DNA of 64,000 nucleotides from a virus. The position numbers and the translations under genes are program-made. The DNA lies in the IMG/VR virus record IMGVR_UViG_3300047557_001530, positions 32,001 through 96,000 of that record. One strand, 5' to 3'. Below the pieces are notes generated by a model, which saw nothing but the letters and a program-made list of their open reading frames with translations, did no database searches and was not told the origin of the DNA. Below are positions 1-64,000 of this stretch, piece by piece; positions within the stretch are counted from its first letter, which is position 1; each line of letters starts with the position of its first letter.

Positions 1-2
1 AG

Positions 3-560
3 GGAGTACAGGGTGTACAGGGCCTTCAAGGATTTTCTATTCAGGGTATTCAAGGTATTTTTGGTATTCAAGGTACTCAAGGACCTCAAGGTTTACAAGG
101 AATTCAAGGTGTTCAAGGTCCAAGAGGACAGCAAGGTATCCAAGGAATCCAAGGAGTACAAGGACCCCAAGGTGTTCAAGGTGGTGCTGGCACATCAGTA
201 AGAATTTTAGGAAACGTAGCAACAGAAAATGCGTTGCCAGGTTATCCAACTTCTTATAATGGAACTGTTGGCGATGCTTATATTGTAAATACAACTGGTT
301 TCTTGTGGGTTTGGTCTGGTACTGCTTGGATTGAAGCTGGTAGAATTTTAGGTCCTCAAGGTGCTCAAGGTGTTCAAGGAACTCAAGGTATTCAAGGTCC
401 TCAAGGATCTCAAGGTATTCAGGGTCCTCAAGGTGTTCAAGGACCTCAAGGTTTACAAGGAATTCAAGGACCTCAGGGGGTTCAGGGAGTACAAGGTGTA
501 CAAGGAGCACAAGGTCGTCAAGGAACACAAGGATTGCAAGGTCCTCAGGGTATTCAAGGA
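3..560 (+). repeat. 9-bp-period collagen-like coding repeats (caaggN-NNN), two tracts at about 3-180 and 352-560
   Basis: Repeated caaggt/caagga units. The 32-mer caaggacctcaaggtttacaaggaattcaagg occurs at 78-109 and 438-469. Confidence 0.9.
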
Positions 561-1946
561 TTTAATGCAATTACAGTAGTTAATGATATCAGCACAAATG
601 CTGATAGATATATTGTTTTTGAAGAAGCTACTTCTGGTGCTCAAACAGTAATTAATGTTTCTTCCACTAAACTAATCTTCAATCCTTCCACAGGTAATTT
701 GACCGTTGGTGGTGACACTAGAGCAAATACATTTATTCCTTTAAGTTCTTCTGTACCTTCTTACGGAATTTATCAGCCTGTATCTGGTGCTGTCGGTATT
801 TCAACAAATAGTCTAGAAAGATTTAGATTAGATACTTCAGGTAATGTTCTGATTGGTACTACAACAAATACTAATTCTTCCAGATTAGTTTCTGCTGGCA
901 CTATTTCTGAAACAGTTAATGCAGAACAATTTTTAGTAGCTTCTCAATTTGACGTTGGTGTTGCACCCAACCAAATTCCACTTAATCAATATCTTGGACA
1001 ATTAGCGTTCTTGGATATATACAGTCCATACGCATTAAGAAGAGATGGCGGAGGATCTGATGATGTAACGGTAGATTCAAATGGTAATTTAATTACAATT
1101 AATGAACTTTGTCTCAGCACTGATCGTTATAGATTAGCTTCTTCGCAAGCAAATTATACTTCATCTACTATTCAAACTTTAGATTCTATATCTACAGCAA
1201 CTTATAGATCAGCTAAGTATTTTGTTCAAGTAACTGCAACAAATCAAATTGCTACATTTGGAACAATAACTGGAGGAAGTTTCTATCTAGCAGGAACTTA
1301 TGTAAATGTTCCTTTAACTGGAGGAACTGGTTCTGGAGCAGTTGCAACAATTACTGTTAATGGTTCTTTATCCAATATTACTTCAGTTGCATCTAGCGTA
1401 TTTACATCAAACGGTCATGGATTAACGGCAAACCAACCATTAAGATTTAATGCCACTGTTGCAGGTACTCCTGGTGTTACTTCAACGTCAGCAGTTTATT
1501 ATGCAATTGTAGTTGATGCAAATACTTTCCAAGTTGCAACATCTTCTGGAGGTACTGCTGTAACTGGATTCACTGATAACGCAGCATTGAACGTAAGTAT
1601 TACTAAGTCTGGTGGTGTTTCGAGCATTACTTTAGTTGATGCTGGTTCTGGATTTACTGTAAATGATTCAATGACTGCTTCGGTTTCTAATTTAGGTGGT
1701 GCTACTGGAGGATCTGGATTTACTGTTCCTGTTGCCACACTAACATCAAATCATATGGTTTCGGATATTATTTTAATTCATGACGGAACTACTGCAGATA
1801 TTTTAGAATTAGCTAATATGAGCACTGCAAATATAACATTAGGAACATTCTCTACAGATATTTCAAGTTCTACTATGAGACTAAGATTTACTCCAGCATA
1901 TCAATACAATACAATTAAAGTCGCAAGACATGCATTTACCGTCTAG
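3..1946 (+). CDS. Collagen-like (Gly-X-Gln repeat) tail/virion fibre protein, 5'-truncated by the window edge
   Basis: The frame of ORF 234..1946 stays open back to position 3 ([18 protein letters not shown]...). It has two GXQ tracts and a C-terminal YRSAKY...IHDG domain of the kind seen in cyanophage virion proteins. Confidence 0.85.
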
Positions 1947-1954
1947 GAGTAGTC

Positions 1955-4345
1955 ATGGCAATATCTCAAAATTTTCCTAGTGAAGGTCCTAATTTATATG
2001 TCAATTTTGCTGGTTCAAAAACTTTAGATCCTAGGATTAATTTTTCTAGAGCTAGTACAGGAACTTATGTTGATGCAGATGGATTAATTAAAACTGCTGC
2101 AATTAATAGACCTAGGTTTGATCATAATATTCTTACAGGAGAATCTTTAGGACTATTGGTAGAGCCAGGAAGAACTAATTTATTAAGACAAAGTATTGTT
2201 AGACCAGATTTACCTGGAGATACTTATTCATTTTGGACTTCATTTATAGGCGGAACTACAATTAGACCATATGCTGAATTATCTCCAGATGGCACATTCA
2301 ATGCAGCATTAGTTCAGAACTCCACTGCATCAATTGGCGACATGTTGTTACGTTATGAACAATCTCTTGCTGGTGTTTCTGGGTTGGTTGACTCGATTTG
2401 GGTCAAAGCAGTTAGTGGTACTGTCACTGTTGCTATGTATGGCAGCCCAACGGCCCAAGACACAGTTACAAATGTGACATTTGGAACGCAATGGACCCGC
2501 CTTTCGATGAGAAGACCGTCTTCAGCTAACTATTTTCTCAAATTGATAAAAATAAGTGCAACTCCAGTATCTTTTTATGTATGGGGAGGACAATGTGAAA
2601 GTGGTACTTTTTCAACTAGCTTTATTCCAACTTTACCCACATTTACTTCAAGGGCTTCTTCAGCAACTTTTTACGACTCTACAGGAATCCTAAGAACTGC
2701 AGCAACTAACGTAGCAAGAAGTAATGCGTTTTTTCCAGATAGTTCTGGGGTGTTTAGAAGTGGTGGGTTGTTGCTTGAATCTGCTGCTACAAATTTGTGT
2801 ATTAGATCAGAAACATTCACTGCAGCTCCATGGACAGACTTTACTGCAAATGTAAGCATAACAGCAAATCAATTAGATCCTGCTGGTGGAACTACAGCAT
2901 CACTAGTAACTCATACCGCAGGAACAAGTCGCCACAGAGTATCAGAAAAAATTTCAACCACAAGAGTATCTAGAAGTTTTTATGTAAAAAAAACAAATCA
3001 ACGTTACATTTATGTTGGAGATCAAAATGCCAGTAATTATAGTCCAAATTATAGATTTGATTTAGATACTGGTACTGGTGCTGTAATTGCGGATTCATTT
3101 GGATATAATTATGGGTATTCTATAACTAAAGTTGCAAATGAATTTTACAGGATCTGGGTAGATTGTGTATCACAAGATATAACTCAAATAGTTGCATCAA
3201 ATACTTTATCATCATCAGGAACAAATCCATTATCAACAAATGAAACCGCAACAGGTACAGAATCTTTTATTATTTGGGGATATCAAGTTGAAACAGGAAC
3301 TTATTTCACTTCATACATTCAAACAACAGGAGCAACAGCAACAAGAGCAGCAGATGTAACAACAAGTTCTGCAGTAACTCGTAGTGCGGATATAGTAAGT
3401 TTATCAGGAACTTCGTCAATTGTAAATACTTCTGGAGGAACTTTATTATCTTTAAGTAACCAAACTTCTCCTGTAATCGATACAACATCTTTATCAATTA
3501 ATTCAACATCATTATCAACTTCCAGACCAGTTAGAGAAATTTTATATTATCCTACAGTATTAACTTCAACTACCATAAAACAAATTAAAGCTTTTCCTTC
3601 ATTTGTTACTAATGGTTTGCAATTACATTTAGATGCTGGCAATACTAGTTCTTATTCAGGATCTGGAAGTACTTGGACAGATTTAAGTGGTAACGGACGT
3701 AACTTTACTTTAGTTAATTCTTCTTATTATGCATTTGATTCTGCTAATGAAGGTTCTATAAGATTGACAAGAACATTACCCCCTACAGCAGAAACTGGAG
3801 GTTATGCAGAACATACTGGTTCTGGAGCATTAGCGGTTACTACGTATCTTTATAATAATCATACTACAGAAATTTGGGCAAGAATTAATGATAGAAATCC
3901 AACAAACCATACTGTAAATGAAACTCAAAGTGCATTATTTGTTTATCGTGGGTGGCATTCTATGTTTTACTATGGATCTAGTGCATTAACTTATACAGTT
4001 TATGATGGTGCTTCAACTGCAAGAGATGCAGTAGGGTTATCAATAGGAACATCAGGAACAGATATTATTCAAGGAACATGGTTTAATGTAGTAGTTACAA
4101 GAAATGGAAATATTTTTAGTACTTATATTAACGGAGTTTTAAAAGGATCAATCACATTAATTACTAGTTCTTCTGGTGTTAATACAACGAATAGTATTAG
4201 AATCGGAATGGCAAATCCATCAGGTGAAGATTTTAGTTGGCACGCAGATGCTAATGTTTCATGTGCAAGGATGTATAACATAGCTCTTACTGCGTCTGAA
4301 GTTGCACAAAACTTCAACGCCCTTCGTGGTCGTTATGGTATCTAA
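1955..4345 (+). CDS. Modular fibre/adhesin protein: 2 nested modules plus C-terminal LamG/ConA-like domain
   Basis: 796 aa. N-terminal LDPRINFSRAS...GLLVEPGRTN, internal FTSRASSAT module, C-terminal GLQLHLDAGN...NFNALRGRYGI LamG-type domain. Confidence 0.75.
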   Translation: MAISQNFPSEGPNLYVNFAGSKTLDPRINFSRASTGTYVDADGLIKTAAINRPRFDHNILTGESLGLLVEPGRTNLLRQSIVRPDLPGDTYSFWTSFIGGTTIRPYAELSPDGTFNAALVQNSTASIGDMLLRYEQSLAGVSGLVDSIWVKAVSGTVTVAMYGSPTAQDTVTNVTFGTQWTRLSMRRPSSANYFLKLIKISATPVSFYVWGGQCESGTFSTSFIPTLPTFTSRASSATFYDSTGILRTAATNVARSNAFFPDSSGVFRSGGLLLESAATNLCIRSETFTAAPWTDFTANVSITANQLDPAGGTTASLVTHTAGTSRHRVSEKISTTRVSRSFYVKKTNQRYIYVGDQNASNYSPNYRFDLDTGTGAVIADSFGYNYGYSITKVANEFYRIWVDCVSQDITQIVASNTLSSSGTNPLSTNETATGTESFIIWGYQVETGTYFTSYIQTTGATATRAADVTTSSAVTRSADIVSLSGTSSIVNTSGGTLLSLSNQTSPVIDTTSLSINSTSLSTSRPVREILYYPTVLTSTTIKQIKAFPSFVTNGLQLHLDAGNTSSYSGSGSTWTDLSGNGRNFTLVNSSYYAFDSANEGSIRLTRTLPPTAETGGYAEHTGSGALAVTTYLYNNHTTEIWARINDRNPTNHTVNETQSALFVYRGWHSMFYYGSSALTYTVYDGASTARDAVGLSIGTSGTDIIQGTWFNVVVTRNGNIFSTYINGVLKGSITLITSSSGVNTTNSIRIGMANPSGEDFSWHADANVSCARMYNIALTASEVAQNFNALRGRYGI

Positions 4346-4371
4346 ATAATTAATAAAATAAATTTAAGACT

Positions 4372-4626
4372 ATGTACGAAAATCGACAGTTTGCTATATT
4401 TGCAACATCAGAATTAGATAAAATTGATTTCACTCAAGTTTTAGAAACTTCTGTAGATACTGTAAGAAAATCTGTAGATGGAACTAAGACTTTTGTAAAG
4501 TGGGATTCTGAAGAAATTCCTACATGTATTCAAGAATTAACTACACTTCAAGGTTATTATACTTATGAACAAATGCTTGAGCTTTTAAATACTTCTGAAT
4601 GGTCATCTAAGGAACAGAGTGTATAA
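4372..4626 (+). CDS. Small conserved hypothetical protein, possible fibre chaperone or cap
   Basis: 84-aa ORF inside the fibre array, preceded by a CTAAATA late promoter. Function inferred from position only. Confidence 0.6.
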   Translation: MYENRQFAIFATSELDKIDFTQVLETSVDTVRKSVDGTKTFVKWDSEEIPTCIQELTTLQGYYTYEQMLELLNTSEWSSKEQSV

Positions 4627-7600
4627 ATGTCATTTACACAGAATATTCAATCCGTTGCTCCTACATTAAATATAAATTTTACTAAATCTAATCGACTAGA
4701 TTCTCGTATTAGTTTTAGTAGAAGTAGCTCTGGCACTTATTTTAATAGCCAAGGTGTTTTAACTACTGCAGCAACTAATGTACCAAGATTTCAAAATGAA
4801 TTTAATTCAACTTTAAATCGTTGGGTTCCTAAAGGATTGTTGGTTGAAGAAAGTAGAACAAATAAAGCATCAAATTCAGTAAACTTTATTTCTGGTTCTA
4901 CCATCATTCCTTATTATGAAATTGCTCCAGATGGCACTCTTACAGCTTTAGCTTATCAACCCCCAAGTGATGCTAATAGTGCAGGAACTCACGAAAAATA
5001 TGCAATATTTCCTGGGCTAACAATTAATGTAGGAGATACTGTAACTATTTTTGCAAAAAGAAAACCAGGATCAGCTTTAAAATTTTTGCACCTAAGAATA
5101 TTTACTAGTGGTTGGCTTAATTCGTATAATTTAGAAACTGGTGCAGTGAGTATTAATGACCCTGCTATGCCTGGATCTATGACAAATGTAGGTAACGGAT
5201 GGTGGAGATGTGAGTTTACTAATTTTGCTTCTGCAGGAAATACAACACTCCTAAGAATATGGGTTAGCACTAATGGTAGTATAGGAAATGCAACTAATGG
5301 AGATCCTATGTATCTTTGGGGTCTTCAATCAGAAACTGGTATCAATCCAACTTCATACATTTCAACATTTCCTTTATTTTCTTCCAGGGCTTCATCTGCA
5401 ACCTATTATGATTCTACTGGAATTATTAGGACAGCAGTAACTAACGAAGCGAGAAGTGCAGCATTTTTACCAAGTAGCACAGGAACATTTGCAAGAGTTG
5501 GAACTTTACTTGAAAGTGCTGCTACTAATTTACTTCAATATAGTGAAGACTTTAGGAATGCTATGTGGTCAAAAAGTGAGGTAACTTTAATTAGCAATAC
5601 GCCAGCAACTACTGCTCCAGACGGATCACTAAATGCAACTAAACTTGTTGAAACTAGTGCAACATCAGTACACAGACTTAGTATGTCAGTGAATCCTTCT
5701 GGTTTTCAAGACTGGGCATTAAGTGTATTCGCCAAAGCTGCTGAAAGAAGCGTACTTACATTGATGCCTGCTACCACAGGTGGCGGAGATTCCCCTGTTT
5801 ATTTTGACCTATCTGCTGGCACATTTACCATTGCTGGATCTAGTGCGGTTAATGCTTCTATGCAAAAGCTGTCTAATGGTTGGTATCGGTGCTCTGTTTA
5901 TGATGGTGCTGCTGGGTTTGGCTATCCATTTATTGGTCTTGTTGCTACATCTGGAACTCATTCATATACAGGTGATGGAACTTCAGGTGTATATATTTGG
6001 GGTGCTCAGTTAGAAGTAAATTCATTTTCTACGTCATATATTAAATCAATGCCTTCATTTACATCAAGGGCATCTTCTGCAACTTATTATGATGTCAATG
6101 GAATTTTAAGAACTGCTGCTGTTAATGAAGCAAGAAGTAATGCATATTTACCAGACAGTTCTGGGGTGTTTAGAAGTATTGGATTATTATATGAAGGTGC
6201 TGCAACAAATCTTGCTACCCATAGTGAACAACTAAGTAGTTGGGGTAACAATGGAAATGGTATAATAATTACTACAAATTCAGAAATTGCTCCAGATGGA
6301 ACTTTGACCGCAGATAGATTATCTCAATCTTCTGTCACTAATGCAAATAGAACTTTGTTTAATCCTGCTAGTACCGTAAGATCAGGACAAATACTTACAA
6401 CAAGTTTTTGGATGAAAAAAGTGAGTGGGACTAACACAGAACCATCTATTTCCGTATGTGGTATTGGTGGTGGTCCTTGTCAAACTATTACTGTTACATC
6501 TGATTGGAAAAGATATACATACACTTTTACTGCAATCAATGATGGGGGAAATTATGAAGTAGGATCTATTAACATTGGTTGGAATCTCAATGGTGCGGCA
6601 AATAATAATGTGTATGCTTTATGGGGATTCCAAGTTGAAGTTGGTTCTTTAGCAACATCATACATCTCAACGACAAATGCAACAGTAACAAGATCTGCTG
6701 ATGTAGTTTCAAGTTCAACTGTAACAAGAGCAGCAGATGTAACTACTAGTGCAACAGCAACGAGAGCTGCAGATAATGTAAGTATTAGTGGATCTAATTT
6801 TACAAATATTCATAATCCAACGGAAAATACTTTAGTTTCTATTGGAGAAGAAAATCTTTATACATTATCTTCAACTGCATTAACAATAAATTCAAATTCT
6901 AAATTAGATAGTACAGTTTCTAATCTAATATATTATCCAAAAGCACTCCAATATGCTTCATTAAAATCATCTAGTGCATATCCTGCTATTATTTCTGATG
7001 GTTTAGTATTAAATCTTGATGCAAGTAGTAGAAAATCATACAGAACTCCTGGTGCTACTTGGAGAGATTTGAGTATTAATAATATTAGTGCTACATTATC
7101 TAACGGTCCTACTTTTAATAGTTCTAATAGTGGTTCAATTGTTTTTGATGGTGTTGATGATCGAATAACCTTAGGAACTCCAACAGCACTAACTGCTTTA
7201 TTTGGAACTAATGCAGTTTCTGTAGAAGTTTGGTTGAGAAGATCAGCAAATATTACTTCGCAAAAAATTGTATTTGATTCAGGAACTAATGAATATATTC
7301 AGATGGATATAAATTCAAATCAATTATCTTTTGCTATAGGAACACCAACAAGCGTTAGATCTGCTAGAAGTGCTACTTTAGATTTAGATGTTTGGTATCA
7401 TTATGTTGGTGTGTACAATGGAACAACAATTACAACATATTTAAATTCTGTCCAAAGTTCTCAGATAGCACAAACTGGAAATATTGCAACTGACAGTGGA
7501 GGATTTTTTATAGCATCTTATACATCAGGTTTTAATTTTCCTGGAAGAATTGCTTCGGTTAAAGTTTATAACAAAGCATTATCTTCTACAGAAGTTACTC

Positions 7601-7638
7601 AAAACTTCAACGCACAACGTAGACGTTTTGGAATCTAA
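4627..7638 (+). CDS. Modular fibre/adhesin protein: 3 nested modules plus LamG domain
   Basis: 1003-aa paralogue of 1955..4345, with three WGxQxE...TSYI module ends and a C-terminal GLVLNLDAS...NFNAQRRRFGI domain. Confidence 0.75.
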   Translation: MSFTQNIQSVAPTLNINFTKSNRLDSRISFSRSSSGTYFNSQGVLTTAATNVPRFQNEFNSTLNRWVPKGLLVEESRTNKASNSVNFISGSTIIPYYEIAPDGTLTALAYQPPSDANSAGTHEKYAIFPGLTINVGDTVTIFAKRKPGSALKFLHLRIFTSGWLNSYNLETGAVSINDPAMPGSMTNVGNGWWRCEFTNFASAGNTTLLRIWVSTNGSIGNATNGDPMYLWGLQSETGINPTSYISTFPLFSSRASSATYYDSTGIIRTAVTNEARSAAFLPSSTGTFARVGTLLESAATNLLQYSEDFRNAMWSKSEVTLISNTPATTAPDGSLNATKLVETSATSVHRLSMSVNPSGFQDWALSVFAKAAERSVLTLMPATTGGGDSPVYFDLSAGTFTIAGSSAVNASMQKLSNGWYRCSVYDGAAGFGYPFIGLVATSGTHSYTGDGTSGVYIWGAQLEVNSFSTSYIKSMPSFTSRASSATYYDVNGILRTAAVNEARSNAYLPDSSGVFRSIGLLYEGAATNLATHSEQLSSWGNNGNGIIITTNSEIAPDGTLTADRLSQSSVTNANRTLFNPASTVRSGQILTTSFWMKKVSGTNTEPSISVCGIGGGPCQTITVTSDWKRYTYTFTAINDGGNYEVGSINIGWNLNGAANNNVYALWGFQVEVGSLATSYISTTNATVTRSADVVSSSTVTRAADVTTSATATRAADNVSISGSNFTNIHNPTENTLVSIGEENLYTLSSTALTINSNSKLDSTVSNLIYYPKALQYASLKSSSAYPAIISDGLVLNLDASSRKSYRTPGATWRDLSINNISATLSNGPTFNSSNSGSIVFDGVDDRITLGTPTALTALFGTNAVSVEVWLRRSANITSQKIVFDSGTNEYIQMDINSNQLSFAIGTPTSVRSARSATLDLDVWYHYVGVYNGTTITTYLNSVQSSQIAQTGNIATDSGGFFIASYTSGFNFPGRIASVKVYNKALSSTEVTQNFNAQRRRFGI

Positions 7639-7665
7639 AATAAATACTGATAAACATCAATACCC

Positions 7666-10600
7666 ATGAGTATCTCACAAAATTTATCATCCATTAGACC
7701 TACTTTAAATTTAAATTTTGCGAGATCTAAAAATTTAGATCCTAGAATTACTTTCACTAGAAGTAGTTCAGCAACTTATATTGATAAAAATGGTATATTA
7801 AAAACGGTTGCTACTAATATTCCTCGTTTTGGTTATAATGGATTAACTGGAGAATCTACAGGATTATTATTAGAACCAAGTAAAACAAATTTATGTAACT
7901 ATACTAATTATGTAAAATTGTGGGCTAATAAAGATGGTATTCCTCAGATGATAAGTGAAAATACCGATCTTGCTCCAGATGGAACATATACTGCTACCAG
8001 AATAATTTTATCTCCAGTAAATTATTTTACTGGTAAACTATTTACATTTTCTTTTACTAGCACAGTAAAGTGCTTAAGTATTTTTGCTAAAAATCCTTTA
8101 TCAGGTACTAATTCTTTAGCTATTGAAGGTGCAGGTAGAATTTTAATTAATTTTAATGGACAAAGTATTACAAGTATAAGTGTCGATAATGGTTCTCCAT
8201 CATATACTTATGATACACTAGCAAATGGGTGGTATCGTTTTACTATTATTGAGGATGGAACTAGTAATAATAGATTTACTATGATGGGGTGGTTTAATGG
8301 AACTGGTAAACCAATTCTTCTTTGGGGAGCAATGGCTGAATATAGTCCCCGCCCGACATCACATATACCAGCCCCAGCAACATTTACTTCAAGGGCTTCT
8401 TCAGCAACCTTCTACGATTCTACAGGAATCTTAAGAACTGCCGCAACTAATGTAGCAAGATCAGATGCTTATTTTCCTGACAGTTCTGGTGTGTTTAGAA
8501 GCACTGGGTTATTACTTGAAAACTCAGGAACTAATTTACTTTATTATAGTCAAGATTTTGATGTGACTTCTTGGTGGGGATCTACTGGGGCAAATGTGTT
8601 TAAAGCCCCGCAAACATTAGCTCCAGACGGAACATATACTGCAGACTTTTTGGTAGAAGATACTTCAACTGGAAATCATAGTTTATCAACTACGAATAAT
8701 GTTTATACCGTAGTAGCTGAATATTATACTCATAGTGTATATGTTAAAGCTGCAGGAAGAACTCAGATTGGTATAGGATATAGAGATTCTGGATTTACAT
8801 TATTTGATTTAACAACCAAACAAATAACAATTGTTCAGCAGATAGCAAACGGATCTATTGTAGCAAATAATATAGATACATTACCAAATGGATGGTTTAG
8901 ATTATCGTCCACTATTCTGGGTAGTGGTGTTAATTATAACCGTAGGGCTCAAATATTTTTATGTAGTGGAGGAACTGCTTCGTATGCGGGTGATGGTGTT
9001 TCTGGTGCTTATATATGGGGATATCAAGTAGAACAAAGTTCATATGCGACATCTTATGTTCCTACACCAGCTGGATTTTCTTCTAGAGCATCTACTGCAA
9101 CTTACTTTGATTCTACTGGTTCTTTACGAACTGCGGCAATAAATGAACTTAGAAATAATGCTCATTTTCCTGATAATTCTGGAGTTTACAGAAATGTAGG
9201 AAATTTATTAGAACCAGCAGCAACAAATTTAACAGGAAGTTCTGTATTTTCAAATGGTTGGAGTCAATTAGGATCTGGTAGATTTACAGCTGCTGCTGAT
9301 CCTGTTGGTGGTATGCAAGCTACTTTAGTTACACCATTATATACTACTTCATATAATGGTTTTCAAAATAATGCAAGTATTGCTGGAGGAACATATATCG
9401 TTTCTTTTTATGCTAAAGCAAATGGATACAACTGGGTTGGATTAAAAGCCTGGGCAGGAAATCCTTGGTTTTATACAGCCGCTGGTTATAATTTAAGTAC
9501 TTTAGCACCATTTACTTATATTCAAGGTGGTCAAACTGATTATATATTCACTCCATTTAATATTCAAAATGCTGGTAATGGATGGTATAGAGTTAGTTTT
9601 AAAGTAGTTGCTTCTGGAGGGTTTAGTAGCCAACTTCAAATTCTTGTTTATTCTGATTTACCAAGTCAACATGCTATTAATTGGACGCCAAATGGAACTT
9701 CAGGTGCATTTTTTTGGGGGGTTCAAATTGAATCTAGTCCAATAGCTACATCATATATTCCAGTATTACCAACATTTACATCAAGGGCATCCACTGCAAC
9801 TTATTTTGATTCTAATGGTATTTTAAGAACTGCTGGGGTTAACGTTGCTAGATCTGATGCATATCTTCCAAATACAAGCGAAGTTTATAGACCAGTAGGT
9901 TTATTGTTAGAAGGATCCTCAACTAATCTAGCACGAAACTCAGAAGACTTTACGCAATGGGCATCTAATGGAAATGGCATTGGTGTTTCTGCAAATCAAA
10001 GTGTTGCATTAGATCGCACAACTACAGCAGATCATTTATTTCAAACTGCTGCTACAGGAGCTGGTCGTTGGATTGGTTCAGTTTCAAGAACAGTTACTGG
10101 AGGAACTACTTATACTATAAGCTGTTGGGTAAGAAGAGTTAGTGGTACTGATGGTCAACCATCAATACAAATGGGATTTATTAATAGCGGAGAATATGGT
10201 ACAAGTATAACTTCTCAAGTTACTTCTTCATGGAAACGTTTTTCTGTTACAGTTACTCCAGTAGCCACCGTAAACACATGGATAGGATTTAGTATTGGGT
10301 GGAGTGATTCTGGAGTTGCAAATAATAATGTTTATGCTGTTTGGGGATTCCAAGTTGAAGTTGGTGTTACTGCTACATCATATATTCCTGTAACTAATGC
10401 AGATGTAACCCGTGCTGCTGATGTTTCTACTTCAGCATCGGTAACTAGATCTGCCGATATCTTAACTACTCAATCAACGGCAACAAGAGCCTCAGATGTA
10501 TCATCAAGTTCTGCAGTAACAAGAGCAGCAGATTCTGCAAGTATTACTGGAACAAACTTTAGTAGTTGGTATAATTCTTCTGGCGGTACATTATTATCTT

Positions 10601-11421
10601 TAAGAGAAGGTAACTCTTCGGTATTAACGACATCTTCATTAACTTTAAACTCTAGTTATACAAAAACTAATACTATTTCAAATCTTCTATATTATCCAAC
10701 GGCACTTTCATATAATGCAATTGAAAGAATGAATGGATCTATGCCATTAGTGTCTTCTAATTTAGCTTTAAATTTAGATGCAGGGATATTATCATCTTAT
10801 TCAGGTCTTGGTACGACTTGGACAGATTTAACAGGAAACAATAATAATGGAACATTAACAAATGGTCCAACATACAGCTCATCTAATCAAGGTTTTATCA
10901 GATTAGATGGTGTAAATGACTTTATAGATTTTGGAAATAACACGACATTATATAATGCTTATGATACATCATTTACACAAGAGTTTGCAGTAAGAATGCT
11001 ATCTGGTGCTTCTACATTCAGAACACTGTTTAGAGTTGATGATTGGTCTAGAATTTCTACACAAATTTCTATTCTAGGAATAGCATTTACAATTGGATAT
11101 TCTACCCCATCTGATAATTTAATTCATAATACTTCACTAGATTATAATCAATGGTATTTGGTTACTACTGTATGGTCTAAATTAAATACACAAAAAATTT
11201 ATATTAATGGAATTTTAGTAGCACAAACTATACCAACTATTTCTAATTACACAGGAATTCAAGGAACAGCGGGAGGAGTAAATATTGGTAGAGGTCATTC
11301 AGATCCATTTACAAATAATCTTAATGCAGATATAGGGTTCTTTAGACATTATACAAGAGTTTTAACAGACTCAGAAATTAGACAAAATTATAATGCTACT
11401 AAATATCGTTTTGCTGCTTAA
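7666..11421 (+). CDS. Modular fibre/adhesin protein: 4 nested modules plus LamG domain
   Basis: 1251-aa paralogue with four modules and a C-terminal NLALNLDAG...NYNATKYRF domain. Confidence 0.75.
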   Translation: MSISQNLSSIRPTLNLNFARSKNLDPRITFTRSSSATYIDKNGILKTVATNIPRFGYNGLTGESTGLLLEPSKTNLCNYTNYVKLWANKDGIPQMISENTDLAPDGTYTATRIILSPVNYFTGKLFTFSFTSTVKCLSIFAKNPLSGTNSLAIEGAGRILINFNGQSITSISVDNGSPSYTYDTLANGWYRFTIIEDGTSNNRFTMMGWFNGTGKPILLWGAMAEYSPRPTSHIPAPATFTSRASSATFYDSTGILRTAATNVARSDAYFPDSSGVFRSTGLLLENSGTNLLYYSQDFDVTSWWGSTGANVFKAPQTLAPDGTYTADFLVEDTSTGNHSLSTTNNVYTVVAEYYTHSVYVKAAGRTQIGIGYRDSGFTLFDLTTKQITIVQQIANGSIVANNIDTLPNGWFRLSSTILGSGVNYNRRAQIFLCSGGTASYAGDGVSGAYIWGYQVEQSSYATSYVPTPAGFSSRASTATYFDSTGSLRTAAINELRNNAHFPDNSGVYRNVGNLLEPAATNLTGSSVFSNGWSQLGSGRFTAAADPVGGMQATLVTPLYTTSYNGFQNNASIAGGTYIVSFYAKANGYNWVGLKAWAGNPWFYTAAGYNLSTLAPFTYIQGGQTDYIFTPFNIQNAGNGWYRVSFKVVASGGFSSQLQILVYSDLPSQHAINWTPNGTSGAFFWGVQIESSPIATSYIPVLPTFTSRASTATYFDSNGILRTAGVNVARSDAYLPNTSEVYRPVGLLLEGSSTNLARNSEDFTQWASNGNGIGVSANQSVALDRTTTADHLFQTAATGAGRWIGSVSRTVTGGTTYTISCWVRRVSGTDGQPSIQMGFINSGEYGTSITSQVTSSWKRFSVTVTPVATVNTWIGFSIGWSDSGVANNNVYAVWGFQVEVGVTATSYIPVTNADVTRAADVSTSASVTRSADILTTQSTATRASDVSSSSAVTRAADSASITGTNFSSWYNSSGGTLLSLREGNSSVLTTSSLTLNSSYTKTNTISNLLYYPTALSYNAIERMNGSMPLVSSNLALNLDAGILSSYSGLGTTWTDLTGNNNNGTLTNGPTYSSSNQGFIRLDGVNDFIDFGNNTTLYNAYDTSFTQEFAVRMLSGASTFRTLFRVDDWSRISTQISILGIAFTIGYSTPSDNLIHNTSLDYNQWYLVTTVWSKLNTQKIYINGILVAQTIPTISNYTGIQGTAGGVNIGRGHSDPFTNNLNADIGFFRHYTRVLTDSEIRQNYNATKYRFAA

Positions 11422-11448
11422 AATAAATACCAATAAACATTCAATAAA

Positions 11449-12675
11449 ATGAGTAAGTTTCAAACTATAACTTCTAGTGCTGAGTTAGATTATCCTAAAG
11501 TTCTTCCAACTTTAGATCTTAATTTTGATGCAACAAAAACATTAGATCCTAGAATTATTTTTACTAGAAGTTCTGGAGGAACTTATGTTGATGAAACTGG
11601 TATCATTAGAATTGCTGGTGTTAACCAACCAAGATTTGATCATAATCCTTTGACTGGTGAATGTCTTGGTTTGTTGGTGGAAGAGAGTAGGAGTAATAAC
11701 CAAGCATTCAGTAATACTTTTAATTCAGCAGGATTATCTGGAGCCGATTATAGGTGGCAAGATATTGTTGCAGTAACTGCACAAAATAATTTATATCCCG
11801 ATCCATTCGGTACTAATACTGCAACAAGAATCATTCCTACAACTACTTCTACTTCACATTATATTGGTAGATATCAAGCATATGGAACTGCAGCACATGC
11901 ACATTCTGTATTTTTAAAACCTGCTGGATATAGTAGAGTATTGGTAGAAGTAAACGGAAATACATTTACTGCAAATCTTTCTGGTAGTGGTAGTTTTGCA
12001 AATAATAATTCTACTACATATGCAACAAAAATTCAAGCATTTTCAAACGGGTGGTATAGATTAGAATGGATTTGGAATAATACTGGCGGCGGTGGTGCTA
12101 ATACGACAATGCCAAGAATTTTTATTTTAGACAATTCTGGTAATTCTACATTTGCTGGAAATGGTGCATCAGGCATTGATTTTTTTGGATATCAGCAAGA
12201 ATTTGGTTTCTTTTGTACATCATACATCCCAACAGGAGCTTCTGCATTAACAAGGGCTAGAGATAATTTAAGTATTTCTTTAACACCTTGGTACAATAAC
12301 AATGAAGGCACAGTATTATTTAATTCTTCTCTTTCTGACAGCACTGATGGCACACCATCTATAATTTTTGGTCCATATCTTTGGGCCACTGCTCCTAATT
12401 TATGGAGAACAAGTGGAAATCAAGGTATACTAAATACTAGCTCTTCAAGGACAACAAGAACTAGACATATATTTGCACTTAGACAAAATGATCATGCTCT
12501 TTGTATTAATGGAGGATCTGTGTCAACACCTTTTGCAAATAATTCTCATTCTCCATCTGGAGGTTCTGTAGTAGGATTTAACAGTAGTGGATCAACACTA
12601 AATGGATATTTAAATCGTTTAACATATTGGCCTATAAGATTATCCAATCGGACATTACAAAGACTTACCGAATAA
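11449..12675 (+). CDS. Single-module fibre/adhesin paralogue
   Basis: 408 aa. Same N-terminus (PTLDLNF...LDPRIIFTRSSGGTY...GLLVEESRSN) and a lectin-like C-terminal domain ending RLTYWPIRLSN. Confidence 0.7.
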   Translation: MSKFQTITSSAELDYPKVLPTLDLNFDATKTLDPRIIFTRSSGGTYVDETGIIRIAGVNQPRFDHNPLTGECLGLLVEESRSNNQAFSNTFNSAGLSGADYRWQDIVAVTAQNNLYPDPFGTNTATRIIPTTTSTSHYIGRYQAYGTAAHAHSVFLKPAGYSRVLVEVNGNTFTANLSGSGSFANNNSTTYATKIQAFSNGWYRLEWIWNNTGGGGANTTMPRIFILDNSGNSTFAGNGASGIDFFGYQQEFGFFCTSYIPTGASALTRARDNLSISLTPWYNNNEGTVLFNSSLSDSTDGTPSIIFGPYLWATAPNLWRTSGNQGILNTSSSRTTRTRHIFALRQNDHALCINGGSVSTPFANNSHSPSGGSVVGFNSSGSTLNGYLNRLTYWPIRLSNRTLQRLTE

Positions 12676-12709
12676 TCATAAATAATTAAAAATAATAGAG
12701 AGATCTATC

Positions 12710-13057
12710 ATGCTTAAAGATTATTATTTAAAATTTGCTTCCAAAGAAGAAGCTCTTGAAGTGTTTTCTTCAATTTCAGAGCATACTATTACTAATCCAC
12801 AAACTCAAGAAGTAACAGTTTCTCAAGGTAACGGAACTTTTGCAATTGATGAAGTTGGTGTTATTTACAATAATGATGCAGTTTTTTCAACTGATCAAGA
12901 AACTGGAGAAATTACTTTAGTAACTCCAGCAACTTCCGTAGAAGGTTATCATTATAATTATAGAATTGTATTTGGTAACAATGAAGAAATTCCTCTACCA
13001 ACTGAATTAGAACCATACATAGTAACTCCCCAAACACCTGTTAGAGTTTGGTTCTAA
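12710..13057 (+). CDS. Small fibre-associated protein, putative assembly chaperone or tip protein
   Basis: 115 aa with the DYYLKF...GYHYNYR...PQTPVRVW pattern that I recall from ORFs following this type of fibre gene in other phages. Confidence 0.6.
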   Translation: MLKDYYLKFASKEEALEVFSSISEHTITNPQTQEVTVSQGNGTFAIDEVGVIYNNDAVFSTDQETGEITLVTPATSVEGYHYNYRIVFGNNEEIPLPTELEPYIVTPQTPVRVWF

Positions 13058-13096
13058 ATAATTAAAATTTTTCTGTACTACAGAGGTAACTAATAA

Positions 13097-13504
13097 ATGG
13101 CTAGTTTGATTGGATCAGCACCAAACCAAATTTCAACCAATGGAATGCTTGGTGAATTGGCATTTATGAATTCTTCTGGGATTACAGTAGAAAGAATTCA
13201 ATCTACTGTTGGTTTATCACAGACCTCACCAACATTCACTGGTGCTACAGTTACAACTAATGATTTTACTAACCTTGTTTTACAGCCCCAAGGAGGAAAC
13301 GTAGTCGTCAATGGTTCTGGTTCTGCACTAGCCACTACAACTACTTCTGGTTTTCTGTGTATAACTAGTTGTGCAGGAATTCCTTCTGGTGCTCCTGCTT
13401 CTGGTGCAATTCCCACTGGAATGGTTCCAATGATTGTTGATTCAACAAATAACAGATTGTATTTAAGAATTGGTTCTACTTGGCGTTATGCTACATTAAC
13501 GTGA
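13097..13504 (+). CDS. Small fibre-like protein sharing the GxAPNQIxxNxxLGxLAF motif with the collagen fibre
   Basis: 135 aa. SD-like gaggt upstream. C-terminal DSTNNRLYLRIGSTWR motif typical of fibre joints. Confidence 0.65.
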   Translation: MASLIGSAPNQISTNGMLGELAFMNSSGITVERIQSTVGLSQTSPTFTGATVTTNDFTNLVLQPQGGNVVVNGSGSALATTTTSGFLCITSCAGIPSGAPASGAIPTGMVPMIVDSTNNRLYLRIGSTWRYATLT

Positions 13505-13514
13505 GGAATTTGGT

Positions 13515-14765
13515 ATGAGTATAGACAATTTATCTGGTTCTACTGCGTCTTTAGATTATCCAGAATTTAGACCAACGTTAGATTTAAATTTTGCTAGAAC
13601 AAAAACATTAGATCCTAGAGTTACTTTTAGTAGAAGTTCTGGTGGTACTTTTGTTGGTCCTGATGGGTTGATTAAAATTGCTGGCGTAAATCAACCAAGA
13701 TTCGATCACAATCCTATTACTGGGGAATCTTTGGGATTGTTAATTGAAGAGAGTAGAATTAATTATGCAAGTCAATCTTTTGTTGCTATCAATTCAACAT
13801 TAGTTTCTTCTAACGATACAACATATCAACCTGTGCAAGGAGGTAGTGTTTATAGATTTAGAATAGGGGCAAGTGGATTACAATTTTATATTCCTTTATT
13901 TAATGCCCCTGGTTATTCTAGTACTGGATTATCTGATGTTTTAACATTTTATTTAAGATCTGATTTACCCGTTACTATTACTTCAAACGTTGATGGCGGG
14001 AATGCATTGAATTCAGGATTATATTTTAGTAACGGAACAACAACTAATTATAGTACATCTATTACTTCGCAGCCAGAACTACTAGGATTTACTAAGTATA
14101 CTATAGTTTATACTGCATTACAGACGAATGGCAATAATATTTCTAGAGCACAAATTAATGTAAGTGGTACTCAAGGAACTGATTTCTATGTTTTTGGTGC
14201 TCAATGGGAAAGTAGATCTATATACCCAACTTCATATATTCCAACTACCACTGCGTCCGTAACAAGAGCAGTTGATGTTGTTAATATGACTGGATCTAAT
14301 TTTAGTAGTTGGTTTAATTATAATTCATCTACTTTATATTACGAAGGAATTGTAAAAAGTGATTTTTACAATGGAACTCATTCTTATATAGCAACCATTG
14401 ATAGTGGTACAAATGATGGGTCTTTTTATATGAGAGATAGAATTGTATTATCTGGCAATACAATAACTTTCCAATCTACATTACCTTCTAGTGGATCTAC
14501 TGTTGGAAATGTGTCTCTTTCATATGGTAAGCCTGTTGTAAATACTTTCAACAAATATGTACATGCATTAGACTCATCTGGCGGTGCTTCTGCTTCTCTT
14601 AATGGAAATCTTGGTACTTCATATTTTTCTAATTCAATTCATGTTCCTAATACATTGCAATTAGGAATGCATGGAACTGCATATAGAACAAGTTGTATTA
14701 TTTCTAGACTTACCTATTGGCCTAGAAGATTACCAAATAATATGCTTCAAAATCTTACTAGATAA
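13515..14765 (+). CDS. Single-module fibre/adhesin paralogue
   Basis: 416 aa, same architecture as 11449..12675, ending RLTYWPRRLPN. Confidence 0.7.
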   Translation: MSIDNLSGSTASLDYPEFRPTLDLNFARTKTLDPRVTFSRSSGGTFVGPDGLIKIAGVNQPRFDHNPITGESLGLLIEESRINYASQSFVAINSTLVSSNDTTYQPVQGGSVYRFRIGASGLQFYIPLFNAPGYSSTGLSDVLTFYLRSDLPVTITSNVDGGNALNSGLYFSNGTTTNYSTSITSQPELLGFTKYTIVYTALQTNGNNISRAQINVSGTQGTDFYVFGAQWESRSIYPTSYIPTTTASVTRAVDVVNMTGSNFSSWFNYNSSTLYYEGIVKSDFYNGTHSYIATIDSGTNDGSFYMRDRIVLSGNTITFQSTLPSSGSTVGNVSLSYGKPVVNTFNKYVHALDSSGGASASLNGNLGTSYFSNSIHVPNTLQLGMHGTAYRTSCIISRLTYWPRRLPNNMLQNLTR

Positions 14766-14768
14766 ATC

Positions 14769-16667
14769 ATGACCGTATACAGAGTACAACCAGCAAAATC
14801 TTCTGAGGCTTCTTACCCAAGATTAAGACCTACTTTTGATGAAAATTTTATTGAGACTAAAACATTAGATCCATCAATGACTTTCAGTAGAAGTTCTGGT
14901 GGTACTTTTGTTGGTCCTGATGGCTTGATTAAAATTGCTGGAGTTAATCAACCAAGGTTTGATCATGATTTAACTACAGGTACATGCAATGGTTTATTAG
15001 TAGAAGAAAGCAGAGGTAATAGCCTTCCATATTCTCAAGGATTTACTACAGGTTGGCATACAGCAAGAGCACAAGTAGTAACAGGTCAATTAGACCCAAT
15101 GGGAGGAACTAATGCAATATTAGTAAGACAAACCAATGGAACCTCTACTAGGCAGTATATTTCTAATTTATCATCTACAAGAATTACTGCAAATTTTACA
15201 GTAAGTGTTTTTGTAAAATATGTTAATTATGATTTTGTTATTTTAACAGGTGCAGACGAAGATAGTGGATCTACTGGTGATCGTTTTGGATATTTGCTAC
15301 CAAAATTAAGATTCCAATTTTCTACCGAAACAATTGCATTTCAAGAAAGTACTTGGCCTGGTACTTCTACATCAACTTTAGGATATGGATTTCAAAAATA
15401 TCCTAATGGATGGTATAGACTATGGTTTACTAGAAATACTGCAGTAAGAAATAATTATTGGGGTATTGCTGTACAATCCAATCCTTTTGTTGATATAAAT
15501 GATCTAAATTTAGTGACTGGGGATGGATCTTCTTCTGTACTTGCATTTGGTTTTCAGGTAGAAACTGGATTCAGACCAACAAGTTATATTATAACAGGAG
15601 CTTCTGGTGTTACTAGAGCAGCAGATAGACCAATCATTAATAGAAGTATAAACACTTCAGGAACTCTATATGTTGAAGCAATTACACCAACAACTTCTGG
15701 GGTTATTGTTGCTACAGACAATGGTACTCAAGGATTATCAATTACCTTAAATAATGCGAATGATTCTAGATATGCTTTGTATTATAATACAAATAGATAT
15801 TTACAAACAAGTTCTTCAAGTACATTAATTCCAACAGAAATTAGAGACATAACTATTCCGTCAAATATGAATAGAATTTCTTTGGGATATTCTGAATTGG
15901 CTTCTAGTGGTTATATAAATGGAACTATAAAGAGATTTACTTACTATGCAGCTCCTTTAACAGAACCTAATATCAAAGCTTTAGTTGGAAATACTAATAA
16001 TACATTTAGAGATCCTTTTGGTATTGTTACTCCAGGATTAGTTTTAAATCTTGATGCTGGTAATGTTATTTCTTATTCTGGAGCTGGGACAGCATGGAGA
16101 GATTTGAGTGGTAATGGTCTTAATGGAACATTAATAAATGGTCCATCTTATAATAATTCAAATAATGGATCGGTAGTTTTTGATGGAACTAATGATCTAG
16201 TATCAATTACTTATAATTCTGTATTTAATTTAGTTACATCAACAACTATTAATATTTGGTATTTTACTTCTGGTAGTAGTGGATATATTCTGAATAGGGA
16301 TAAAGGTGGTTGGGAAGGTTACAATATAGGACCAGGGAGTATATCTTATTCTGGTCAAGTTGGAGGAAATGATTTTGACTACAGTTGGGGCTATTCAACT
16401 AATAGATGGAATATGCTTACATGGGTCGTAAATAGACAAAGTGGATTTTACTTAATTTATTTAAATGGCGTTCAACAAGGAACATCATTTGCTATTACAC
16501 ATCCAGCATTAAATTCAACAAATCCACTTTATTTGGGATCTAGAGGAGGTGTTCCTGACAATTTCTTCAATGGCAGAATATCCAATGTTTTAGTATACAA
16601 TAGAGCATTATCTGCAACAGAAATTACACAAAATTTTAATGCTGTTAGATCTAGATATGGAGTTTGA
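14769..16667 (+). CDS. Single-module fibre/adhesin paralogue plus LamG domain
   Basis: 632 aa. Shared N-terminus and a C-terminal GLVLNLDAGN...NFNAVRSRYGV domain. Confidence 0.7.
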   Translation: MTVYRVQPAKSSEASYPRLRPTFDENFIETKTLDPSMTFSRSSGGTFVGPDGLIKIAGVNQPRFDHDLTTGTCNGLLVEESRGNSLPYSQGFTTGWHTARAQVVTGQLDPMGGTNAILVRQTNGTSTRQYISNLSSTRITANFTVSVFVKYVNYDFVILTGADEDSGSTGDRFGYLLPKLRFQFSTETIAFQESTWPGTSTSTLGYGFQKYPNGWYRLWFTRNTAVRNNYWGIAVQSNPFVDINDLNLVTGDGSSSVLAFGFQVETGFRPTSYIITGASGVTRAADRPIINRSINTSGTLYVEAITPTTSGVIVATDNGTQGLSITLNNANDSRYALYYNTNRYLQTSSSSTLIPTEIRDITIPSNMNRISLGYSELASSGYINGTIKRFTYYAAPLTEPNIKALVGNTNNTFRDPFGIVTPGLVLNLDAGNVISYSGAGTAWRDLSGNGLNGTLINGPSYNNSNNGSVVFDGTNDLVSITYNSVFNLVTSTTINIWYFTSGSSGYILNRDKGGWEGYNIGPGSISYSGQVGGNDFDYSWGYSTNRWNMLTWVVNRQSGFYLIYLNGVQQGTSFAITHPALNSTNPLYLGSRGGVPDNFFNGRISNVLVYNRALSATEITQNFNAVRSRYGV

Positions 16668-16707
16668 TAACTCAAATAAATAGTTGAAATGATTCTTTTG
16701 TTCTTTC

Positions 16708-17688
16708 ATGAGTGAAACTTTTGTCAAGTATGCACTGGAAAATAATGGTACAATTGCTCCTTTATTAATTCCATCACAAGATTTAAATGGTCCTGGATTA
16801 ACAAATCCATCAGTCTTAGTTATAGAAGGCAGAATTTTTGTAAATCTCAGAAATATAAATTATACCCTATATCACTCAGAGAAAAAGAAGTATGAGCATG
16901 TTTGGGGTCCTTTAGTTTATATTCATCCAGAGAATGAATTAAAACTTAAAACAGTAAATATTTTCTGTGAATTAAATCCAGACCTTAGTATTAAAAGTTA
17001 TTCAGCAATAGATACTAGTGCTTTAGATCAAGAACCCATTTGGGAATTTGTTGGTCTTGAAGATGGTAGATTAATTTATTGGGATAATAAATTGTACCTC
17101 TGTGGTGTAAGAAGAGACACCACAACGAATGGTCAAGGTAGAATGGAGTTATCTGAATTAGTTTTGGATGGCTCTAGAGTAGTGGAAATTGCAAGAACTC
17201 GTATTCCTTGTCCAGGAAACGATGATTCATATTGCGAAAAAAACTGGATGCCTATCTTAGATCAACCATATAGATTTGTCAAGTGGTCTAATCCACTAGA
17301 ATTAGTTGACGTTGATATGGGAGGTATTACTTGCCATACTGTTTTAAATGGTCCTCAAATTCCAGGGCATAAAGATTGGCGAGGAGGGTCTCAAGTTGTT
17401 AGATGGGGAGATTATTATATTTGTCTTGTTCACGAAACAAATCTTCTATGGAGCGAGGCAGGTAGAAAAGATGCAGTCTACCGTCATAGATTTATTATTT
17501 GGGACGAGCATTGGAGATTTGTCAACTGTTCTAGAGAGTTTTCATTTATGAATGCAGACATTGAATTTGCAGTTGGTATGGATTTATATCAAGATCATTT
17601 TTTAATTACATTTGGTTATCAAGATAACGCAGCATATATTCTTAAAGTTCCAGAAATTGTAGTGGAGAATTTTATCAATGAACAATAA
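16708..17688 (+). CDS. Five-bladed beta-propeller glycosidase/phosphorylase-like protein (GH130-like)
   Basis: Motifs NPSV, GLEDGRL, EKNWMP, RGGSQ and IEFAVGM resemble the GH130-type propeller. Confidence 0.6.
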   Translation: MSETFVKYALENNGTIAPLLIPSQDLNGPGLTNPSVLVIEGRIFVNLRNINYTLYHSEKKKYEHVWGPLVYIHPENELKLKTVNIFCELNPDLSIKSYSAIDTSALDQEPIWEFVGLEDGRLIYWDNKLYLCGVRRDTTTNGQGRMELSELVLDGSRVVEIARTRIPCPGNDDSYCEKNWMPILDQPYRFVKWSNPLELVDVDMGGITCHTVLNGPQIPGHKDWRGGSQVVRWGDYYICLVHETNLLWSEAGRKDAVYRHRFIIWDEHWRFVNCSREFSFMNADIEFAVGMDLYQDHFLITFGYQDNAAYILKVPEIVVENFINEQ

Positions 17689-20236
17689 ATTAGAAGGTCT
17701 TCCATCAATTTATTATATTAGTATCGAGGAATCTACGCAAAGGCGTGAACACATGTTCAAGCAATTTGCTGAATATGGCATTACTAATTTGAATGGATTA
17801 GTGTATAAAAGATTTCACGAATATAATTTCCATCTTTACGGAAAATACGTTGATCAACTTCACCATAATAGTAAGGGACCTGTAACATCTCACCTTAATG
17901 CAGTAAGATGGTGGGTAGAGAATACAGATGAAGATTACTGTTTTATTATTGAAGATGATATTTCACTAGAGCCAGTCAAGTATTGGAATTTTACTTGGAA
18001 AGAATTTTACGAAAGACTTCCCAAGAAATGGGATGTTATTCAAATGTCTTGGATTCGTCAAGATAATTTAGAGCCTTGTTTTAGAAAAAGAGTTGAAACC
18101 GATTGGGGTGCTTGTGCATATCTGATTAAAAGAGAATATGCAAAAAAATTAATTGAAACTTATATCAAACCAGATGGATATCACTTAGAAGTTCCTAATC
18201 GAACAATTCTTCCAATCATTGAAAACATTATGTTTACTGGTATGGGAACAGTTTATAACTTCCCATTATTTACAGAAGATGTTTATAATGTTGCATCTAC
18301 TTTTGATGGAACAGATCCAACTATTATATCTGGACAAGGAGATTGTCATGTTACTTCACATGAATACATTATGTACTGGTGGAAAACAAAAGGGACTAAA
18401 TTAACAATTGATGAGATAATGACTATGAAGCACATTTACCAAGAAGAGCAGTTTGGAGAAGATTGGTTTAGTTATCCAAATTTGTATAAAAATATAGTTA
18501 ATGAATTTTCTGACGGTAGTAAATTTGTTGAAGTTGGTTCTTGGAAAGGAAAGTCTTCTGCTTATATGGCAATTGAAATTGCTAACTCAAGAAAAGATAT
18601 TGAATTTACTTGTGTTGATACTTGGGAAGGAAGCGTAGAGCATCAAGGTCAAAAAGATTTACATCAACTCTATGATGTTTTCATTGAAAACATGAAACCA
18701 GTTGAAGAATTTTATACTCCTAAAAAGATGACTTCTCAAGAAGCTGTACACCTTTTTGACGATGGTTCTCTAGACTTTGTTTTTATTGATGCTTCTCACG
18801 AATATGAAGATGTCAAAGAAGATATTAAAGCTTGGATTAAGAAAGTTAAACCTGGAGGAGTTTTAGCTGGGCATGATTATTATGTAAACACCCACGATTA
18901 TTTTCCTGGTGTTAAACAAGCTGTCAATGAATGTTTAGATAATTTTGAAACTTCCGAAAACTGTTGGATTTATCGTGTAGGTACTCCGTCAAAGAATAGC
19001 TTAAATGTATTTGCGATGGATACCGAAAACCCAGAAGCAAACTTTGAATTAGGATTATGGTATAAAAATCAGAATCATTTAGCACCAGCAATGACGTATT
19101 TTCTCAGAGCTTCTGAAAGAACTGATGATAAAGATTTGGCATACGAGTCTCTTATTAACGGATTTTTCTGCTATGACAAACAAGGTCATCGAGAAATTTC
19201 AGCACAAAGTATGTTGCATCAAGCACTACTTGTAAATCCAAAAAGACCAGAAGCATATTACTTGCTTAGCAAATATTTTGAGCGTCATCAAGATTGGATG
19301 AGATCTTATCTATTTGCTGATCTTGGTTTACAGCTTTCTGAATTTGATTGCAAACCTCTTAAATCCAACGTAGAGTATCCAGGAATTTATGCTTTAAAAT
19401 TCCAAAAGGTTACTGCTGGTTGGTGGTGGGGGAAAGCAAATGAATGCAGAGAAATTTTGCAAGATCTTATGGATAATTATTGGGATGAAATGCCAGATGA
19501 ATATAGAATTTCTGTCGAAAATAATTTTTCTAGATTAGGTCTCACTAAAGATTCTCAAGCTTACTTACGTTATAGTAGTTCGGATTACAGTAAATTAAAA
19601 TTTAAATTTACCGACTGCGAAGATATTGATTGTAATTTTTCTCAAGTATATCAAGATATGTTTGTTCTTGCTGCCTCAAATGGCAAACGTAACGGAACTT
19701 TCTTGGAAATTGGTGGTGCAGAGCCATTCCATAATAACAACACAGCACTGCTTGAAAAAAATTATAAGTGGACAGGTGTTTCTGTTGAGTTAAATCAAGA
19801 TTTTGTAAATCAATATAAAAATGCAAGACCAAAAGTAAATTTAATTCATGCGGATGCTACTAAATTAAACTACAAAAAAATATTGAAAGATAATTTTGAG
19901 GGAGATACGATTGATTATTTACAATTAGATATTGAACCTGCAAAAAATACTTTTGAAGTTCTTTTAAATATTCCTTTTGATGATTATAAATTTACAGTAA
20001 TTACATATGAACATGATTATTATGTTGATGTAACTAAATCATATCGAGATAAATCTAGAAGATACTTAGAAATGATGGGGTACAAATTAATTGTGAATGA
20101 TATTTCAACCGATGGAGTAAGTACATTTGAAGATTGGTGGGTTCATCCTGAACTTATTGATCCAGATATTATTAATAAATTAATTTGTTGTGACGACAAA
20201 ATTAAAAAAGTTACTAATTATTTCCTCAATAAATAA
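17678..20236 (+). CDS. Multidomain GT25-like glycosyltransferase / class I SAM methyltransferase / TPR / FkbM-like methyltransferase
   Basis: YYISIEESTQRR...SH...IIEDD...AYLI (GT25-like); VEVGSWKGKS...FIDASH...PGGVLAGHDY (Methyltransf_24-like); PKRPEAYY (TPR); FLEIGG...NNT...IDYLQLDIE...FEDWWV (FkbM-like). Confidence 0.75.
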   Translation: MNNKLEGLPSIYYISIEESTQRREHMFKQFAEYGITNLNGLVYKRFHEYNFHLYGKYVDQLHHNSKGPVTSHLNAVRWWVENTDEDYCFIIEDDISLEPVKYWNFTWKEFYERLPKKWDVIQMSWIRQDNLEPCFRKRVETDWGACAYLIKREYAKKLIETYIKPDGYHLEVPNRTILPIIENIMFTGMGTVYNFPLFTEDVYNVASTFDGTDPTIISGQGDCHVTSHEYIMYWWKTKGTKLTIDEIMTMKHIYQEEQFGEDWFSYPNLYKNIVNEFSDGSKFVEVGSWKGKSSAYMAIEIANSRKDIEFTCVDTWEGSVEHQGQKDLHQLYDVFIENMKPVEEFYTPKKMTSQEAVHLFDDGSLDFVFIDASHEYEDVKEDIKAWIKKVKPGGVLAGHDYYVNTHDYFPGVKQAVNECLDNFETSENCWIYRVGTPSKNSLNVFAMDTENPEANFELGLWYKNQNHLAPAMTYFLRASERTDDKDLAYESLINGFFCYDKQGHREISAQSMLHQALLVNPKRPEAYYLLSKYFERHQDWMRSYLFADLGLQLSEFDCKPLKSNVEYPGIYALKFQKVTAGWWWGKANECREILQDLMDNYWDEMPDEYRISVENNFSRLGLTKDSQAYLRYSSSDYSKLKFKFTDCEDIDCNFSQVYQDMFVLAASNGKRNGTFLEIGGAEPFHNNNTALLEKNYKWTGVSVELNQDFVNQYKNARPKVNLIHADATKLNYKKILKDNFEGDTIDYLQLDIEPAKNTFEVLLNIPFDDYKFTVITYEHDYYVDVTKSYRDKSRRYLEMMGYKLIVNDISTDGVSTFEDWWVHPELIDPDIINKLICCDDKIKKVTNYFLNK

Positions 20237-20263
20237 TACAGTAGTTATGTTTTGAAAAATACT

Positions 20264-20452
20264 ATGGATCCAAATGCCCTCAAAGAAAATTTTAATAATC
20301 AACTGAAATCAGTAGAAGATCAAATTAAACAACTTGAAGCTGATCTAGAAAAAGCAAAAGAATATAAAGTTAAACTTCTCGGTGGTCTAGAAACTCTAGA
20401 GCTACTCACTAAACAAGAAGAAGAGGAACCAGAAGAAGTTCCTGCTGAGTGA
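20264..20452 (+). CDS. Small coiled-coil hypothetical protein
   Basis: ATG at 20264 in the frame of ORF 20252..20452; late promoter at 20229; heptad-like sequence. Confidence 0.65.
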   Translation: MDPNALKENFNNQLKSVEDQIKQLEADLEKAKEYKVKLLGGLETLELLTKQEEEEPEEVPAE

Positions 20453-20456
20453 TCAC

Positions 20457-20492
20457 AAATCCCTATCTGCTAAATACAGGTAGGGATTTTTT
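20457..20492 (+). terminator. Rho-independent terminator with a late-promoter motif in its loop
   Basis: aaatccctatctg-CTAAATA-caggtagggattt followed by more T. Confidence 0.7.
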
Positions 20493-20506
20493 GTATCTAA
20501 AAATAA

Positions 20507-21337
20507 ATGGCAAAGCCATCTACCAGACAGCAACTAATTGACTATTGCAAAAGGCAGTTAGGTGCTCCTGTGCTGCAAATTAATATTGATGATAATCAAA
20601 TTGATGATATTATTGATACAGCAATTCAATATTATCAAGAATATCATTTCGATGGTATTGAAAGGATGTATCTTAAGCATGAATTTACAGCCGAGGATGT
20701 AGAAAGATTTCAAGAAACTAATGAACTTTCAAACACAACTAATCCAGATGGTGCTGACTGGGAAAATAGAAAGAATTTTATTGAAGTTCCAGACCACGTA
20801 ATTGGTATTCAAAAAGTATTTGGTGTTACTTCAAACCTTTCTGCGAACGAAATGTGGGGCTTAAGTAACCAGTATTTCTTGCTTGATATTTTTTCATTCT
20901 CGTCAGGTTATACTTTTGGCAACTTTGATATGTCATACTACTATATGATTAAACAGTATTTTGAAACCCTTGATATGGTTGTCAATACTGGTGGTCTTGT
21001 AGAGTATCGTTATAACAAACGTCAAGATAGACTCTATATTGATATTGATAGAAAGAGAGTTATTGAAGGAAGGTATCTTATTATTGATTGCTGGAGAGCA
21101 CTAGACCCAGCAGAATGGAATCAGGTTTGGAACGATAGTTTTGTCAAGCGTTATGCCACTGCTTTAATGAAGCGTCAGTGGGGTCAGAACCTTATCAAGT
21201 ATAACAACGTTCAGTTGCCTGGTGGTATCACATTAAATGGTCGTCAGATCTGGGAGGATGGCGATGCTGAAGTTAAAGATCTGGAAGCAAGAATGCTTAC
21301 GGATTACTCCCTACCTCCAATGGATATGATCGGATAA
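20507..21337 (+). CDS. gp13: Neck protein
   Basis: MAKPSTRQQLIDYCKRQLGAPVLQIN...QWGQNLIKY...LPGGITLNG; position before gp14. Confidence 0.95.
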   Translation: MAKPSTRQQLIDYCKRQLGAPVLQINIDDNQIDDIIDTAIQYYQEYHFDGIERMYLKHEFTAEDVERFQETNELSNTTNPDGADWENRKNFIEVPDHVIGIQKVFGVTSNLSANEMWGLSNQYFLLDIFSFSSGYTFGNFDMSYYYMIKQYFETLDMVVNTGGLVEYRYNKRQDRLYIDIDRKRVIEGRYLIIDCWRALDPAEWNQVWNDSFVKRYATALMKRQWGQNLIKYNNVQLPGGITLNGRQIWEDGDAEVKDLEARMLTDYSLPPMDMIG

Positions 21338-21338
21338 A

Positions 21339-22211
21339 ATGCCTACCAGTCCTTATTTTCCAAGCTATTACGATGGTTATCAAGGCGAACAAGATCTAGT
21401 TCAGGATCTTGTTGACGAACAGATCAAGCTGTTTGGATCTGATATCTATTATCTACCAAGAACTATTCTTAAGGATAATACATTAGATGATCTAATCTAT
21501 TCAAAATTTGAAGATCAGTTTCAAGTTGAGATGCTTCTGCAAAATGTAGAAGGATTTGGTCAATCAGAATTTGTTAGTAAGTTTGGTCTCAAGATAACTC
21601 AAGAAATTAAGTTTCATGTTTCTTCTAGAAGATGGAGAGAAGAAGGTGCTGCTTTTAATTTGGATGTTAGACCTTTAGAAGGAGATTTACTTTATTTCCC
21701 GCTAACTAAAGACTTATACGAAATTAAATTTGTTCAGGTGGAAGAGGTATTCTTCCAGTTTGGTCAGCTACCATTCTATTCTATCACTGCTGAAATCTAC
21801 GAGGTTGGTAGTGATAAATTTGATACTGGTGTTGGTGATATTGACACGGTAGAACTAACCACTAGTGCTGCTATCAATATTGTATTTGAGGAAGATAGCG
21901 GAGATACTGATTTTGAAATTGGCGAAACAATTACTAGCCTGTTGTCTGATGTAACTGCCACAGTATCTGCTTGGAATGCAGAAACAAGAACATTAACTGT
22001 GATTAATAGATCAGGAACATTTATTGAAAGTGAGTTTGTAACTGGTGCTGATAGTGGTGCTCAATGGACTATCGAATCATTCTCAACTATCGAAGATACA
22101 AATACTGAGTACGACGAAAATAAATATATTGAAAACGAGTCAGACGATATTCTTGATTTTTCTGAAAGAAATCCGTTTGGTGAATATGGTAATTTCATGG
22201 ATAGCTTCTAA
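21339..22211 (+). CDS. gp14: Neck/head closure protein
   Basis: EQDLVQDLVDEQIKLFG.DIYYLPR, SKFGL, PLEGDLLYFP, FSERNPFGE. Confidence 0.95.
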   Translation: MPTSPYFPSYYDGYQGEQDLVQDLVDEQIKLFGSDIYYLPRTILKDNTLDDLIYSKFEDQFQVEMLLQNVEGFGQSEFVSKFGLKITQEIKFHVSSRRWREEGAAFNLDVRPLEGDLLYFPLTKDLYEIKFVQVEEVFFQFGQLPFYSITAEIYEVGSDKFDTGVGDIDTVELTTSAAINIVFEEDSGDTDFEIGETITSLLSDVTATVSAWNAETRTLTVINRSGTFIESEFVTGADSGAQWTIESFSTIEDTNTEYDENKYIENESDDILDFSERNPFGEYGNFMDSF

Positions 22212-23023
22212 TGTTAGGTAATCATTTTTATAACGAGGCGATACGAAAAACGGTAGTCGGCTTCGGAACACTATTCAATAATATCGAAGTTCAAAGGAAA
22301 GATCCTCAGACTAAAGAAGTCATTGAGGTTCAGAAAGTTCCTCTTGCTTACGGACCAAAGGATAAGTTTATTGCTCGTATCGAGCAAAACATAGATCCTA
22401 CTCCAGGAGCACCATATGAGAATATGAGAATTCCTCGTATGTATTTTGAAATGAAAGGAATTAATTATGATGGATCAAGAAAAGTAAGTCCTATTCAAAA
22501 ATACAAAAATGTTATTGCAGACAATGGGAATGAAATAAGGGTGCAGTATGTTCCTGTTCCTTACAATGTTGATTTTGAACTTGGCGTTCTTGTCAAATCA
22601 CAAGATGATGGGCTGCAGATTGTTGAGCAGATTCTACCATACTTTCAACCAAATTTCAACATCACTGTCAATTTTATTCCAGAAATGGATGAAAAGAAAG
22701 ATGTTGCTATCGTAATGAATAGTGTTGATCTTGATGATGCTTGGGACGGTGAGTATGCCAGCCGAAGATCTATTATTTGGACTTTTCAGTTTACTGCTAA
22801 GTCATACATTTATGGTCCCTTTAATCAGGCTGACATCATTCGTAAAGCTATTATTTACGAAACAGTTGGTGATCTTGATCAAGGAAAGCGTAATGCTAGA
22901 TTTACATATTCTCCGCAGGCATTACAAGATTATAATGAAGATGGTGTAATTAATCAAGCGGATGATCCGTTTGTAACTGCAGACGATGATTTTGGATTTA
23001 ACGGAACTATTGATCTACTATGA
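22211..23023 (+). CDS. gp15: Tail sheath stabiliser/terminator
   Basis: HFYNEAIRKTVVGFGTLFNNI, VPLAYGPK, QIVEQILPYFQP. Confidence 0.95.
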   Translation: MLGNHFYNEAIRKTVVGFGTLFNNIEVQRKDPQTKEVIEVQKVPLAYGPKDKFIARIEQNIDPTPGAPYENMRIPRMYFEMKGINYDGSRKVSPIQKYKNVIADNGNEIRVQYVPVPYNVDFELGVLVKSQDDGLQIVEQILPYFQPNFNITVNFIPEMDEKKDVAIVMNSVDLDDAWDGEYASRRSIIWTFQFTAKSYIYGPFNQADIIRKAIIYETVGDLDQGKRNARFTYSPQALQDYNEDGVINQADDPFVTADDDFGFNGTIDLL

Positions 23024-23442
23024 ACGAGTTTGAAAAAAATATGGAACAAATATTTGATATTGAAGTTACAGCAGAAGAAACCGAGATTATTGAAGAGAAG
23101 CCAAAACCCCCAGCAAAGAAAGAAGACCCAGAAAAAGATTACGAATATACCAGGGGTCAACTATACGACCTCATAGAGAAGGGCCAGGAGGCCGTACAAG
23201 GGGCCTTAGAGGTTGCTCAGGAGTCAGGGCACCCTAGAGCGTTTGAAGTCGCTGTGAACGCTATGAAGCAGGTCTCAGACATGACTGATAAATTAATTGA
23301 TCTTCAAAAGAAAATGAAGGATCTTGATGCCCCAGTTAAAGGCAAAGGACCTACTACTGTTAATAATACAATGTTTGTTGGCAGCACTGCTGATCTTCAA
23401 AAAATGATTAAAGAAATGGGCAAGAATATGGCGGGAGAATAA
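23020..23442 (+). CDS. gp16: Terminase small subunit
   Basis: DYEYTRGQLYDLIEKG, HPRAFEV, NNTMFVGSTADLQK. Confidence 0.95.
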   Translation: MNEFEKNMEQIFDIEVTAEETEIIEEKPKPPAKKEDPEKDYEYTRGQLYDLIEKGQEAVQGALEVAQESGHPRAFEVAVNAMKQVSDMTDKLIDLQKKMKDLDAPVKGKGPTTVNNTMFVGSTADLQKMIKEMGKNMAGE

Positions 23443-23465
23443 ATATAAAATAAACGGTAATTAAA

Positions 23466-23744
23466 ATGAGATTCAAAATTCTCGATGAAGCGGTAACGCT
23501 AACAACAACCCCAAATGATATTGGTAAAGCAACCGACGTTTACCTATACAATAGTCATTCAGAACTATCTGGTGAAGCTTCTACCAGAACTATTTCTTTA
23601 TATGAAGCTGATGGCACAACTGTTGTAGGAAGTTTTGCTTTGACGGTTGGTATTCCTGTCATCATTAATAAAGATGCTGAGCAAAAACTCAAAGTAGATG
23701 GCGATAACAACGTCACTGCTACAAAAGTCGCTTACCTAGGATAA
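23466..23744 (+). CDS. Hypothetical protein, probably virion
   Basis: 92-aa beta-rich ORF after late promoter ATAAATA (about 23438), translationally coupled to the next gene. Confidence 0.65.
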   Translation: MRFKILDEAVTLTTTPNDIGKATDVYLYNSHSELSGEASTRTISLYEADGTTVVGSFALTVGIPVIINKDAEQKLKVDGDNNVTATKVAYLG

Positions 23745-25135
23745 TGGCACAGTATAGCAAACACTACGAAGATTTCCTACCACAGGAGAAAACAAACTTT
23801 GAGGTAGTCATGATTGCCGATAACTTCGGTAATCTCACTGCTGGTACAGGTGCCACTGCGGTTGATGCTTTCGGTCGTTTGAGAGTTGCTGAAACATTCA
23901 CTCTCGGTGATTACAAACATCTCTATGCTATTGATCCAAATTTTATTGATTTAAAAGAAAACGGTGGTGATATTCAATTTGCTGCCAATAAAGCAGCTGC
24001 CACGATGACTACAACATCTAATGTTGCTTCTCGTGCTTTACATCAAACAAAGTTCTATCACCATTACCAGCCAGGTAAATCTCAAGTTATCTTTAGTTCA
24101 GTATGCTTTGGTTACGCCCAGCAGAATGTAACCAAAAGAACTGGATACTTTGATGACAGAGATGGCATTTACTTTGAGCAAGTTGGAAATGGAACTTCTA
24201 ACGGTACAACCAATGGCACACTCAATTTTGTAGTTCGTTCATATGTTAGTGGTAGTGCTAGTGAAACAACGGTAGGAAACTACAAGAGAAGAGTTCCTCA
24301 ATCAGAATGGAATATCGATCCTTGTGATGGAACTGGTCCTTCCAAATTTAACATCGATACTTCAAAAACACAACTAGTTTATATTGACTTTCAATGGCTT
24401 GGAGTTGGTAGAATTCGATGTGGATTTGTACACAACGGACAAATTATTTTAGCACATGAATACTACTGCTCTAACGAACTAGCAGAAGTTTATATGTCAA
24501 ATCCTAATCTCCCAGTAAGATGCGAGATTAAAAATACTGGCACAACTACTGGTGGATCTATGAATCAGATTTGCTCTACGGTAATGTCGGAAGGTGGATA
24601 TGTTGAGAGTGGTATTGACTGGGCAGTTACTTCTCCAGCAACTAGAACGAGTATTGCTCCTGGAGGAACTAGATTTCCTTTGCTGGCAATCCGTCTCAAA
24701 AACGATTTCAAAGGTTATCCAAATAGAATTAGTGTAAGACCAAATACGATTGGAATTTTTGCTCAATCTGGCGATTGCTATTATGAATTAATCAAACTAT
24801 CAAATGCCAGTCAATTAACCACATCTTTAAATGGTGGCACTTTGACTTGGACAGATGCTGATGATGATAGTGGTGTTCAATATTGTGTAAATGCCGAAGC
24901 AATTACTGGAAGTGTTGATGTATTTGCTGCTGGTATTGTAACTGCTGGGGCATCGCCAAACTCACTTACTCCAGTAGCATCTGGTGGTCTAACGACGGCG
25001 AAGAAAAATATTATTGTTCAGAATTTAGATTCAACAAATTCTGAAGTGTTTGTTATTGCTGTAAAAACTATTAGTGCTGCTAGTAATGCTACTGCTAATG
25101 TTGCCGCTACTATTCAATGGAGGGAGATTTACTAA
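23744..25135 (+). CDS. Conserved hypothetical virion structural protein
   Basis: 463 aa; DAFGRLRV, YQPGKSQ, DFQWLGVGRIRCGF pattern; lies in the late operon. Confidence 0.65.
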   Translation: MAQYSKHYEDFLPQEKTNFEVVMIADNFGNLTAGTGATAVDAFGRLRVAETFTLGDYKHLYAIDPNFIDLKENGGDIQFAANKAAATMTTTSNVASRALHQTKFYHHYQPGKSQVIFSSVCFGYAQQNVTKRTGYFDDRDGIYFEQVGNGTSNGTTNGTLNFVVRSYVSGSASETTVGNYKRRVPQSEWNIDPCDGTGPSKFNIDTSKTQLVYIDFQWLGVGRIRCGFVHNGQIILAHEYYCSNELAEVYMSNPNLPVRCEIKNTGTTTGGSMNQICSTVMSEGGYVESGIDWAVTSPATRTSIAPGGTRFPLLAIRLKNDFKGYPNRISVRPNTIGIFAQSGDCYYELIKLSNASQLTTSLNGGTLTWTDADDDSGVQYCVNAEAITGSVDVFAAGIVTAGASPNSLTPVASGGLTTAKKNIIVQNLDSTNSEVFVIAVKTISAASNATANVAATIQWREIY

Positions 25136-25881
25136 TGAAAAAGAAAGTTCCCACCGAAAAAGAAATTGCTCGTAAGCATGGTGTGCCTGTTGAAAAAATT
25201 ATCAAACAGGCAGAAGTTGGTTCGACCGTAGAGCGAGAGCATGTTACTACACATGAAGAAGCATATGGTATTGCCCTTCAACATTTAGATGAATTTCCAG
25301 ACTACTACACTCATTTACTCAAAATGGAAAAAGAATTAAAAGCAAAACACAAAAAGAAAAAATCATACAAAGAAATCAAAGAATCTCTTGGTATGGTAGA
25401 GAACCATATCGATGTTGCTATGGGCAGAGAACTTGATGATGAAGGAGCAATGATTCTCAATCAACTTGATGAAATTGAAATGTGTTGTCAACACTTAAGA
25501 AAAACAATCACAGGAATGAATATGCAAGTTCCTGGCTGGGTACAAGCAAAGGTCACTCTTGCTGCTGATTATATTGATACTGCTGCTTCTTACATGGACA
25601 ACAAGAATGAAGAAACCGAAAAAAAGTCGATAGGCGAGTCTACATGGACTCGCAAAGCAGGACAAAATAAAAATGGTGGTCTAAACGAAAAGGGACGCAA
25701 ATCTTACGAAAGGGAAAATCCTGGCAGTGATTTGAAAGCTCCATCAAAAGAAGTTGGAAATCCTCGTAGAGCATCTTTCTGTGCCAGAATGCGGGGGTTA
25801 AAGAAAAAATTAACTTCAAAGAAAACTGCCAACGATCCAGATAGCAGAATCAATAAATCTCTTCGTGCTTGGAATTGCTAA
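25135..25881 (+). CDS. Three-module, probably capsid-internal protein (DUF5661-like, helical and DUF6321-like modules)
   Basis: ATG at 25135 overlaps the previous stop. Modules VEREH...IALQHLDE.PDYYT; DEGAM...WVQAKVTLAADYI; GGLNEKGRKSY...RRASFCARM...LRAWNC. Confidence 0.65.
   Translation: MKKKVPTEKEIARKHGVPVEKIIKQAEVGSTVEREHVTTHEEAYGIALQHLDEFPDYYTHLLKMEKELKAKHKKKKSYKEIKESLGMVENHIDVAMGRELDDEGAMILNQLDEIEMCCQHLRKTITGMNMQVPGWVQAKVTLAADYIDTAASYMDNKNEETEKKSIGESTWTRKAGQNKNGGLNEKGRKSYERENPGSDLKAPSKEVGNPRRASFCARMRGLKKKLTSKKTANDPDSRINKSLRAWNC
25620..25653 (+). other. Candidate -1 programmed ribosomal frameshift signal
   Basis: In-frame A_AAA_AAG (25620-25626), 7-nt spacer, perfect 7-bp stem gcgagtc/gactcgc. 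Confidence 0.55.
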
Positions 25882-25948
25882 CATAATATTGGTAATATTT
25901 GTTACACCGTAAACACTGTATTCTAAATATAATATTAACAGTCTAAAG

Positions 25949-26194
25949 GTGAGAATTATGGATACTAAAACCTGTCCCAAGTGTGGGGCACAGTGGATCG
26001 GCGGGCAGCATTTCTGGACTGGTACAAACAAGAAAGGTGATGAAACAGAGTTAGCATCTCTTGTTTGTGATAAGTTCGGGAATGATACATGTATTAATCC
26101 TTGCAAAGGAACTACCGATGGTAAAGGGTGGGAAAATAGATTAAATAATATGGATGCTATTGATAAAGATATACAGAGGACTTTGAATGAGTAG
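25949..26194 (+). CDS. Small Cys-rich hypothetical protein
   Basis: CPKCGA.W...LVC...CINP; overlaps the gp17 start; late promoter CTAAATA at about 25923. True start may be the ATG at 25958. Confidence 0.65.
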   Translation: MRIMDTKTCPKCGAQWIGGQHFWTGTNKKGDETELASLVCDKFGNDTCINPCKGTTDGKGWENRLNNMDAIDKDIQRTLNE

Positions 26195-27833
26195 TGATCA
26201 GATTTATTTGGGCAACCCGCTGCTAAAAAAAGCGAACGTTGCCCACAATTGGACAAAGGATGAAATTAAAGAATATATTAAGTGTAAGGAAGATCCTGTA
26301 TACTTTGCGGTAAACTACGTCAAAATTGTTTCGGTTGACGAAGGTTTGATTCCTTTCAGAATGTATGACTTCCAGAAAGAATTAGTTAATCGATTCCACA
26401 ACAATAGATTTAATATTGCCAAGCTTCCAAGACAGACAGGGAAATCAACCGTTGTGGTTTCCTATCTGCTTCACTATGCTTTGTTCAATGATAGTTCTAA
26501 TATTGGTATTCTAGCAAACAAAGCGTCTACTGCTAGAGACCTATTGGGAAGATTGCAGACAGCATACGAGAATCTTCCTAAGTGGTTGCAACAGGGTGTT
26601 ATCTCCTGGAACAAAGGTTCTATGGAACTAGAGAATGGTTCCAAGATCATGGCGGCGTCAACCTCAGCATCTGCCGTCCGAGGAATGTCATTCAACATTA
26701 TCTTCTTGGACGAATTTGCGTTCGTTCCAAATCACATTGCTGACGACTTCTTCTCGTCTGTATATCCTACCATTTCATCTGGTAAGAGCACGAAGGTTAT
26801 CATCATCTCTACCCCGTATGGTATGAACCACTTCTACAAGTTGTGGGTAGATGCTCAAAACAAACGAAACAATTATATTTGGACAGAGGTTCACTGGTCT
26901 GAAGTTCCTGGTCGTGATGCTAAGTGGAAAGAAGAAACAATCAAGAACACTTCAGAACGTCAATTCACTCAGGAATTTGAGTGCGAATTCTTAGGATCGG
27001 TTGACACTCTTATTTCTGCATCTAAACTTAGATCACTTGTTTTTGATACTCCAATCAGTTCAAACAAAGGTTTAGATGTTTATGAAAAACCAAACGAAAA
27101 ATCAGAATACATTATTACTGCCGACGTTAGTAGAGGTATAGGCGGTGATTATTCAGCGTTTATTGTTTTCGATATCACAACTGTTCCTTATAAGATCGTA
27201 GCAAAATATAGGAACAACGAGATCAAACCGATGCTTTTCCCCAACGTTATTAATGACGTTGCTAGGGCATACAATAATGCTTATGTATTGTGTGAAGTGA
27301 ACGACGTTGGTGATCAGGTAGCATCTATTCTTAACTACGATCTAGAGTATCCGAACGTATTGATGTGTTCTATGCGAGGTAGGGCAGGTCAAATTGTTGG
27401 ACAAGGATTCTCTGGAAATAAAACTCAGCTTGGATTGAAGATGTCCATTACTGTGAAGAAGGTTGGATGTGCCAATTTAAAACAGATGATCGAGGACGAC
27501 AAGCTGTTGTTTAGAGATTACGAAATCATCTCTGAGCTTACCACATTTATTCAGAAAAAGCAATCTTTTGAGGCTGATGATGGATTTCATGATGACCTTG
27601 TAATGTGTCTCGTTATCTTTGCCTGGCTTGCTGTTCAGGATTACTTTAAGGAAATGACGGACAATGATGTTCGTAAAAGAATCTACGAAGAGCAGAAAAA
27701 TCAAATCGAACAAGACATGGCTCCATTTGGTTTTATCACAACAGGGTTAGAGGGTGATGAAGGTTTTGTTGAAGATGGAGTTCTTTGGTATGGGGATACA
27801 CAAGAAGACATATCATATATGTGGAACCTTTAA
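26187..27833 (+). CDS. gp17: Terminase large subunit
   Basis: YLGNPLLKKAN, Walker A PRQTGKST, Walker B IFLDEFAF, nuclease ADVSRG...HDDLVM. Confidence 0.97.
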   Translation: MSSDQIYLGNPLLKKANVAHNWTKDEIKEYIKCKEDPVYFAVNYVKIVSVDEGLIPFRMYDFQKELVNRFHNNRFNIAKLPRQTGKSTVVVSYLLHYALFNDSSNIGILANKASTARDLLGRLQTAYENLPKWLQQGVISWNKGSMELENGSKIMAASTSASAVRGMSFNIIFLDEFAFVPNHIADDFFSSVYPTISSGKSTKVIIISTPYGMNHFYKLWVDAQNKRNNYIWTEVHWSEVPGRDAKWKEETIKNTSERQFTQEFECEFLGSVDTLISASKLRSLVFDTPISSNKGLDVYEKPNEKSEYIITADVSRGIGGDYSAFIVFDITTVPYKIVAKYRNNEIKPMLFPNVINDVARAYNNAYVLCEVNDVGDQVASILNYDLEYPNVLMCSMRGRAGQIVGQGFSGNKTQLGLKMSITVKKVGCANLKQMIEDDKLLFRDYEIISELTTFIQKKQSFEADDGFHDDLVMCLVIFAWLAVQDYFKEMTDNDVRKRIYEEQKNQIEQDMAPFGFITTGLEGDEGFVEDGVLWYGDTQEDISYMWNL

Positions 27834-28063
27834 TGGATATAGAAGATCAATTTTTGCTGGACCATCTTTTGTTTAGAGAAAGACGTTGTAGGTCTTGTGG
27901 AAAAGTAAAGGATCTTTTATCTGAATTTTATTTGACTAGAAAAGATAGAGCAACTGCAGCTTCTGCATATTCATATGAGTGTAAAAGTTGCACAATGCAA
28001 AGAATAAAAAAATCTAGAGGCAAAAAAAATTTGAAATCATTGTGGGAATATCCTGACTGGTAG
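27833..28063 (+). CDS. Small zinc-finger-like hypothetical protein
   Basis: ATG overlaps the gp17 stop; CRSC...CKSC, ending WEYPDW. Confidence 0.65.
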   Translation: MDIEDQFLLDHLLFRERRCRSCGKVKDLLSEFYLTRKDRATAASAYSYECKSCTMQRIKKSRGKKNLKSLWEYPDW

Positions 28064-28149
28064 ACTGTTCACGCATTGTTTCCCCATTCAAAAGATACGA
28101 AATCATAAATAATTTTAGATTTAATCTGGATCACCAAGAGGATATTAAA

Positions 28150-30117
28150 ATGTCAAGTCAAGTCTCTCCTGGAATTGTTCTCAAAGAGCGTGACCTATCT
28201 AATGTTGTGGTAACTAATGCATTGCAAATTACCGCTGCCTTTGCTTCTACATTTAAGAAAGGACCTATCAATCAAATTGTAAACATCAGCACTCAGAAAG
28301 AATTTGTTGATGTTTTTGGAAAGCCATCTGATGCTAATGCAGATGATTGGTTTGTTGCATCAGAATTTTTAAACTACGGTGGTAGACTAGCCGTTGTTCG
28401 TGCATCTTCTGGCGTTCTTAATGCTACTGCTGATGGCTCTGCCGTGCTAGTTAAAAACCAATTAGATTGGGAAGCTGGCACTGGATCATCAGAAAGATTT
28501 GTAGCTCGTACTGCTGGAACCTGGGGCAACTCACTCAAAGTAGTTGTTGTTGACAGAGGTGCTGATCAAATTATTACTTTAGCTGAAGTTCCTGATACTG
28601 TTCCTTCGGCTGGTTCCAATGTCACTTTCAATGTTGGTGCTGGAACCAAAACCGCTGAGGTTGTATCTTGGGATGGCACCACTAAGAAGCTTGTTGTTGT
28701 ATTAGATGATCCTACCACTTTAATTACTACAGCAAACACTCTTGAAGATGGTGCAAGTGATGTTGCTATTACTGCTGTAACTGATTGGTATCTAAACACA
28801 GAAATCGGCACCACTGGTATCGCTCTTTCTGCAGTTGGTCCTCGTCCTGGCACTTCTGAGTTTGCTGCTGCAAGAGGAATCAAGTATGACGAAGTACACG
28901 TTGCAGTAATTGATACGACTGGAGAAATCTCTGGTTCACCTAACACAATTCTAGAAAGACTAACTTATCTTTCAAAATTATCTGATGCAAGAAGTTCTGA
29001 AGGTGCAGTATCTTACTATAAGGATGTAGTTAATCTACAGTCTTCATACATCTATTCGGGAACTGCTCCAACCGCATCAATCAATCCTAGCACAACTGGT
29101 GCAGGTGAAGCTTGGGGTCAAGTATCCACAGCTTTAACTTCTGGTGATCTATTTGCTCTTTGTGCATTATCAGAATCTTCGCTCAGCGGTGGAACTGATG
29201 ACTATGCTTACTCAGAAGCAGAAATTGGTGATGCATACGATCTATTCTTAGATACCGAAGAGGCTTCAATTGACTTCGTACTCATGGGTGGTTCACTCTC
29301 AACTGAGAATGCTACTCTATCGAAGGCAAACAAAGTTATTCAAATTGCAACTTCAAGAAAGGATTGCCTAGCATTTGTTTCTCCTCACAAAGGAAATCAA
29401 ATCGGTACTAGCGGTGCTTACACTGCTACTCAACAAAGAGATAACACGGTTGCATTCTTCCGTGGTTTAACTTCAACTTCTTATGCTGTATTTGATAGCG
29501 GTTATAAGTATTACTACGACCGCTTCAATGATAAGTATCGTTACTTAGCTTGCAACGGAGACGTAGCAGGTTTATGTGTTGCTACTTCAGCATCTCTAGA
29601 TGACTGGTTCTCGCCTGCTGGTGTCAACCGTGGTTCTCTAAGAAATGCTATCAAACTAGCATACAATCCAAACAAAGCTGATAGAGACCTTCTATATCAA
29701 AACAGAATCAATCCTATTGTTTCTTTCCCTGGATCTGGTATTACTCTATTCGGTGACAAAACTGCCCTTGCTTCTCCAAGTGCATTCGACAGAATTAACG
29801 TTCGTCGTTTATTCCTCAATATCGAGAAGCGTGTAGAGCAACTAGCCAAGCAAGTTCTGTTTGAGCAGAACGATGAAGTTACCAGAGCTTCATTTGCTGG
29901 TGCAGTGAATTCATACCTCAACGAAGTTCAAGCTCGTAGAGGTCTTACTGATTACCTTGTGGTATGTGATGTATCAAATAACACTCCAGATGTTATTGAC
30001 AGAAATGAATTTGTAGCTGAACTATTCATTAAACCAACCCGCTCAATTAACTATGTTACCGTAACATTTACTGCAACGAAGACTGGAGTTTCGTTCAGTG
30101 AAGTAGTGGGACGATAA
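28150..30117 (+). CDS. gp18: Tail sheath protein
   Basis: SPGIVLKERD, FLNYGG, WFSPAGVNRG, FDRINVRRLF, IKPTRSIN. Confidence 0.97.
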   Translation: MSSQVSPGIVLKERDLSNVVVTNALQITAAFASTFKKGPINQIVNISTQKEFVDVFGKPSDANADDWFVASEFLNYGGRLAVVRASSGVLNATADGSAVLVKNQLDWEAGTGSSERFVARTAGTWGNSLKVVVVDRGADQIITLAEVPDTVPSAGSNVTFNVGAGTKTAEVVSWDGTTKKLVVVLDDPTTLITTANTLEDGASDVAITAVTDWYLNTEIGTTGIALSAVGPRPGTSEFAAARGIKYDEVHVAVIDTTGEISGSPNTILERLTYLSKLSDARSSEGAVSYYKDVVNLQSSYIYSGTAPTASINPSTTGAGEAWGQVSTALTSGDLFALCALSESSLSGGTDDYAYSEAEIGDAYDLFLDTEEASIDFVLMGGSLSTENATLSKANKVIQIATSRKDCLAFVSPHKGNQIGTSGAYTATQQRDNTVAFFRGLTSTSYAVFDSGYKYYYDRFNDKYRYLACNGDVAGLCVATSASLDDWFSPAGVNRGSLRNAIKLAYNPNKADRDLLYQNRINPIVSFPGSGITLFGDKTALASPSAFDRINVRRLFLNIEKRVEQLAKQVLFEQNDEVTRASFAGAVNSYLNEVQARRGLTDYLVVCDVSNNTPDVIDRNEFVAELFIKPTRSINYVTVTFTATKTGVSFSEVVGR

Positions 30118-30149
30118 TTATATACCAAAAATCATCGAGGTAAACAACA

Positions 30150-30803
30150 ATGGCGTATACAAGTAAACTCAGCGATTTCATTAGTAAGGTAGGACAAGGC
30201 GTAAAGCCTAACATGTTCCTAGTTGATCTTCAGTTTCCATCAGGATCTATCGGTGCTGGTGGAACTGGAACTGGTACTGTAACTGCAGACGAAAAAGAAC
30301 TTACCAATTTAATGTGTAAGTCTGCTGCACTTCCAGCATCAAACCTAGGAGTTATCGAAGTTCCTTTCCGTGGTCGTACAGTAAAAATTGCTGGCGACAG
30401 AACTTTCGATACCTGGAGCCCAACATTCATCAATGATAAGGACTTCAAGGTTCGTGCAATCATGGAGCAGTGGTCAGAAGCGATCAATGGTCATGCTGGT
30501 AACACGGCTGATCTTCTTACTCCTTCTGCTGCAGATGCAAATGGTTACACAGCACACCTTCTAGTTCACCAACTAGAGAAAGCTCCAACTCCAGATGCAA
30601 ATGGCATTGGTGGTAATATTCTCAGAACTTACAAGCTCTGGTATGCATTCCCAACCAATATTTCTCAGATTGATCTTGCTTATGATAGCAATGACCAAAT
30701 TGAAGAGTTCTCAGTTGAGTTCCAGTATTCATACTGGACTACAGAAACTCCAAGCAACGCAAGACAAAACGCATCAAATCGTCAAATTAACGCTGACGTT
30801 TGA
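30150..30803 (+). CDS. gp19: Tail tube protein
   Basis: CKSAALPAS.LG.IEVPFRGRTVKIAGDRTF, IEEFSVEFQYSYW. Confidence 0.97.
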   Translation: MAYTSKLSDFISKVGQGVKPNMFLVDLQFPSGSIGAGGTGTGTVTADEKELTNLMCKSAALPASNLGVIEVPFRGRTVKIAGDRTFDTWSPTFINDKDFKVRAIMEQWSEAINGHAGNTADLLTPSAADANGYTAHLLVHQLEKAPTPDANGIGGNILRTYKLWYAFPTNISQIDLAYDSNDQIEEFSVEFQYSYWTTETPSNARQNASNRQINADV

Positions 30804-30837
30804 TAACTAAATAGAGTATCGAATTAAATAATTTAAT

Positions 30838-32526
30838 ATGAGTCAACTGTTTGGTTTTAAAATCAACAAAAAGGAGGGATTGAAAGGTCAGTCCCCAATC
30901 CCTCCTAATCAAGAAGATGCGGTAGCCACTGTAGCAGGTGGCTATTTTGGCACGTATGTTGACGTTGAAGGCATATCAAGAAACGAATACGAACTCATTC
31001 AACGATATCGTAGCATGGCACTTCACCCTGAGTGTGATACTGCTATTGACGAGATCGTGAATGAGTTTGTTGTTTCTGACGCCGACGATGCTCCAGTAGA
31101 AATTGAGTTATCTAATTTAGACTTAGCTGATAATATCAAAGCAAAAATTAGAAAAGAATTTTCTACAATTCTTAGAATGCTTAAGTTTGATAAGCACTGT
31201 CATCAAATTATTCGCAATTGGTACATTGATGGTAGATTACATTACCATAAAGTGGTTGATTTAGATAATCCAAAAAAAGGCATCTTAGAGTTAAGATATA
31301 TTGATGCCTTAAAGATTAAAAAAGTTAGACAAAAATTTCCTAAGACAGAAGCAGATAGACATATTGAAAGAGGATCTGCTTTAGAGTTTGACTGGGGGGA
31401 TTACATTGAGTATTATCTTTACAACCCACAGGGATTTGGTGTAGCAAATGTTCCTACCACAACAGGTTCATTTAACTATGCTAATACACAAGGAATTAAA
31501 ATTGCAGCAGACTCAATTGCTTATTGCGATTCTGGTTTGAAGGATACTAATAAAAAGATGACTATTAGTTTTCTTCATAAAGCAATTAAGTCTCTCAACC
31601 AACTTAGAATGATTGAGGATTCTCTGGTTATCTATAGATTATCAAGAGCACCAGAAAGAAGAATCTTCTATATTGATGTTGGCAATCTCCCTAAAGTAAA
31701 AGCTGAACAATATCTCCGTGACGTAATGACACGTTACAGAAATAAACTTGTTTATGATTCTGCTACTGGAGAAATTCGTGATGATAAAAAGCATATGAGT
31801 ATGCTTGAAGACTTCTGGCTACCTCGTCGTGAAGGTGGTAGAGGAACTGAAATTTCTACACTTCCTGGTGGACAGAATCTAGGAGAACTCAAAGACGTAG
31901 AATATTTCAAAAAGAAACTTTACAATTCACTTAACCTTCCTCCATCAAGATTAACTGACGATAACAAAGCTTTCAATCTTGGCAAGACAACTGAAATTCT
32001 TAGAGACGAACTTAAATTTGCTAAGTTTATTGGTCGTCTCCGCAAGAGATTTAGCGAATTATTCCATGATATTCTCAAGACTCAATTAATTCTCAAAGGT
32101 ATTATTACCCCAGAAGATTGGGAGGATATGGAAGAGCATATTCAATATGACTTCCTATTTGATAATCACTTTAATGAGTTAAAGCAAGTTGAGCTTATGA
32201 AGGAGCGTATCCAACTTATTACTCAAATGGATCCGTTTGTTGGTAAATATTTCTCCACAGAATATCTTCGTCGCCAAATTCTTATGCAAACTGAAAAAGA
32301 ATTTAAAGAAATGGATCGTCAGATGAAAAAAGATATTAAATCTGGGGTTGCAATTTCTGCATCTGATTCAATGGCATTGGATACTATGGCAAGACAAAAT
32401 GATGCATTTGCCCCAGAAATTCAGGATGCTCAAGCAGATGCTGATGCTCAAAGATCTCTAGAAGCAGAAAAAGAGAAGGCAAAACTTGCTCCAAAACCTT
32501 CTTCAAATAGTGGTTCTACTAAATAA
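30838..32526 (+). CDS. gp20: Portal vertex protein
   Basis: IYRLSRAPERRIFYIDVGNLP, EDFWLPRREGGRGTEI. Confidence 0.97.
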   Translation: MSQLFGFKINKKEGLKGQSPIPPNQEDAVATVAGGYFGTYVDVEGISRNEYELIQRYRSMALHPECDTAIDEIVNEFVVSDADDAPVEIELSNLDLADNIKAKIRKEFSTILRMLKFDKHCHQIIRNWYIDGRLHYHKVVDLDNPKKGILELRYIDALKIKKVRQKFPKTEADRHIERGSALEFDWGDYIEYYLYNPQGFGVANVPTTTGSFNYANTQGIKIAADSIAYCDSGLKDTNKKMTISFLHKAIKSLNQLRMIEDSLVIYRLSRAPERRIFYIDVGNLPKVKAEQYLRDVMTRYRNKLVYDSATGEIRDDKKHMSMLEDFWLPRREGGRGTEISTLPGGQNLGELKDVEYFKKKLYNSLNLPPSRLTDDNKAFNLGKTTEILRDELKFAKFIGRLRKRFSELFHDILKTQLILKGIITPEDWEDMEEHIQYDFLFDNHFNELKQVELMKERIQLITQMDPFVGKYFSTEYLRRQILMQTEKEFKEMDRQMKKDIKSGVAISASDSMALDTMARQNDAFAPEIQDAQADADAQRSLEAEKEKAKLAPKPSSNSGSTK

Positions 32527-32550
32527 GATTATAAATTAGGTTATATTTAT

Positions 32551-32727
32551 ATGTCTAATACTTTGAATATTGTAAGTGCAATTGCCGATAAAAACAAATC
32601 GGATGCTTTGGATATGGTTCATGATTTGATGAAAACATCTGCAGCAGAAGCTTTGGGTATGTACAAAAAATCCGTTGCTTCTACTTATTTTGATGAACCA
32701 GTAGAACCACTAGAGACAGAAGAATGA
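32551..32727 (+). CDS. Small prohead core protein (gp67/gp68-like by position); not in the supplied ORF track
   Basis: 58-aa ORF MSNTLNIVSAIADKNK...PLETEE between gp20 and gp21; its stop overlaps the gp21 ATG. Confidence 0.7.
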   Translation: MSNTLNIVSAIADKNKSDALDMVHDLMKTSAAEALGMYKKSVASTYFDEPVEPLETEE

Positions 32728-33368
32728 AACTCATCACAGAAAATATCGAGGACATTAATGTTCTTGTAGAAGAAACCGCTGGGAAAAAGCACCTATACAT
32801 TGAGGGTATTTTTCTTCAATCAGAAATTAAAAATAGAAACGGTAGAGTATATCCATTTGATGTACTAAATCGTGAAGTTCAAAGATATAACGAAAGTTAT
32901 GTTAAGTCTGGTCGTGCTCTAGGAGAACTAGGACACCCAGATGGACCTACTGTGAATCTCGATAGAGTATCACATAGAATTATCGAACTTCGTTCTGAAG
33001 GAACTAACTTCTACGGAAAGGCTAGAATTCTTGATACCCCAATGGGACAAATTGCAAAGTCTCTTCTTGATGAAGGAGTAAAGCTAGGAGTTTCCTCTAG
33101 AGGCATGGGTTCTCTTGAAGAGCGTAACGGTGCGAATTATGTTCGTGACGATTTTATGCTAGCAACTGCTGCTGACATTGTAGCAGATCCATCAGCTCCT
33201 GATGCATTTGTTAACGGAATCATGGAAGGCAAGGAATGGGTATGGGACGGAGGAATTCTCCGTGAACAACAAGTTGCTAAATATCATAGATATATTTCTG
33301 AATCTACCAGAAAAAATCTTGAAGAAAGGAAGCTCAAAGCTTTTGAGCATTTCCTGTCAAATCTATAA
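32724..33368 (+). CDS. gp21: Prohead protease
   Basis: NRNGRVYP, ALGELGHP, GVSSRGMGSL, ADPSAPDAFV. Confidence 0.97.
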   Translation: MKLITENIEDINVLVEETAGKKHLYIEGIFLQSEIKNRNGRVYPFDVLNREVQRYNESYVKSGRALGELGHPDGPTVNLDRVSHRIIELRSEGTNFYGKARILDTPMGQIAKSLLDEGVKLGVSSRGMGSLEERNGANYVRDDFMLATAADIVADPSAPDAFVNGIMEGKEWVWDGGILREQQVAKYHRYISESTRKNLEERKLKAFEHFLSNL

Positions 33369-33416
33369 TTTGATAAATAATCTTAGAATAATTGTTAGAA
33401 ATACGAGGAAACTCAA

Positions 33417-34571
33417 ATGTCAGATATGTTAAACGAAAGATTTGAGGAGCTTGTAAAAGAACAAAATATTGTTCTTGAAGCAGGTGATCCAATGCCTACC
33501 GTTTCTGCTTCCGTAATTCCTGGTACAGGTAAGGAGCCTTCACAAATTTCCGATGTTCAAACCGCTAAGGCTGGTGGTAAGGATCCACAACCTTCTGTTC
33601 CTCCTACGGTTGCTATCGGTCAGAAAGCTGCTACTGATCTAGGTGGTACTACAACCACTCCTCATGAACATGATGAGGATGGCGAAGAGAATCCTGGTGC
33701 TAAGGCGGCGGCTCCTATTTCTCAAATTTCGGGTGATGCACAACAGGCACATCAAAAAAGCCCTGGAGATATGGCTGCAACTCCTACTGTAGGAACACAA
33801 GTTGCATACGGAACCACAACTGGTCCAAACGTAACTTATCCAATCAAGCCTTCTTTTGAAGAGCTTGATCTTTCTTCTGATGTTGCTGCATTGACTGAAG
33901 GAGAAGAGCTTTCAGAATCATATAAAGAGAAAGCAAAAACAATTTTTGAAGCTGCTGTAAAAGCTAAGCTTAACGAAGAGTACGCTAAGCTTGAAGAGCA
34001 CTTTGAAGCAAAACTTGCTGAGCAAGTTGAAGCTGTTAAAGCTGAACTTGCTGAAGAAGTCATGGGCACTGTTAACTATGGTATTGCCCAATGGATTGAA
34101 GAAAATCAAGTCGCTATTGATCGTGGCATCCGTAACGAAATCACCGAAGATTTCATTGCTGGTTTCATGAATCTCTGTAAAGAGCATTGGATCAACATCC
34201 CAGAGGATAAGACCGATGTTGTAGAAGAAATGGCTGACGAGCTTCGTGAGATGGAAGAACGCCTCAACGAACAAATTGAGCGTAATGTGGAATTAAATAA
34301 TCGTCTTGCTGAGTCGAGCAAAGTCGTAATTCTAAACCAAGTTTCAGAAGGACTTGCTGATACTCAAAAAGAAAAACTCGCTTCACTATCTGAAGGTGTT
34401 ACTTTTGATAACGCAGATCAATTTACTCAAGCAGTAAAAACTCTACGTAAGTCATATTTCCCAGAAGCAGTAACCAAATCAGAAGTAGGTGATGACGCTC
34501 CAGTAGCACTAAGCGAAGATGTATCGCCAACTATGGCTGCATACCTCCAAGCTCTTTCACGCTGGAAATAA
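33417..34571 (+). CDS. gp22: Prohead core scaffold protein
   Basis: Acidic coiled coil with KAKTIFEAAV and LADTQKEKLASL; lies between gp21 and gp23. Confidence 0.92.
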   Translation: MSDMLNERFEELVKEQNIVLEAGDPMPTVSASVIPGTGKEPSQISDVQTAKAGGKDPQPSVPPTVAIGQKAATDLGGTTTTPHEHDEDGEENPGAKAAAPISQISGDAQQAHQKSPGDMAATPTVGTQVAYGTTTGPNVTYPIKPSFEELDLSSDVAALTEGEELSESYKEKAKTIFEAAVKAKLNEEYAKLEEHFEAKLAEQVEAVKAELAEEVMGTVNYGIAQWIEENQVAIDRGIRNEITEDFIAGFMNLCKEHWINIPEDKTDVVEEMADELREMEERLNEQIERNVELNNRLAESSKVVILNQVSEGLADTQKEKLASLSEGVTFDNADQFTQAVKTLRKSYFPEAVTKSEVGDDAPVALSEDVSPTMAAYLQALSRWK

Positions 34572-34621
34572 TTAAATCATAAATATTATCAAACGACAAT
34601 AATACGTTTTAAGAGGTAAAA

Positions 34622-36070
34622 ATGTTCAACGCTTCCCATCTTACAGAAAAGTGGGCACCTGTTTTAAATGCTGCTGAAGCTCCTGCTATCACAGATAAGC
34701 ACAAACAGGCTGTAACCGCTGTAATCCTAGAAAACCAAGAGCGTGCTCTCCGTGAGGACAGAATGCTCACCGAGGCTCCCAACACTGTTGGTGCTATCGG
34801 TCCTAACGCACTTTCAGGTTCAGGTCTTGACACCAAAACTGGTGGTCTAGCTGGTTTCGATCCTATCATGATCAGCCTAGTCCGTCGTGCCATGCCTAAC
34901 CTAATGGCTTATGACATCTGTGGCGTTCAGCCAATGAGCGGTCCTACAGGTCTCATCTTCGCCATGAAGGCTCACTATCAGCATCGTGGTGCTGCTGGTC
35001 TACGTAAAGGACGTGAAGCTCTCTTCAACGAGCCTGATGTAAACTTCTCAGCTAACACCCAGGGTCCTGATGCTTCAACTGGTTACAACGATCCAGTTGT
35101 ACCTATCGGTGTTGCTAACGATCCTTCCTACGCTGAATCCAACCCTGGTCTTCTTAATGATGACGGTTCGGGTGCTGGTACTTACGAGCGTGGCGTTCGT
35201 CCTATCGCCCGTGAGACCGCTGAAGTTCTTGGATCAGGTTCAACCCTATTCAACGAAATGAGCTTCAGCATCGAGAAGACTGCTGTAACCGCCAGAACCA
35301 GAGCACTACGTTCGGAGTACACTCTAGAGCTAGCTCAGGATCTTAAGGCTGTTCACGGTCTTGACGCTGAGCAAGAGCTTGCCAACATTCTCTCAAGCGA
35401 GATTCTCGCTGAGATCAACCGTGAAGTCGTTCGTACTGTATACACCATCGCTAAGCCTGGTGCTCAGAACAACGTTGCTACCGCTGGTGTATTCGACCTT
35501 GACGTTGATTCAAACGGTCGTTGGTCTGTTGAGAAGTTCAAGGGTCTTCTATTCCAGGTTGAGCGTGATGCCAACGCTATCGCTCAGGAAACTCGTCGTG
35601 GAAAGGGCAACTTCCTCATCTGCTCGGCTGACGTAGCTTCAGCTCTAGCGATGGCTGGTGTTCTTGACTATAGCTCGGGTCTAACTGGTGCTGGTGGTCC
35701 TTCCATCGGTCAGGTTGATGACACTGGCAACCTCATGGTTGGCACCATCAACGGTCGTATCAAGGTCTTCGTTGATCCTTATTCGGCTAACGTATCTAGC
35801 GATCATTACTATGTCATGGGTTATAAGGGAACCAATCCTTATGATGCTGGTCTCTTCTATTGCCCATACGTTCCTCTCCAGATGCTACGTTCGATTGATC
35901 CTAACACCTTCCAGCCTAAGATTGGCTTCAAAACCCGTTACGGCATGGTTGCTAACCCATTCGTATTCAACGGTGTTGATGCTGACGGTGTACCTATTCC
36001 TGATGCCGAAGCTCTTACTGCTTCCAAGAATATGTACTACAGACGTGTTCGTATCAAGAACCTCATGTGA
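34622..36070 (+). CDS. gp23: Major capsid protein
   Basis: LVRRAMPNLMAYDICGVQPMSGPTGLIFAM, ELAQDLKAVHGLDAE, FQPKIGFKTRYG. Confidence 0.98.
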   Translation: MFNASHLTEKWAPVLNAAEAPAITDKHKQAVTAVILENQERALREDRMLTEAPNTVGAIGPNALSGSGLDTKTGGLAGFDPIMISLVRRAMPNLMAYDICGVQPMSGPTGLIFAMKAHYQHRGAAGLRKGREALFNEPDVNFSANTQGPDASTGYNDPVVPIGVANDPSYAESNPGLLNDDGSGAGTYERGVRPIARETAEVLGSGSTLFNEMSFSIEKTAVTARTRALRSEYTLELAQDLKAVHGLDAEQELANILSSEILAEINREVVRTVYTIAKPGAQNNVATAGVFDLDVDSNGRWSVEKFKGLLFQVERDANAIAQETRRGKGNFLICSADVASALAMAGVLDYSSGLTGAGGPSIGQVDDTGNLMVGTINGRIKVFVDPYSANVSSDHYYVMGYKGTNPYDAGLFYCPYVPLQMLRSIDPNTFQPKIGFKTRYGMVANPFVFNGVDADGVPIPDAEALTASKNMYYRRVRIKNLM

Positions 36071-36088
36071 GTCTTTCTTACAAATTTC

Positions 36089-36115
36089 AAGAGTCCCTTC
36101 GGGGGCTCTTTTTTT
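36089..36115 (+). terminator. Rho-independent terminator after gp23
   Basis: aagagtccc-TTCG-ggggctctt followed by a T run. Confidence 0.9.
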
Positions 36116-36150
36116 ATGCAAATAAATATATTATAGCTTGGGAAGTTGAC

Positions 36151-36663
36151 ATGACTGCTGAATGGTATAAAGAGCAACCTAGAAATAGGAATTTTCTTGC
36201 TCCAGTAGGTTTTCAAATGAAACTAGAATTATTTGAAGGAGTAGATTTTTTCTGCCAACAGGCTAATCTACCTGGAATTTCTATGCCAGTTACAGAAGTT
36301 CCAACTCCATTTAGATCTTTCCCCATTGTTCCTGGTGGTGGAGTTTCATACGATGATTTGCAATTAACTTTTATTGTTGATGAAGATTTAAAAAATTATT
36401 ATTCTATTCATGAATGGATTAGAAAAAACGCCAATAGTGATCAAATAGAATCAGGTCCAGTAGAATATTCTAACGGTCAATTAATGATTATAACTTCTAA
36501 TTTTAATCCATCTTTTTTTATTGATTATAGAAATATTTTTCCAATTAACTTATCTTCAATAGATTTTGATGCTACTGTAGATGACATAGAATTTTTTACA
36601 GCTACTGCCACATTTAAATTCCAAAATTATTTTATTCGTGATAAAAATTTTAAGTTACTATGA
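36151..36663 (+). CDS. gp3: Tail tube terminator/completion protein
   Basis: ATG at 36151; NRNFLAPVGF, CQQANLPGI, FIVDEDLKNYYSIHEW; lies between gp23 and uvsY. Confidence 0.88.
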   Translation: MTAEWYKEQPRNRNFLAPVGFQMKLELFEGVDFFCQQANLPGISMPVTEVPTPFRSFPIVPGGGVSYDDLQLTFIVDEDLKNYYSIHEWIRKNANSDQIESGPVEYSNGQLMIITSNFNPSFFIDYRNIFPINLSSIDFDATVDDIEFFTATATFKFQNYFIRDKNFKLL

Positions 36664-37136
36664 AATTTGAAAACATCGTTAAATTATTTGAAACAATTAA
36701 AGAAGAATGGAAAGAAGACAGTCATGTTGATTTCCAATTTAAAAACAAACAGTATACAGAAGATCTCGGTAAGTTAGCATTAGAGATCCCTTTTCAGCAC
36801 AATAAATACTTAAACTACTACACAGATCTTAGTCAAGTTAAAACTTCTTTAGAGTTTGAATGCAGGCGTGTAGTAAAAGAAAAAAGAGAATATTATTCTG
36901 GCGAAGCAGACGCCAAGGTATACGCCGAGAAACCTTTCGGTGCAAGTATTAAAACAGCAGAAAAGATGAAGACTTATCTGGAATCAGATGAGGATATCAT
37001 CAATATAGAAGCAAAAATTAAATACGTTGAACAGGCACTTTACTTCCTGGACAGTGTAATGAAAATGATTTCCAATCGTGGATTTCAAATCAAATCGGCT
37101 ATTGACTGGGAAAAGTTTATTAATGGTACTACTTAA
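36660..37136 (+). CDS. uvsY: Recombination mediator protein
   Basis: HNKYL, EYYSGEA, ISNRGFQIKSAIDWEKF; precedes uvsW. Confidence 0.9.
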   Translation: MKFENIVKLFETIKEEWKEDSHVDFQFKNKQYTEDLGKLALEIPFQHNKYLNYYTDLSQVKTSLEFECRRVVKEKREYYSGEADAKVYAEKPFGASIKTAEKMKTYLESDEDIINIEAKIKYVEQALYFLDSVMKMISNRGFQIKSAIDWEKFINGTT

Positions 37137-38599
37137 TGACACGAATCATTGTTAAGAAAAAGAACGAAGTATTTTTACAGATCCAAGCAGAACCATACGT
37201 TCATCAAGAATTATCTGATTACTTCACCTTTGAAGTTCCTGAAGCAAAGTTCCTAAAAAGAAATCCAAAGTATAGATATTGGGATGGTACTATTCGTTTA
37301 TACTCTCCTGGCACAGGAGAAATCTATGTTGGTCTATATCAACAGTTTCTTCTATGGGCTAAAGAAAGAGGATACTCCATTGAATCAGTTAAGAATGATT
37401 GGTATGGAGAAGCTAGTGATACCAACTCAATGGTATCTCCTGAAGGTGTAAAAACTTTCATGGATAAAATCTCTAGTATCAAAGCTAGAGACTATCAATA
37501 TTACACTGTTTATCTTGCTCTTAAATATAACAGAGGATTATTCTTGTCTCCTACTGGATCAGGTAAGTCCTTAATGATTTATTCTCTTGTTAGATATTAT
37601 CACGCTACAGATAAAAAAATTCTCATCATTGTTCCTACTACATCTCTGGTAGAACAGATGGTAAAAGACTTCACCGACTATGGATGGAATGCTGAAGAAC
37701 ATATTCACAAAATTTATTCAGGTCAAGAAAAGAATTCTGACAAACCTATTATCATTTCTACATGGCAGTCCATTTACAAATTTCCTAAAAGATATTTTGA
37801 TGACATTGATTGTGTAATTGGAGACGAGGCACATCTATTCAAATCAAAATCTCTCACAGGTATTATGGAGAAGCTTCATAATGCCAAGTATCGTTTTGGT
37901 TTTACAGGAACACTTGATGGAACCAAAACACACAAGTGGGTTCTAGAAGGTTTGTTTGGACATTGTGAAAAAGTTACGAAGACTGATGATCTAATTAAAA
38001 AAGGACATCTATCTAATCTTCGCATTAAAATTCTTGTGTGCAAACATGAGTATCAATACTTTGAAGATTATCATCAAGAGATGGATTATCTTGTTACAAA
38101 CAAGAAAAGAAATAACTTAATTAAAAATCTTGTAAACGATCTTGATGGCAACACATTAGTTCTTTTCAATTACGTAGAGAAGCATGGGGAGCCTTTATAC
38201 GAACTCATAAATAGTACAGTTGGTGACAACCGTAAAGTATTTTTTGTTCATGGATCGATTGATACTGAAGATAGAGAAGAAGTAAGAAAAATTACTGAAC
38301 AAGAAAGTAATGCTATTATTATTGCTTCCTACGGAACGTTTAGCACTGGTATTAATATTAAACGTCTTCATAATATTATATTTGCTTCGCCATCTAAATC
38401 TCGTATCAGAAATCTCCAAAGTATTGGAAGAGTACTTAGAAAAGGAGAAGGAAAAGAAATAGCTACTCTTTATGATATTGCTGATGATATCTCAAGTAAA
38501 ACAAGACAAAATTATACTCTAAGACACCTTCAAGAAAGAATTAAAATTTATCAAGAAGAAAATTTTAAATACGAAGTTATCAAGGTAAATCTAAAATGA
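37136..38599 (+). CDS. uvsW: SF2 DNA helicase
   Basis: WDGTIRL, SPTGSGKS, DEAH, GFTGT, LQSIGRVLR. Confidence 0.96.
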   Translation: MTRIIVKKKNEVFLQIQAEPYVHQELSDYFTFEVPEAKFLKRNPKYRYWDGTIRLYSPGTGEIYVGLYQQFLLWAKERGYSIESVKNDWYGEASDTNSMVSPEGVKTFMDKISSIKARDYQYYTVYLALKYNRGLFLSPTGSGKSLMIYSLVRYYHATDKKILIIVPTTSLVEQMVKDFTDYGWNAEEHIHKIYSGQEKNSDKPIIISTWQSIYKFPKRYFDDIDCVIGDEAHLFKSKSLTGIMEKLHNAKYRFGFTGTLDGTKTHKWVLEGLFGHCEKVTKTDDLIKKGHLSNLRIKILVCKHEYQYFEDYHQEMDYLVTNKKRNNLIKNLVNDLDGNTLVLFNYVEKHGEPLYELINSTVGDNRKVFFVHGSIDTEDREEVRKITEQESNAIIIASYGTFSTGINIKRLHNIIFASPSKSRIRNLQSIGRVLRKGEGKEIATLYDIADDISSKTRQNYTLRHLQERIKIYQEENFKYEVIKVNLK

Positions 38600-39003
38600 T
38601 GGAAGAAGAATTCTTCTCTACATTAAAATTAACATCTGGTGAAGAAATTATAGCTAAAGTATGTTACTTACCAGATGAAGATTCTTTATTAGTAGAGAAC
38701 CCTAAATTAGTTGAAAAATTAATACAAAAAAGAAATGGTAAATCTATTCAAGGTTTTGTATTAAAAGATTGGATACATTCCACTTATGATTCTTTGTTCG
38801 TTATTAAAATGGAACAGGTAATCACTATGACAGAACTAGATAAGAAGATAGAATCATTTTACTTAAGTAATTTAAATGATACTGATGATTCTAGTGAAGA
38901 TGGTATTGATATTAAACCTAATAAATTTAGTAAACAAATGGGTTACTTAGGATCAGTTAAGGAAACTAAAAGGTTTCTTGAAGAAATCTATAAAAAATCC
39001 TAA
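38596..39003 (+). CDS. Conserved hypothetical protein (Sm-like N-terminus)
   Basis: LKLTSGEEIIAKV; lies between uvsW and gp55. Confidence 0.7.
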   Translation: MMEEEFFSTLKLTSGEEIIAKVCYLPDEDSLLVENPKLVEKLIQKRNGKSIQGFVLKDWIHSTYDSLFVIKMEQVITMTELDKKIESFYLSNLNDTDDSSEDGIDIKPNKFSKQMGYLGSVKETKRFLEEIYKKS

Positions 39004-39059
39004 AGAACTTAAAGACTCTAAAGTATTAGATATATTATTCATGAACCCTGGACAGAGTT

Positions 39060-39088
39060 ATTCTACTGGGTTTCTGAGGTTTTGTCAA
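39060..39088 (-). promoter_or_regulatory. Antisense sigma70-type promoter
   Basis: Minus strand: TTGACA (39088-39083), 17 nt, TAGAAT (39065-39060). Confidence 0.55.
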
Positions 39089-39094
39089 CCCCCC

Positions 39095-39123
39095 TTGACA
39101 AACCCATGATAATGGTCTATACT
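39095..39123 (+). promoter_or_regulatory. Sigma70-type promoter for gp55-gp47-gp46
   Basis: TTGACA (39095-39100), 17 nt, TATACT (39118-39123). Confidence 0.8.
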
Positions 39124-39156
39124 GATACCATAACAATTTGGATAGAGACATGCATC

Positions 39157-39648
39157 ATGGCAAAAAAGAAAACAGAAAATTACGTCAATAACAAAGAATT
39201 CCTAGAGGCTATTAGCGTTTACAGGAAGAAAGTTCTTGAAGCAAAAGAGAAAGGTCTGCCTAAGCCTCGGGTTCCGAATTATATTGGCGACTGTTTTCTT
39301 AAAATTGCTACGCACTTATCCTATAAACCAAACTTTGTAAACTATATGTTCCGTGATGAGATGATCTCAGACGGGATTGAAAATTGTTTACAATATATTC
39401 ACAACTTCGATCCAGAAAAATCAAGTAATCCCTTTGCCTATTTTACTCAGGTAATTTACTTTGCCTTCCTTCGTAGAATCGCCAAAGAGAAAAAGCAACT
39501 GGAAATCAAAACTAAGATCCTTGAGCGTAGTGGATACGATCATGTGATGTATACTGAAAGTTTTGAAGGAGATATGGCAGGACTTAATCAAAGCTATTCT
39601 GATATGTCTGGCATTAAAGAAAACCTTGAGATTAAAAATAAGCGATGA
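39157..39648 (+). CDS. gp55: Late transcription sigma factor
   Basis: ATG at 39157; YVNNKEF, YIGDCFLKIA, MISDGIENC, NPFAYFTQ. Confidence 0.96.
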   Translation: MAKKKTENYVNNKEFLEAISVYRKKVLEAKEKGLPKPRVPNYIGDCFLKIATHLSYKPNFVNYMFRDEMISDGIENCLQYIHNFDPEKSSNPFAYFTQVIYFAFLRRIAKEKKQLEIKTKILERSGYDHVMYTESFEGDMAGLNQSYSDMSGIKENLEIKNKR

Positions 39649-40694
39649 CAGTAGCTCTTATTACCGATCAGCATTTGGATGGTCGTAAAGGTAGTGTGAT
39701 TTTCTGGGAATACTTTTTGGAATTTTATAATGAAGTATTTTTTCCAACTCTTCAAAAGAAAGGAGTATCAACCATCATCGACCTTGGAGATACGTTCGAT
39801 AATCGCAAGGGCATTGATTTTAATGTTTGGACTCGTATTCGCCGTCATTACTTTGACCGTATCCGTGAGCTTGGCATTACTCTTCATATGATTACTGGAA
39901 ATCATGATGTGTATTATAAAAACACAAATGATATAAACTCTCCAGAGCTTCTCCTTTCTGATTATGACAACATCATTGTCTACTCTAAACCAACTACGGT
40001 AAACATCGAAGGTACAGATATCTGTATGCTTCCCTGGATCAACTCAGAAAATGAAGCAGAGGTTCATCAACATCTCAAACAAACTTCTGCTAAAATTGTG
40101 ATGGGACATCTTGAACTGAATGGGTTTGAGGTTTCTCCTGGTCTTGTTCATGAAGGTGGCATGGACCCAGATGTATTCATTAAATTTAAACAAGTGTTTT
40201 CTGGACACTTCCATCACAAGTCAAGAAAAGGAAATGTAACTTATCTTGGCAACCCATACCAGATGTTCTGGAATGATTACAAAGACCCTAGAGGATTCCA
40301 TCTTTATGAACCGTCATCCAATAAGTTACAATTCATCAAGAACCCATACGAAATTTTCCAAAAGATTTATTATGATGATGCTGATCCTAATTTCAGCGTC
40401 AATCCCAACGACTATGCAAATACTTTTGTCAAGGTTATCGTAGAAAATAAAACAGATTATTTTAGATTTGAAAAAACTATTGAAGCATTATTTGATGTTG
40501 GTGTTCATGATTTAAAAGTTGTTGAAACTTTAGTTGAAAAAGATACAGTTAAACATGTTGACTCAGAACTTGAAGCTAAGGATACTCTTTCACTTCTCAA
40601 TGAATATATTGATGATGTAGAAATTTCCGTAAATAAAAATCAACTCAAAAATATTATGAAAACACTATATATTGAAAGTTGTGAAGTAGTATGA
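39645..40694 (+). CDS. gp47: Recombination endonuclease subunit (Mre11/SbcD-like)
   Basis: Metallophosphoesterase motifs TDQH, LGDTFD, GNHD, GHFH. Confidence 0.95.
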   Translation: MTVALITDQHLDGRKGSVIFWEYFLEFYNEVFFPTLQKKGVSTIIDLGDTFDNRKGIDFNVWTRIRRHYFDRIRELGITLHMITGNHDVYYKNTNDINSPELLLSDYDNIIVYSKPTTVNIEGTDICMLPWINSENEAEVHQHLKQTSAKIVMGHLELNGFEVSPGLVHEGGMDPDVFIKFKQVFSGHFHHKSRKGNVTYLGNPYQMFWNDYKDPRGFHLYEPSSNKLQFIKNPYEIFQKIYYDDADPNFSVNPNDYANTFVKVIVENKTDYFRFEKTIEALFDVGVHDLKVVETLVEKDTVKHVDSELEAKDTLSLLNEYIDDVEISVNKNQLKNIMKTLYIESCEVV

Positions 40695-40960
40695 TGTTTA
40701 TTCTCACGCTTAAGGACAAACCAGAAGGAGTGTTCTCCGTTATTGATGATATCAATGGAGATCAAATCATCCCGATCTTTGAGTGTGAGGATGATGCTGA
40801 GAGATACCAAGAACAACTTGAATTTCAAACTCAACGATATAAACTTCAGGTTCTTGAAATACCAGAAGAAGTAATTATTAAAGCTTGTCGAGAGCGTGAT
40901 CAAAAATATGCTATAATTACCGAAGATGATTTTATTGTTCCCCCAAATGAATTAGTATGA
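40691..40960 (+). CDS. Conserved hypothetical protein
   Basis: 89 aa (FECEDDAERY), coupled between gp47 and gp46. Confidence 0.7.
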   Translation: MMFILTLKDKPEGVFSVIDDINGDQIIPIFECEDDAERYQEQLEFQTQRYKLQVLEIPEEVIIKACRERDQKYAIITEDDFIVPPNELV

Positions 40961-42696
40961 TTATTTTTAAAAAATTGAAATGGAAAAATTTTCTTTCCAC
41001 AGGTAATAACTTTACAGAATTTAATTTGAATGGATCTAAAACTAATCTTATTGTAGGAACAAATGGTGCTGGCAAGAGCACTATTCTGGATGCCCTCACC
41101 TTCTCTTTGTTTGGTAAGCCATTCAGAAAAATCAACAAACCGATGCTTTTGAACAGCGTTAATGGTTCTGATCTTGTTACTGAGATTGAGTTTGAGTCTG
41201 GTAAAAATCAATTCAAAATCATTCGTGGAATCAAACCAGCAATTTTTGAAGTCTGGCAAAATGGAGTTCTGTTAGATCAATCATCATCTACAGCAGATTA
41301 CCAAAATTATCTTGAGAAAAATATTCTTAAGATGAATTACAAATCATTCACTCAGATTGTAGTGCTTGGTTCTTCTACGTTTGTTCCATTCATGAGATTG
41401 CCTTTGGCATCACGACGGGAAATCATTGAAGACATTCTTGATATTCAGATCTTCTCGGTGATGAATATTAACCTTAAAGAGAAACTTAAATTTGCTAACG
41501 ACGATATTAAAGATCGTGACTATCAAATAGATCTTCTTGAAGAAAAAGTTACGATGCAGAAGAACTTTATCGTTAACCTTGATCTTCAAAATCAAAACGA
41601 CATTCAAGAAAAGAACAATAAGATTGTTCACTTTACAGGTCTTGAGCAAGAAGTTAATGTCAAGCTAGAAAAACTTGATGAACAAAGAAATACTTTAAGC
41701 AAAGAAATTGAAAATTTTGCTACTGCCACAGGCAAACTTAGAAAGCTTGGTAATCTTCGTGGTAAGATTCAGCAGAAGTTTACCACTCACAAAAAAGAAC
41801 ATCAGTTCTTTACAGAGAATACCACTTGCCCAACCTGTACACAGCACATTAGCGAAGACCTTCGGGATGCTAAGGTGTCTGAAATTATGGAATCCATAAA
41901 AGAACTGAAACAGGGTATGGAAGAAATGGAGTTGGCAATTAAACTGGAAGAAGAGCGTGAATTTAAATACACTGAATTAAGTCAACAATTGACTAGTATT
42001 TTTAACGAAATTCAAATTCAACAGTTCCAAATTAGTTCATATCAATCACAGATTCAAGATCTTCAACGAGAAATTTCTGAACTACAGAACAATAACTCCA
42101 ATCGCAACGAAGAAGATTCTAAGCTCCAGGGTTTAGAAAAAGCATTACAGGAAGCTAAAGATCAGATGATCGCTGTTAAAGAAGAACGTGATTGCCTTTT
42201 GGCAGCCAGTCAACTTCTAAAAGATAACGGCATTAAAACTAGAATTATCAAACGTTATCTTCCTGTGATGAACAAACTCATCAATGAGTATCTTCAAAAC
42301 ATGGACTTCTATGTGAACTTTACATTGAATGAAAGTTTTGAAGAAACAATTAAATCACGTTATCGGGACTCGTTTTCTTATGAATCTTTTTCTGAGGGAG
42401 AAAAAGCTCGTATCGATATTGCTCTTCTGCTTACTTGGAGAGCTGTTGCTAAGCTTAAGAGTAGCGTGGATACTAACTTACTAATCCTTGACGAGATCTT
42501 TGACGGTTCGCTTGACCAGTCTGGAACCAGTGAGCTAGGATGGATCCTCAAAAACTTTGACGAGAATACAAATGTGTTTGTTATCTCTCACAAAGAAGGC
42601 ATGGAAGAAAAGTTTGATAAAACATGGAAGTGTGAAAAAATTAAGAACTTCAGCATCGTCCGAGAGACAGTTAATGAAGTGGCACAGGAGGGGTAA
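40957..42696 (+). CDS. gp46: Recombination ATPase subunit (Rad50/SbcC-like)
   Basis: GTNGAGKST, CPTC zinc hook, FSEGEK signature, LDEIFD. Confidence 0.96.
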   Translation: MIIFKKLKWKNFLSTGNNFTEFNLNGSKTNLIVGTNGAGKSTILDALTFSLFGKPFRKINKPMLLNSVNGSDLVTEIEFESGKNQFKIIRGIKPAIFEVWQNGVLLDQSSSTADYQNYLEKNILKMNYKSFTQIVVLGSSTFVPFMRLPLASRREIIEDILDIQIFSVMNINLKEKLKFANDDIKDRDYQIDLLEEKVTMQKNFIVNLDLQNQNDIQEKNNKIVHFTGLEQEVNVKLEKLDEQRNTLSKEIENFATATGKLRKLGNLRGKIQQKFTTHKKEHQFFTENTTCPTCTQHISEDLRDAKVSEIMESIKELKQGMEEMELAIKLEEEREFKYTELSQQLTSIFNEIQIQQFQISSYQSQIQDLQREISELQNNNSNRNEEDSKLQGLEKALQEAKDQMIAVKEERDCLLAASQLLKDNGIKTRIIKRYLPVMNKLINEYLQNMDFYVNFTLNESFEETIKSRYRDSFSYESFSEGEKARIDIALLLTWRAVAKLKSSVDTNLLILDEIFDGSLDQSGTSELGWILKNFDENTNVFVISHKEGMEEKFDKTWKCEKIKNFSIVRETVNEVAQEG

Positions 42697-42722
42697 CACC
42701 CTCCTTTTTTATGGGCTATACT
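42668..42722 (+). promoter_or_regulatory. Terminator hairpin overlapping a candidate early promoter (CAGTT...GTGGCAC...TATACT)
   Basis: aggaggg/ccctcct stem with a T run at 42686-42710; -10 box TATACT at 42717-42722; same layout repeated at 44931-44983. Confidence 0.6.
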
Positions 42723-42745
42723 GACTTCAGTTCAGAGAAATTCCA

Positions 42746-44929
42746 ATGCCCGTTGTTAACCACGAAGTCAAAGGTACTCTTGCCAAACTGCTGGCAACGG
42801 AGAACCTCATCATTGAGCACAAGAAGGTGCCTACAGCATGTTTTGATGTGCAACGCCGTGTCCTGACCCTGCCGATCTGGGACAGGGCTTCTGGGGTCGT
42901 ATACGACCTTCTGGTGGGGCATGAGGTTGGACATGCTCTCTACACCCCGAACGAAGATTGGCGAGAGATCGCTGACGTTCCCAAAGATTATGTGAACGTT
43001 GTAGAAGATGCTCGTATCGAAAAACTGATGAAGCGTAAGTTTCCTGGTCTCGCCCGTACTTTCTACAATGGTTATAGCGAACTGAATCGTGATGACTTCT
43101 TCAGTATTGCTGATGAAGATCTTAGTAAACTTACTCTCATTGACCGTATTAATCTTCACTTCAAGATTGGTGCCTATGCTCAGATGCCGTTCAACGAGTT
43201 TGAGCAGCAGTTTGTTGAGATGATTGAAGGTGCAGAAACCTTCCAGCAAGTGCTGACCATCTGTGAACTGATTCACAAATATGTGAAAGAGAAGCAGCAG
43301 GAAGAACTGTCGCTTTCTATTCAATCCAGTTCTGGTCAACAAGGCGGCGGAGATTCTGCTGGACAATCTGATCAACAAATGACCAGTGAAGGGCAAAGCA
43401 TGATCAATCCTGGTAGTGATGCTCAGCAGGAACAAGCTAGCGGTGGTGTCAGTGCTGAAGCACCAGAAGCTCCCATCGGCTCTGGTGGTGGCGGTCCCAA
43501 CGAAGAATTGAACGAAGAAGTTTCTAAAACCCAGCAAGCATTTGATCAGCAAGCAGAAAAGCTGACCAATCACTATGCCAGCGAAACTACTTACATCGAA
43601 CGTCCCCAACTAAAGATGGATGATGTGATTGCTGATTACAAAATCCTTAACGATTACATTAATGCCCACTTCAGTGAAGTTGCTAATGTTTCTCAGTATC
43701 GTGAAAATGCTTTTAAAGAGGTCGATGCTGATTATAAGAAGTATCGTACCGAAGCACAAAAGGAAGTGAACTATCTGGTTAAAGAGTTTGAGATGAAGAA
43801 GTCGGCAGATGCTTACCAGCGTATGTCTACTGCTCGTACTGGTACTCTCGACACCAGCAAACTTCACACCTATAAGTACAACGAAGATTTGTTCCGTAAG
43901 GTTTCTGTGATTCCTGATGGCAAGAATCATGGTCTGGTGTTCGTGCTGGACTGGTCTGGTTCGATGAATGATTATCTGCTTGATACGGTGAAACAACTGC
44001 TGAACCTTGTGTGGTTCTGTAAGAAAGTTCAGATTCCTTTTGAGGTGTATGCTTTTACCTACGAGTGGAGCAACTCTTATGTTGATTCCAACTACAGTGC
44101 TCCCAAGTCTTTGTACAAAAAGCAAGACGGCACTATTGAAGTTCATCGTCGCTTCCGTCTGCTGAACTTTCTGAGTTCTCGTGCCAACAACAAAGTGCTG
44201 GACAACTGTATTCAAAATCTGTGGCGTCTTGCTGCCCGTGAGGATTCCAATTACAATGGTGCTACTTATCATCACTATGGTGTTCCTGCTGGTCTTGATC
44301 TCAGTGGAACTCCTCTTAATGAATCCATCATTGCTCTTCATCAGATCATTCCTCAGTTCAAGACTCGCAACAAACTTCAGAAAGTTAACGTTGTCATTCT
44401 GACTGACGGTGAAGCAAATCATCTAAATTTTGATTTGAATATTCAACGCCCTAATGGTTCTTACAATTACATTGGACAAAACTACATCAGTGGTGGTAAT
44501 GCTCTTCGGGATCGTAAGATCGGTTATGTTTATCGTAACTTTGAAATGGATAACGTGAACAGCAACTTGACTGCTATTCTTCTGGAGAATCTGAAAGATA
44601 ACTTCCCCGAAGTGAATCTGATTGGATTCCGAATCTGCAGTGGCAATAGTTTCTCTTATCTTTATCGGTCTCTTTACAAATCCAATGGCGGTGGAGTTGA
44701 ACCCGATGAAGCCATGAAAGTATGGCGTAAAGAAAAGTCCTATGAAATTAATGGTGCTGGGTATGATGCCCTGTACATGATTTCTTCTCACGACTTGGCA
44801 GTTGACACTACTATGACAGTTGACGAAGAGGCTACTGCTGCTGACATCGGACGGGCATTCCGTACTATGCTCAAGAAGAAGACAACGAACAAGAAGCTCC
44901 TGTCTTCCTTCGCTACCCTGGTCGCTTGA
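42746..44929 (+). CDS. Metallopeptidase-motif / vWA (CobT-like) partner of the MoxR-type ATPase
   Basis: HEVGH (HExxH), NVVEDARIE, MIDAS motif VLDWSGSM, LTDGE; adjacent to the CobS-like ATPase. Confidence 0.8.
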   Translation: MPVVNHEVKGTLAKLLATENLIIEHKKVPTACFDVQRRVLTLPIWDRASGVVYDLLVGHEVGHALYTPNEDWREIADVPKDYVNVVEDARIEKLMKRKFPGLARTFYNGYSELNRDDFFSIADEDLSKLTLIDRINLHFKIGAYAQMPFNEFEQQFVEMIEGAETFQQVLTICELIHKYVKEKQQEELSLSIQSSSGQQGGGDSAGQSDQQMTSEGQSMINPGSDAQQEQASGGVSAEAPEAPIGSGGGGPNEELNEEVSKTQQAFDQQAEKLTNHYASETTYIERPQLKMDDVIADYKILNDYINAHFSEVANVSQYRENAFKEVDADYKKYRTEAQKEVNYLVKEFEMKKSADAYQRMSTARTGTLDTSKLHTYKYNEDLFRKVSVIPDGKNHGLVFVLDWSGSMNDYLLDTVKQLLNLVWFCKKVQIPFEVYAFTYEWSNSYVDSNYSAPKSLYKKQDGTIEVHRRFRLLNFLSSRANNKVLDNCIQNLWRLAAREDSNYNGATYHHYGVPAGLDLSGTPLNESIIALHQIIPQFKTRNKLQKVNVVILTDGEANHLNFDLNIQRPNGSYNYIGQNYISGGNALRDRKIGYVYRNFEMDNVNSNLTAILLENLKDNFPEVNLIGFRICSGNSFSYLYRSLYKSNGGGVEPDEAMKVWRKEKSYEINGAGYDALYMISSHDLAVDTTMTVDEEATAADIGRAFRTMLKKKTTNKKLLSSFATLVA

Positions 44930-44930
44930 C

Positions 44931-44983
44931 CAGTTCCCAATCTGTCCACTGGGGGTGGCAACGCCCCCAACCCCTGCTATAAT
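44931..44983 (+). promoter_or_regulatory. Candidate early promoter (CAGTT...TGTCCAC, GC hairpin, TATAAT)
   Basis: gggggt-ggca-acgccccc hairpin; TATAAT at 44978-44983; SD aaaggag before ATG 45013. Confidence 0.6.
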
Positions 44984-45012
44984 TAACACATCCACAAAGG
45001 AGATTACTCATC

Positions 45013-46146
45013 ATGGCTCGTAAAGCAAACATTGAACAAGAAGCCCTCATCGCTTATATTTCCACTCACTTTGGCGAAGACTTTGGTAGCAACGCTGTAA
45101 TTGCTGCTGCCGAAGAATTTGGTAGTTCGTATCCCACCATCGCCAAGCGTCTTGATCAATACAAGACTGGTCATGGTCGTTGGAACCTGACTGCCCAAGA
45201 TATTGAAAACACTTACAACGCTCCTGCTGCTGAACCTGCTGAGCAAGCAGTTGAGCATGTTGTGATCCACCGTGAAAATCTGATTCCTGATAAAGATGCT
45301 AACTTCGTCAGCTTTGGTAACTTCAGTGATGTTAAGAAAATCATTTCTTCTGGTATTTTCTATCCTGTGTTCATCACTGGTATGTCTGGCAATGGTAAAA
45401 CTTTCGGTGTGGAGCAAGCTTGTGCTCAACTGAAGCGTGAACTGATCCGTGTGAACATCACCATCGAGACTGATGAAGACGATCTGATCGGTGGTTTCCG
45501 TCTGATCAATGGAGAAACTGTGTGGCACAACGGTCCTGTTATCGAAGCTCTTGAGCGTGGTGCTGTTCTGCTGCTTGACGAGATCGACCTTGCTTCTAAC
45601 AAGATCCTGTGCCTTCAGTCGATTCTTGAAGGTAAGGGCGTGTTCCTGAAGAAGACTGGTCGTTATGTGAAGCCTGCCGCTGGGTTTACCATCGTTGCCA
45701 CTGCCAACACCAAAGGTAAGGGTTCTGATGACGGTCGTTTTATTGGCACCAATGTTCTGAACGAAGCGTTCCTTGAGCGATTCGCTCTCACCTTTGAACA
45801 GGATTATCCTGGTCCGAAAACTGAGCAAAAGATTCTTGAGAAACTTTCCAAGAAGCTTGGCTGTCTGGATGAAGAATTCTGTGAGAAGCTTGCTGCTTGG
45901 GCAGACATTATCCGTAAGACTTTCAAGGATGGTGGCGTTGATGAAGTGATCAGCACCCGTCGTTTGTCCCACATCATTCGTGCCTACAGCATCTTCGGCA
46001 AGCGTATGAAAGCGATTCAAGTTTGTGTGAATCGTTTCGATGACGAAACCAAGTCCAGCTTCCTGGAGCTGTATGACAAGATCGACGCTAGCGTTGGTGC
46101 CGATATCAATAACGATGCTCCAGTGGAAGAGAATGAAGAAGCCTGA
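45013..46146 (+). CDS. cobS: CobS/MoxR-like AAA+ ATPase
   Basis: GMSGNGKT, LLDEID, ATANTKGKGSDDGRFIGTNVLNEAFLERF, ISTRRL. Confidence 0.9.
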   Translation: MARKANIEQEALIAYISTHFGEDFGSNAVIAAAEEFGSSYPTIAKRLDQYKTGHGRWNLTAQDIENTYNAPAAEPAEQAVEHVVIHRENLIPDKDANFVSFGNFSDVKKIISSGIFYPVFITGMSGNGKTFGVEQACAQLKRELIRVNITIETDEDDLIGGFRLINGETVWHNGPVIEALERGAVLLLDEIDLASNKILCLQSILEGKGVFLKKTGRYVKPAAGFTIVATANTKGKGSDDGRFIGTNVLNEAFLERFALTFEQDYPGPKTEQKILEKLSKKLGCLDEEFCEKLAAWADIIRKTFKDGGVDEVISTRRLSHIIRAYSIFGKRMKAIQVCVNRFDDETKSSFLELYDKIDASVGADINNDAPVEENEEA

Positions 46147-46300
46147 GTTTCACGGTTACGTTGGTAACATTGCCGTCCTTCGGGACGGCAGTTCCGTCAA
46201 GATTCTTGGTGGACATAATTCAAAACTTTTCGTGAAGACACTTGACGGAACAATCAAAGAGTGCTATCATGAAGATCTACAGTATGTAACGGAGGAATGA
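46133..46300 (+). CDS. Small hypothetical protein
   Basis: 55-aa ORF from ATG 46133 (MKKPEFHGYVG...) filling the gap after cobS. Confidence 0.55.
   Translation: MKKPEFHGYVGNIAVLRDGSSVKILGGHNSKLFVKTLDGTIKECYHEDLQYVTEE
46242..46270 (+). promoter_or_regulatory. Sigma70-type promoter upstream of the clamp/clamp-loader genes
   Basis: TTGACG, 17 nt, TATCAT, preceded by a tgccgtcc-TTCG-ggacggca hairpin at 46171-46190. Confidence 0.6.
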
Positions 46301-46305
46301 TTTAA

Positions 46306-46614
46306 ATGCAATGGAAATACAACGAGGAAAAGATCCTCAAAGACATCGAAGAATATGTAGTCAGTACCTATAATGGTCACTACTGTGGTGATGAAGATGG
46401 TTATTGTGATATTCAAACCATTGATCTGATGGCAGCTAAAGGTCTCGCTGCCCCCTTTTGTCAAGCAAACATCCTTAAGTATGGCAGCCGATATGGCGAC
46501 AAGGATGGGCTTAACAAGCGAGACCTGCTTAAAGTTATTCATTACGCCATGCTGCTACTTCACTTTGATCGTCACTATTCTCGCACTGAAAATGGTCTCC
46601 AGGAGTTTAAATGA
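46306..46614 (+). CDS. DUF3310-like conserved phage protein
   Basis: FCQANILKYGSRYGDKDG...DLLKVIHYA. Confidence 0.75.
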   Translation: MQWKYNEEKILKDIEEYVVSTYNGHYCGDEDGYCDIQTIDLMAAKGLAAPFCQANILKYGSRYGDKDGLNKRDLLKVIHYAMLLLHFDRHYSRTENGLQEFK

Positions 46615-47279
46615 ATAAGGTAACGCTTTCTAATCAAACTAAAGAAGTTCTGAAGAACTATTCTACGATCAATGGTTCTATTCTGATTCGGGAAGGCTCC
46701 CAACTAAAGACAATCAATGTTGGGGAAAATCTTATTTCTCAATACGATTGCGAAGAAGTGTTCCCACAAACTTTCGCTATCTATGATCTGAACCAGTTTC
46801 TTGCTGGTCTTTCTTTGTTTCAGAACCCAGTTCTTGAATTTAACAATGCTGAGTATCTGACCATTCGTGGTGATGGGCGTAGTGCAAAATACTATTTCTC
46901 GGATCCAGAGATCACTCTTAAGACTGCTCCTGACCGTAAAGTAAATTTCCCTGGTGCTGATATTGAGTTTTCCATTAGTGGGGATCAACTTGAAGCACTT
47001 CGTAAAGCAGCGAATGTTTATGGCATTCCTGATCTTGTGTTCAAATCTTCTGCTGGTGGTACGGTATCACTGAATTTGTGTGATCGAGAAAATGAAACCA
47101 GCAATGTTTATTCTCAAGAAATTTTTGGGGACAATACAGGTGAATATGAGTTGACGATGAAGATGGAACATGTTAATCTTGTTCCTGGTAACTATGATGT
47201 AAAAATTTCTAGTAAGTTGATTACTGAATGGAAACATAGTCGCCTCCCCCTTGTATATTACATTGCACTTGAACCTTGA
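46611..47279 (+). CDS. gp45: Sliding clamp
   Basis: LKNYSTINGSI, FAIYDLNQFL, YYIALEP; precedes gp44. Confidence 0.95.
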   Translation: MNKVTLSNQTKEVLKNYSTINGSILIREGSQLKTINVGENLISQYDCEEVFPQTFAIYDLNQFLAGLSLFQNPVLEFNNAEYLTIRGDGRSAKYYFSDPEITLKTAPDRKVNFPGADIEFSISGDQLEALRKAANVYGIPDLVFKSSAGGTVSLNLCDRENETSNVYSQEIFGDNTGEYELTMKMEHVNLVPGNYDVKISSKLITEWKHSRLPLVYYIALEP

Positions 47280-48223
47280 TGAATAAGAAATTTTTGTGGG
47301 TGGAAGAGTATCGTCCTCATACTCTTGAGGATTGTATTCTTCCAGTGAATATTAAAAACTCTTTTAAGGGCTTTATCGAGCAGAAGGAAATTCCTAACCT
47401 TCTGCTTTGTGGTTCTGCTGGTGTTGGTAAGACTACTGTTGCTAAAGCAATCTGTGATGAGATTGGTGCTTCCTACATCGTGATCAATGGATCAGATGAG
47501 GGACGCTTCCTGGATACGGTACGAAACAAGGTCAGGCAATTCGCCACAACTGTCTCCTTGACCTCTGGGGCAGCCCACAAGGTCGTCATTATTGACGAGG
47601 CAGACAACACCACTAGTGACGTTCAGCTCTCGCTCAGGACCGCTGTGGAAGAGTTTCATGGTAACTGCCGCTTCATTTTTACTTGCAACTTCCCGAACAA
47701 AATCATTGACCCTCTGCACTCTCGTTGTACGGTAATTGATTTTAAGATTAAGAATGAAGAGGTTGACAAACTTCAAGCGAAGTTCTTTATTCGTCTCAAG
47801 AATATTCTTGATGAGAACAATATTAAATATGATGATAAAGTATTGATCAAATTGATCAGACGTTATTATCCAGATTGGAGGAGATTACTAAATGAAACAC
47901 AGAGACACAGTGCCAACGGATGCATTGATTCTTCTATTCTTATTGACATTGCCGACATTAATCTGGATGATTTGGTCAGGGCATTAAAGAATAAAGAATT
48001 TACTACGGTCAAAAAATGGGTTGTTGATAACATTGACAACGATCCTGCTATTGTCATGAGAAAGATTTACGATGCTCTTTATGATACTCTCAAGGGTCCT
48101 TCTATCCCAGAAGCAGTGCTAATCATCGCCAAGTACATGAGAGACATCAGTATTGTTGCTGATCAAGAGATTAATCTTCTTGCTTGCTTAACTGAAATTA
48201 TGGTGGGATGTGAATTCAAATGA
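47276..48223 (+). CDS. gp44: Clamp loader large subunit
   Basis: LWVEEYRP, GSAGVGKTT, IIDEAD, LHSRC. Confidence 0.96.
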   Translation: MMNKKFLWVEEYRPHTLEDCILPVNIKNSFKGFIEQKEIPNLLLCGSAGVGKTTVAKAICDEIGASYIVINGSDEGRFLDTVRNKVRQFATTVSLTSGAAHKVVIIDEADNTTSDVQLSLRTAVEEFHGNCRFIFTCNFPNKIIDPLHSRCTVIDFKIKNEEVDKLQAKFFIRLKNILDENNIKYDDKVLIKLIRRYYPDWRRLLNETQRHSANGCIDSSILIDIADINLDDLVRALKNKEFTTVKKWVVDNIDNDPAIVMRKIYDALYDTLKGPSIPEAVLIIAKYMRDISIVADQEINLLACLTEIMVGCEFK

Positions 48224-48612
48224 ACAATTTTCAATCAGAAAGTAAAAAATCTGGAGATGAATTTGAGTATTTTGTTGAACAAGATCTTCTTTGCCGTGGA
48301 GGTTTGATTGTTGGAAAAGATTATTGCGTAAAAGAAATTGGCATTGAGCTTGATTATATTGCTGATCTACCAACACGAACTGAATATGTTGAGGCTAAAG
48401 GTGGACATACTGGAGGTAAAAAACGACCAGGAGCACAACGTACTGACAATGTTAAAAAGGCGGTATGTAATGGTGCTTTGTTAAAGCATATTAATAAATC
48501 TGCATATTATGTAATCTATTTTTCTGCCCCACCAAAGCCAAATAGTTATTCCTATAATATGATTGAAACTGCTCTTGAAGCTGGTTATGTTGACGAGGTT
48601 CGTTACCTATGA
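48220..48612 (+). CDS. Putative PD-(D/E)XK restriction-endonuclease-fold nuclease
   Basis: SGDEFE...IELDYIAD...YVEAKGG matches the E...D...ExK catalytic pattern. Confidence 0.55.
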   Translation: MNNFQSESKKSGDEFEYFVEQDLLCRGGLIVGKDYCVKEIGIELDYIADLPTRTEYVEAKGGHTGGKKRPGAQRTDNVKKAVCNGALLKHINKSAYYVIYFSAPPKPNSYSYNMIETALEAGYVDEVRYL

Positions 48613-48869
48613 AAATAAAATCTACATCTATAAAAATAAAAACTACTCCCGAAAATGTTCGGGAAGCTAACGAAGGATTATTTCGTTCCACAATGAATTT
48701 GCCAAATGCGGCACAGCATTGTGGGATGACTCAGAAAGAAATGAAAATGACTTTTAGAGAATTTCTTAAATACAATTTGCCTGACTATGACACTACGGGA
48801 ACTGGCACTGTGCTGAACCACGGGGCTCAGTACCCGTTTATGATTGATGAAACCGAAGGAGGAATTTAA
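48609..48869 (+). CDS. Small hypothetical protein, possible HTH
   Basis: MNLPNAAQHCGMTQKEMK is HTH-like; translationally coupled to the upstream gene. Confidence 0.6.
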   Translation: MKIKSTSIKIKTTPENVREANEGLFRSTMNLPNAAQHCGMTQKEMKMTFREFLKYNLPDYDTTGTGTVLNHGAQYPFMIDETEGGI

Positions 48870-48871
48870 TT

Positions 48872-49009
48872 ATGCGTTGCCGTGTTCAACTCTATGTCGC
48901 TGGTAAAGTCTTCAACGAAGAAGTAGAAGCTCGTAATTACGAAGAAGCAAAAGAAACTGCTCTTGCTAGGAATCCAAACGCCAAAGTTATGGGTGTAACT
49001 GCAGTATGA
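48872..49009 (+). CDS. Small hypothetical protein; not in the ORF track
   Basis: 45 aa MRCRVQLYVAGKVFNEEVEARNYEEAKETALARNPNAKVMGVTAV; SD aggagg; stop overlaps the gp62 ATG. Confidence 0.7.
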   Translation: MRCRVQLYVAGKVFNEEVEARNYEEAKETALARNPNAKVMGVTAV

Positions 49010-49392
49010 AGTATGAGTTAAAAGATTATCTTAACGCAATTAATCAATCAAAAAAGAAACTTCTTGATGATGATCAAGAAGCGGTAAAAGGCTATCCATC
49101 TTTTATCATTAATAAATGCTTGTCTTCATTTACAGATACTGTTCTGTATGCTAACGAGATGAACAAGAATGCTCATCTAGACAAGAAACTTCAGTTTGAC
49201 TTCTATATAAATAGTTTGAAACCAAGGAAACGTTTTAGTCCCTGGGTTAAAAAACAAACACTTGAGAATCTTGAATTGGTGAAAGAGTATTATGGCTATA
49301 GTCATAACAAAGCTTTAGAAGCATTACAAATTCTCACAACTGATCAACTTGAAGCTATCAAAAAAGCATTGTATAAGGGTGGAACAAAATGA
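49006..49392 (+). CDS. gp62: Clamp loader small subunit
   Basis: YPSFIINKCLS, ANEMN, KPRKRFSPW, VKEYYGYS. Confidence 0.93.
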   Translation: MKYELKDYLNAINQSKKKLLDDDQEAVKGYPSFIINKCLSSFTDTVLYANEMNKNAHLDKKLQFDFYINSLKPRKRFSPWVKKQTLENLELVKEYYGYSHNKALEALQILTTDQLEAIKKALYKGGTK

Positions 49393-49808
49393 CAACTGAT
49401 ATTGAAATCCAGTGGCAGCAATCTGATATGGTAGAGGTTTCTCTGGCTGAGCCAGACGACTTTTTGAAAGTTCGTGAAACCCTTACGAGAATTGGTGTTG
49501 CTTCACGTAAAGAAAAAAAGATCTATCAATCTTGCCACATTCTTCATAAGCAAGGTAGATACTATATTGTTCACTTTAAAGAATTGTTTGCTCTCGATGG
49601 AAAGCATACCAATCTTTCATTGAATGATGTTCAGCGTAGAAATCGTATTATTCAATTACTTTCTGATTGGGGTCTCATTACTGTAGTAACGCCAGAAAAA
49701 ATTGAAGACGTTGCTCCGCTCAATCAAATTAAAGTACTCTCTTTTAAAGAGAAAGATGAGTGGACTTTGGAAAGTAAGTATAACATTGGTAGAAAGAAAC
49801 CAGAATGA
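49389..49808 (+). CDS. regA: Translational repressor
   Basis: DDFLKVRETLTRIGVAS, QSCHILHKQGRYYIVHFKELFALDG. Confidence 0.97.
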   Translation: MTTDIEIQWQQSDMVEVSLAEPDDFLKVRETLTRIGVASRKEKKIYQSCHILHKQGRYYIVHFKELFALDGKHTNLSLNDVQRRNRIIQLLSDWGLITVVTPEKIEDVAPLNQIKVLSFKEKDEWTLESKYNIGRKKPE

Positions 49809-49933
49809 GAACAGTCAAGGTTCAATTTCTAACCCCAGATAAACGTGTGGTTTGGATTTTGGTTCCTTGGGGTAAAGCTCATTTGGATTGGTATCGTCAT
49901 CGTGGATACACGATACTGATGACCGAACAATAA
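49805..49933 (+). CDS. Small hypothetical protein; not in the ORF track
   Basis: 42 aa MRTVKVQFLTPDKRVVWILVPWGKAHLDWYRHRGYTILMTEQ; ATGA overlap with regA; ends just before a terminator. Confidence 0.55.
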   Translation: MRTVKVQFLTPDKRVVWILVPWGKAHLDWYRHRGYTILMTEQ

Positions 49934-49962
49934 TGGTGGGGCAATCCGCCCTGCCATTTTTT
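49933..49962 (+). terminator. Rho-independent terminator
   Basis: atggtggggc-aatcc-gccctgccat followed by a T run. Confidence 0.75.
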
Positions 49963-50034
49963 ATGATCTGTGCTAAATTATATTGGATGCCTTCGGGGTC
50001 CTAAAACAAACTCGCTTATTTAAGGAGAACAAAA

Positions 50035-50529
50035 ATGAATACACAAGCAAAATATACTTGGGATATTTACTCCCCATTTTCTGTAGGATTGGATGATATT
50101 TTTAATCGTCTTGATACCATCAGTAATCACGGCACAAATTATCCTCCCTACAATTTAATCAAAAATGATTCAAGCAATTACGAAATTGAAATTGCTCTTG
50201 CAGGATTTAAAGCAGATGAGATCGAAGTCTCTACAGAACAAAACATTCTCAGAGTTGCCTCAAAAATTGAGAAACGAGATACTGAACGAACCTACCTCCA
50301 CAAAGGATTGTCCAAACGTTCTTTCAGTAATTCCTGGCAACTTGCAGATGATGTCAAAATAGCATCAGTTGATTTCGTTGATGGTCTGTTGACGATCTCT
50401 TTGGAAAAAATTATTCCAGAGGAAAAAAAGAAAACTGTCTACAACATTGGACGAACTGTAAGTGCCCCAAAGTTTTTAACAGAAGATCGAAATTCAAATT
50501 TCCCTGGAGAAAACACGATCAATAAATAA
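50035..50529 (+). CDS. hsp20: Small heat shock protein
   Basis: NYPPYN, IEIALAGF, YLHKGLSKRSF, FVDGLLTISLE (alpha-crystallin domain). Confidence 0.95.
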   Translation: MNTQAKYTWDIYSPFSVGLDDIFNRLDTISNHGTNYPPYNLIKNDSSNYEIEIALAGFKADEIEVSTEQNILRVASKIEKRDTERTYLHKGLSKRSFSNSWQLADDVKIASVDFVDGLLTISLEKIIPEEKKKTVYNIGRTVSAPKFLTEDRNSNFPGENTINK

Positions 50530-50597
50530 TTTGGGGCTACCCAAATATCGTCGTCGCACAGGCAAGAGCTGGTCAGAATCAGCACTTGCCTTTTTTT
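50529..50597 (+). ncRNA. Candidate small RNA / terminator element
   Basis: ATAAATA at 50522, two hairpins separated by a single-stranded linker, terminal T run, no ORF. Confidence 0.4.
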
Positions 50598-50614
50598 CTT
50601 TGGTGTGGTATAAT
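50586..50614 (+). promoter_or_regulatory. Sigma70-type promoter for the DNA polymerase operon
   Basis: TTGCCT, 17 nt, TATAAT with an extended -10 TGn. Confidence 0.7.
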
Positions 50615-50637
50615 GTCAGCACCCTAACGTCTATTAA

Positions 50638-50964
50638 ATGGATAACACAGTAATAGTAGTTTTAAAAAATGGCACTCAAGTTATTTGCAATCTAAAGGAA
50701 GTTTTTGAAGGTGAAGATGAAAGCAGAAAAGGATTGTGCTTGTTGATGATTCATCCTTATACTTTAGAACTTGTTCAGACATATGATCAACAAAATAGTT
50801 CTGGAAATGTTCAAGTTAGATTTGATAAGTGGTGTCCATATAGCCCAGATACTGAATTTAAAATTCCTTATGATGCTGTAATGGCTATAGGTTCGTGCGA
50901 TCCTACTTTAGTGGATGCATATAATTCTAAAATTTCTACATTAACAAAACAAGATCATGAATGA
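50638..50964 (+). CDS. Conserved hypothetical protein (Sm-like)
   Basis: 108 aa, IVVLKNGTQVI...KWCPYS; lies upstream of gp43. Confidence 0.7.
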   Translation: MDNTVIVVLKNGTQVICNLKEVFEGEDESRKGLCLLMIHPYTLELVQTYDQQNSSGNVQVRFDKWCPYSPDTEFKIPYDAVMAIGSCDPTLVDAYNSKISTLTKQDHE

Positions 50965-51247
50965 AACAATTAAATTAATCCGATTTGATGGAGTATGGAT
51001 CGTTTCAGAAGTTGAAGAAATTCCTGATGTGGAGTTTGGAGACCCAGACTGTGTGCTAAAATACCCGTATGAAGTGGAAGGGAAATGCTTGGGTCCCTTC
51101 CCGCCACACTCTAGAGAACGTGAGTTCATCGTGAGATCGTCTGAAATCAGTTTAATTACTGAACCTACAGACTTTTTATATAATCTATATCGTGCTTCTG
51201 TCGATATGGAAACCCATGTACCTCCTGCTGAAGAATCTGAAGAATGA
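50957..51247 (+). CDS. Conserved hypothetical protein
   Basis: 96 aa (GDPDCVLKYPY), coupled to gp43. Confidence 0.7.
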   Translation: MNETIKLIRFDGVWIVSEVEEIPDVEFGDPDCVLKYPYEVEGKCLGPFPPHSREREFIVRSSEISLITEPTDFLYNLYRASVDMETHVPPAEESEE

Positions 51248-53739
51248 AATTTTACACCAGTGTTGAACAATCAGGAAATAATATTCTTGTACGTGGTTAT
51301 GATCATGGTAAAAGATTTCAAGACAAAGTGCAATTTGATCCAACACTGTTCCTTCCTTCTGCCAAAAAAGAAGAGTGGAAAACTCTTGACGGAAAGAATG
51401 TTCGCCCCGTGAAACAGGGCAGCATCCGTGATGCAAAGCAGTTTATTGAAGACCATAAAGATATTGATGACTTCAAGATCTATGGTCAGACTCGTTTTTT
51501 AAATCAGTATATTTTTCAAGAATATCCTGATGAAGAAATGAAATACGACACCAGCAAGATCCGTGTATTCACTTTGGACATTGAGACTGGTGCCGAGAAT
51601 GGATTCCCTGATATTGAATCTGCTGACCAAGAGATTCTTTTGATCAGCATTAAAGACAGTGAAATGAAAAAGATTACTGTCTTTGGTTCTCGTCCTTATG
51701 ATAATGATGACAAAGAAGTTAACTATCTTCACTTTGAAACTGAAATTGGTTTGCTTAAAGGATTCCTTCACTGGTGGATGGAAAACTATCCTGATGTAAT
51801 TACTGGATGGAACATTCAGTTGTTTGACATCCCATACATCTATCGTAGGATTGAACGTATGGTTGGCGAAGCTGAAGCTCGTCTTCTCTCGCCATGGAAA
51901 AACACAATGGCTCGTGAGATTTTTATCAAAGGTCGTAAGAACTTTGCTTATGATTTAATGGGCATTGCCACGTTGGATTATCTTGAACTATACAAAAAAT
52001 TTACTTATACTAATCAAGAGTCGTATCGCCTGGACCACATTGCTTTCGTGGAGCTGGATGAAAAGAAACTTGATCACTCTGAGTTTGATACTTTCAAAGA
52101 GTTCTATACAAAAGATTGGGACAAGTTTGTAAAATACAACATTCATGACGTTCGCCTGGTAGATCGTCTTGATGATAAAATGAAACTACTTGAACTGGCA
52201 TTCACTATGGCATACGATGCTAAGGTGAATTTTGAGGATGTGTATTCTCAAGTTCGTATGTGGGACAACATCATTTACGTGTACTTGGCTAGACAAAAAA
52301 TTACCATACCACCAAAGAAAGAAAGCAGTAAAGATAATAAGTATGCTGGGGCTTATGTAAAAGAGCCAGTCCCAGGAATGTATGATTGGGTTGTTAACTT
52401 CGACTTGAATAGTCTGTATCCACATCTTATCATGCAGTACAATCTTTCCCCAGAAACTCTTTTGGGCGAAAGACATCCACAGGCTAATGTAGATAGATTG
52501 TTAAAACAGGAGATTGATCTAAGTGACTTGTCTGGAAAAACTCTCTGTGCTAATGGCACTTTTTATACAACTGAGTATCAAGGATTCCTGCCAAAGCTCA
52601 TGGAAAAGATCTATGAGGAACGTACTATCTACAAAAAGAAAATGCTGGCTGCAAAGCAGGAGTACGAAAATAATCCAACGGTTGAATTGAAGAAAGAGAT
52701 TGCCCGATGCAATAATATTCAGATGGCACGAAAGATTCAACTCAACTCTGCCTATGGTGCTATTGGTAACGAGCACTTCCGTTATTACAAACTTGAAATC
52801 GCTGAGGCAATCACTCTTTCAGGGCAGCTATCTATTCGCTGGATTGAGAAGAAGATGAATGCTTATCTCAATAAAGTTCTAAAGACAAAGGATGTTGATT
52901 ATGTTATTGCTTGCGATACTGATTCTATGTATTTGTGCTTGGACGGCTTGGTTCAAACTGTATACAAGGGGCGAGAGGTTACTAATGAAAAAATTGTTGG
53001 GTTCCTTGATAAGGTCTGTCAGGTGGAACTTGAGCCTTTTATTGAAAGTTCTTACCAAGAATTGGCCCAGTACGTAAATGCTTATGCCCAGATGATGAAG
53101 ATGAAGCGAGAGAACATTGCCAATCGTGGATTCTGGACTGCCAAAAAACGTTATGTTCTTAACGTCTGGGATAGTGAAGGTGTGCGATATGCCAAACCGA
53201 AGATGAAAATCTGTGGTATGGAAACCGCTAGGTCTTCCACTCCAGCATACTTCCGAGACAAATTGTACAAAGCGTACACAATTATTATCAATCAAACTAA
53301 TGATGATATAATTGATTTCATTGAACAGATTAAAGAAGATACTCGGAAACAAAACTATCTTGATATCGCTTTCCCAAGAGGTTGCAATGGATTACAAAAA
53401 TATGGATCTAAAGGATCGATTTATAGAGAGAGGACGCCTATTCAGGTCAGAGGTGCATTATTGTATAATCACTATGTACGGAGTAATAACCTTACTCATA
53501 AGTACCCTCTTATCCAAGAAGGAGAGAAGATCAAGTTTCTCTACCTCAAGATGCCAAACCCCATCCAAGAAAATGTGATCTCATTTTTTAGTACTTTGCC
53601 TGTCGAGTTCAACCTTGACAAGTATGTTGACTATCGAACACAATTTGAAAAGTCATTTTACGAACCGCTGAAAAATGTGCTAGAATGTATTGGATGGAAT
53701 GCTGAGCGAAAGATCTCGCTCATGAGTTTTTTTAGTTAG
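51244..53739 (+). CDS. gp43: Family B DNA polymerase
   Basis: DIET exonuclease motif, [26 protein letters not shown]. Confidence 0.98.
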
Positions 53740-53746
53740 GAGATTT

Positions 53747-54778
53747 ATGGATTTTTTACAACAAGTAATTAAAGATAGCAAAAATGAATTTGCATCACTC
53801 GCTGCTGATGGTATCGCTGCTGGCGATATTGAATCTTTCGTTGATACTGGTAGCTACGTTTTTAACGCCTTGGTTTCTGGATCGTTGTTTGGAGGCATTC
53901 CCTCAAATAAGATCACGGCTATTGCTGGAGAATCGGGAACAGGTAAGACATTCTTTTGCCTTAGTGTCGTTCGCAATTTCCTTAATACCAACCCTGATGC
54001 TGGTGTTATATATTTTGAAACTGAATCTGCTATTAGCAAAAATATGATTGAGAGCAGGGGAATTGATTCCAAACGTATGGTAATTTTTCCCGTAGATACA
54101 ATTGAAGAGTTTCGTACCCAGGCTGTACGTATTATCGATAAATACATGGAACAACCAAAAGAGGAGCGTAAGCCCCTCATGTTTGTTCTTGATTCCCTTG
54201 GGATGCTTGCAACTAACAAAGAAGTCGAGGATGCTTCCAACGACAAGAATGTTCGTGACATGACCAAGGCACAGCTAGTCAAATCAGTGTTTAGAATTCT
54301 TACGCTGAAACTTGGCAAAGCAAACATTCCAATGTTAGTTACTAATCATACCTATGACGTTGTTGGCTCGTATGTTCCTACTAAGGAAATGGGTGGGGGC
54401 AGTGGTCTTAAGTATTCTGCTAGCACAATCATTTATCTCTCAAAGAAAAAAGAAAAAGATGGAACCGATCTCATCGGAAACATTATTAAATGTGAGGCGA
54501 AGAAGTCCCGTCTGACCCGTGAGGGGTCAAAGGTGGAGACTCGTCTATTCTTTGACGAGCGTGGCCTGGAGCGGCACTATGGGTTGCTAGAACTGGGAGA
54601 ACGTGCTAACATATGGAAGAACTCGGCTGGTCGCTATGAAATCAATGGTAAGAAAGTATATGGTAAGGAGATTCTACGAAACCCTGAGCAATACTTCACT
54701 GATGAGGTGATGGCAAAACTTGAGGAACAAGCAGCGATAGAATTTCTTTATGGAGTAAGTAATGACGGAGAAGATTGA
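53747..54778 (+). CDS. uvsX: RecA-like recombinase
   Basis: [28 protein letters not shown]. Confidence 0.96.
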
Positions 54779-56150
54779 ACAATCTATATTACGTAATCTG
54801 CTTTGTAATGAAGAGTATTACCGAAAGGTAGTGCCCTTCCTCAAAGCAGATTACTTTCAAGAGATTGATGATCGAATTATATTTGAGGAGATTCAAGACT
54901 TCTCTGTAAAGTACGATAAAATTCCAACCAAAGAAGTAGTAATTATCAATCTACAGAATAGAAATGACCTTACTGAAGAAGTTTACAAACAAAGTGTTAC
55001 GAAGATCAACCAGTTCACTACAGAATGGGTTGACAAAGATTGGCTTATTAACTCCACAGAAAAGTGGTGCAAAGACAGGGCCATTTACAACGCCCTACTC
55101 CAGTCAATCAAAATTGCTGACGGGGGAGATCAAAAAATATCAAGAGATGCAATCCCGACCATCCTTCAAGAGGCCCTGGCAGTATCGTTTGATGAATACA
55201 TTGGACACGACTACGTAGACAATGCTGAGCAAAGATATGATTACTATCATAAAGATGAAGCAAAGATTCCTTTTGATCTAGAGAAATTCAATCTCATTAC
55301 TAAAGGTGGTCTCCCCAATAAAACGCTTAACGTTGCTCTTGCTGGAACTGGCGTTGGCAAATCTTTGTTCATGTGTCACGTTGCTGCTGCCTGCCTTTCT
55401 CAAGGCAAGAATGTTTTATACATTACTCTTGAAATGGCAGAAGAAAAGATTGCTGAAAGGATTGACGCTAATCTATTGAATGTGAATATCAAAGATATTG
55501 GTTCTCTTCCTGAATCTATCTTTACTTCACGAGTCATGGAGATTGGCAGAAGAACACAAGGCAAACTTATCATTAAAGAATATCCAACAGCGTCTGCTCA
55601 TGCAGGACATTTTAAATCACTACTGAGCGATTTGAAATTGAAGAAAGATTTTAGTCCAGATATTATCTTTATTGACTATCTTAACATTTGTGCCTCAGCT
55701 AGATATAAAGGACATATTGTAAACTCTTACACGTATGTTAAAGCAATTGCTGAGGAACTTCGTGGTCTTGCTGTTGAGCACGACGTACCAGTTGTCAGTG
55801 CTACTCAGACTACTCGTTCTGGTTTCGGGAATTCTGACGTTGATCTTACCGACACTTCTGAATCCTTTGGTCTACCTGCTACAGCAGATTTTATGTTTGC
55901 TCTTATTGCTACTGAGGAGCTTGAACAGTCTGGGCGTATCATGGTTAAACAACTTAAAAACCGATACAACGATCCGACTTACTACAAGAGATTCACAGTG
56001 GGTATTGACAGAGCGAAGATGAAGCTGTATAATGTAGATGACTCTGACGGAGACATCACCAATGATGTCGAAGAAGAATCTTTTGAATCTTTTGAAGAAA
56101 CTTCTGTTAGACAAAATCGTTTTGATAAATTTTCTAAATTTGTAATTTAA
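54762..56150 (+). CDS. gp41: Replicative (DnaB-like) helicase
   Basis: [41 protein letters not shown]. Confidence 0.97.
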
Positions 56151-56153
56151 CTT

Positions 56154-56564
56154 ATGGCTGATACTATTGTGTTTAAGCGTTACGAGGAATTCGTGGATGC
56201 CGTTACCAGCGATGCTTCTAAAGATTTTTGTTCACTGGCTGATCGCCTTGTTGAGCTTGATTCTAAGGGTGCCAATATTGAACGACTGCTTACTGCTGGC
56301 GTTGGTATTAATGCTGAAGGTGGTGAATTCCTTGAGATCGTTAAGAAGATGGTGTTTCAGGGTAAACCTTGGAACGATGACAATCGGGAGCATCTTATTA
56401 TTGAACTCGGTGATATTATGTGGTATGTTGCTCAAGCAACTCAAGCTCTTGGAGTTTCTTTCAATGAAGTCATTGAACGTAATGTAAAGAAACTTGAAAA
56501 GCGTTATCCTGGCGGTAATTTTGACATCTATTATTCCGAACATCGTGCAGAAGATGATCGCTAA
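56154..56564 (+). CDS. mazG: MazG nucleoside triphosphate pyrophosphohydrolase
   Basis: AEGGEFLEIVKK, ELGDIMWYVAQ, NVKKLEKRYPGG. Confidence 0.93.
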   Translation: MADTIVFKRYEEFVDAVTSDASKDFCSLADRLVELDSKGANIERLLTAGVGINAEGGEFLEIVKKMVFQGKPWNDDNREHLIIELGDIMWYVAQATQALGVSFNEVIERNVKKLEKRYPGGNFDIYYSEHRAEDDR

Positions 56565-56572
56565 ATAACCAA

Positions 56573-56625
56573 GATAGAGTTCAAGTCCCTGTTATATCCT
56601 TGAGGTATATCACACTTGAACCATC
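56573..56625 (+). ncRNA. Structured non-coding element ahead of the tRNAs
   Basis: gttcaagt/acttgaac stem enclosing an inner hairpin; late promoter CTAAATA at 56561. Confidence 0.4.
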
Positions 56626-56627
56626 AT

Positions 56628-56714
56628 GGAGGGTCAAGCCGATAGGTGACGGCAGCTGTCTTGAAAACAGTCGAGGTGTTAAAGCCCTTAGGCGTTCGAT
56701 TCGCCTACCCTCCG
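56628..56714 (+). tRNA. tRNA-Ser(TGA)
   Basis: Acceptor GGAGGGT/ACCCTCC, anticodon arm gctgt-cTTGAaa-acagt, long variable arm, T arm aggcg-TTCGATT-cgcct; no encoded CCA. Confidence 0.9.
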
Positions 56715-56718
56715 CTTC

Positions 56719-56791
56719 GGGGAATTAGCTCAGTTGGTAGAGCATCGCCTTTGCAAGGCGGGTGTCAGGAGTTCAAGTCTCCTATTCTCCA
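56719..56791 (+). tRNA. tRNA-Ala(TGC)
   Basis: GGGGAAT/ATTCTCC with G3:U70, D arm gctcagttggtagagc, anticodon TGC, T arm aggag-TTCAAGT-ctcct. Confidence 0.95.
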
Positions 56792-56819
56792 TAAAAAATA
56801 AATAATAATAAAACCTTAA

Positions 56820-57032
56820 ATGAAAAGTTTTAAACAACTAAGACAAGAAGTAACTCAAGAGTTTTATCTTCAAAAAGAAATTTTTCAAGAAGGTGATTAT
56901 ATTATGAATGTTAATACTGGACAGAAAGGCAAAATTATTCGTCCAGGAGTTAATTATGTAATTGCTGTAACGGAAGATAATCAAATGTTTCGTGCTTGGG
57001 TAAAAGATATTCGTGAAGTAAACGTTTCCTAA
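56820..57032 (+). CDS. Small SH3-like protein with an N-terminus resembling a capsid-targeting sequence
   Basis: 70 aa, MKSFKQLRQE...FQEGDYI...GKIIRPGVNY; late promoter at about 56798. Confidence 0.65.
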   Translation: MKSFKQLRQEVTQEFYLQKEIFQEGDYIMNVNTGQKGKIIRPGVNYVIAVTEDNQMFRAWVKDIREVNVS

Positions 57033-57069
57033 ACATAAATAAATTAAGGAAATCATATATACTTTACAA

Positions 57070-57981
57070 ATGGAACGACAAAGAGCAACGACCCAACTAG
57101 CACATTATGACGATTTTTCTAAAGCATTGATTGAGTCGTCAGTCAGATATCTTGGCGAAGAAGGAATTCCTTCATTGCAAAAGAAAGGTAATGAAGATGA
57201 TTTCTCAAAGAAAGATCCTAAAGCAAAAGCAGCTCCTGCTGACCCAGCAATCAATATTGCTGCTGGCACTGGCACAAAACAATCTCATGGTGCAGAGATT
57301 GAATATACTACAGTTCGTGCCAAGAACGTACAGCGTGAAGAAGTAGAAAAGGAAGACGAGAGTAAAGCTGAAGAAGAAAAAGAAAAGAAGATGAGCAAGA
57401 CTGCCAAGGAAAAGCATGAGAAGGCAGAAGACAAGAAAGAAAAGGAAATGAAGGAAACCTACGAGTTAGAACTGGATGGCAATACTTACATCTTTGAGAA
57501 AAAGATGGATGGTAAGGATGACAATGGTTTCACGTCATGTTGGAAAGGATACAAGAAAGTTGGCACCAAAATGAAGGGTGGCAAAGAAGTTAATAATTGT
57601 GTTAAAGCAGGTTATGAACCAATTGGTGAATTAGTGCTTGATGAAAAAGCCCCCGCTGGGGCTAAGTTTGAAAGAATGGTTAAACATATTAAGAAGAGCT
57701 ATTCTAAAGATGGTTTAACTGATAAAGAAAAGGGTATTGCTTACGCTACTGCATGGAAGCAAAAGAATAAAGAACAGAAAGAAGAGTTTGATTTAACTGA
57801 AAAGAAACTTGATGCAGTAGGAAAGGAAGATAAAGATATTGATAATGATGGTGATCATGATAAGTCAGATAAGTATCTTTTAAATCGTCGTAAAACAGTA
57901 GGTAAAATTCTTGCTGCCAAGAAAAAAGTTAATGAAATGATTGCTTGGGAACAGGAGATTATCGCTGAAAAAAAGAACTGA
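57070..57981 (+). CDS. Charged modular protein, probably capsid-internal
   Basis: 303 aa, K/E-rich. Modules CWKGY...NNCVK, APAGAKFERMVKHIK...AYATAWK and DIDNDGDHDKSD separated by (L/I)xE sites. Confidence 0.65.
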   Translation: MERQRATTQLAHYDDFSKALIESSVRYLGEEGIPSLQKKGNEDDFSKKDPKAKAAPADPAINIAAGTGTKQSHGAEIEYTTVRAKNVQREEVEKEDESKAEEEKEKKMSKTAKEKHEKAEDKKEKEMKETYELELDGNTYIFEKKMDGKDDNGFTSCWKGYKKVGTKMKGGKEVNNCVKAGYEPIGELVLDEKAPAGAKFERMVKHIKKSYSKDGLTDKEKGIAYATAWKQKNKEQKEEFDLTEKKLDAVGKEDKDIDNDGDHDKSDKYLLNRRKTVGKILAAKKKVNEMIAWEQEIIAEKKN

Positions 57982-58007
57982 AGGCATCCACTGTAGAAGT
58001 GATGCCT
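57969..58007 (+). other. Candidate -1 programmed ribosomal frameshift signal
   Basis: In-frame A_AAA_AAG (57969-57975), 6-nt spacer, stem aggcat-c-cact/agtg-atgcct; the -1 frame is open for 51 codons to TAG 58128-58130. Confidence 0.65.
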
Positions 58008-58140
58008 GAAATTCCAAATAGTCCTGAAGACGGAGAAAGCTCTAAGAAGAATAAAAAGTACATCGGTAGAGCAGTAAACACACAGAAAAAAGATAAGCTA
58101 AATATTACGGGGTCCCCTCGATCAATTTAGGAGCAAAATT

Positions 58141-58311
58141 ATGAAAGTATTTTTAGGCGTAGCACAAAAAGTTGTAGAGCATTTCATGGCTAGCCGTGAA
58201 GTCAAGGAGTTTGTTATTCATCTTCTTGAGCGTTATGCTGCAACAACCGACAATGATGTTGATAACATGGTTGTCGTAATGGTTAAGAAGGCTCTTCTTC
58301 GTGAAGAGTGA
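58141..58311 (+). CDS. Small hypothetical protein; not in the ORF track
   Basis: 56 aa MKVFLGVAQK...YAATTDNDVD...LLREE; SD aggag; CTAAATA at 58098. Confidence 0.7.
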   Translation: MKVFLGVAQKVVEHFMASREVKEFVIHLLERYAATTDNDVDNMVVVMVKKALLREE

Positions 58312-58463
58312 TGGAATGTTTCTTAGGAAACATTTTAGCTGACATATTACTTTTACTTTTACTTGCCCTTTCCGAATGGATGGGGCACAATAAAAATATA
58401 AAAGAAAATAGTATCTACGATTGGATACATACTAAACTTAAAAAAATTGTAAGGGGAGACTAA
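58311..58463 (+). CDS. Small membrane protein, possibly holin-like; not in the ORF track
   Basis: 50 aa MECFLGNILADILLFTLLALSEWMG...KLKKIVRGD: hydrophobic N-terminus, basic C-terminus, coupled start. Confidence 0.55.
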   Translation: MECFLGNILADILLLLLLALSEWMGHNKNIKENSIYDWIHTKLKKIVRGD

Positions 58464-58476
58464 CTCCCCTTTTTTT
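58451..58476 (+). terminator. Rho-independent terminator
   Basis: aaggggag-actaa-ctcccctt followed by a T run and then ATAAATA. Confidence 0.85.
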
Positions 58477-58521
58477 ATAAATATGTTTTAGATAATAAAA
58501 GATAATTAAAAGAGGGAACCG

Positions 58522-59622
58522 ATGGCAATTCTCGGAAAATTAGATGCTAAAGCATTGGCTAATAATGTAGGTGTTGTTAATGGCGATGCTACTGTAACAT
58601 TAGCTTCAGGAAGCTTTTTCAACAAAGCAACAGCCAATTACATTGTAGCTGGCGATATTCTTTCACTAAGCGGTGTCCAGTATGTAGTAAAAGCAGTTAC
58701 TTCTGCAACTACTCTTGAATTACATAAAGCTTACGCTGGAAGCACTGCAACCATCACTGCAGCAAATGCTATTAGAAGAACTGCACCAAAGCAAGTTGCT
58801 CAATATGTTGTTGGTGGTGCTGATACAAATACAGGATCTCTTGTATTTTTAGACTCTGCTGAGGCACTATTAAATGAAAATAAAATTAGAGGTTTGACTG
58901 GCCCTGGTTGGTGGGTATATAAAACATATACTGATGCTTCTGGATCAACACGCCATAAGTCAGAGTGTATTGCCCCTCTTTATGTTAGTGCTGCTGTTGC
59001 TGGTGACTTTGCAGATAACCCTGCTGCTGACGTTGCTTCTGCTATTAGCATTTCTGTTCAACCTGCCAACCAATCAACAAGAACTCCTGCTGGTGCGTTC
59101 TTGACTGTAACTAGTGCGGGAACTGCTGCCACAGGAACAGGAACATATACAATTACTAATTCAACTGCTGGGGTAACTGTCACTAATGTTTCTGGTGGTG
59201 CTGCCCCAAGCGGAACATGGTCTGTTGGAGTTTCTAGAGCTGGTGGTGTATATACTGTAACAGTTAATTCTGGTGGTGCTGGATTTGCTGCTACTGACAC
59301 AATTTTAATTCCTGGAAGTGCATTGGGTGGTGTTGATACTACTAATGATCTTACAATTACTGTTGCTACTGTTGCTACCGCTGCAGCTACATTCTCTGTA
59401 ACTGCTTCCGCAACAACTGGTTCACTCATTTATCAGTGGCAGCGTAGAACAAGCAGCACCGCTAAGTGGACTAATGTTTCTGGTGCTACTAGCTCTTCGC
59501 TTGCTCTTACAGCACTCACCACAGCTTCTACTGGTTATCAGTATCGTGTTAAGCTCACATCTTCTGCTGGTGCCGAAGAAGTTCTTTCTAATGCTGCAAC
59601 CTTGACAGTAACTGCTGCATGA
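58522..59622 (+). CDS. Virion surface protein with an Ig-like domain
   Basis: ISVQPANQS...ATFSVTA...YQWQ...YQYRV...SNAATLTV Ig signature; late promoter at 58477. Confidence 0.75.
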   Translation: MAILGKLDAKALANNVGVVNGDATVTLASGSFFNKATANYIVAGDILSLSGVQYVVKAVTSATTLELHKAYAGSTATITAANAIRRTAPKQVAQYVVGGADTNTGSLVFLDSAEALLNENKIRGLTGPGWWVYKTYTDASGSTRHKSECIAPLYVSAAVAGDFADNPAADVASAISISVQPANQSTRTPAGAFLTVTSAGTAATGTGTYTITNSTAGVTVTNVSGGAAPSGTWSVGVSRAGGVYTVTVNSGGAGFAATDTILIPGSALGGVDTTNDLTITVATVATAAATFSVTASATTGSLIYQWQRRTSSTAKWTNVSGATSSSLALTALTTASTGYQYRVKLTSSAGAEEVLSNAATLTVTAA

Positions 59623-59628
59623 TTTTAA

Positions 59629-59985
59629 ATGAAATTTGATGAATTGACCAAAGATAATTGGGTTATCTTTGCTATTAAACATTATGATAATCCTTCTTCA
59701 GTCACATACGAAGATTTTGAAGAGGATCTAAATCGTTTTAAGTATATCAAAAGATTGCTTAAAAGATATGAAATGACAGGTGAATTGAAAACTCATTTAA
59801 TTCTAAACCATATTATTTTAATGTATAATGTTTTTGATGATGCAGCTACTCCTTTATTATTTTTTAAAATTGAAGCTATATACTGGCCTATTTTGAAAGC
59901 ATTTTTGTTATTCCTAAATAGATTACCAGAGTCCCTTAATAAAAATGTTGATCAAGAATGTCTAAAACATTTGAACCTTCTATGA
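59629..59985 (+). CDS. Conserved T4-like hypothetical protein
   Basis: FAIKHYDNP, EDLNRFKYIKRL, LILNHII..YNVF. Confidence 0.75.
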   Translation: MKFDELTKDNWVIFAIKHYDNPSSVTYEDFEEDLNRFKYIKRLLKRYEMTGELKTHLILNHIILMYNVFDDAATPLLFFKIEAIYWPILKAFLLFLNRLPESLNKNVDQECLKHLNLL

Positions 59986-60683
59986 ATGAAATGATTAATT
60001 CTGCTGGTGATGGTAGCGGATTACAACTACCTCCATCATTTGTATTAGTCAATCCAAAACAACATAGAAAGTATAAGAAAAACAATAGTGAATATATTGA
60101 TGGTAGAACAAGGGGTGCAAAAAATTTACTCTCTCGCATTTCAAGGCGTAAAAAAATGAAAGAACAATTAGAATCAATTATTAGTGAGGCGGCTCCCTCC
60201 GAGACCGAGAGAGCCCAGAAACAAATTGCTCAACAGAAAAAGCTTACTCGTCAAAAAGATCTTCAAAAGAAGAGAGACGAAGCTAAGTCAAAGATGATGA
60301 GCAAAACTAAAGAAATGGATATCTTGATGAAGGCAAGATTATCAGACTTTAAAAAAAGAGCTTCTGAACAACAGAAGAAAGTATCATTGAAAAATTCTTA
60401 TGAAATGGAAGGCGAAACTATGAATGAAAATACTGCTCAATTAGATACTGTTGAAGTTGCACTTCAAGTTGCTACATCAGAATTGACTCACGGCGAAACT
60501 CAATTCGCAAAAATTCAATTTGAAGATGGATCAGTTCAAAATCTAGATAATTTTTCTGCTAAGAAAATTGCTGCTACTTACGCTTCTCTTTCACCAGAGA
60601 ATCAAGAACAATTCAGATATATGTTAAACAAGAGTGCTGCAACATATCAAAGTGCTCTTGATTTTGCAGTCCGCAATATCTGA
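59958..60683 (+). CDS. Conserved hypothetical protein
   Basis: 241 aa with YIDGRT and a coiled-coil centre. True start may be the ATG at 59982. Confidence 0.65.
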   Translation: MSKTFEPSMNEMINSAGDGSGLQLPPSFVLVNPKQHRKYKKNNSEYIDGRTRGAKNLLSRISRRKKMKEQLESIISEAAPSETERAQKQIAQQKKLTRQKDLQKKRDEAKSKMMSKTKEMDILMKARLSDFKKRASEQQKKVSLKNSYEMEGETMNENTAQLDTVEVALQVATSELTHGETQFAKIQFEDGSVQNLDNFSAKKIAATYASLSPENQEQFRYMLNKSAATYQSALDFAVRNI

Positions 60684-60698
60684 TAGAGGATTAAGTAG

Positions 60699-61133
60699 AT
60701 GTTTAATAAAGATATCACAAGAGAGCTATCAAAATTAGATGTTTTAGAATCTAAATTAAACATCTACGAAACTCTATCAAGGGAAATGTTAGACAAGTTA
60801 GAAAACGCTGTAGATAAGATCTCAGAATCTAATCAACGAATTGCTAATATACTTGCTAAGCATGATGAACGTATTGATCAAAGTATTAAAACTGACGAGC
60901 TTCTCGTCAAAATGATTGATGAAGTTAAAAGTAAAAACACAGAAGAACATAAAGCAGTTATCAAAAGATTAGAAACAGTAGAATCTACTATCAACGATCT
61001 ATCTAAGTTCAAATGGCAGGCGGTTGCCCTTGTGGGGGCCGCCGTTTTGATTGCTGGGTTCGTCGTCCCGTTTGTTGACAATATGCTGGGGATGTCCTAT
61101 AATGGGAGGACTGAGCAAACCCAATCTAGATAA
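60699..61133 (+). CDS. Coiled-coil protein with a C-terminal transmembrane helix
   Basis: 144 aa; hydrophobic stretch WQAVALVGAAVLIAGFVVPFV. Confidence 0.65.
   Translation: MFNKDITRELSKLDVLESKLNIYETLSREMLDKLENAVDKISESNQRIANILAKHDERIDQSIKTDELLVKMIDEVKSKNTEEHKAVIKRLETVESTINDLSKFKWQAVALVGAAVLIAGFVVPFVDNMLGMSYNGRTEQTQSR
61075..61103 (+). promoter_or_regulatory. Consensus sigma70 promoter for primase-nrdA, embedded in the upstream CDS
   Basis: TTGACA (61075-61080), 17 nt, TATAAT (61098-61103). Confidence 0.85.
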
Positions 61134-62119
61134 TGAGTTACATTGATGTCAAGTACATTGGTCTAGTATCCCCCCAACTTCAAAAATTTTCAAAGAAAAA
61201 AGATTCCCTCTACAATTTCCGATGCCCTTACTGTGGTGATAGTAAGAAGCATCAGAATAAAACTAGAGGGTATCTTTTTAAGGTAAAGAATGATTTTGTA
61301 TTTAAATGCCACAACTGTGGTGTGGGGAGAACCTTTACCAATTTCCTAAAAGATAACTGTGCCCATCTGCATAATCAGTATGTGATGGAACGTTATCGTG
61401 AAGGACTTACTGGTAAAAATACACAAACTAAAAATCCAGATTTCAATTTCAAGAAACCAGAATTCCAGAAGAGAAAAACAGGAATTGATCTGGAAAAGAT
61501 TTCAGAACTAAATATTACACACCCAGCTCGGGTGTACTTAGAAGAAAGAAAAATTAAAGATCTCGATTATTTTTATTACTGTCCCAAATTTAAAGAATGG
61601 ACGAACTCACAGCGACAAGTTTTCCCAAACTTAAAGCAAGATGGTCCTAGAATTATCATACCTCTCAGGGATAAAGATGGAAACATGTTTGGATATCAAG
61701 GTAGGTCAATGGCTCCCAAAGCCAAGATTAGATACATCACAATCATGTTAGATGATTCTAAGACCAAAATATTTGGGATGGACAGGGTAGACGAAGACAA
61801 ACCAATTTATGTTACCGAAGGACCATTTGATAGTATGTTCCTTTCTAATAGCATTGCTATGTGTGGTAGTGATGTCAACATTAACAATAAAAATTTGGTA
61901 TATGTTTTTGATAACGAACCTAGAAATAAAGAGATTGTATCCAAATATGATAAAGCAATTGACGATGGAGAACGGATAGTTATCTGGCCACAAACCATTG
62001 TTGAAAAAGATATCAATGACATGGTATTGGCTGGACATGACGTTCAAAGTGTGGTAGAATCAAACACCTACCAAGGCTTAGAAGCAAAACTTAAATTTAC
62101 AACCTGGAAGAAAGTATGA
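61133..62119 (+). CDS. gp61: DNA primase
   Basis: CPYCGDS...CHNC zinc finger, TEGPFDSMF, DNEPRN, KDINDM. Confidence 0.96.
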   Translation: MSYIDVKYIGLVSPQLQKFSKKKDSLYNFRCPYCGDSKKHQNKTRGYLFKVKNDFVFKCHNCGVGRTFTNFLKDNCAHLHNQYVMERYREGLTGKNTQTKNPDFNFKKPEFQKRKTGIDLEKISELNITHPARVYLEERKIKDLDYFYYCPKFKEWTNSQRQVFPNLKQDGPRIIIPLRDKDGNMFGYQGRSMAPKAKIRYITIMLDDSKTKIFGMDRVDEDKPIYVTEGPFDSMFLSNSIAMCGSDVNINNKNLVYVFDNEPRNKEIVSKYDKAIDDGERIVIWPQTIVEKDINDMVLAGHDVQSVVESNTYQGLEAKLKFTTWKKV

Positions 62120-64000
62120 GTAACGGCATTAAAGTTCAAAAACGTGATGGCACTATTGAAGCTTTAAATCTAGATAAGATTCATCGTATGGTCGATGAAG
62201 CTTGTGATGGACTTGCTGGAGTTTCTGCGTCTCAAGTAGAAATGAATTCTGGCATTCAATTCTATGATGGCATTACAACAGAAGAAATTCAAGAAATTCT
62301 AATTCGTTCTGCCAGTGATCTTATTTCACTGGACAATCCTAATTATCAATTTGTTGCGGCTCGTCTTCTTTTGTTCGCCTTACGCAAGCAAGTTTTCCAC
62401 AAGAACATTTGGAAAGAAGGTATGCCCAGCATTTATGATGTGGCCCTATATAATTCAACTGTGCTGGGAGTATATGATGAAGAAATTCTTGACAAGTATA
62501 CAGATGAAGATTGGACAAAGATTAACAGTTGGGTAGAGCACGATAGAGATTATCTTTTCTCCTATGCTGGTCTTCGCCAGGTAGTTGATAAGTATCTTGT
62601 TCAAGACAGAAGCAGTGGAGAAATTTTTGAAACTCCACAGTATATGTACATGATGATTGCTTTGACCCTGTTTGCAGAGTATCCACTTTCAGTACGATTG
62701 GATTACGTTCGCCGTTACTACAATGCCATCTCAAAGCACAAGATCAACATCCCCACGCCAATCATGGCGGGAGTCAGAACAACTCTTAGACAATTCGCTA
62801 GTTGTGTTCTTATTGATTCTGATGACACCCTCAATAGCATCTTTAGCAGCGACATGGCTATTGGTCGCTACGTTGCTCAGAGGGCGGGTATTGGTATCAA
62901 CGCTGGCAGAATCCGTGGAGTCAACAGTAAGATCCGAGGGGGAGAAGTTGCTCATACAGGGGTTATCCCATTCCTCAAAAAGTTTGAAGCAACTGTCAGA
63001 TGCTGTACACAAAACGGGATTCGTGGTGGAAGTGCTACTGTCCACTTTCCAATCTGGCACCAAGAAATAGAAGACATTATTGTTCTTAAGAACAATAAAG
63101 GCACAGAAGATAATCGAGTGCGTAAGCTTGATTACTCAATTCAAACTAGCAAATTGTTCTATGAGAGATTCATTCAAAACGGAGATATCACATTATTCTC
63201 ACCTCACGATGTTCCTGGTCTTAATGATGCTTTTGGTACTCCCGATTTCGATGACCTATATAAGCGTTATGAGTCTGATGATTCAATTCCCAAAAAACGA
63301 GTTAGTGCCCAGGAATTAACCCTTTCTCTACTCAAAGAACGTGCAGAAACTGGTCGTGTTTATATTATGAATATCGACCATTGTAATTCACACTCTTCTT
63401 TCCTAGATAAAGTTTGGATGAGTAATCTCTGTCAAGAAATCACACTTCCCACAGATCCTATTCAACACATTGACGGTGATGGTGAAATTGCTCTTTGTAT
63501 TCTTTCTGCTATCAATGTAGGCAAACTCAAGAATCTTGATGATCTTGAAGAACTATGTGATCTTTCTGTTCGTGGTCTTGAAGAGTTAATTGATTATCAA
63601 AACTATCCCGTGAAAGCAGCTGAGATTTCTACAATTAATCGTCGTTCACTTGGAGTTGGCTATATTGGCTTAGCTCATTATCTAGCAAAACATGGAGTAA
63701 AATATGACGACCCAACCGCTTGGAAACTCGTCCACGACCTTACTGAAGCTTTCCAGTTCTATCTGCTCAAGTCATCAAACACCATCGCCAAAGAGAAAGG
63801 AGCATGTGGATATTTTAATCGAACGAAGTATTCAGACGGTATTCTCCCAATCGACACTTATAAAAAAGACGTAGACGAAATTGTACCTAATAATTTAAAT
63901 TATGATTGGGAGACTTTACGTTCCGAGATTCAAACATATGGACTACGACATTCAACGTTGTCCGCACAAATGCCTTCGGAAAGCAGTTCCGTTGTGTCAA
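62116..64000 (+). CDS. nrdA: Class I ribonucleotide reductase alpha subunit, 3'-truncated by the window edge
   Basis: ATG 62116; ATP cone (VQKRDG...LDKIH), PTPIMAG, QFASCVL, QNGIRGG, SNLCQEI, AQMPSESSS. Confidence 0.96.
   Translation, partial: MSNGIKVQKRDGTIEALNLDKIHRMVDEACDGLAGVSASQVEMNSGIQFYDGITTEEIQEILIRSASDLISLDNPNYQFVAARLLLFALRKQVFHKNIWKEGMPSIYDVALYNSTVLGVYDEEILDKYTDEDWTKINSWVEHDRDYLFSYAGLRQVVDKYLVQDRSSGEIFETPQYMYMMIALTLFAEYPLSVRLDYVRRYYNAISKHKINIPTPIMAGVRTTLRQFASCVLIDSDDTLNSIFSSDMAIGRYVAQRAGIGINAGRIRGVNSKIRGGEVAHTGVIPFLKKFEATVRCCTQNGIRGGSATVHFPIWHQEIEDIIVLKNNKGTEDNRVRKLDYSIQTSKLFYERFIQNGDITLFSPHDVPGLNDAFGTPDFDDLYKRYESDDSIPKKRVSAQELTLSLLKERAETGRVYIMNIDHCNSHSSFLDKVWMSNLCQEITLPTDPIQHIDGDGEIALCILSAINVGKLKNLDDLEELCDLSVRGLEELIDYQNYPVKAAEISTINRRSLGVGYIGLAHYLAKHGVKYDDPTAWKLVHDLTEAFQFYLLKSSNTIAKEKGACGYFNRTKYSDGILPIDTYKKDVDEIVPNNLNYDWETLRSEIQTYGLRHSTLSAQMPSESSSVVS

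Follow-up and report, generated by a model that had tools for sequence, protein, structure and literature searches.

Probable last-in-first-out nesting of lectin-like modules in six paralogous proteins of a T4-like cyanomyovirus

Described relatives and other nested proteins

Experiments on RcGTA, a phage-like particle, show that its head fibre is an appendage that binds capsular polysaccharide (PMC10218006, PMC7296036). This fibre is present on the head as a single subunit per spike, of which PDB 6TB9 models only residues 2-10 (PMC7296036), so that the fold of its protein, Rcc01080, is known only from predictions. Rcc01080 resembles the phage proteins described here in its opening strand (TRATSATY), the end of its core (WGAQLE...S.IPT) and its closing strand (VTRAAD), but it has one module, one closing strand and another N-terminal anchor, an ILGLGLGL star. 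The best solved relatives of one module, including its returning terminal strand, are Pa193 gp46 and E217 gp45 (PDB 9B45 and 8ENV; baseplate wedge/triplex), with Z of 17.3-19.7, rmsd of 2.8-3.2 Å over 196-207 aligned residues and a profile E of 1e-26; for Pa193 gp46 the rmsd was 2.8-2.9 Å. These differ in having a single module within a baseplate wedge protein, and their HMM alignments contain no opening motif and stop at "PVT", before any closing-type motif.

Tandem CBM arrays of glycoside hydrolases, e.g., CBM22-1-CBM22-2 of Xyn10C (PDB 4XUP), share the jelly-roll fold and carry several copies per chain for avidity; however, a single linker connects each of their copies head to tail with the next, whereas a nested junction in the phage proteins would be crossed twice. 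Same-family domain copies inserted one inside another are found in Si3 of the cyanobacterial RNA polymerase β' subunit, where SBHM/HABAS domains are recursively inserted at six levels in the order A1-B1-C-B2-A2 (PMC13114784, PMC10895346, PMC10120043). There, the unit has an unrelated fold, a small sandwich-barrel hybrid rather than a jelly-roll unit of roughly 230 aa. It also belongs to an enzyme of the cell and not to an adhesin of a virion, and a single genome does not contain a set of paralogues nested to different depths. The initial annotation of our locus knew of no description of the architecture. For the NF048003 GTA head spike fibre family we likewise found no description of a nested build in the literature, but recursive same-family nesting as such is already published for Si3.

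Six genes and their strand counts

We analyzed a 64,000-nucleotide stretch of viral DNA (the window), which contains six neighbouring genes of a T4-like cyanomyovirus. Their products are paralogues and probably act as adhesins on the virion surface, with nested modules that would be closed last-in-first-out. The name "tail protein" attached to these proteins is a PHROG/RefSeq annotation name only. The features, with positions in the window, are as follows (nesting is as predicted).

1955..4345, + strand: P0001, 796 aa; two nested modules (aa 28-226, 227-458), two closing strands
3341..3391, + strand: P0001 closing array; TRAAD (aa 463), TRSAD (aa 475)
4627..7638, + strand: P0002, 1003 aa; three nested modules (aa 28-247, 248-473, 474-682), three closing strands, Laminin_G_3 (aa 844-990)
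6688..6774, + strand: P0002 closing array; TRSAD, TRAAD, TRAAD (aa 688, 700, 712)
7666..11421, + strand: P0003, 1251 aa; four nested modules (aa 28-236, 237-467, 468-700, 701-909), four closing strands
9763..10425, + strand: innermost unit of P0003 (aa 700-920); opening strand 4, jelly roll 4, first closing strand
10408..10533, + strand: P0003 closing array; TRAAD, TRSAD, TRASD, TRAAD (aa 915, 927, 940, 952)
11449..12675, + strand: P0004, 408 aa; one module, one closing strand, full C-terminal beta domain
12250-12264, + strand: P0004 closing strand TRARD (aa 268)
13515..14765, + strand: P0005, 416 aa; one module, one closing strand
14262-14276, + strand: P0005 closing strand TRAVD (aa 250)
14769..16667, + strand: P0006, 632 aa; one module, one closing strand, C-terminal beta domain, then Laminin_G_3 (aa 472-619)
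15612-15626, + strand: P0006 closing strand TRAAD (aa 282)

A motif scan of the translations found 2, 3, 4, 1, 1 and 1 module ends (WGxQxE...TSYI) in P0001 to P0006 and an identical number of TRxxD strands in each, and HMM-based counts for the six proteins concurred. The counts and coordinates given for all six genes in the initial annotation were thereby matched exactly, and its statement that internal modules lack the strand was borne out, since the scan of the six proteins found no TRxxD behind the TSYI of any internal module. In the multi-module genes the TRxxD strands are spaced 12-13 aa apart, and the array lies directly behind the last TSYI. When the pattern was loosened to TR..[D/E/N], the sole extra match in the six proteins was TRNGN in P0001; the arrays are thus not due to chance, and there are no further TRxxD strands. 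The closing array is of low complexity (T, S, A, V, R, D) with a period of 12 aa, and its DNA is repetitive; in alignments the R and D of the closing strand are invariant, and the T nearly so.

The modules belong to NF048003, the "GTA head spike fibre" domain, in which a CBM4/9/22-like jelly roll is combined with an FxRxSxAT opening strand and a closing strand. P0001 to P0006 scored 153, 283.6, 313.5, 91.3, 48 and 84.4 bits against this profile (curated cut-off 36), with 2, 3, 4, 1, 1 and 1 stretches matched. Because all modules match NF048003 and align mutually, host and insert are of one family. At E ≤ 0.001 this family has about 52,000 matching cluster representatives. Rcc01080 was matched by phmmer (E of 4e-18 with P0004 aa 19-278, and 1.4e-29 with P0003) and by profile (4e-61), in an alignment spanning the whole module through the closing VTRAAD. 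Likeness of fold extends to CBM4, CBM16, CBM22 and CBM29 at Z of 9-12. We also considered membership of PF02018 (CBM_4_9), for which the best score (18.9 bits, P0003 aa 762-867) fell below the gathering threshold of 25.9, so that "CBM-like" applies at the level of fold only.

Behind the closing array, P0001 has a short beta domain and then Laminin_G_3 (aa 633-784). The PF13385 (Laminin_G_3) gathering threshold of 27.6 bits was passed by P0001 (45.8), P0002 (73.2) and P0006 (52.6). In P0003 the array leads into a short beta domain. For the lectin-like domain at the C terminus of this protein there were sub-threshold Pfam matches only, and a precomputed database list gives PF07953.

Strand balance, natural indels and predicted structure

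Among homologues that parsed cleanly, i.e., as (open-core)^k close^m, there were as many opening as closing strands in 61 of 62, with k from 1 to 4, so that the two counts track each other; the one unequal parse carries TKAAD. The comparison of counts in homologues that the initial annotation had proposed thus came out as it predicted. Short homologues had one opening and one closing strand in 91 of 117 cases and two of each in 6, and closing arrays of five strands are also present among metagenomic relatives. About 40% of long homologues were unbalanced in motif-based parsing, mostly by ±1, which we ascribe to imperfect patterns and possible fragments. The proposed rule that strand number equals module count was correct for the six genes, but in relatives it is the count of opening strands that matches. 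A single closing strand is present in homologues that combine four to six jelly rolls with only one opening strand, and a virion protein of S-TIM54 has four cores, two opening strands and two closing strands. In serial forms among the relatives every part is closed separately, and at plain tandem junctions, which also exist in the GTA head spike fibre family, there is no extra closing strand; jelly rolls can even exist without either strand. As judged from these sequences, the number of closing strands follows the FxRxSxAT opening strands and not jelly-roll cores or modules as such. Covariation between opening and closing strands favoured neither of the two pairing orders.

Natural length variants behave in the same way. 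P0007, a metagenomic orthologue of P0003 that is 84% identical, is without the innermost unit (aa 700-920) as one block. Near-identical pairs differ by one contiguous opening-to-closing block, of 221 aa for P0003/P0007 and 234 aa for P0185/P0258, and the extra block is placed after the TSYIP of the preceding module. Together with the counts and the superpositions described below, these pairs support the earlier suggestion that each module was inserted inside the previous one, before its closing strand.

We built AlphaFold2 monomer models of P0001:1-565 and P0003:1-1035 (mean pLDDT about 76, from alignments of only 18-34 sequences). In both, the closing array was predicted as short beta strands, one every 6 aa, with block-mean pLDDT of 72-92. 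The P0001 array strands were at 462-464, 468-470, 474-476 and 480-483 (block-mean pLDDT about 89-92), while the P0003 array comprised eight short strands with the same 6-aa period. The TRxxD strands were therefore modelled as ordered, rather than as the disordered linker that would have spoken against nesting.

Strand pairing was inferred from where the aligned range of each superposition on the models begins and ends, some of the templates being predictions themselves. On the P0001 model, Pa193 gp46 covered 237..470, i.e., module 2 plus the first closing strand. On the P0003 model, single-module templates covered 752..917 (module 4 plus strand 1); 477..935, 469..936 and 473-932 (module 3 plus strand 2); 240-945 and 239-943 (module 2 plus strand 3); and 9-1026 (module 1 plus strand 4 and the C-terminal domain). 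The ranges for modules 4, 3, 2 and 1 thus ended at 917, 932-936, 943-945 and 1004 or beyond, and aligned lengths of 202, 223 and 306 fit one module plus its distant strand. These ranges support, at the level of the models, the expected reverse order, in which module i would be completed by closing strand k+1-i for all four modules of P0003; a host module would then be discontinuous, its last element returning after the inserted module. Multi-module members are absent from the solved structures; PDB 9OCC models gp17 over residues 3-165 only, which end before the module.

An unlikely alternative is that the opening and closing strands form one common beta-sheet spine, or swap between the subunits of an oligomer. 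A spine of this kind would require as many strands of one type as of the other, but their order within a chain need not be last-in-first-out. The regular 6-aa zigzag of short strands in the array would suit such a spine, and the occurrence of jelly rolls without opening and closing strands places these strands outside the core fold. In addition, some CBM-type templates stop at 923-926, between two closing strands, and the models cover monomers only. However, single-module templates, including the solved Pa193 gp46, match one module plus one distant strand, with rmsd of about 2.9 Å and in reverse order for all four modules, and the known relatives have a single module copy per chain, which is not part of a trimeric shaft.

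We regard as more improbable still the possibility that the nesting is an artefact of AlphaFold2 and of the aligners, the modules being beads on a string. Each module would then be closed by the TFTSRAS of the one that follows, and the array would be part of the C-terminal domain. The internal opening strand TFTSRAS does resemble the closing xVTRAAD, and its arginine lies at the closing-strand offset from TSYIP, which is why the end of the NF048003 profile aligns there; the models, moreover, are of moderate confidence. Against this, such an arrangement gives no reason why the length of the array should equal the number of opening strands, leaves unexplained both the one strand in single-module proteins and the separate closing in serial forms, and does not account for superpositions that stop inside the array and not at the next opening strand. 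Very little weight, finally, attaches to ordinary tandem duplication accompanied by an unrelated, flexible Thr/Ser/Ala-rich repetitive spacer whose copy number is coincidental. Although the low complexity, 12-aa period and repetitive DNA of the TRxxD array are what a spacer would show, its residues are conserved and its fold is predicted to be ordered, the near-complete equality of counts follows opening strands rather than cores, and indels take out one module plus exactly one strand.

Proposed build and function

In the nested build that we favour, a unit starts with an opening element, consisting of the strand FxRxSxATxxD followed by G..A.N..R...GLLxE...TN hairpins. It continues as a CBM4/9/22-like jelly roll with variable loops and a last core strand, WGxQxE...TSYIP, and ends with the closing strand xTRxxD about 7 residues past TSYIP. 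If this strand returns to the base of the unit beside the opening element, both ends of the unit lie together, and a full unit could therefore fit in the short loop by which another unit passes from its TSYIP to its closing strand. Repeated insertion would give the order open1-core1-open2-core2-...-openk-corek-closek-...-close1, at depths of 1-4 in the window and up to 5 in the metagenomic sample. Because the chain would pass through each nested junction on the way out and again on its return, differently specific lectin domains should be held on a common base and not as loose beads. We infer that the proteins are multivalent adhesins with a rigid base, located on the virion, which would bind host surface glycans with avidity and may play a role in host range. 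The stalk of tunable length and the word "fibre" in the initial annotation are conjectural, and the only member of the family observed in a particle, the RcGTA head fibre, occurs there as one subunit per spike.

A wider proposal, to which we assign about an even chance, is that the adhesins of phages and GTAs include a very large family that grows by a simple bracket grammar. A self-contained lectin unit, its two ends clasped by the opening and closing strands, would be repeatedly inserted in the last loop of another copy to yield double-stitched, branched bundles of up to at least five different glycan-binding domains. Marine cyanophages would tune host recognition with a graded series one to four deep in one genome. 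Recursive self-nesting would then be described for the first time in a jelly-roll/CBM-type fold, and likewise in a receptor-binding protein of a virion.

The usual reading of phage adhesins with several domains is one of beads on a string, whereas here balanced strands predict nesting from sequence alone. The balance rule could be used to annotate thousands of uncharacterised metagenomic "tail proteins" and to correct domain boundaries, the NF048003 profile ending at present on the opening strand of the next module. With a natural series graded from 1, 2, 3 and 4 to 5 deep, and pairs differing by one unit, gain and loss of inserted domains may be traced step by step. The family also suggests a natural insertion-tolerant scaffold on which several binding specificities could be stacked. 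In this one cyanophage, the twelve distinct lectin-like modules and four C-terminal lectin-type domains (three of them scored as Laminin_G_3) are candidate determinants of host range.

Modules and closing strands in the six window genes

The six paralogous proteins P0001-P0006 share a module in which an opening strand (FxRxSxAT) is followed by a jelly-roll core ending in WGxQxE...TSYI(P) and, directly or later in the chain, by a closing strand (TRxxD). Across the six, F(T/S)(S)RxSxxT...GLLxE...(T)N marks the start of the module and (W/F)GxQxE...TS(Y/F/H)(I/V) its end. Modules were counted by a motif scan together with small HMMs trained on the twelve modules of these proteins, and TRxxD motifs by motif scan.

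Paralogues in the window, with ORF sizes and numbers of modules and TRxxD motifs
1955-4345, + strand: P0001, 796 aa, two modules, two TRxxD
4627-7638, + strand: P0002, 1003 aa, three modules, three TRxxD
7666-11421, + strand: P0003, 1251 aa, four modules, four TRxxD
11449-12675, + strand: P0004, 408 aa, one module, one TRxxD
13515-14765, + strand: P0005, 416 aa, one module, one TRxxD
14769-16667, + strand: P0006, 632 aa, one module, one TRxxD

The numbers of modules and TRxxD motifs are therefore equal in all six genes, as the initial annotation had proposed, and its nucleotide coordinates were all correct. It had also held that internal modules lack TRxxD, and this was borne out: in the long proteins each internal TSYI passes straight into the F(T/S)SRAS strand of the next module, and the closing strands are stacked in an array, spaced at 12-13 aa, that begins directly after the last TSYI. 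A looser search of the six proteins (TR..[D/E/N]) gave a single extra match, TRNGN, so that they contain no further TRxxD.

By sequence, the module belongs to the GTA head-spike-fibre family. NCBIfam NF048003 ('GTA_spike_fiber') matches P0001-P0006 with 2, 3, 4, 1, 1 and 1 stretches, and Rcc01080, the head spike fibre of the Rhodobacter capsulatus gene transfer agent (RcGTA), is a clear homologue (E = 4e-18 with P0004, 1.4e-29 with P0003 and 4e-61 with the profile) that, like the single-module proteins, has one closing strand, VTRAAD. The paralogues also match PHROG 5939 ('tail protein'), and three of the six carry a Pfam Laminin_G_3 domain at the C-terminal end. At E <= 0.001 the family is very large, with 51,974 cluster representatives.

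The internal opening strand (TSYIP-xxx-TFTSRAS) resembles the closing strand (TSYIP-xxxx-VTRAAD), with the arginines at an equal offset, +8 from the proline. Because of this likeness, the end of the NF048003 profile aligns onto the opening strand of the next module. The resemblance may be a trace of the origin of the junction, or the opening strand may also contact the preceding module, in which case it may contribute to closing it.

Look-alike strands
2639-2680, 5377-5420, 8380-8420 and similar, window: starts of internal modules with the look-alike strand
aa 236-246 versus aa 909-920, P0003: look-alike strands

Order of closing and gain or loss of units

The arrangement in the long proteins can be read as nesting, each module being inserted before the closing strand of the preceding one and the closing strands being used last-in-first-out. 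AlphaFold2 models, built on alignments of same-architecture homologues, were obtained for residues 1-565 of P0001 (mean pLDDT 76.8, pTM 0.75) and residues 1-1035 of P0003 (mean pLDDT 75.8, pTM 0.65). In both, the closing region was predicted as 3-4-residue beta strands every six residues (block-mean pLDDT 72-92); the disordered linker that the initial annotation had raised as the alternative for the TRxxD array was not seen.

The models superposed on two baseplate wedge proteins of solved structure, Pa193 gp46 and E217 gp45, with Z of 17.3-19.7 and rmsd of 2.8-3.2 Å over 196-207 aligned residues; the profile match to these proteins had an E value of 1e-26. The core also resembled the jelly rolls of CBM4, CBM16, CBM22 and CBM29 (Z 9-12). 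By sequence, the six proteins scored below the Pfam threshold for CBM_4_9, and the core is therefore named CBM-like only. The two best named PDB matches by sequence were rejected as solved examples of the module, which lies outside their modelled parts: residues 2-10 only of the RcGTA fibre in 6TB9 (PMC7296036) and residues 3-165 only of Sf11 gp17 in 9OCC (PMC12724387).

The order of closing was read from the superposition ranges. In the two-module model, Pa193 gp46 (chain residues 186-401) covers 237..470, i.e., module 2 and the first closing strand. In the four-module model, a CBM-containing enzyme covers 752..917 (module 4 and strand 1), while Pa193 gp46 and E217 gp45 cover 477..935 and 469..936 (202-207 residues aligned, ~3 Å rmsd), i.e., module 3 (aa 468-700) and, over 225 residues later in the chain, the second closing strand (aa 926-935). 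Predicted single-module proteins of the ESM Atlas gave corresponding ranges: one covers 473-932 (223 aligned; module 3 and strand 2), others cover 240-945 and 239-943 (module 2 and strand 3), and a further one covers 9-1026, its 306 aligned residues corresponding to the N-terminus, module 1, strand 4 and the C-terminal domain. For all four modules of P0003, the range ends thus step back through the array, in agreement with the reverse order of closing that had been proposed. These ranges, on models of moderate confidence, point indirectly to strand pairing in reverse order.

Covariation between the last two opening strands and closing strands 1 and 2 was compared over 85 sequences, taken together and by array length. 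Nesting predicts that the previous opening strand is coupled more strongly to closing strand 2 than to closing strand 1, and this was the pattern seen; the last opening strand did not separate closing strands 1 and 2. Relatedness among the sequences dominates the signal, so that the comparison favours neither order of closing.

Natural variants show where units come and go. P0007, a metagenomic orthologue, is ~84% identical to P0003 over its whole length except for one clean gap of 221 aa, corresponding to P0003 aa 700-920; the gap starts just behind the TSYIP of module 3, takes in opening strand 4 with jelly roll 4 and reaches to the first closing strand. Similarly, two homologues with two modules (P0185) and one module (P0258) are 81% identical in module 1 and differ by a 234-aa open-to-close block. 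Whole open-to-close units are thus gained or lost at the site that the initial annotation had put forward, just before the closing strand of the previous module. Long identical recombination substrates at the module borders were considered: a search of window 1955-16667 (seed 14, minimum length 40) found no long near-identical DNA blocks there, and the repeats shared among the six genes fall into families with only 60-80% identity over 45-241 nt.

Balance of opening and closing strands in homologues

We gathered 343 further homologues and converted them to tokens for the opening strand (a), the GLLxE element (B), the core end (C) and the closing strand (c). Among the 62 that parsed cleanly as (aBC)^k c^m, k equalled m in 61 (3 at 1/1, 31 at 2/2, 21 at 3/3 and 6 at 4/4); in the single unbalanced case, the second strand reads VTKAAD. 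Arrays of five closing strands also occur. The shorter homologues (n = 117) read aBCc in 91 cases and aBCaBCcc in 6. Among the long homologues (n = 232), opening and closing counts were equal in 58% of the 231 with at least one core, versus 25% after shuffling, with imperfect motif patterns. Unequal counts were mostly off by plus or minus one and stem from imperfect patterns or fragments, so conclusions were drawn from the cleanly parsed subset and from hand-checked cases.

Closing strands could follow either cores or opening strands. In the 231 long homologues, Spearman's rho with closing strands was 0.56 for opening strands and 0.32 for cores. Many four-module homologues have three closing strands and exactly one junction without an FxRxSxAT strand, reading TAYTPTT..ITNYIP.LQTA..N.ARFD...GLLIEE.RTN; others, in which four to six jelly rolls are joined head to tail but there is only a single opening strand, likewise have a single closing strand. 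In serial forms, each part closes before the next starts: P0087 consists of two consecutive single units, and P0023 of a pair of two-module parts with two closing strands after each. Since the exceptions follow the opening strands, the general rule is one of balanced brackets, opening against closing strands. The initial claim that strand number tracks module number stands for the clean parses, but not as a relation to cores; it holds in the window because every module there has an opening strand.

A protein annotated as 'virion structural protein' in the isolated Cyanophage S-TIM54 (OP053362.1, L001:3830-6910) combines four cores with two opening and two closing strands in the order open-core-core-close-core-open-core-close; tandem, serial and nested arrangements are mixed in it, and it is still balanced at 2/2. 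Three further homologues (P0008, P0012 and P0055) lie on one 118,756-bp metagenomic contig of a related phage, where these paralogues have depths of 3, 3 and 2, which suggests that a given paralogue can differ in depth from one close relative to another.

Genome surroundings and proposed function

The six genes lie among the late structural genes of a T4-like cyanomyovirus. Downstream of the array lie a glycosyl-/methyltransferase fusion and genes for head-tail adaptor, sheath and portal, the last 78% identical to the portals of Synechococcus phages S-CAM3 and S-CAM1. The segment directly after the array (16708-20236) contains a 326-aa ORF that matches no PHROG, followed by the fusion (852 aa), which matches glucosyltransferase PHROG 2835 and methyltransferase PHROG 2675; glycan-modifying enzymes thus adjoin a battery of putative virion proteins predicted to be lectin-like. 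Immediately upstream, at 234-1946, is a collagen-like tail fibre gene matching many tail-fibre and collagen-like PHROGs, a possible carrier or virion neighbour of the adhesins. Three small ORFs between the paralogues could encode chaperones, adaptors or mini-fibres. The T4-type late promoter TATAAATA was absent upstream of the six genes (window 1-17000) and occurred 3 times in the whole window, versus 5.8 expected by chance.

Small ORFs between the adhesin paralogues
4372-4626: 84 aa, no PHROG match
12710-13057: 115 aa, PHROG 18574, unknown function
13097-13504: 135 aa, no PHROG match

The RcGTA head fibre binds the capsule (PMC10218006); together with the likeness of the core to CBMs and the LamG domains at the C-terminal ends, this leads us to infer that the window proteins are glycan-binding adhesins. 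Since there is one head fibre subunit per RcGTA head spike (PMC7296036), the terms 'fibre' and 'stalk' are unproven for them.

We propose that the opening and closing strands would bring both ends of a unit together, as is generally required of an insertable domain, and that the loop from TSYIP to the closing strand would be the acceptor site. Nesting would make every junction double-stranded, and should hold several lectin domains of different specificity on one base. Domain insertion is common in proteins. Within the literature library searched, we found no published description of nesting in the GTA head-spike-fibre family or in a jelly-roll lectin unit. On that search, the initial view that the architecture lacked a known description stands for this family, but not for the principle, which is documented in cyanobacterial RNA polymerase: in its Si3 region, one family is recursively nested up to six levels (PMC13114784). 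What makes the present case notable is its clean sequence grammar, the graded series of paralogues within one genome and the large size of the family.

Follow-up and report, generated by a model that had tools for sequence, protein, structure and literature searches.

A gene located in the interval between the small and large terminase genes of a T4-like cyanomyovirus carries, at the boundary between its second and third modules, what is probably a functional signal, of the dnaX kind, for programmed -1 ribosomal frameshifting. While AAA occupies the P site and AAG the A site, a stem-loop 7 nt downstream would resist unwinding, and the two lysyl-tRNAs would slip in tandem and re-pair one base back, on A_AAA_AAA. 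Shifted ribosomes would then read 14 more codons, to the stop at 25668-25670, and yield a 178-aa protein composed of DUF5661 and a helical module, without DUF6321; unshifted ribosomes would yield the 248-aa protein that includes DUF6321. One gene would in this way supply the DUF6321-less and the DUF6321-bearing forms in a fixed ratio, and a dnaX-type signal would control the attachment of a widespread cyanophage C-terminal module to its carrier protein. We infer that shifting does take place in this phage with substantial efficiency and that the short form serves a purpose. The first-pass annotation had proposed a dnaX-like site that sets the ratio of proteins with and without the last module; the conservation of the signal and three lineages with reversed roles speak for this proposal, which is qualified by the confinement of the signal to a single linker variant.

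The window, that is, the whole stretch of 64,000 nucleotides that was analysed, belongs to a genome of 127.7 kb with 37% GC and includes genes for neck proteins, gp15, the small terminase, a virion structural protein, the large terminase and the tail sheath. The gene under study (Table 1) is placed in a variable island that spans the small terminase to large terminase interval. In S-CAM1 this island position is taken by unrelated genes, and among isolated phages no record was found with an orthologue of modules 1-2 above 46% identity. The likely start of the gene is the ATG at 25135 (MKKKVPTE), which is kept among homologues, and the stop is the TAA at 25879-25881; the longest ORF starts at 25117 (254 aa) and overlaps the upstream gene. 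The product is laid out as DUF5661, a helical module and a basic C-terminal DUF6321. Pfam scores amount to 49.1 bits for DUF5661 (curated cut-off 27) and 78.1 bits for DUF6321 (curated cut-off 28.5). In an AlphaFold2 model of the 248-aa protein, built on 42 homologues, each module is confident: module 1 is helical (pLDDT 79-90), and module 2 is made of helices 102-124 and 134-158 (pLDDT about 90) and contains a conserved PGWVQxKVTLAxDY motif. The shift codons correspond to residues 162-164 and fall inside the disordered linker, whose sequence varies by orthologue type. The placement of the site at a module boundary, proposed earlier from the letters, is thus borne out by the flanking Pfam domains and by the modelled linker.

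Table 1. Coordinates in the window of the three-module gene, its neighbours, its modules and the elements of the putative frameshift signal.
Feature	Position	Strand	Basis or remark
Small terminase	23020-23442		
Virion structural protein	23744-25135		
Three-module protein gene, 248 aa	25135..25881	+	ORF list, Pfam, >4000 homologues
Module 1, DUF5661 (PF18905)	25159..25335	+	Pfam, residues 15-73 of 254-aa ORF, E 7e-13
Module 2, two long helices, residues about 91-158	25405..25608	+	AlphaFold2 model
Disordered linker with putative recoding signal, residues 159-172	25609..25650	+	Sole stretch with pLDDT <50
Slippery heptamer A_AAA_AAG	25620-25626	+	X_XXY_YYZ register, codons GAA AAA AAG 25618-25626
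Spacer TCGATAG, 7 nt	25627..25633	+	Read from sequence
Stem-loop GCGAGTC(U)/(G)GACTCGC	25634..25653	+	Fold -13.1 kcal/mol, z -4.72
Module 3, DUF6321 (PF19846), basic, WTRK to RAWNC	25645..25878	+	Pfam, residues 183-252 of 254-aa ORF, E 8e-22
-1 frame stop TAA	25668-25670	+	Ends predicted 178-aa shifted product
Large terminase	26187-27833		Identity of 85% with that of Synechococcus phage S-CAM1

From the perspective of function, a Foldseek search of the PDB with the gene's protein returned nothing (best E 3.4), and a search of viral models returned only other DUF6321 proteins, one of them named 'virion protein'. PHROGs gave families of 'unknown function' only, and some DUF6321 proteins carry structural or virion protein labels in phage records. 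The earlier designation of the gene as late and of its modules as 'capsid-internal' found no support.

The components of the signal first noticed on reading the DNA, namely GAA AAA AAG in frame, the 7-nt spacer and the stem gcgagtc/gactcgc, were all found where they had been described, and the reading of 14 codons in the -1 frame up to the TAA was confirmed on the sequence. The arms of the stem, GCGAGTC (25634-25640) and GACTCGC (25647-25653), form seven Watson-Crick pairs, extended by an eighth, U.G pair (25641/25646), around a loop of 4-6 nt. None of 200 shuffled sequences is equally stable, and 1.7% of the 40-nt windows of the genome match this stability. The -1 frame reads KK and then VDRRVYMDSQSRTK, the predicted shifted product comprising 164 shared residues followed by VDRRVYMDSQSRTK; DUF6321 is encoded in the unshifted product only. 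With respect to a Shine-Dalgarno-like stimulator, no GGAGG-like run is found 8-14 nt upstream of the heptamer, and an Rfam scan of positions 25500-25760 gave no family better than E = 1.4. An intrinsic terminator was also considered for the stem and rejected, as the stem is followed by AAAGCAGGAC, without a U-run, and lies inside an ORF.

On the host side, the partial psbA of the phage is closest (98%) to those of Synechococcus RCC307 and of freshwater Cyanobium or Synechococcus genomes. In RCC307, used as a stand-in for the host, the 41 tRNA hits include one tRNA-Lys(UUU) and no tRNA-Lys(CUU), and none of the five tRNAs of the phage is for Lys. Where one tRNA-Lys reads both AAA and AAG, an AAG in the A site becomes prone to shifting (PMC5009743), and this host-side result is only supportive.

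The pattern of codon conservation among in-frame relatives indicates that selection apparently acts on the RNA signal beyond what the protein requires. The set used consists of 14 distinct DNA versions with the linker xKKSxGESxW, collected with search patterns that left synonymous positions free, and their pairwise nucleotide identity ranges from 67 to 94% (median 75%). The heptamer is invariant in all of them. When conserved residues with degenerate codons are considered, five of the six codons in the signal are invariant, versus 6 of 76 elsewhere (Fisher p = 9.5e-5, or p = 3e-4 in a version with 12 sequences), although this test overstates independence, given the relatedness of the sequences and the recombination at the junction. 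The five invariant codons (AAA, AAG, GAG, ACT and CGC) belong to the heptamer and the stem, and the only codon change within the signal, GGC to GGT, is seen in L085 and leaves the bases paired, as G.U in place of G-C. Third positions in the spacer and the loop vary freely and take three to four states among the relatives. In another context Glu (GAA) is replaced by Ala (GCA) just ahead of the heptamer, and the final A of this codon is kept. The -1 frame of the relatives ends 3-14 codons past the shift. Two sequences serve as controls: in L095 the GESAWTRK peptide occurs in an unrelated gene that lacks the heptamer, and no stem is present, and in L011, which has the heptamer, a Gly-to-Lys replacement broke the 5' arm and all three synonymous positions of the stem differ. 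A hairpin unconserved at synonymous positions, named earlier as the observation that would count against the site, was not seen; heptamer and stem are kept in the relatives that share the linker.

What appears to be the strongest evidence for real shifting is provided by role-reversed relatives, in which DUF6321 is encoded in the -1 frame; these, as all the relatives considered here, are metagenomic contigs. A first lineage (L089, L097/L098 and L319) has GAA AAA AAG TAA TGG ahead of the same stem; the spacer has lost one base and measures 6 nt, and a 0-frame stop comes immediately behind the heptamer. In a second one (L315/L316), with an upstream context ending in …NNAKK, GCA AAA AAG TTG TAG precedes the same stem, and no ATG, GTG or TTG is present in the -1 frame between DUF6321 and the preceding stop, which lies two codons ahead of the heptamer. 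The two lineages therefore represent two different losses of 1 nt from the spacer in two different upstream contexts. The third (L318:581-640 and L320:622-681) presents TCG GGA AAG, that is, G_GGA_AAG in register, with an 11-bp hairpin (-20.7 kcal/mol) after a spacer of 5 nt, and its start-less DUF6321 lies in the -1 frame beyond a junction a few codons further on. In all three, the product of a -1 shift would be colinear with the 0-frame protein of the window gene, and in two of the three the -1-frame DUF6321 lacks a start codon. One lineage has an ATG that overlaps the stop (TAATG), so coupled re-initiation could also make DUF6321 there.

The presence of each reversed arrangement in two or more assemblies with differences elsewhere speaks against an assembly error. 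The -1-frame DUF6321 modules show pN/pS values of 0.05-0.15 at pS 0.16-0.79, also between reversed forms, and this purifying selection indicates that the modules are translated. In a tree of modules 1-2, L097 is nested among in-frame, signal-bearing sequences, and the upstream context nearest to that of L315 is found in the in-frame L187. This nesting suggests that in-frame ancestors already shifted efficiently before the base was lost.

The distribution of the signal within the gene family has to be weighed against this evidence. The signal linker is found in about 8% of the full-length homologue cluster representatives; most orthologues have another linker, with no signal at the junction, and some are devoid of DUF6321, so the signal is not essential to the family. 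The orthologues L031, L032 and L037 end at the boundary, with no DUF6321 downstream. At L317:1093-1104 the sequence TGG ACA AAA TAG places an in-frame stop where others have AAG, and the rest of DUF6321 remains open in the same frame, as would be the case for either a nonsense allele or a read-through candidate. Judging from these four loci, the short form can stand alone.

That the family does well with signal-less linkers and without DUF6321, and that the -1 tail is short and shows no conservation in its own right, could be explained if the signal were used in the reversed relatives and merely left over in the in-frame genes, where any shifting would be an unselected by-product and the truncated protein would have no role. 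This is unlikely, because some ten different in-frame sequences have every position of the signal unchanged, with neighbouring synonymous sites near saturation, and because L011, once its stem is broken, drifts at the remaining positions; the position of reversed forms among in-frame ones also points to efficient shifting prior to the loss of the base. The in-frame relatives, the -1-frame relatives with and without a start codon, those in which the signal has decayed and those that lack the module form a set of natural controls, with which one can directly test what DUF6321 does and how efficiently picocyanobacteria recode. Recoding at this junction would also mean that standard gene calling mis-annotates such phages, in which a short ORF and an 'orphan' DUF6321 ORF would be a single recoded gene.

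The module boundary is also a site of exchange. In a tree of modules 1-2, for which sequences were gathered by tblastn (loci L002-L052), signal-bearing genes, genes with other junctions, genes without DUF6321 and genes with a Cys-rich alternative C-terminus are scattered, which indicates repeated recombination at the boundary. The DNA that encodes DUF6321 (25643-25881) is 72-80% identical to 380 phage records, including those of Prochlorococcus and Pelagibacter phages, and this similarity begins abruptly at about 25643, within the loop of the hairpin. Otherwise unrelated proteins, from 99 to >900 aa long, have DUF6321 as their last module, which therefore behaves as a shuffled cassette. The other gene contexts of DUF6321 (in-frame fusions to proteins of 200-640 aa) contain no split forms and no heptamer with hairpin at the boundary; thus, the signal is specific to this gene family and not a general companion of DUF6321.

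A non-recoding role, in which the element would be a folding pause at a domain boundary, an element of mRNA processing or stability, or a recombination junction for module exchange, would account for a site that sits exactly at the domain boundary where similarity to other phages starts, and for the disagreement between linker type and module 1-2 phylogeny, indicative of recombination. Nonetheless, such a role is improbable: none of its versions needs a heptamer in one codon register, including a third-position A kept across a Glu-to-Ala change, and all of them leave unexplained why a start-less DUF6321 in the -1 frame is under purifying selection behind the same signal. Moreover, the missing U-run excludes a terminator, and Rfam provides no match.

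Slippage could alternatively occur during transcription, with RNA polymerase slipping on the A7 run at 25619-25625 and producing mRNAs with one extra A. The homopolymeric run is present, and in Thermus the dnaX products do arise by transcriptional slippage (PMC5009743). This route is nevertheless very improbable here, given that efficient bacterial slippage has been described on runs of 9 A or T (PMC5009743), that the L187/L315 context has only six A, that the GGGAAAG of L318/L320 includes no long run, and that a conserved stem 5-7 nt downstream is a hallmark of ribosomal shifting.

Regarding the abundance of the motif, AAAAAAG is not enriched in the window (30 observed, 36 expected), and A_AAA_AAG in frame is mildly but not significantly depleted in the genome (8 observed versus 13.2 expected, P = 0.06); the count of the motif alone is therefore without weight. 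The combination of heptamer and structure does exceed chance. In the 127.7-kb genome, four of nine in-frame A_AAA_AAG heptamers have a downstream structure at least as stable as -11 kcal/mol, against a background of 4.2% (binomial estimate about 3e-4), and among out-of-frame heptamers the proportion is 1-2 of 28. That a Lys-Lys heptamer and a hairpin simply coincide in an A-rich, Lys/Glu-rich gene, which the unremarkable frequency of AAAAAAG and an estimate of about 14% (from the 1.7% rate) for one hairpin this stable among nine in-frame copies might allow, is hardly credible in view of the conserved synonymous sites, the change that preserves pairing by wobble, the reuse of the signal in three -1-frame arrangements and the strong structures at four of the nine in-frame heptamers.

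Programmed frameshifting in tailed phages is known mainly from tail assembly chaperones. In phage lambda, the G/GT pair is produced on a G_GGA_AAG heptamer that has no strong stimulator, with an efficiency of about 4%, and its products are tail chaperones encoded next to the tape measure gene. As would be the case for the window gene, this is a phage -1 frameshift that delivers a fixed ratio of two proteins with a common N-terminus, and the lambda layout, with a short 0-frame and a long shifted product, resembles that of the reversed relatives L315 and L318. The window gene, however, has the opposite polarity, with the long form in frame, and is located between terminase genes.

The closest likeness is to E. 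coli dnaX, which encodes tau and gamma and in which A_AAA_AAG is likewise followed, a few nt downstream, by a simple 3' stem-loop. The polarity is also the same, since shifting leads to early termination and to a shorter product without C-terminal domains. The differences are that E. coli dnaX has an upstream Shine-Dalgarno-like stimulator, absent from the window site, that its -1 tail is one codon long instead of 14, and that dnaX encodes a polymerase subunit, whereas the window gene is a phage accessory gene. Role reversal is known for dnaX in other bacteria, where it is tied to efficiencies near 50%; as in the family described here, relatives have a 0-frame stop after the site and obtain the long form by shifting (PMC5009743). 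By its anatomy, the window site seems to work like dnaX, but it is not recognisably homologous to dnaX or to any curated element.

Two further systems share part of this design. In Halothiobacillus neapolitanus, CsoS2A and CsoS2B result from a -1 shift that, as predicted for the window gene, gives a truncated isoform without the C-terminal region, and csoS2 also relies on stimulation by a 3' stem-loop, with no Shine-Dalgarno element on the 5' side (PMC5009743). The protein, the heptamer context and the structure are nevertheless different, and in the window gene the part that would be removed is a discrete, portable Pfam domain. The orfAB genes of the IS3/IS911 family share the A_AAA_AAG heptamer and a downstream structure, and reduced synonymous variability is diagnostic of them as well (PMC4066793). 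They fuse two overlapping ORFs of a mobile element, whereas Pfam and PHROGs found no transposase domains in the window gene. A literature search found no paper on frameshifting in cyanophages or on DUF6321.

Other candidate recoding sites are present in this genome, and two of the three additional in-frame heptamers with structure are situated at ORF ends. About 2.7 kb past the end of the window, an ORF for a C39-like peptidase ends in GTA AAA AAG TAG (L105:870-911, corresponding to G000:C1:116169-116210). Beyond a 4-nt spacer there is a 12-bp hairpin (-18.6 kcal/mol), and the -1 frame contains a lysozyme domain that has no start of its own. The A_AAA_AAG heptamer and a 0-frame stop within two codons are kept at this peptidase/lysozyme junction in 31 of 35 distinct relatives, with hairpins of unrelated sequence, a conservation which indicates that frameshifting on the heptamer is apparently in real use in this phage group. 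At window positions 57969-58130, a Lys/Glu-rich ORF of 312 aa ends in GAA AAA AAG AAC TGA, with a hairpin of -13.4 kcal/mol 6 nt on. A -1 shift would add 51 codons. The -1 frame is closed by a stop just upstream of the heptamer and contains, in the 3' arm of the hairpin, a GTG and an ATG; an independent small ORF would therefore be an alternative. The remaining site (49050-49085), at residue 27 of a 140-aa ORF, has an in-frame A_AAA_AAG with a 9-bp hairpin (-11.0 kcal/mol) after 3 nt, its -1 frame stops after three codons, and it may be due to chance.

The odds are about even that frameshifting is a routine design tool in this lineage of T4-like cyanophages, with an efficient shift at the DUF6321 junction, repeated flips of frame and selection on dosage. 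If so, each genome would contain at least three or four -1 frameshift sites, shifting at the DUF6321 junction would reach tens of percent, and at least two heptamer/hairpin pairs would have been used in flips between the in-frame and the -1 arrangement. DUF6321 would then be a portable module of which the dosage, and not just the presence, is selected.

In the commonest orthologue type (…EGAA WTKKSGK…; L007:3493-3550, L021:3523-3580 and similar sequences), the first codons of DUF6321 are ACA AAA AAG, which places A_AAA_AAG in register in seven of 11 distinct sequences, versus none of 16 DUF6321 genes of other families. Downstream folds of these seven range from -5.9 to -12.4 kcal/mol, versus 0 to -1.5 kcal/mol in versions with A_AAA_AAA. 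This type may have a second, weaker shift site, eight codons downstream of that of the window.

Finally, the gap between the three-module gene and the large terminase is occupied by a Cys-rich ORF of 81 aa (MDTKTCPKCGAQW…, phrog_484) at 25949-26194, which is kept in place in all the relatives examined.

Follow-up and report, generated by a model that had tools for sequence, protein, structure and literature searches.

Does the gene at positions 57,070 to 57,981 of this cyanophage DNA end in a single protein product, or do some of the ribosomes that reach its stop codon change frame and go on to make a longer one? The gene lies in a stretch of 64,000 nt, here called the window, taken from a 127.6-kb IMG/VR virus record (37% GC); the window is most closely related to T4-like cyanophages in the Kyanoviridae family. 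The 3' end of its ORF (hereafter the body) reads GCT GAA AAA AAG AAC TGA, and an earlier note on this DNA had proposed that a -1 ribosomal frameshift at this point adds a tail of 51 aa. This proposal is strongly supported by comparative sequence evidence, and on that evidence we regard a programmed -1 ribosomal frameshift at the slippery heptamer A_AAA_AAG, giving forms of 303 and 353 aa from one gene, as very probable. The longer form is predicted to join residues 1-302 of the body to the 51 residues of the tail across the junction ...AEKK-ELKAST.... The features of the locus are collected in Table 1.

Table 1. Features of the body/tail locus, in positions of the window
Feature	Positions	Strand	Remarks
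Late-promoter-like box CATAAATA	57034..57041	+	28 nt 5' of body ATG; putative function
Body ORF	57070..57981	+	303 aa; phrog_4359; S-PM2 gp145 / Syn1_163 family
SD-like GGAG	57954..57957	+	11 nt 5' of heptamer; codon choice against background
-1-frame TGA	57966..57968	+	closes -1 frame directly 5' of heptamer
Slippery heptamer A_AAA_AAG	57969..57975	+	in frame, X_XXY_YYZ register
-1-frame extension (tail)	57975..58130	+	51 codons (57975-58127) plus TAG 58128-58130
Zero-frame stop TGA	57979..57981	+	one codon 3' of heptamer
Stem-loop	57982..58007	+	begins 6 nt past heptamer; 3' arm contains ATG 58002
Tail-internal ATG	58002..58004	+	in hairpin 3' arm; rival start codon

Three parts of this arrangement had already been described in the earlier note and were recovered here: the in-frame heptamer at the end of the ORF, a bulged 10-bp stem-loop 6 nt further on, and a -1 frame open for 51 codons up to the SD of the next gene (a GGAG at 58131, after the tail stop, followed by that gene's ATG at 58141). 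The hairpin has a stem of 7 bp and 3 bp, separated by a bulged C and capped by a 5-nt loop, with a folding energy of -13.4 kcal/mol versus -4.7 +/- 2.0 for dinucleotide shuffles (z -4.4). The GGAG upstream of the heptamer had been overlooked in the note; with it, the full three-part signal of the dnaX kind (GGAG at -11, heptamer and hairpin) is present in the window and in most relatives. Since the -1 frame is closed by a TGA just before the heptamer, the change of frame from body to tail must fall within 13 nt, and the heptamer lies inside this overlap. The heptamer by itself was rejected as evidence. It is not enriched in the window, where AAAAAAG occurs 30 times versus 36 copies expected, so that the significance of the site comes from its conservation and not from the motif.

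To follow that conservation the comparison was built from the body gene, because the window tail is too short and too divergent for tblastn, which matched S-CAM1 only when the tail was searched against isolate phages. Protein-guided searches of IMG/VR gave about 30 distinct homologous loci of 32-90% identity, nearly all of which have the heptamer in frame at the end of the gene and a -1 frame that stays open for 40-97 codons. The zero-frame stop of the relatives, which may be TGA, TAA or TAG, follows 0-1 codons past the heptamer, and their tails show a motif VEVMPEI, then an acidic stretch, then a basic stretch. The same arrangement is found in the cultured phages S-PM2, S-RIM32, S-CAM1, Syn1, S-H9-2, Sf-CH11, Sf-FR1, Sf-CH3 and S-CAM3, those with assigned taxonomy covering six genera. 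A search with a compound pattern, in which GGAG, 11 nt, the heptamer, 11-23 nt and codons for E-V-M-P follow one another, matched 103 IMG/VR stretches. Pooling IMG/VR contigs and cultured cyanomyoviruses gave 120 loci, which reduce to 83 distinct cassettes, most of them gathered by selecting for the heptamer through the pattern search or a filter. Conservation in related cyanophages had been named as a check in the earlier note, and heptamer and open -1 frame are kept across this set: the 83 distinct cassettes have an in-frame heptamer separated from the stop by 0-1 codons, with one outlier at 3 codons (L145, probably a chance match of the pattern), each with an open -1 tail bearing a VEVMPEI-type motif, and the overlap of the frames is mostly 10-25 nt. 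Sequence comparison thereby establishes both the signal and the open -1 frame across these phages.

Two departures from the usual layout were seen. The heptamer is absent from S-CAM4 (L127, 1200-1320) and from L012/L021 (near 2212), where a tail-like ORF has an ATG of its own in an ATGA overlap with the stop; the module can evidently be made separately. These ORFs have an N-terminus of the form MK[ST]FK, resembling that of a 70-aa ORF upstream of the body gene in the window. It is also similar to the leader that targets T4 internal proteins to the capsid, a likeness we treat as a lead only. In L088 (~2040-2080) the frame is broken in an A run that lies ahead of the normal C-terminus, and the usual ...REIEEEKK end and the heptamer are found in another frame; the break may be either a sequencing indel or a real mutation.

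The alternative that fares best, at a low probability, holds that body and tail are two genes and the heptamer is incidental, the tail being a free peptide of 42-43 aa started at the ATG at 58002 or the GTG at 57999, one route to this being termination at the TGA 21 nt upstream followed by reinitiation. An ATG does stand at the conserved tail Met in 80/83 cassettes, GenBank records and PHROGs keep the tail as a separate ORF, and the tail-like ORF of S-CAM4 and L012/L021 is separately started. However, three relatives (L082, L085 and L093/L094) have CTT (Leu) in place of the tail Met, and their intact, conserved tails of 50-53 codons contain no ATG, GTG or TTG anywhere. On sequence comparison these tails depend on the shift for their expression. 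In the window the hairpin's 3' arm contains the ATG, and no SD is suitably spaced from this codon, the sole SD-like sequence (GAGG/GAAG) ending 1-2 nt from it.

A further argument against a separate start is provided by coding constraint in the codons that precede the tail Met, where variation falls almost solely at third positions of the -1 frame. For the V-E-V codons, entropies at -1-frame positions 1/2/3 are 0.59/0/1.58, 0/0/1.0 and 0.59/0/1.89, which is the pattern of a frame that is already being translated ahead of the sole plausible start. Purifying selection on the tail is likewise indicated by the entropy analysis of the relatives, and a constrained as well as open -1 frame is thus established by comparison. 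The suggestion in the earlier note that a start at GTG or ATG at about 57999-58002 might explain the downstream frame is contradicted by the three tails that lack a start and by this constraint ahead of the ATG. Two genes would also leave codon choice around the slip site and the GGAG at -11 unexplained. All 35 of the distinct sequences examined (35/35) have the codons xxA AAA AAG at this point, while elsewhere in these genes Lys is encoded almost equally often by AAA (51%) and AAG (49%). The Glu codon within the upstream GGAG is always GAG, against a frequency of only 27% among the Glu codons of these genes, and the preceding codon always ends in G even though its residue varies (Q/K/M/R). 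Given the ATG in 80/83 cassettes, independent initiation may occur in addition to frameshifting.

The elements flanking the heptamer are conserved to different degrees. GGAG is found 11 nt 5' of the heptamer in 24/31 relatives, the S-PM2 group having AAGGAGG at 7-8 nt instead and the most distant group (L122-L124) having no upstream SD-like element. On the 3' side, the mean folding energy of 45-nt windows over 31 relatives has one sharp minimum, -11.4 versus a background of -5.4 +/- 1.4 kcal/mol, in windows that start 3-6 nt past the heptamer, and it is gone at +9; a few relatives, S-PM2 included, fold weakly past the heptamer. Compensatory changes in the stem, which the earlier note had named as a check on the hairpin, are borne out in a sister subgroup and not in the subgroup of the window itself. 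Covariation in the latter was not significant, and it is uninformative there because the pairs are nearly invariant. In the sister subgroup (26 distinct sequences) a 10-bp stem begins 6 nt past the heptamer, with its 5' arm in the same place and its partner in the D-G-A codons ~30 nt further on. This stem has 89% paired cells versus 82% in shuffles (0/500) and 16 double-change cells versus 7.1 in shuffles (0/500), with GC/CG and AU/UA swaps at synonymous positions in both arms. The 3' partner of the stem therefore differs between subgroups, and the conserved feature is a stem starting ~6 nt past the slip site and not one particular hairpin. Searches with Rfam covariance models gave no relevant family at E values up to 10, and the element is analogous, not homologous, to the Rfam frameshift families.

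These flanking elements also bear on a second alternative, very unlikely in our judgement, by which RNA polymerase would add one A within the A7 run and so give the same fusion by transcriptional slippage. The window does have seven consecutive A (57968-57974), and one extra A would put the tail in frame. Bacterial transcriptional slippage, however, normally needs runs of about nine or more, several relatives have six A only (L085, GGA AAA AAG; L122-L124, TCA AAA AAG), and the G after the run is invariant. In addition, a spaced GGAG and a hairpin at +6 are ribosome-directed and are not needed for slippage by polymerase. That the layout is a homopolymer assembly indel in one true ORF, or that the tail is a dead, decaying remnant, is scarcely credible: the run does lie in a metagenome-assembled record and L088 has an apparent indel upstream, but the two-frame layout recurs in 83 distinct cassettes from independent assemblies and finished isolates including S-PM2, which excludes the assembly indel raised in the earlier note, the tail is under purifying selection, and comparison of the tail with longer proteins found no natural in-frame body-tail fusion, which is weak evidence.

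Programmed ribosomal frameshifting can be set out in terms of dnaX and IS3-type signals, whose behaviour is established and on which the proposed mechanism is modelled; by this analogy we infer how slippage would proceed, what each stimulator would contribute and what would set the ratio of the products, and any function of the tail is putative. A ribosome with AAA in the P site and AAG in the A site would slip back one base onto AAA AAA, the two tRNA-Lys slipping in tandem from AAA AAG to AAA AAA. The slip would be favoured by the hairpin at the mRNA entrance, beginning 6 nt downstream, and by base pairing between the GGAG at -11 and the anti-SD of 16S rRNA, and the adjacent zero-frame stop may perhaps be a further aid. 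An unslipped ribosome would read AAC and stop, giving 303 aa, and a slipped one would read GAA CTG AAG onward and add 51 residues, giving 353 aa. Slipping or not slipping at one site would in this way yield two C-terminal isoforms per gene, in a ratio set by the RNA signal. The efficiency of A_AAA_AAG in E. coli is due to a single tRNA-Lys(UUU); no tRNA-Lys is encoded in the phage's own 127.6-kb record.

The closest parallel in design is E. coli dnaX, where tau and gamma are produced at A_AAA_AAG with an SD-like element ~10 nt upstream and a stem-loop ~6 nt downstream. The heptamer and the three-part design are the same and the spacings nearly equal (GGAG at 11 nt and hairpin at 6 nt here). 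The marks of a dnaX-type cassette, namely a heptamer within the frame overlap, a constrained -1 frame, structure 5-9 nt downstream and an SD-like element 10-14 nt upstream, are all found at this locus. However, there is no homology in sequence or structure, the gene is unrelated and the host here is a cyanobacterium. The outcome also differs, since on dnaX a ribosome that shifts meets a stop almost immediately and its product is the shorter one, whereas here the shift would extend the protein by 51 residues. In this respect the locus is more like orfA-orfB of the IS3 family (IS911, IS150), in which A_AAA_AAG with a downstream structure, and sometimes an upstream SD, gives a C-terminally extended fusion, and in which the downstream frame is likewise without a good start of its own. 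Unlike these elements, body and tail are not part of a mobile element and have no transposase domain, and the added part is only ~50 residues. The lambda-type tail chaperone G/GT is a conserved phage -1 frameshift with a fixed ratio of short to long product, and it often goes unannotated. Body and tail resemble it as a conserved phage -1 frameshift that would give short and long forms. They differ from it in protein family and heptamer, have no chaperone match in PHROGs or Pfam, and have a replication/tRNA cluster on one side and a head gene on the other instead of lying between tail tube and tape-measure genes.

What protein would carry the extension? The body has a conserved N-terminal part of ~80 aa, followed by Lys/Glu-rich linkers and small modules and then by a C-terminal helix. 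Alignment of the window with its relatives shows the protein to be a mosaic, with Lys/Glu-rich linkers that are very variable in length, and the family has a Cys-flanked loop CWKGYK...NCVK and a DxDxDG-type acidic loop (DIDNDGDHDKSD). An AlphaFold2 model of the body from a 26-sequence alignment has a mean pLDDT of 49 and a pTM of 0.17, with helix 266-302 alone confident; this helix runs into the slip site. In PHROGs the body matches only phrog_4359, for which no function is given, and the tail matches phrog_11250. Pfam gave no match for either the window body or the window tail, so that searches of these two databases yielded no function for body or tail, and a sequence search of the PDB with the S-PM2 tail and a body profile as queries found no relatives.

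The earlier note had taken the body for a virion protein of the T4-like internal type, and this part of its reading is not supported: no family match gives such a function, and no structural flag is attached to the orthologues. The protein begins MERQR and not with an MK[ST][FY]-type leader. In the proteomics-linked table of Sullivan et al. 2010 (PMC3037559), whose proteomes are not exhaustive, the orthologues from S-PM2 and Syn1 (T4-GC 842/843 and 1080/1081) are not marked as structural, and the orthology clustering of 2010 put the S-PM2 and Syn1 copies in separate singleton clusters (PMC3037559). The box CATAAATA fits the cyanomyovirus late-promoter consensus NATAAATA quoted in PMC2984593. 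Its position 28 nt before the body ATG, with a head gene nearby, makes late expression of the body gene plausible, and box and head gene only hint at a late or virion role of the protein. Within the window, 19/20 copies of ATAAATA are on the + strand, with a total count not above chance, and copies stand before the ORFs at 56820, 57070 and 58522; this strand bias is consistent with use as a late-promoter core on the coding strand. A literature search on DUF3008, DUF6321 and S-PM2 late transcription found nothing usable.

Upstream of the body gene are a DnaB-like helicase, MazG, tRNA-Ser, tRNA-Ala and the 70-aa ORF mentioned above, and downstream of body and tail are two small ORFs, a terminator (58451-58471), a late promoter TATAAATA at 58476 and the head-protein gene. 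The 70-aa ORF (56820-57032) begins MKSFKQLRQE and matches phrog_4808, labelled 'ribonucleotide reductase alpha subunit / NrdB'. This NrdB-type label is apparently an error copied from one annotation to the next. Other phages have the domain as a fusion with a cytidyltransferase (phrog_395). In S-PM2, Syn1, S-CAM4, Sf-CH11, Sf-CH3 and S-CAM3 the overlap of the 70-aa ORF with the body gene is always 26 nt; in the window the ORF ends 37 nt short of the body gene.

Some of the small modules occur on either side of the proposed frameshift. Residues 186-234 of the window body share 66% identity (E 3e-19) with the -1-frame ORF of Sf-CH11, annotated in GenBank as DUF6321, so that the DUF6321-like module of the window is in the body and not in the tail. 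The tails of S-PM2 and S-RIM32 match DUF3008 (PF11450) at 27 bits versus a cutoff of 24, and in L089 and its kin this DUF3008 module is part of the zero-frame body instead (54% identity, E 2e-18). These matches across frames indicate that the same modules are body in one phage and tail in another, which speaks for body and tail being parts of a single protein. From this exchange between frames we infer that the tail is probably a further small module in a protein that is modular and largely disordered. Considerably more tentative is the wider idea that the frameshift acts as a stoichiometry switch through the movement of modules between frames, and that recoding is a general, multi-locus strategy of T4-like cyanophages; we regard this as possible and rather doubtful.

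A scan of the 127.6-kb record for ORFs that have an A/T-type heptamer at their end and a long -1 ORF beyond it returned only three sites, one of which is the body gene. The second, at genome position 116169 (~66663 on the scale of the window and outside it), is the site of a peptidase-lysozyme endolysin, where an in-frame A_AAA_AAG directly adjoins the stop (0 codons between them) and a 158-codon -1 ORF starts like a lysozyme. At the third, position 22555, an in-frame TTTAAAG lies near the end of a 61-codon stop-to-stop ORF and a 122-codon -1 ORF follows; by eye, this ORF resembles a baseplate (gp25-like) protein, and the site more likely marks the normal start of a gene than a recoding event. 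Our search of the literature found no paper linking cyanophages to a frameshift in the body gene, and none of ten GenBank records inspected joins the two ORFs. The mechanism is classical, and its instance in the body gene appears to be undescribed.

If the frameshift is real, ORFs now listed as 'hypothetical protein' (S-PM2p146, Syn1_164, S-CAM1 SXBG_00149 and others) would be the C-terminal extension of the preceding gene, and in some phages the extension would be the only way in which the -1 frame can be expressed. The body gene would be a second dnaX-type site in this genome, beside the endolysin site, and would support multi-locus ribosomal recoding in the abundant T4-like cyanophages of marine and fresh waters. 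It would also offer a clean natural test of SD-like and hairpin stimulators on cyanobacterial ribosomes. Should the more doubtful idea of a stoichiometry switch be true, DUF3008, the DUF6321-like module and a basic KKxKKY segment would have moved between a body that is always made and a tail that is sometimes made, and lineages would tune the fraction of molecules bearing each module. Were recoding indeed multi-locus, it would mean that cyanobacterial ribosomes respond to the full signal of SD, heptamer and hairpin.
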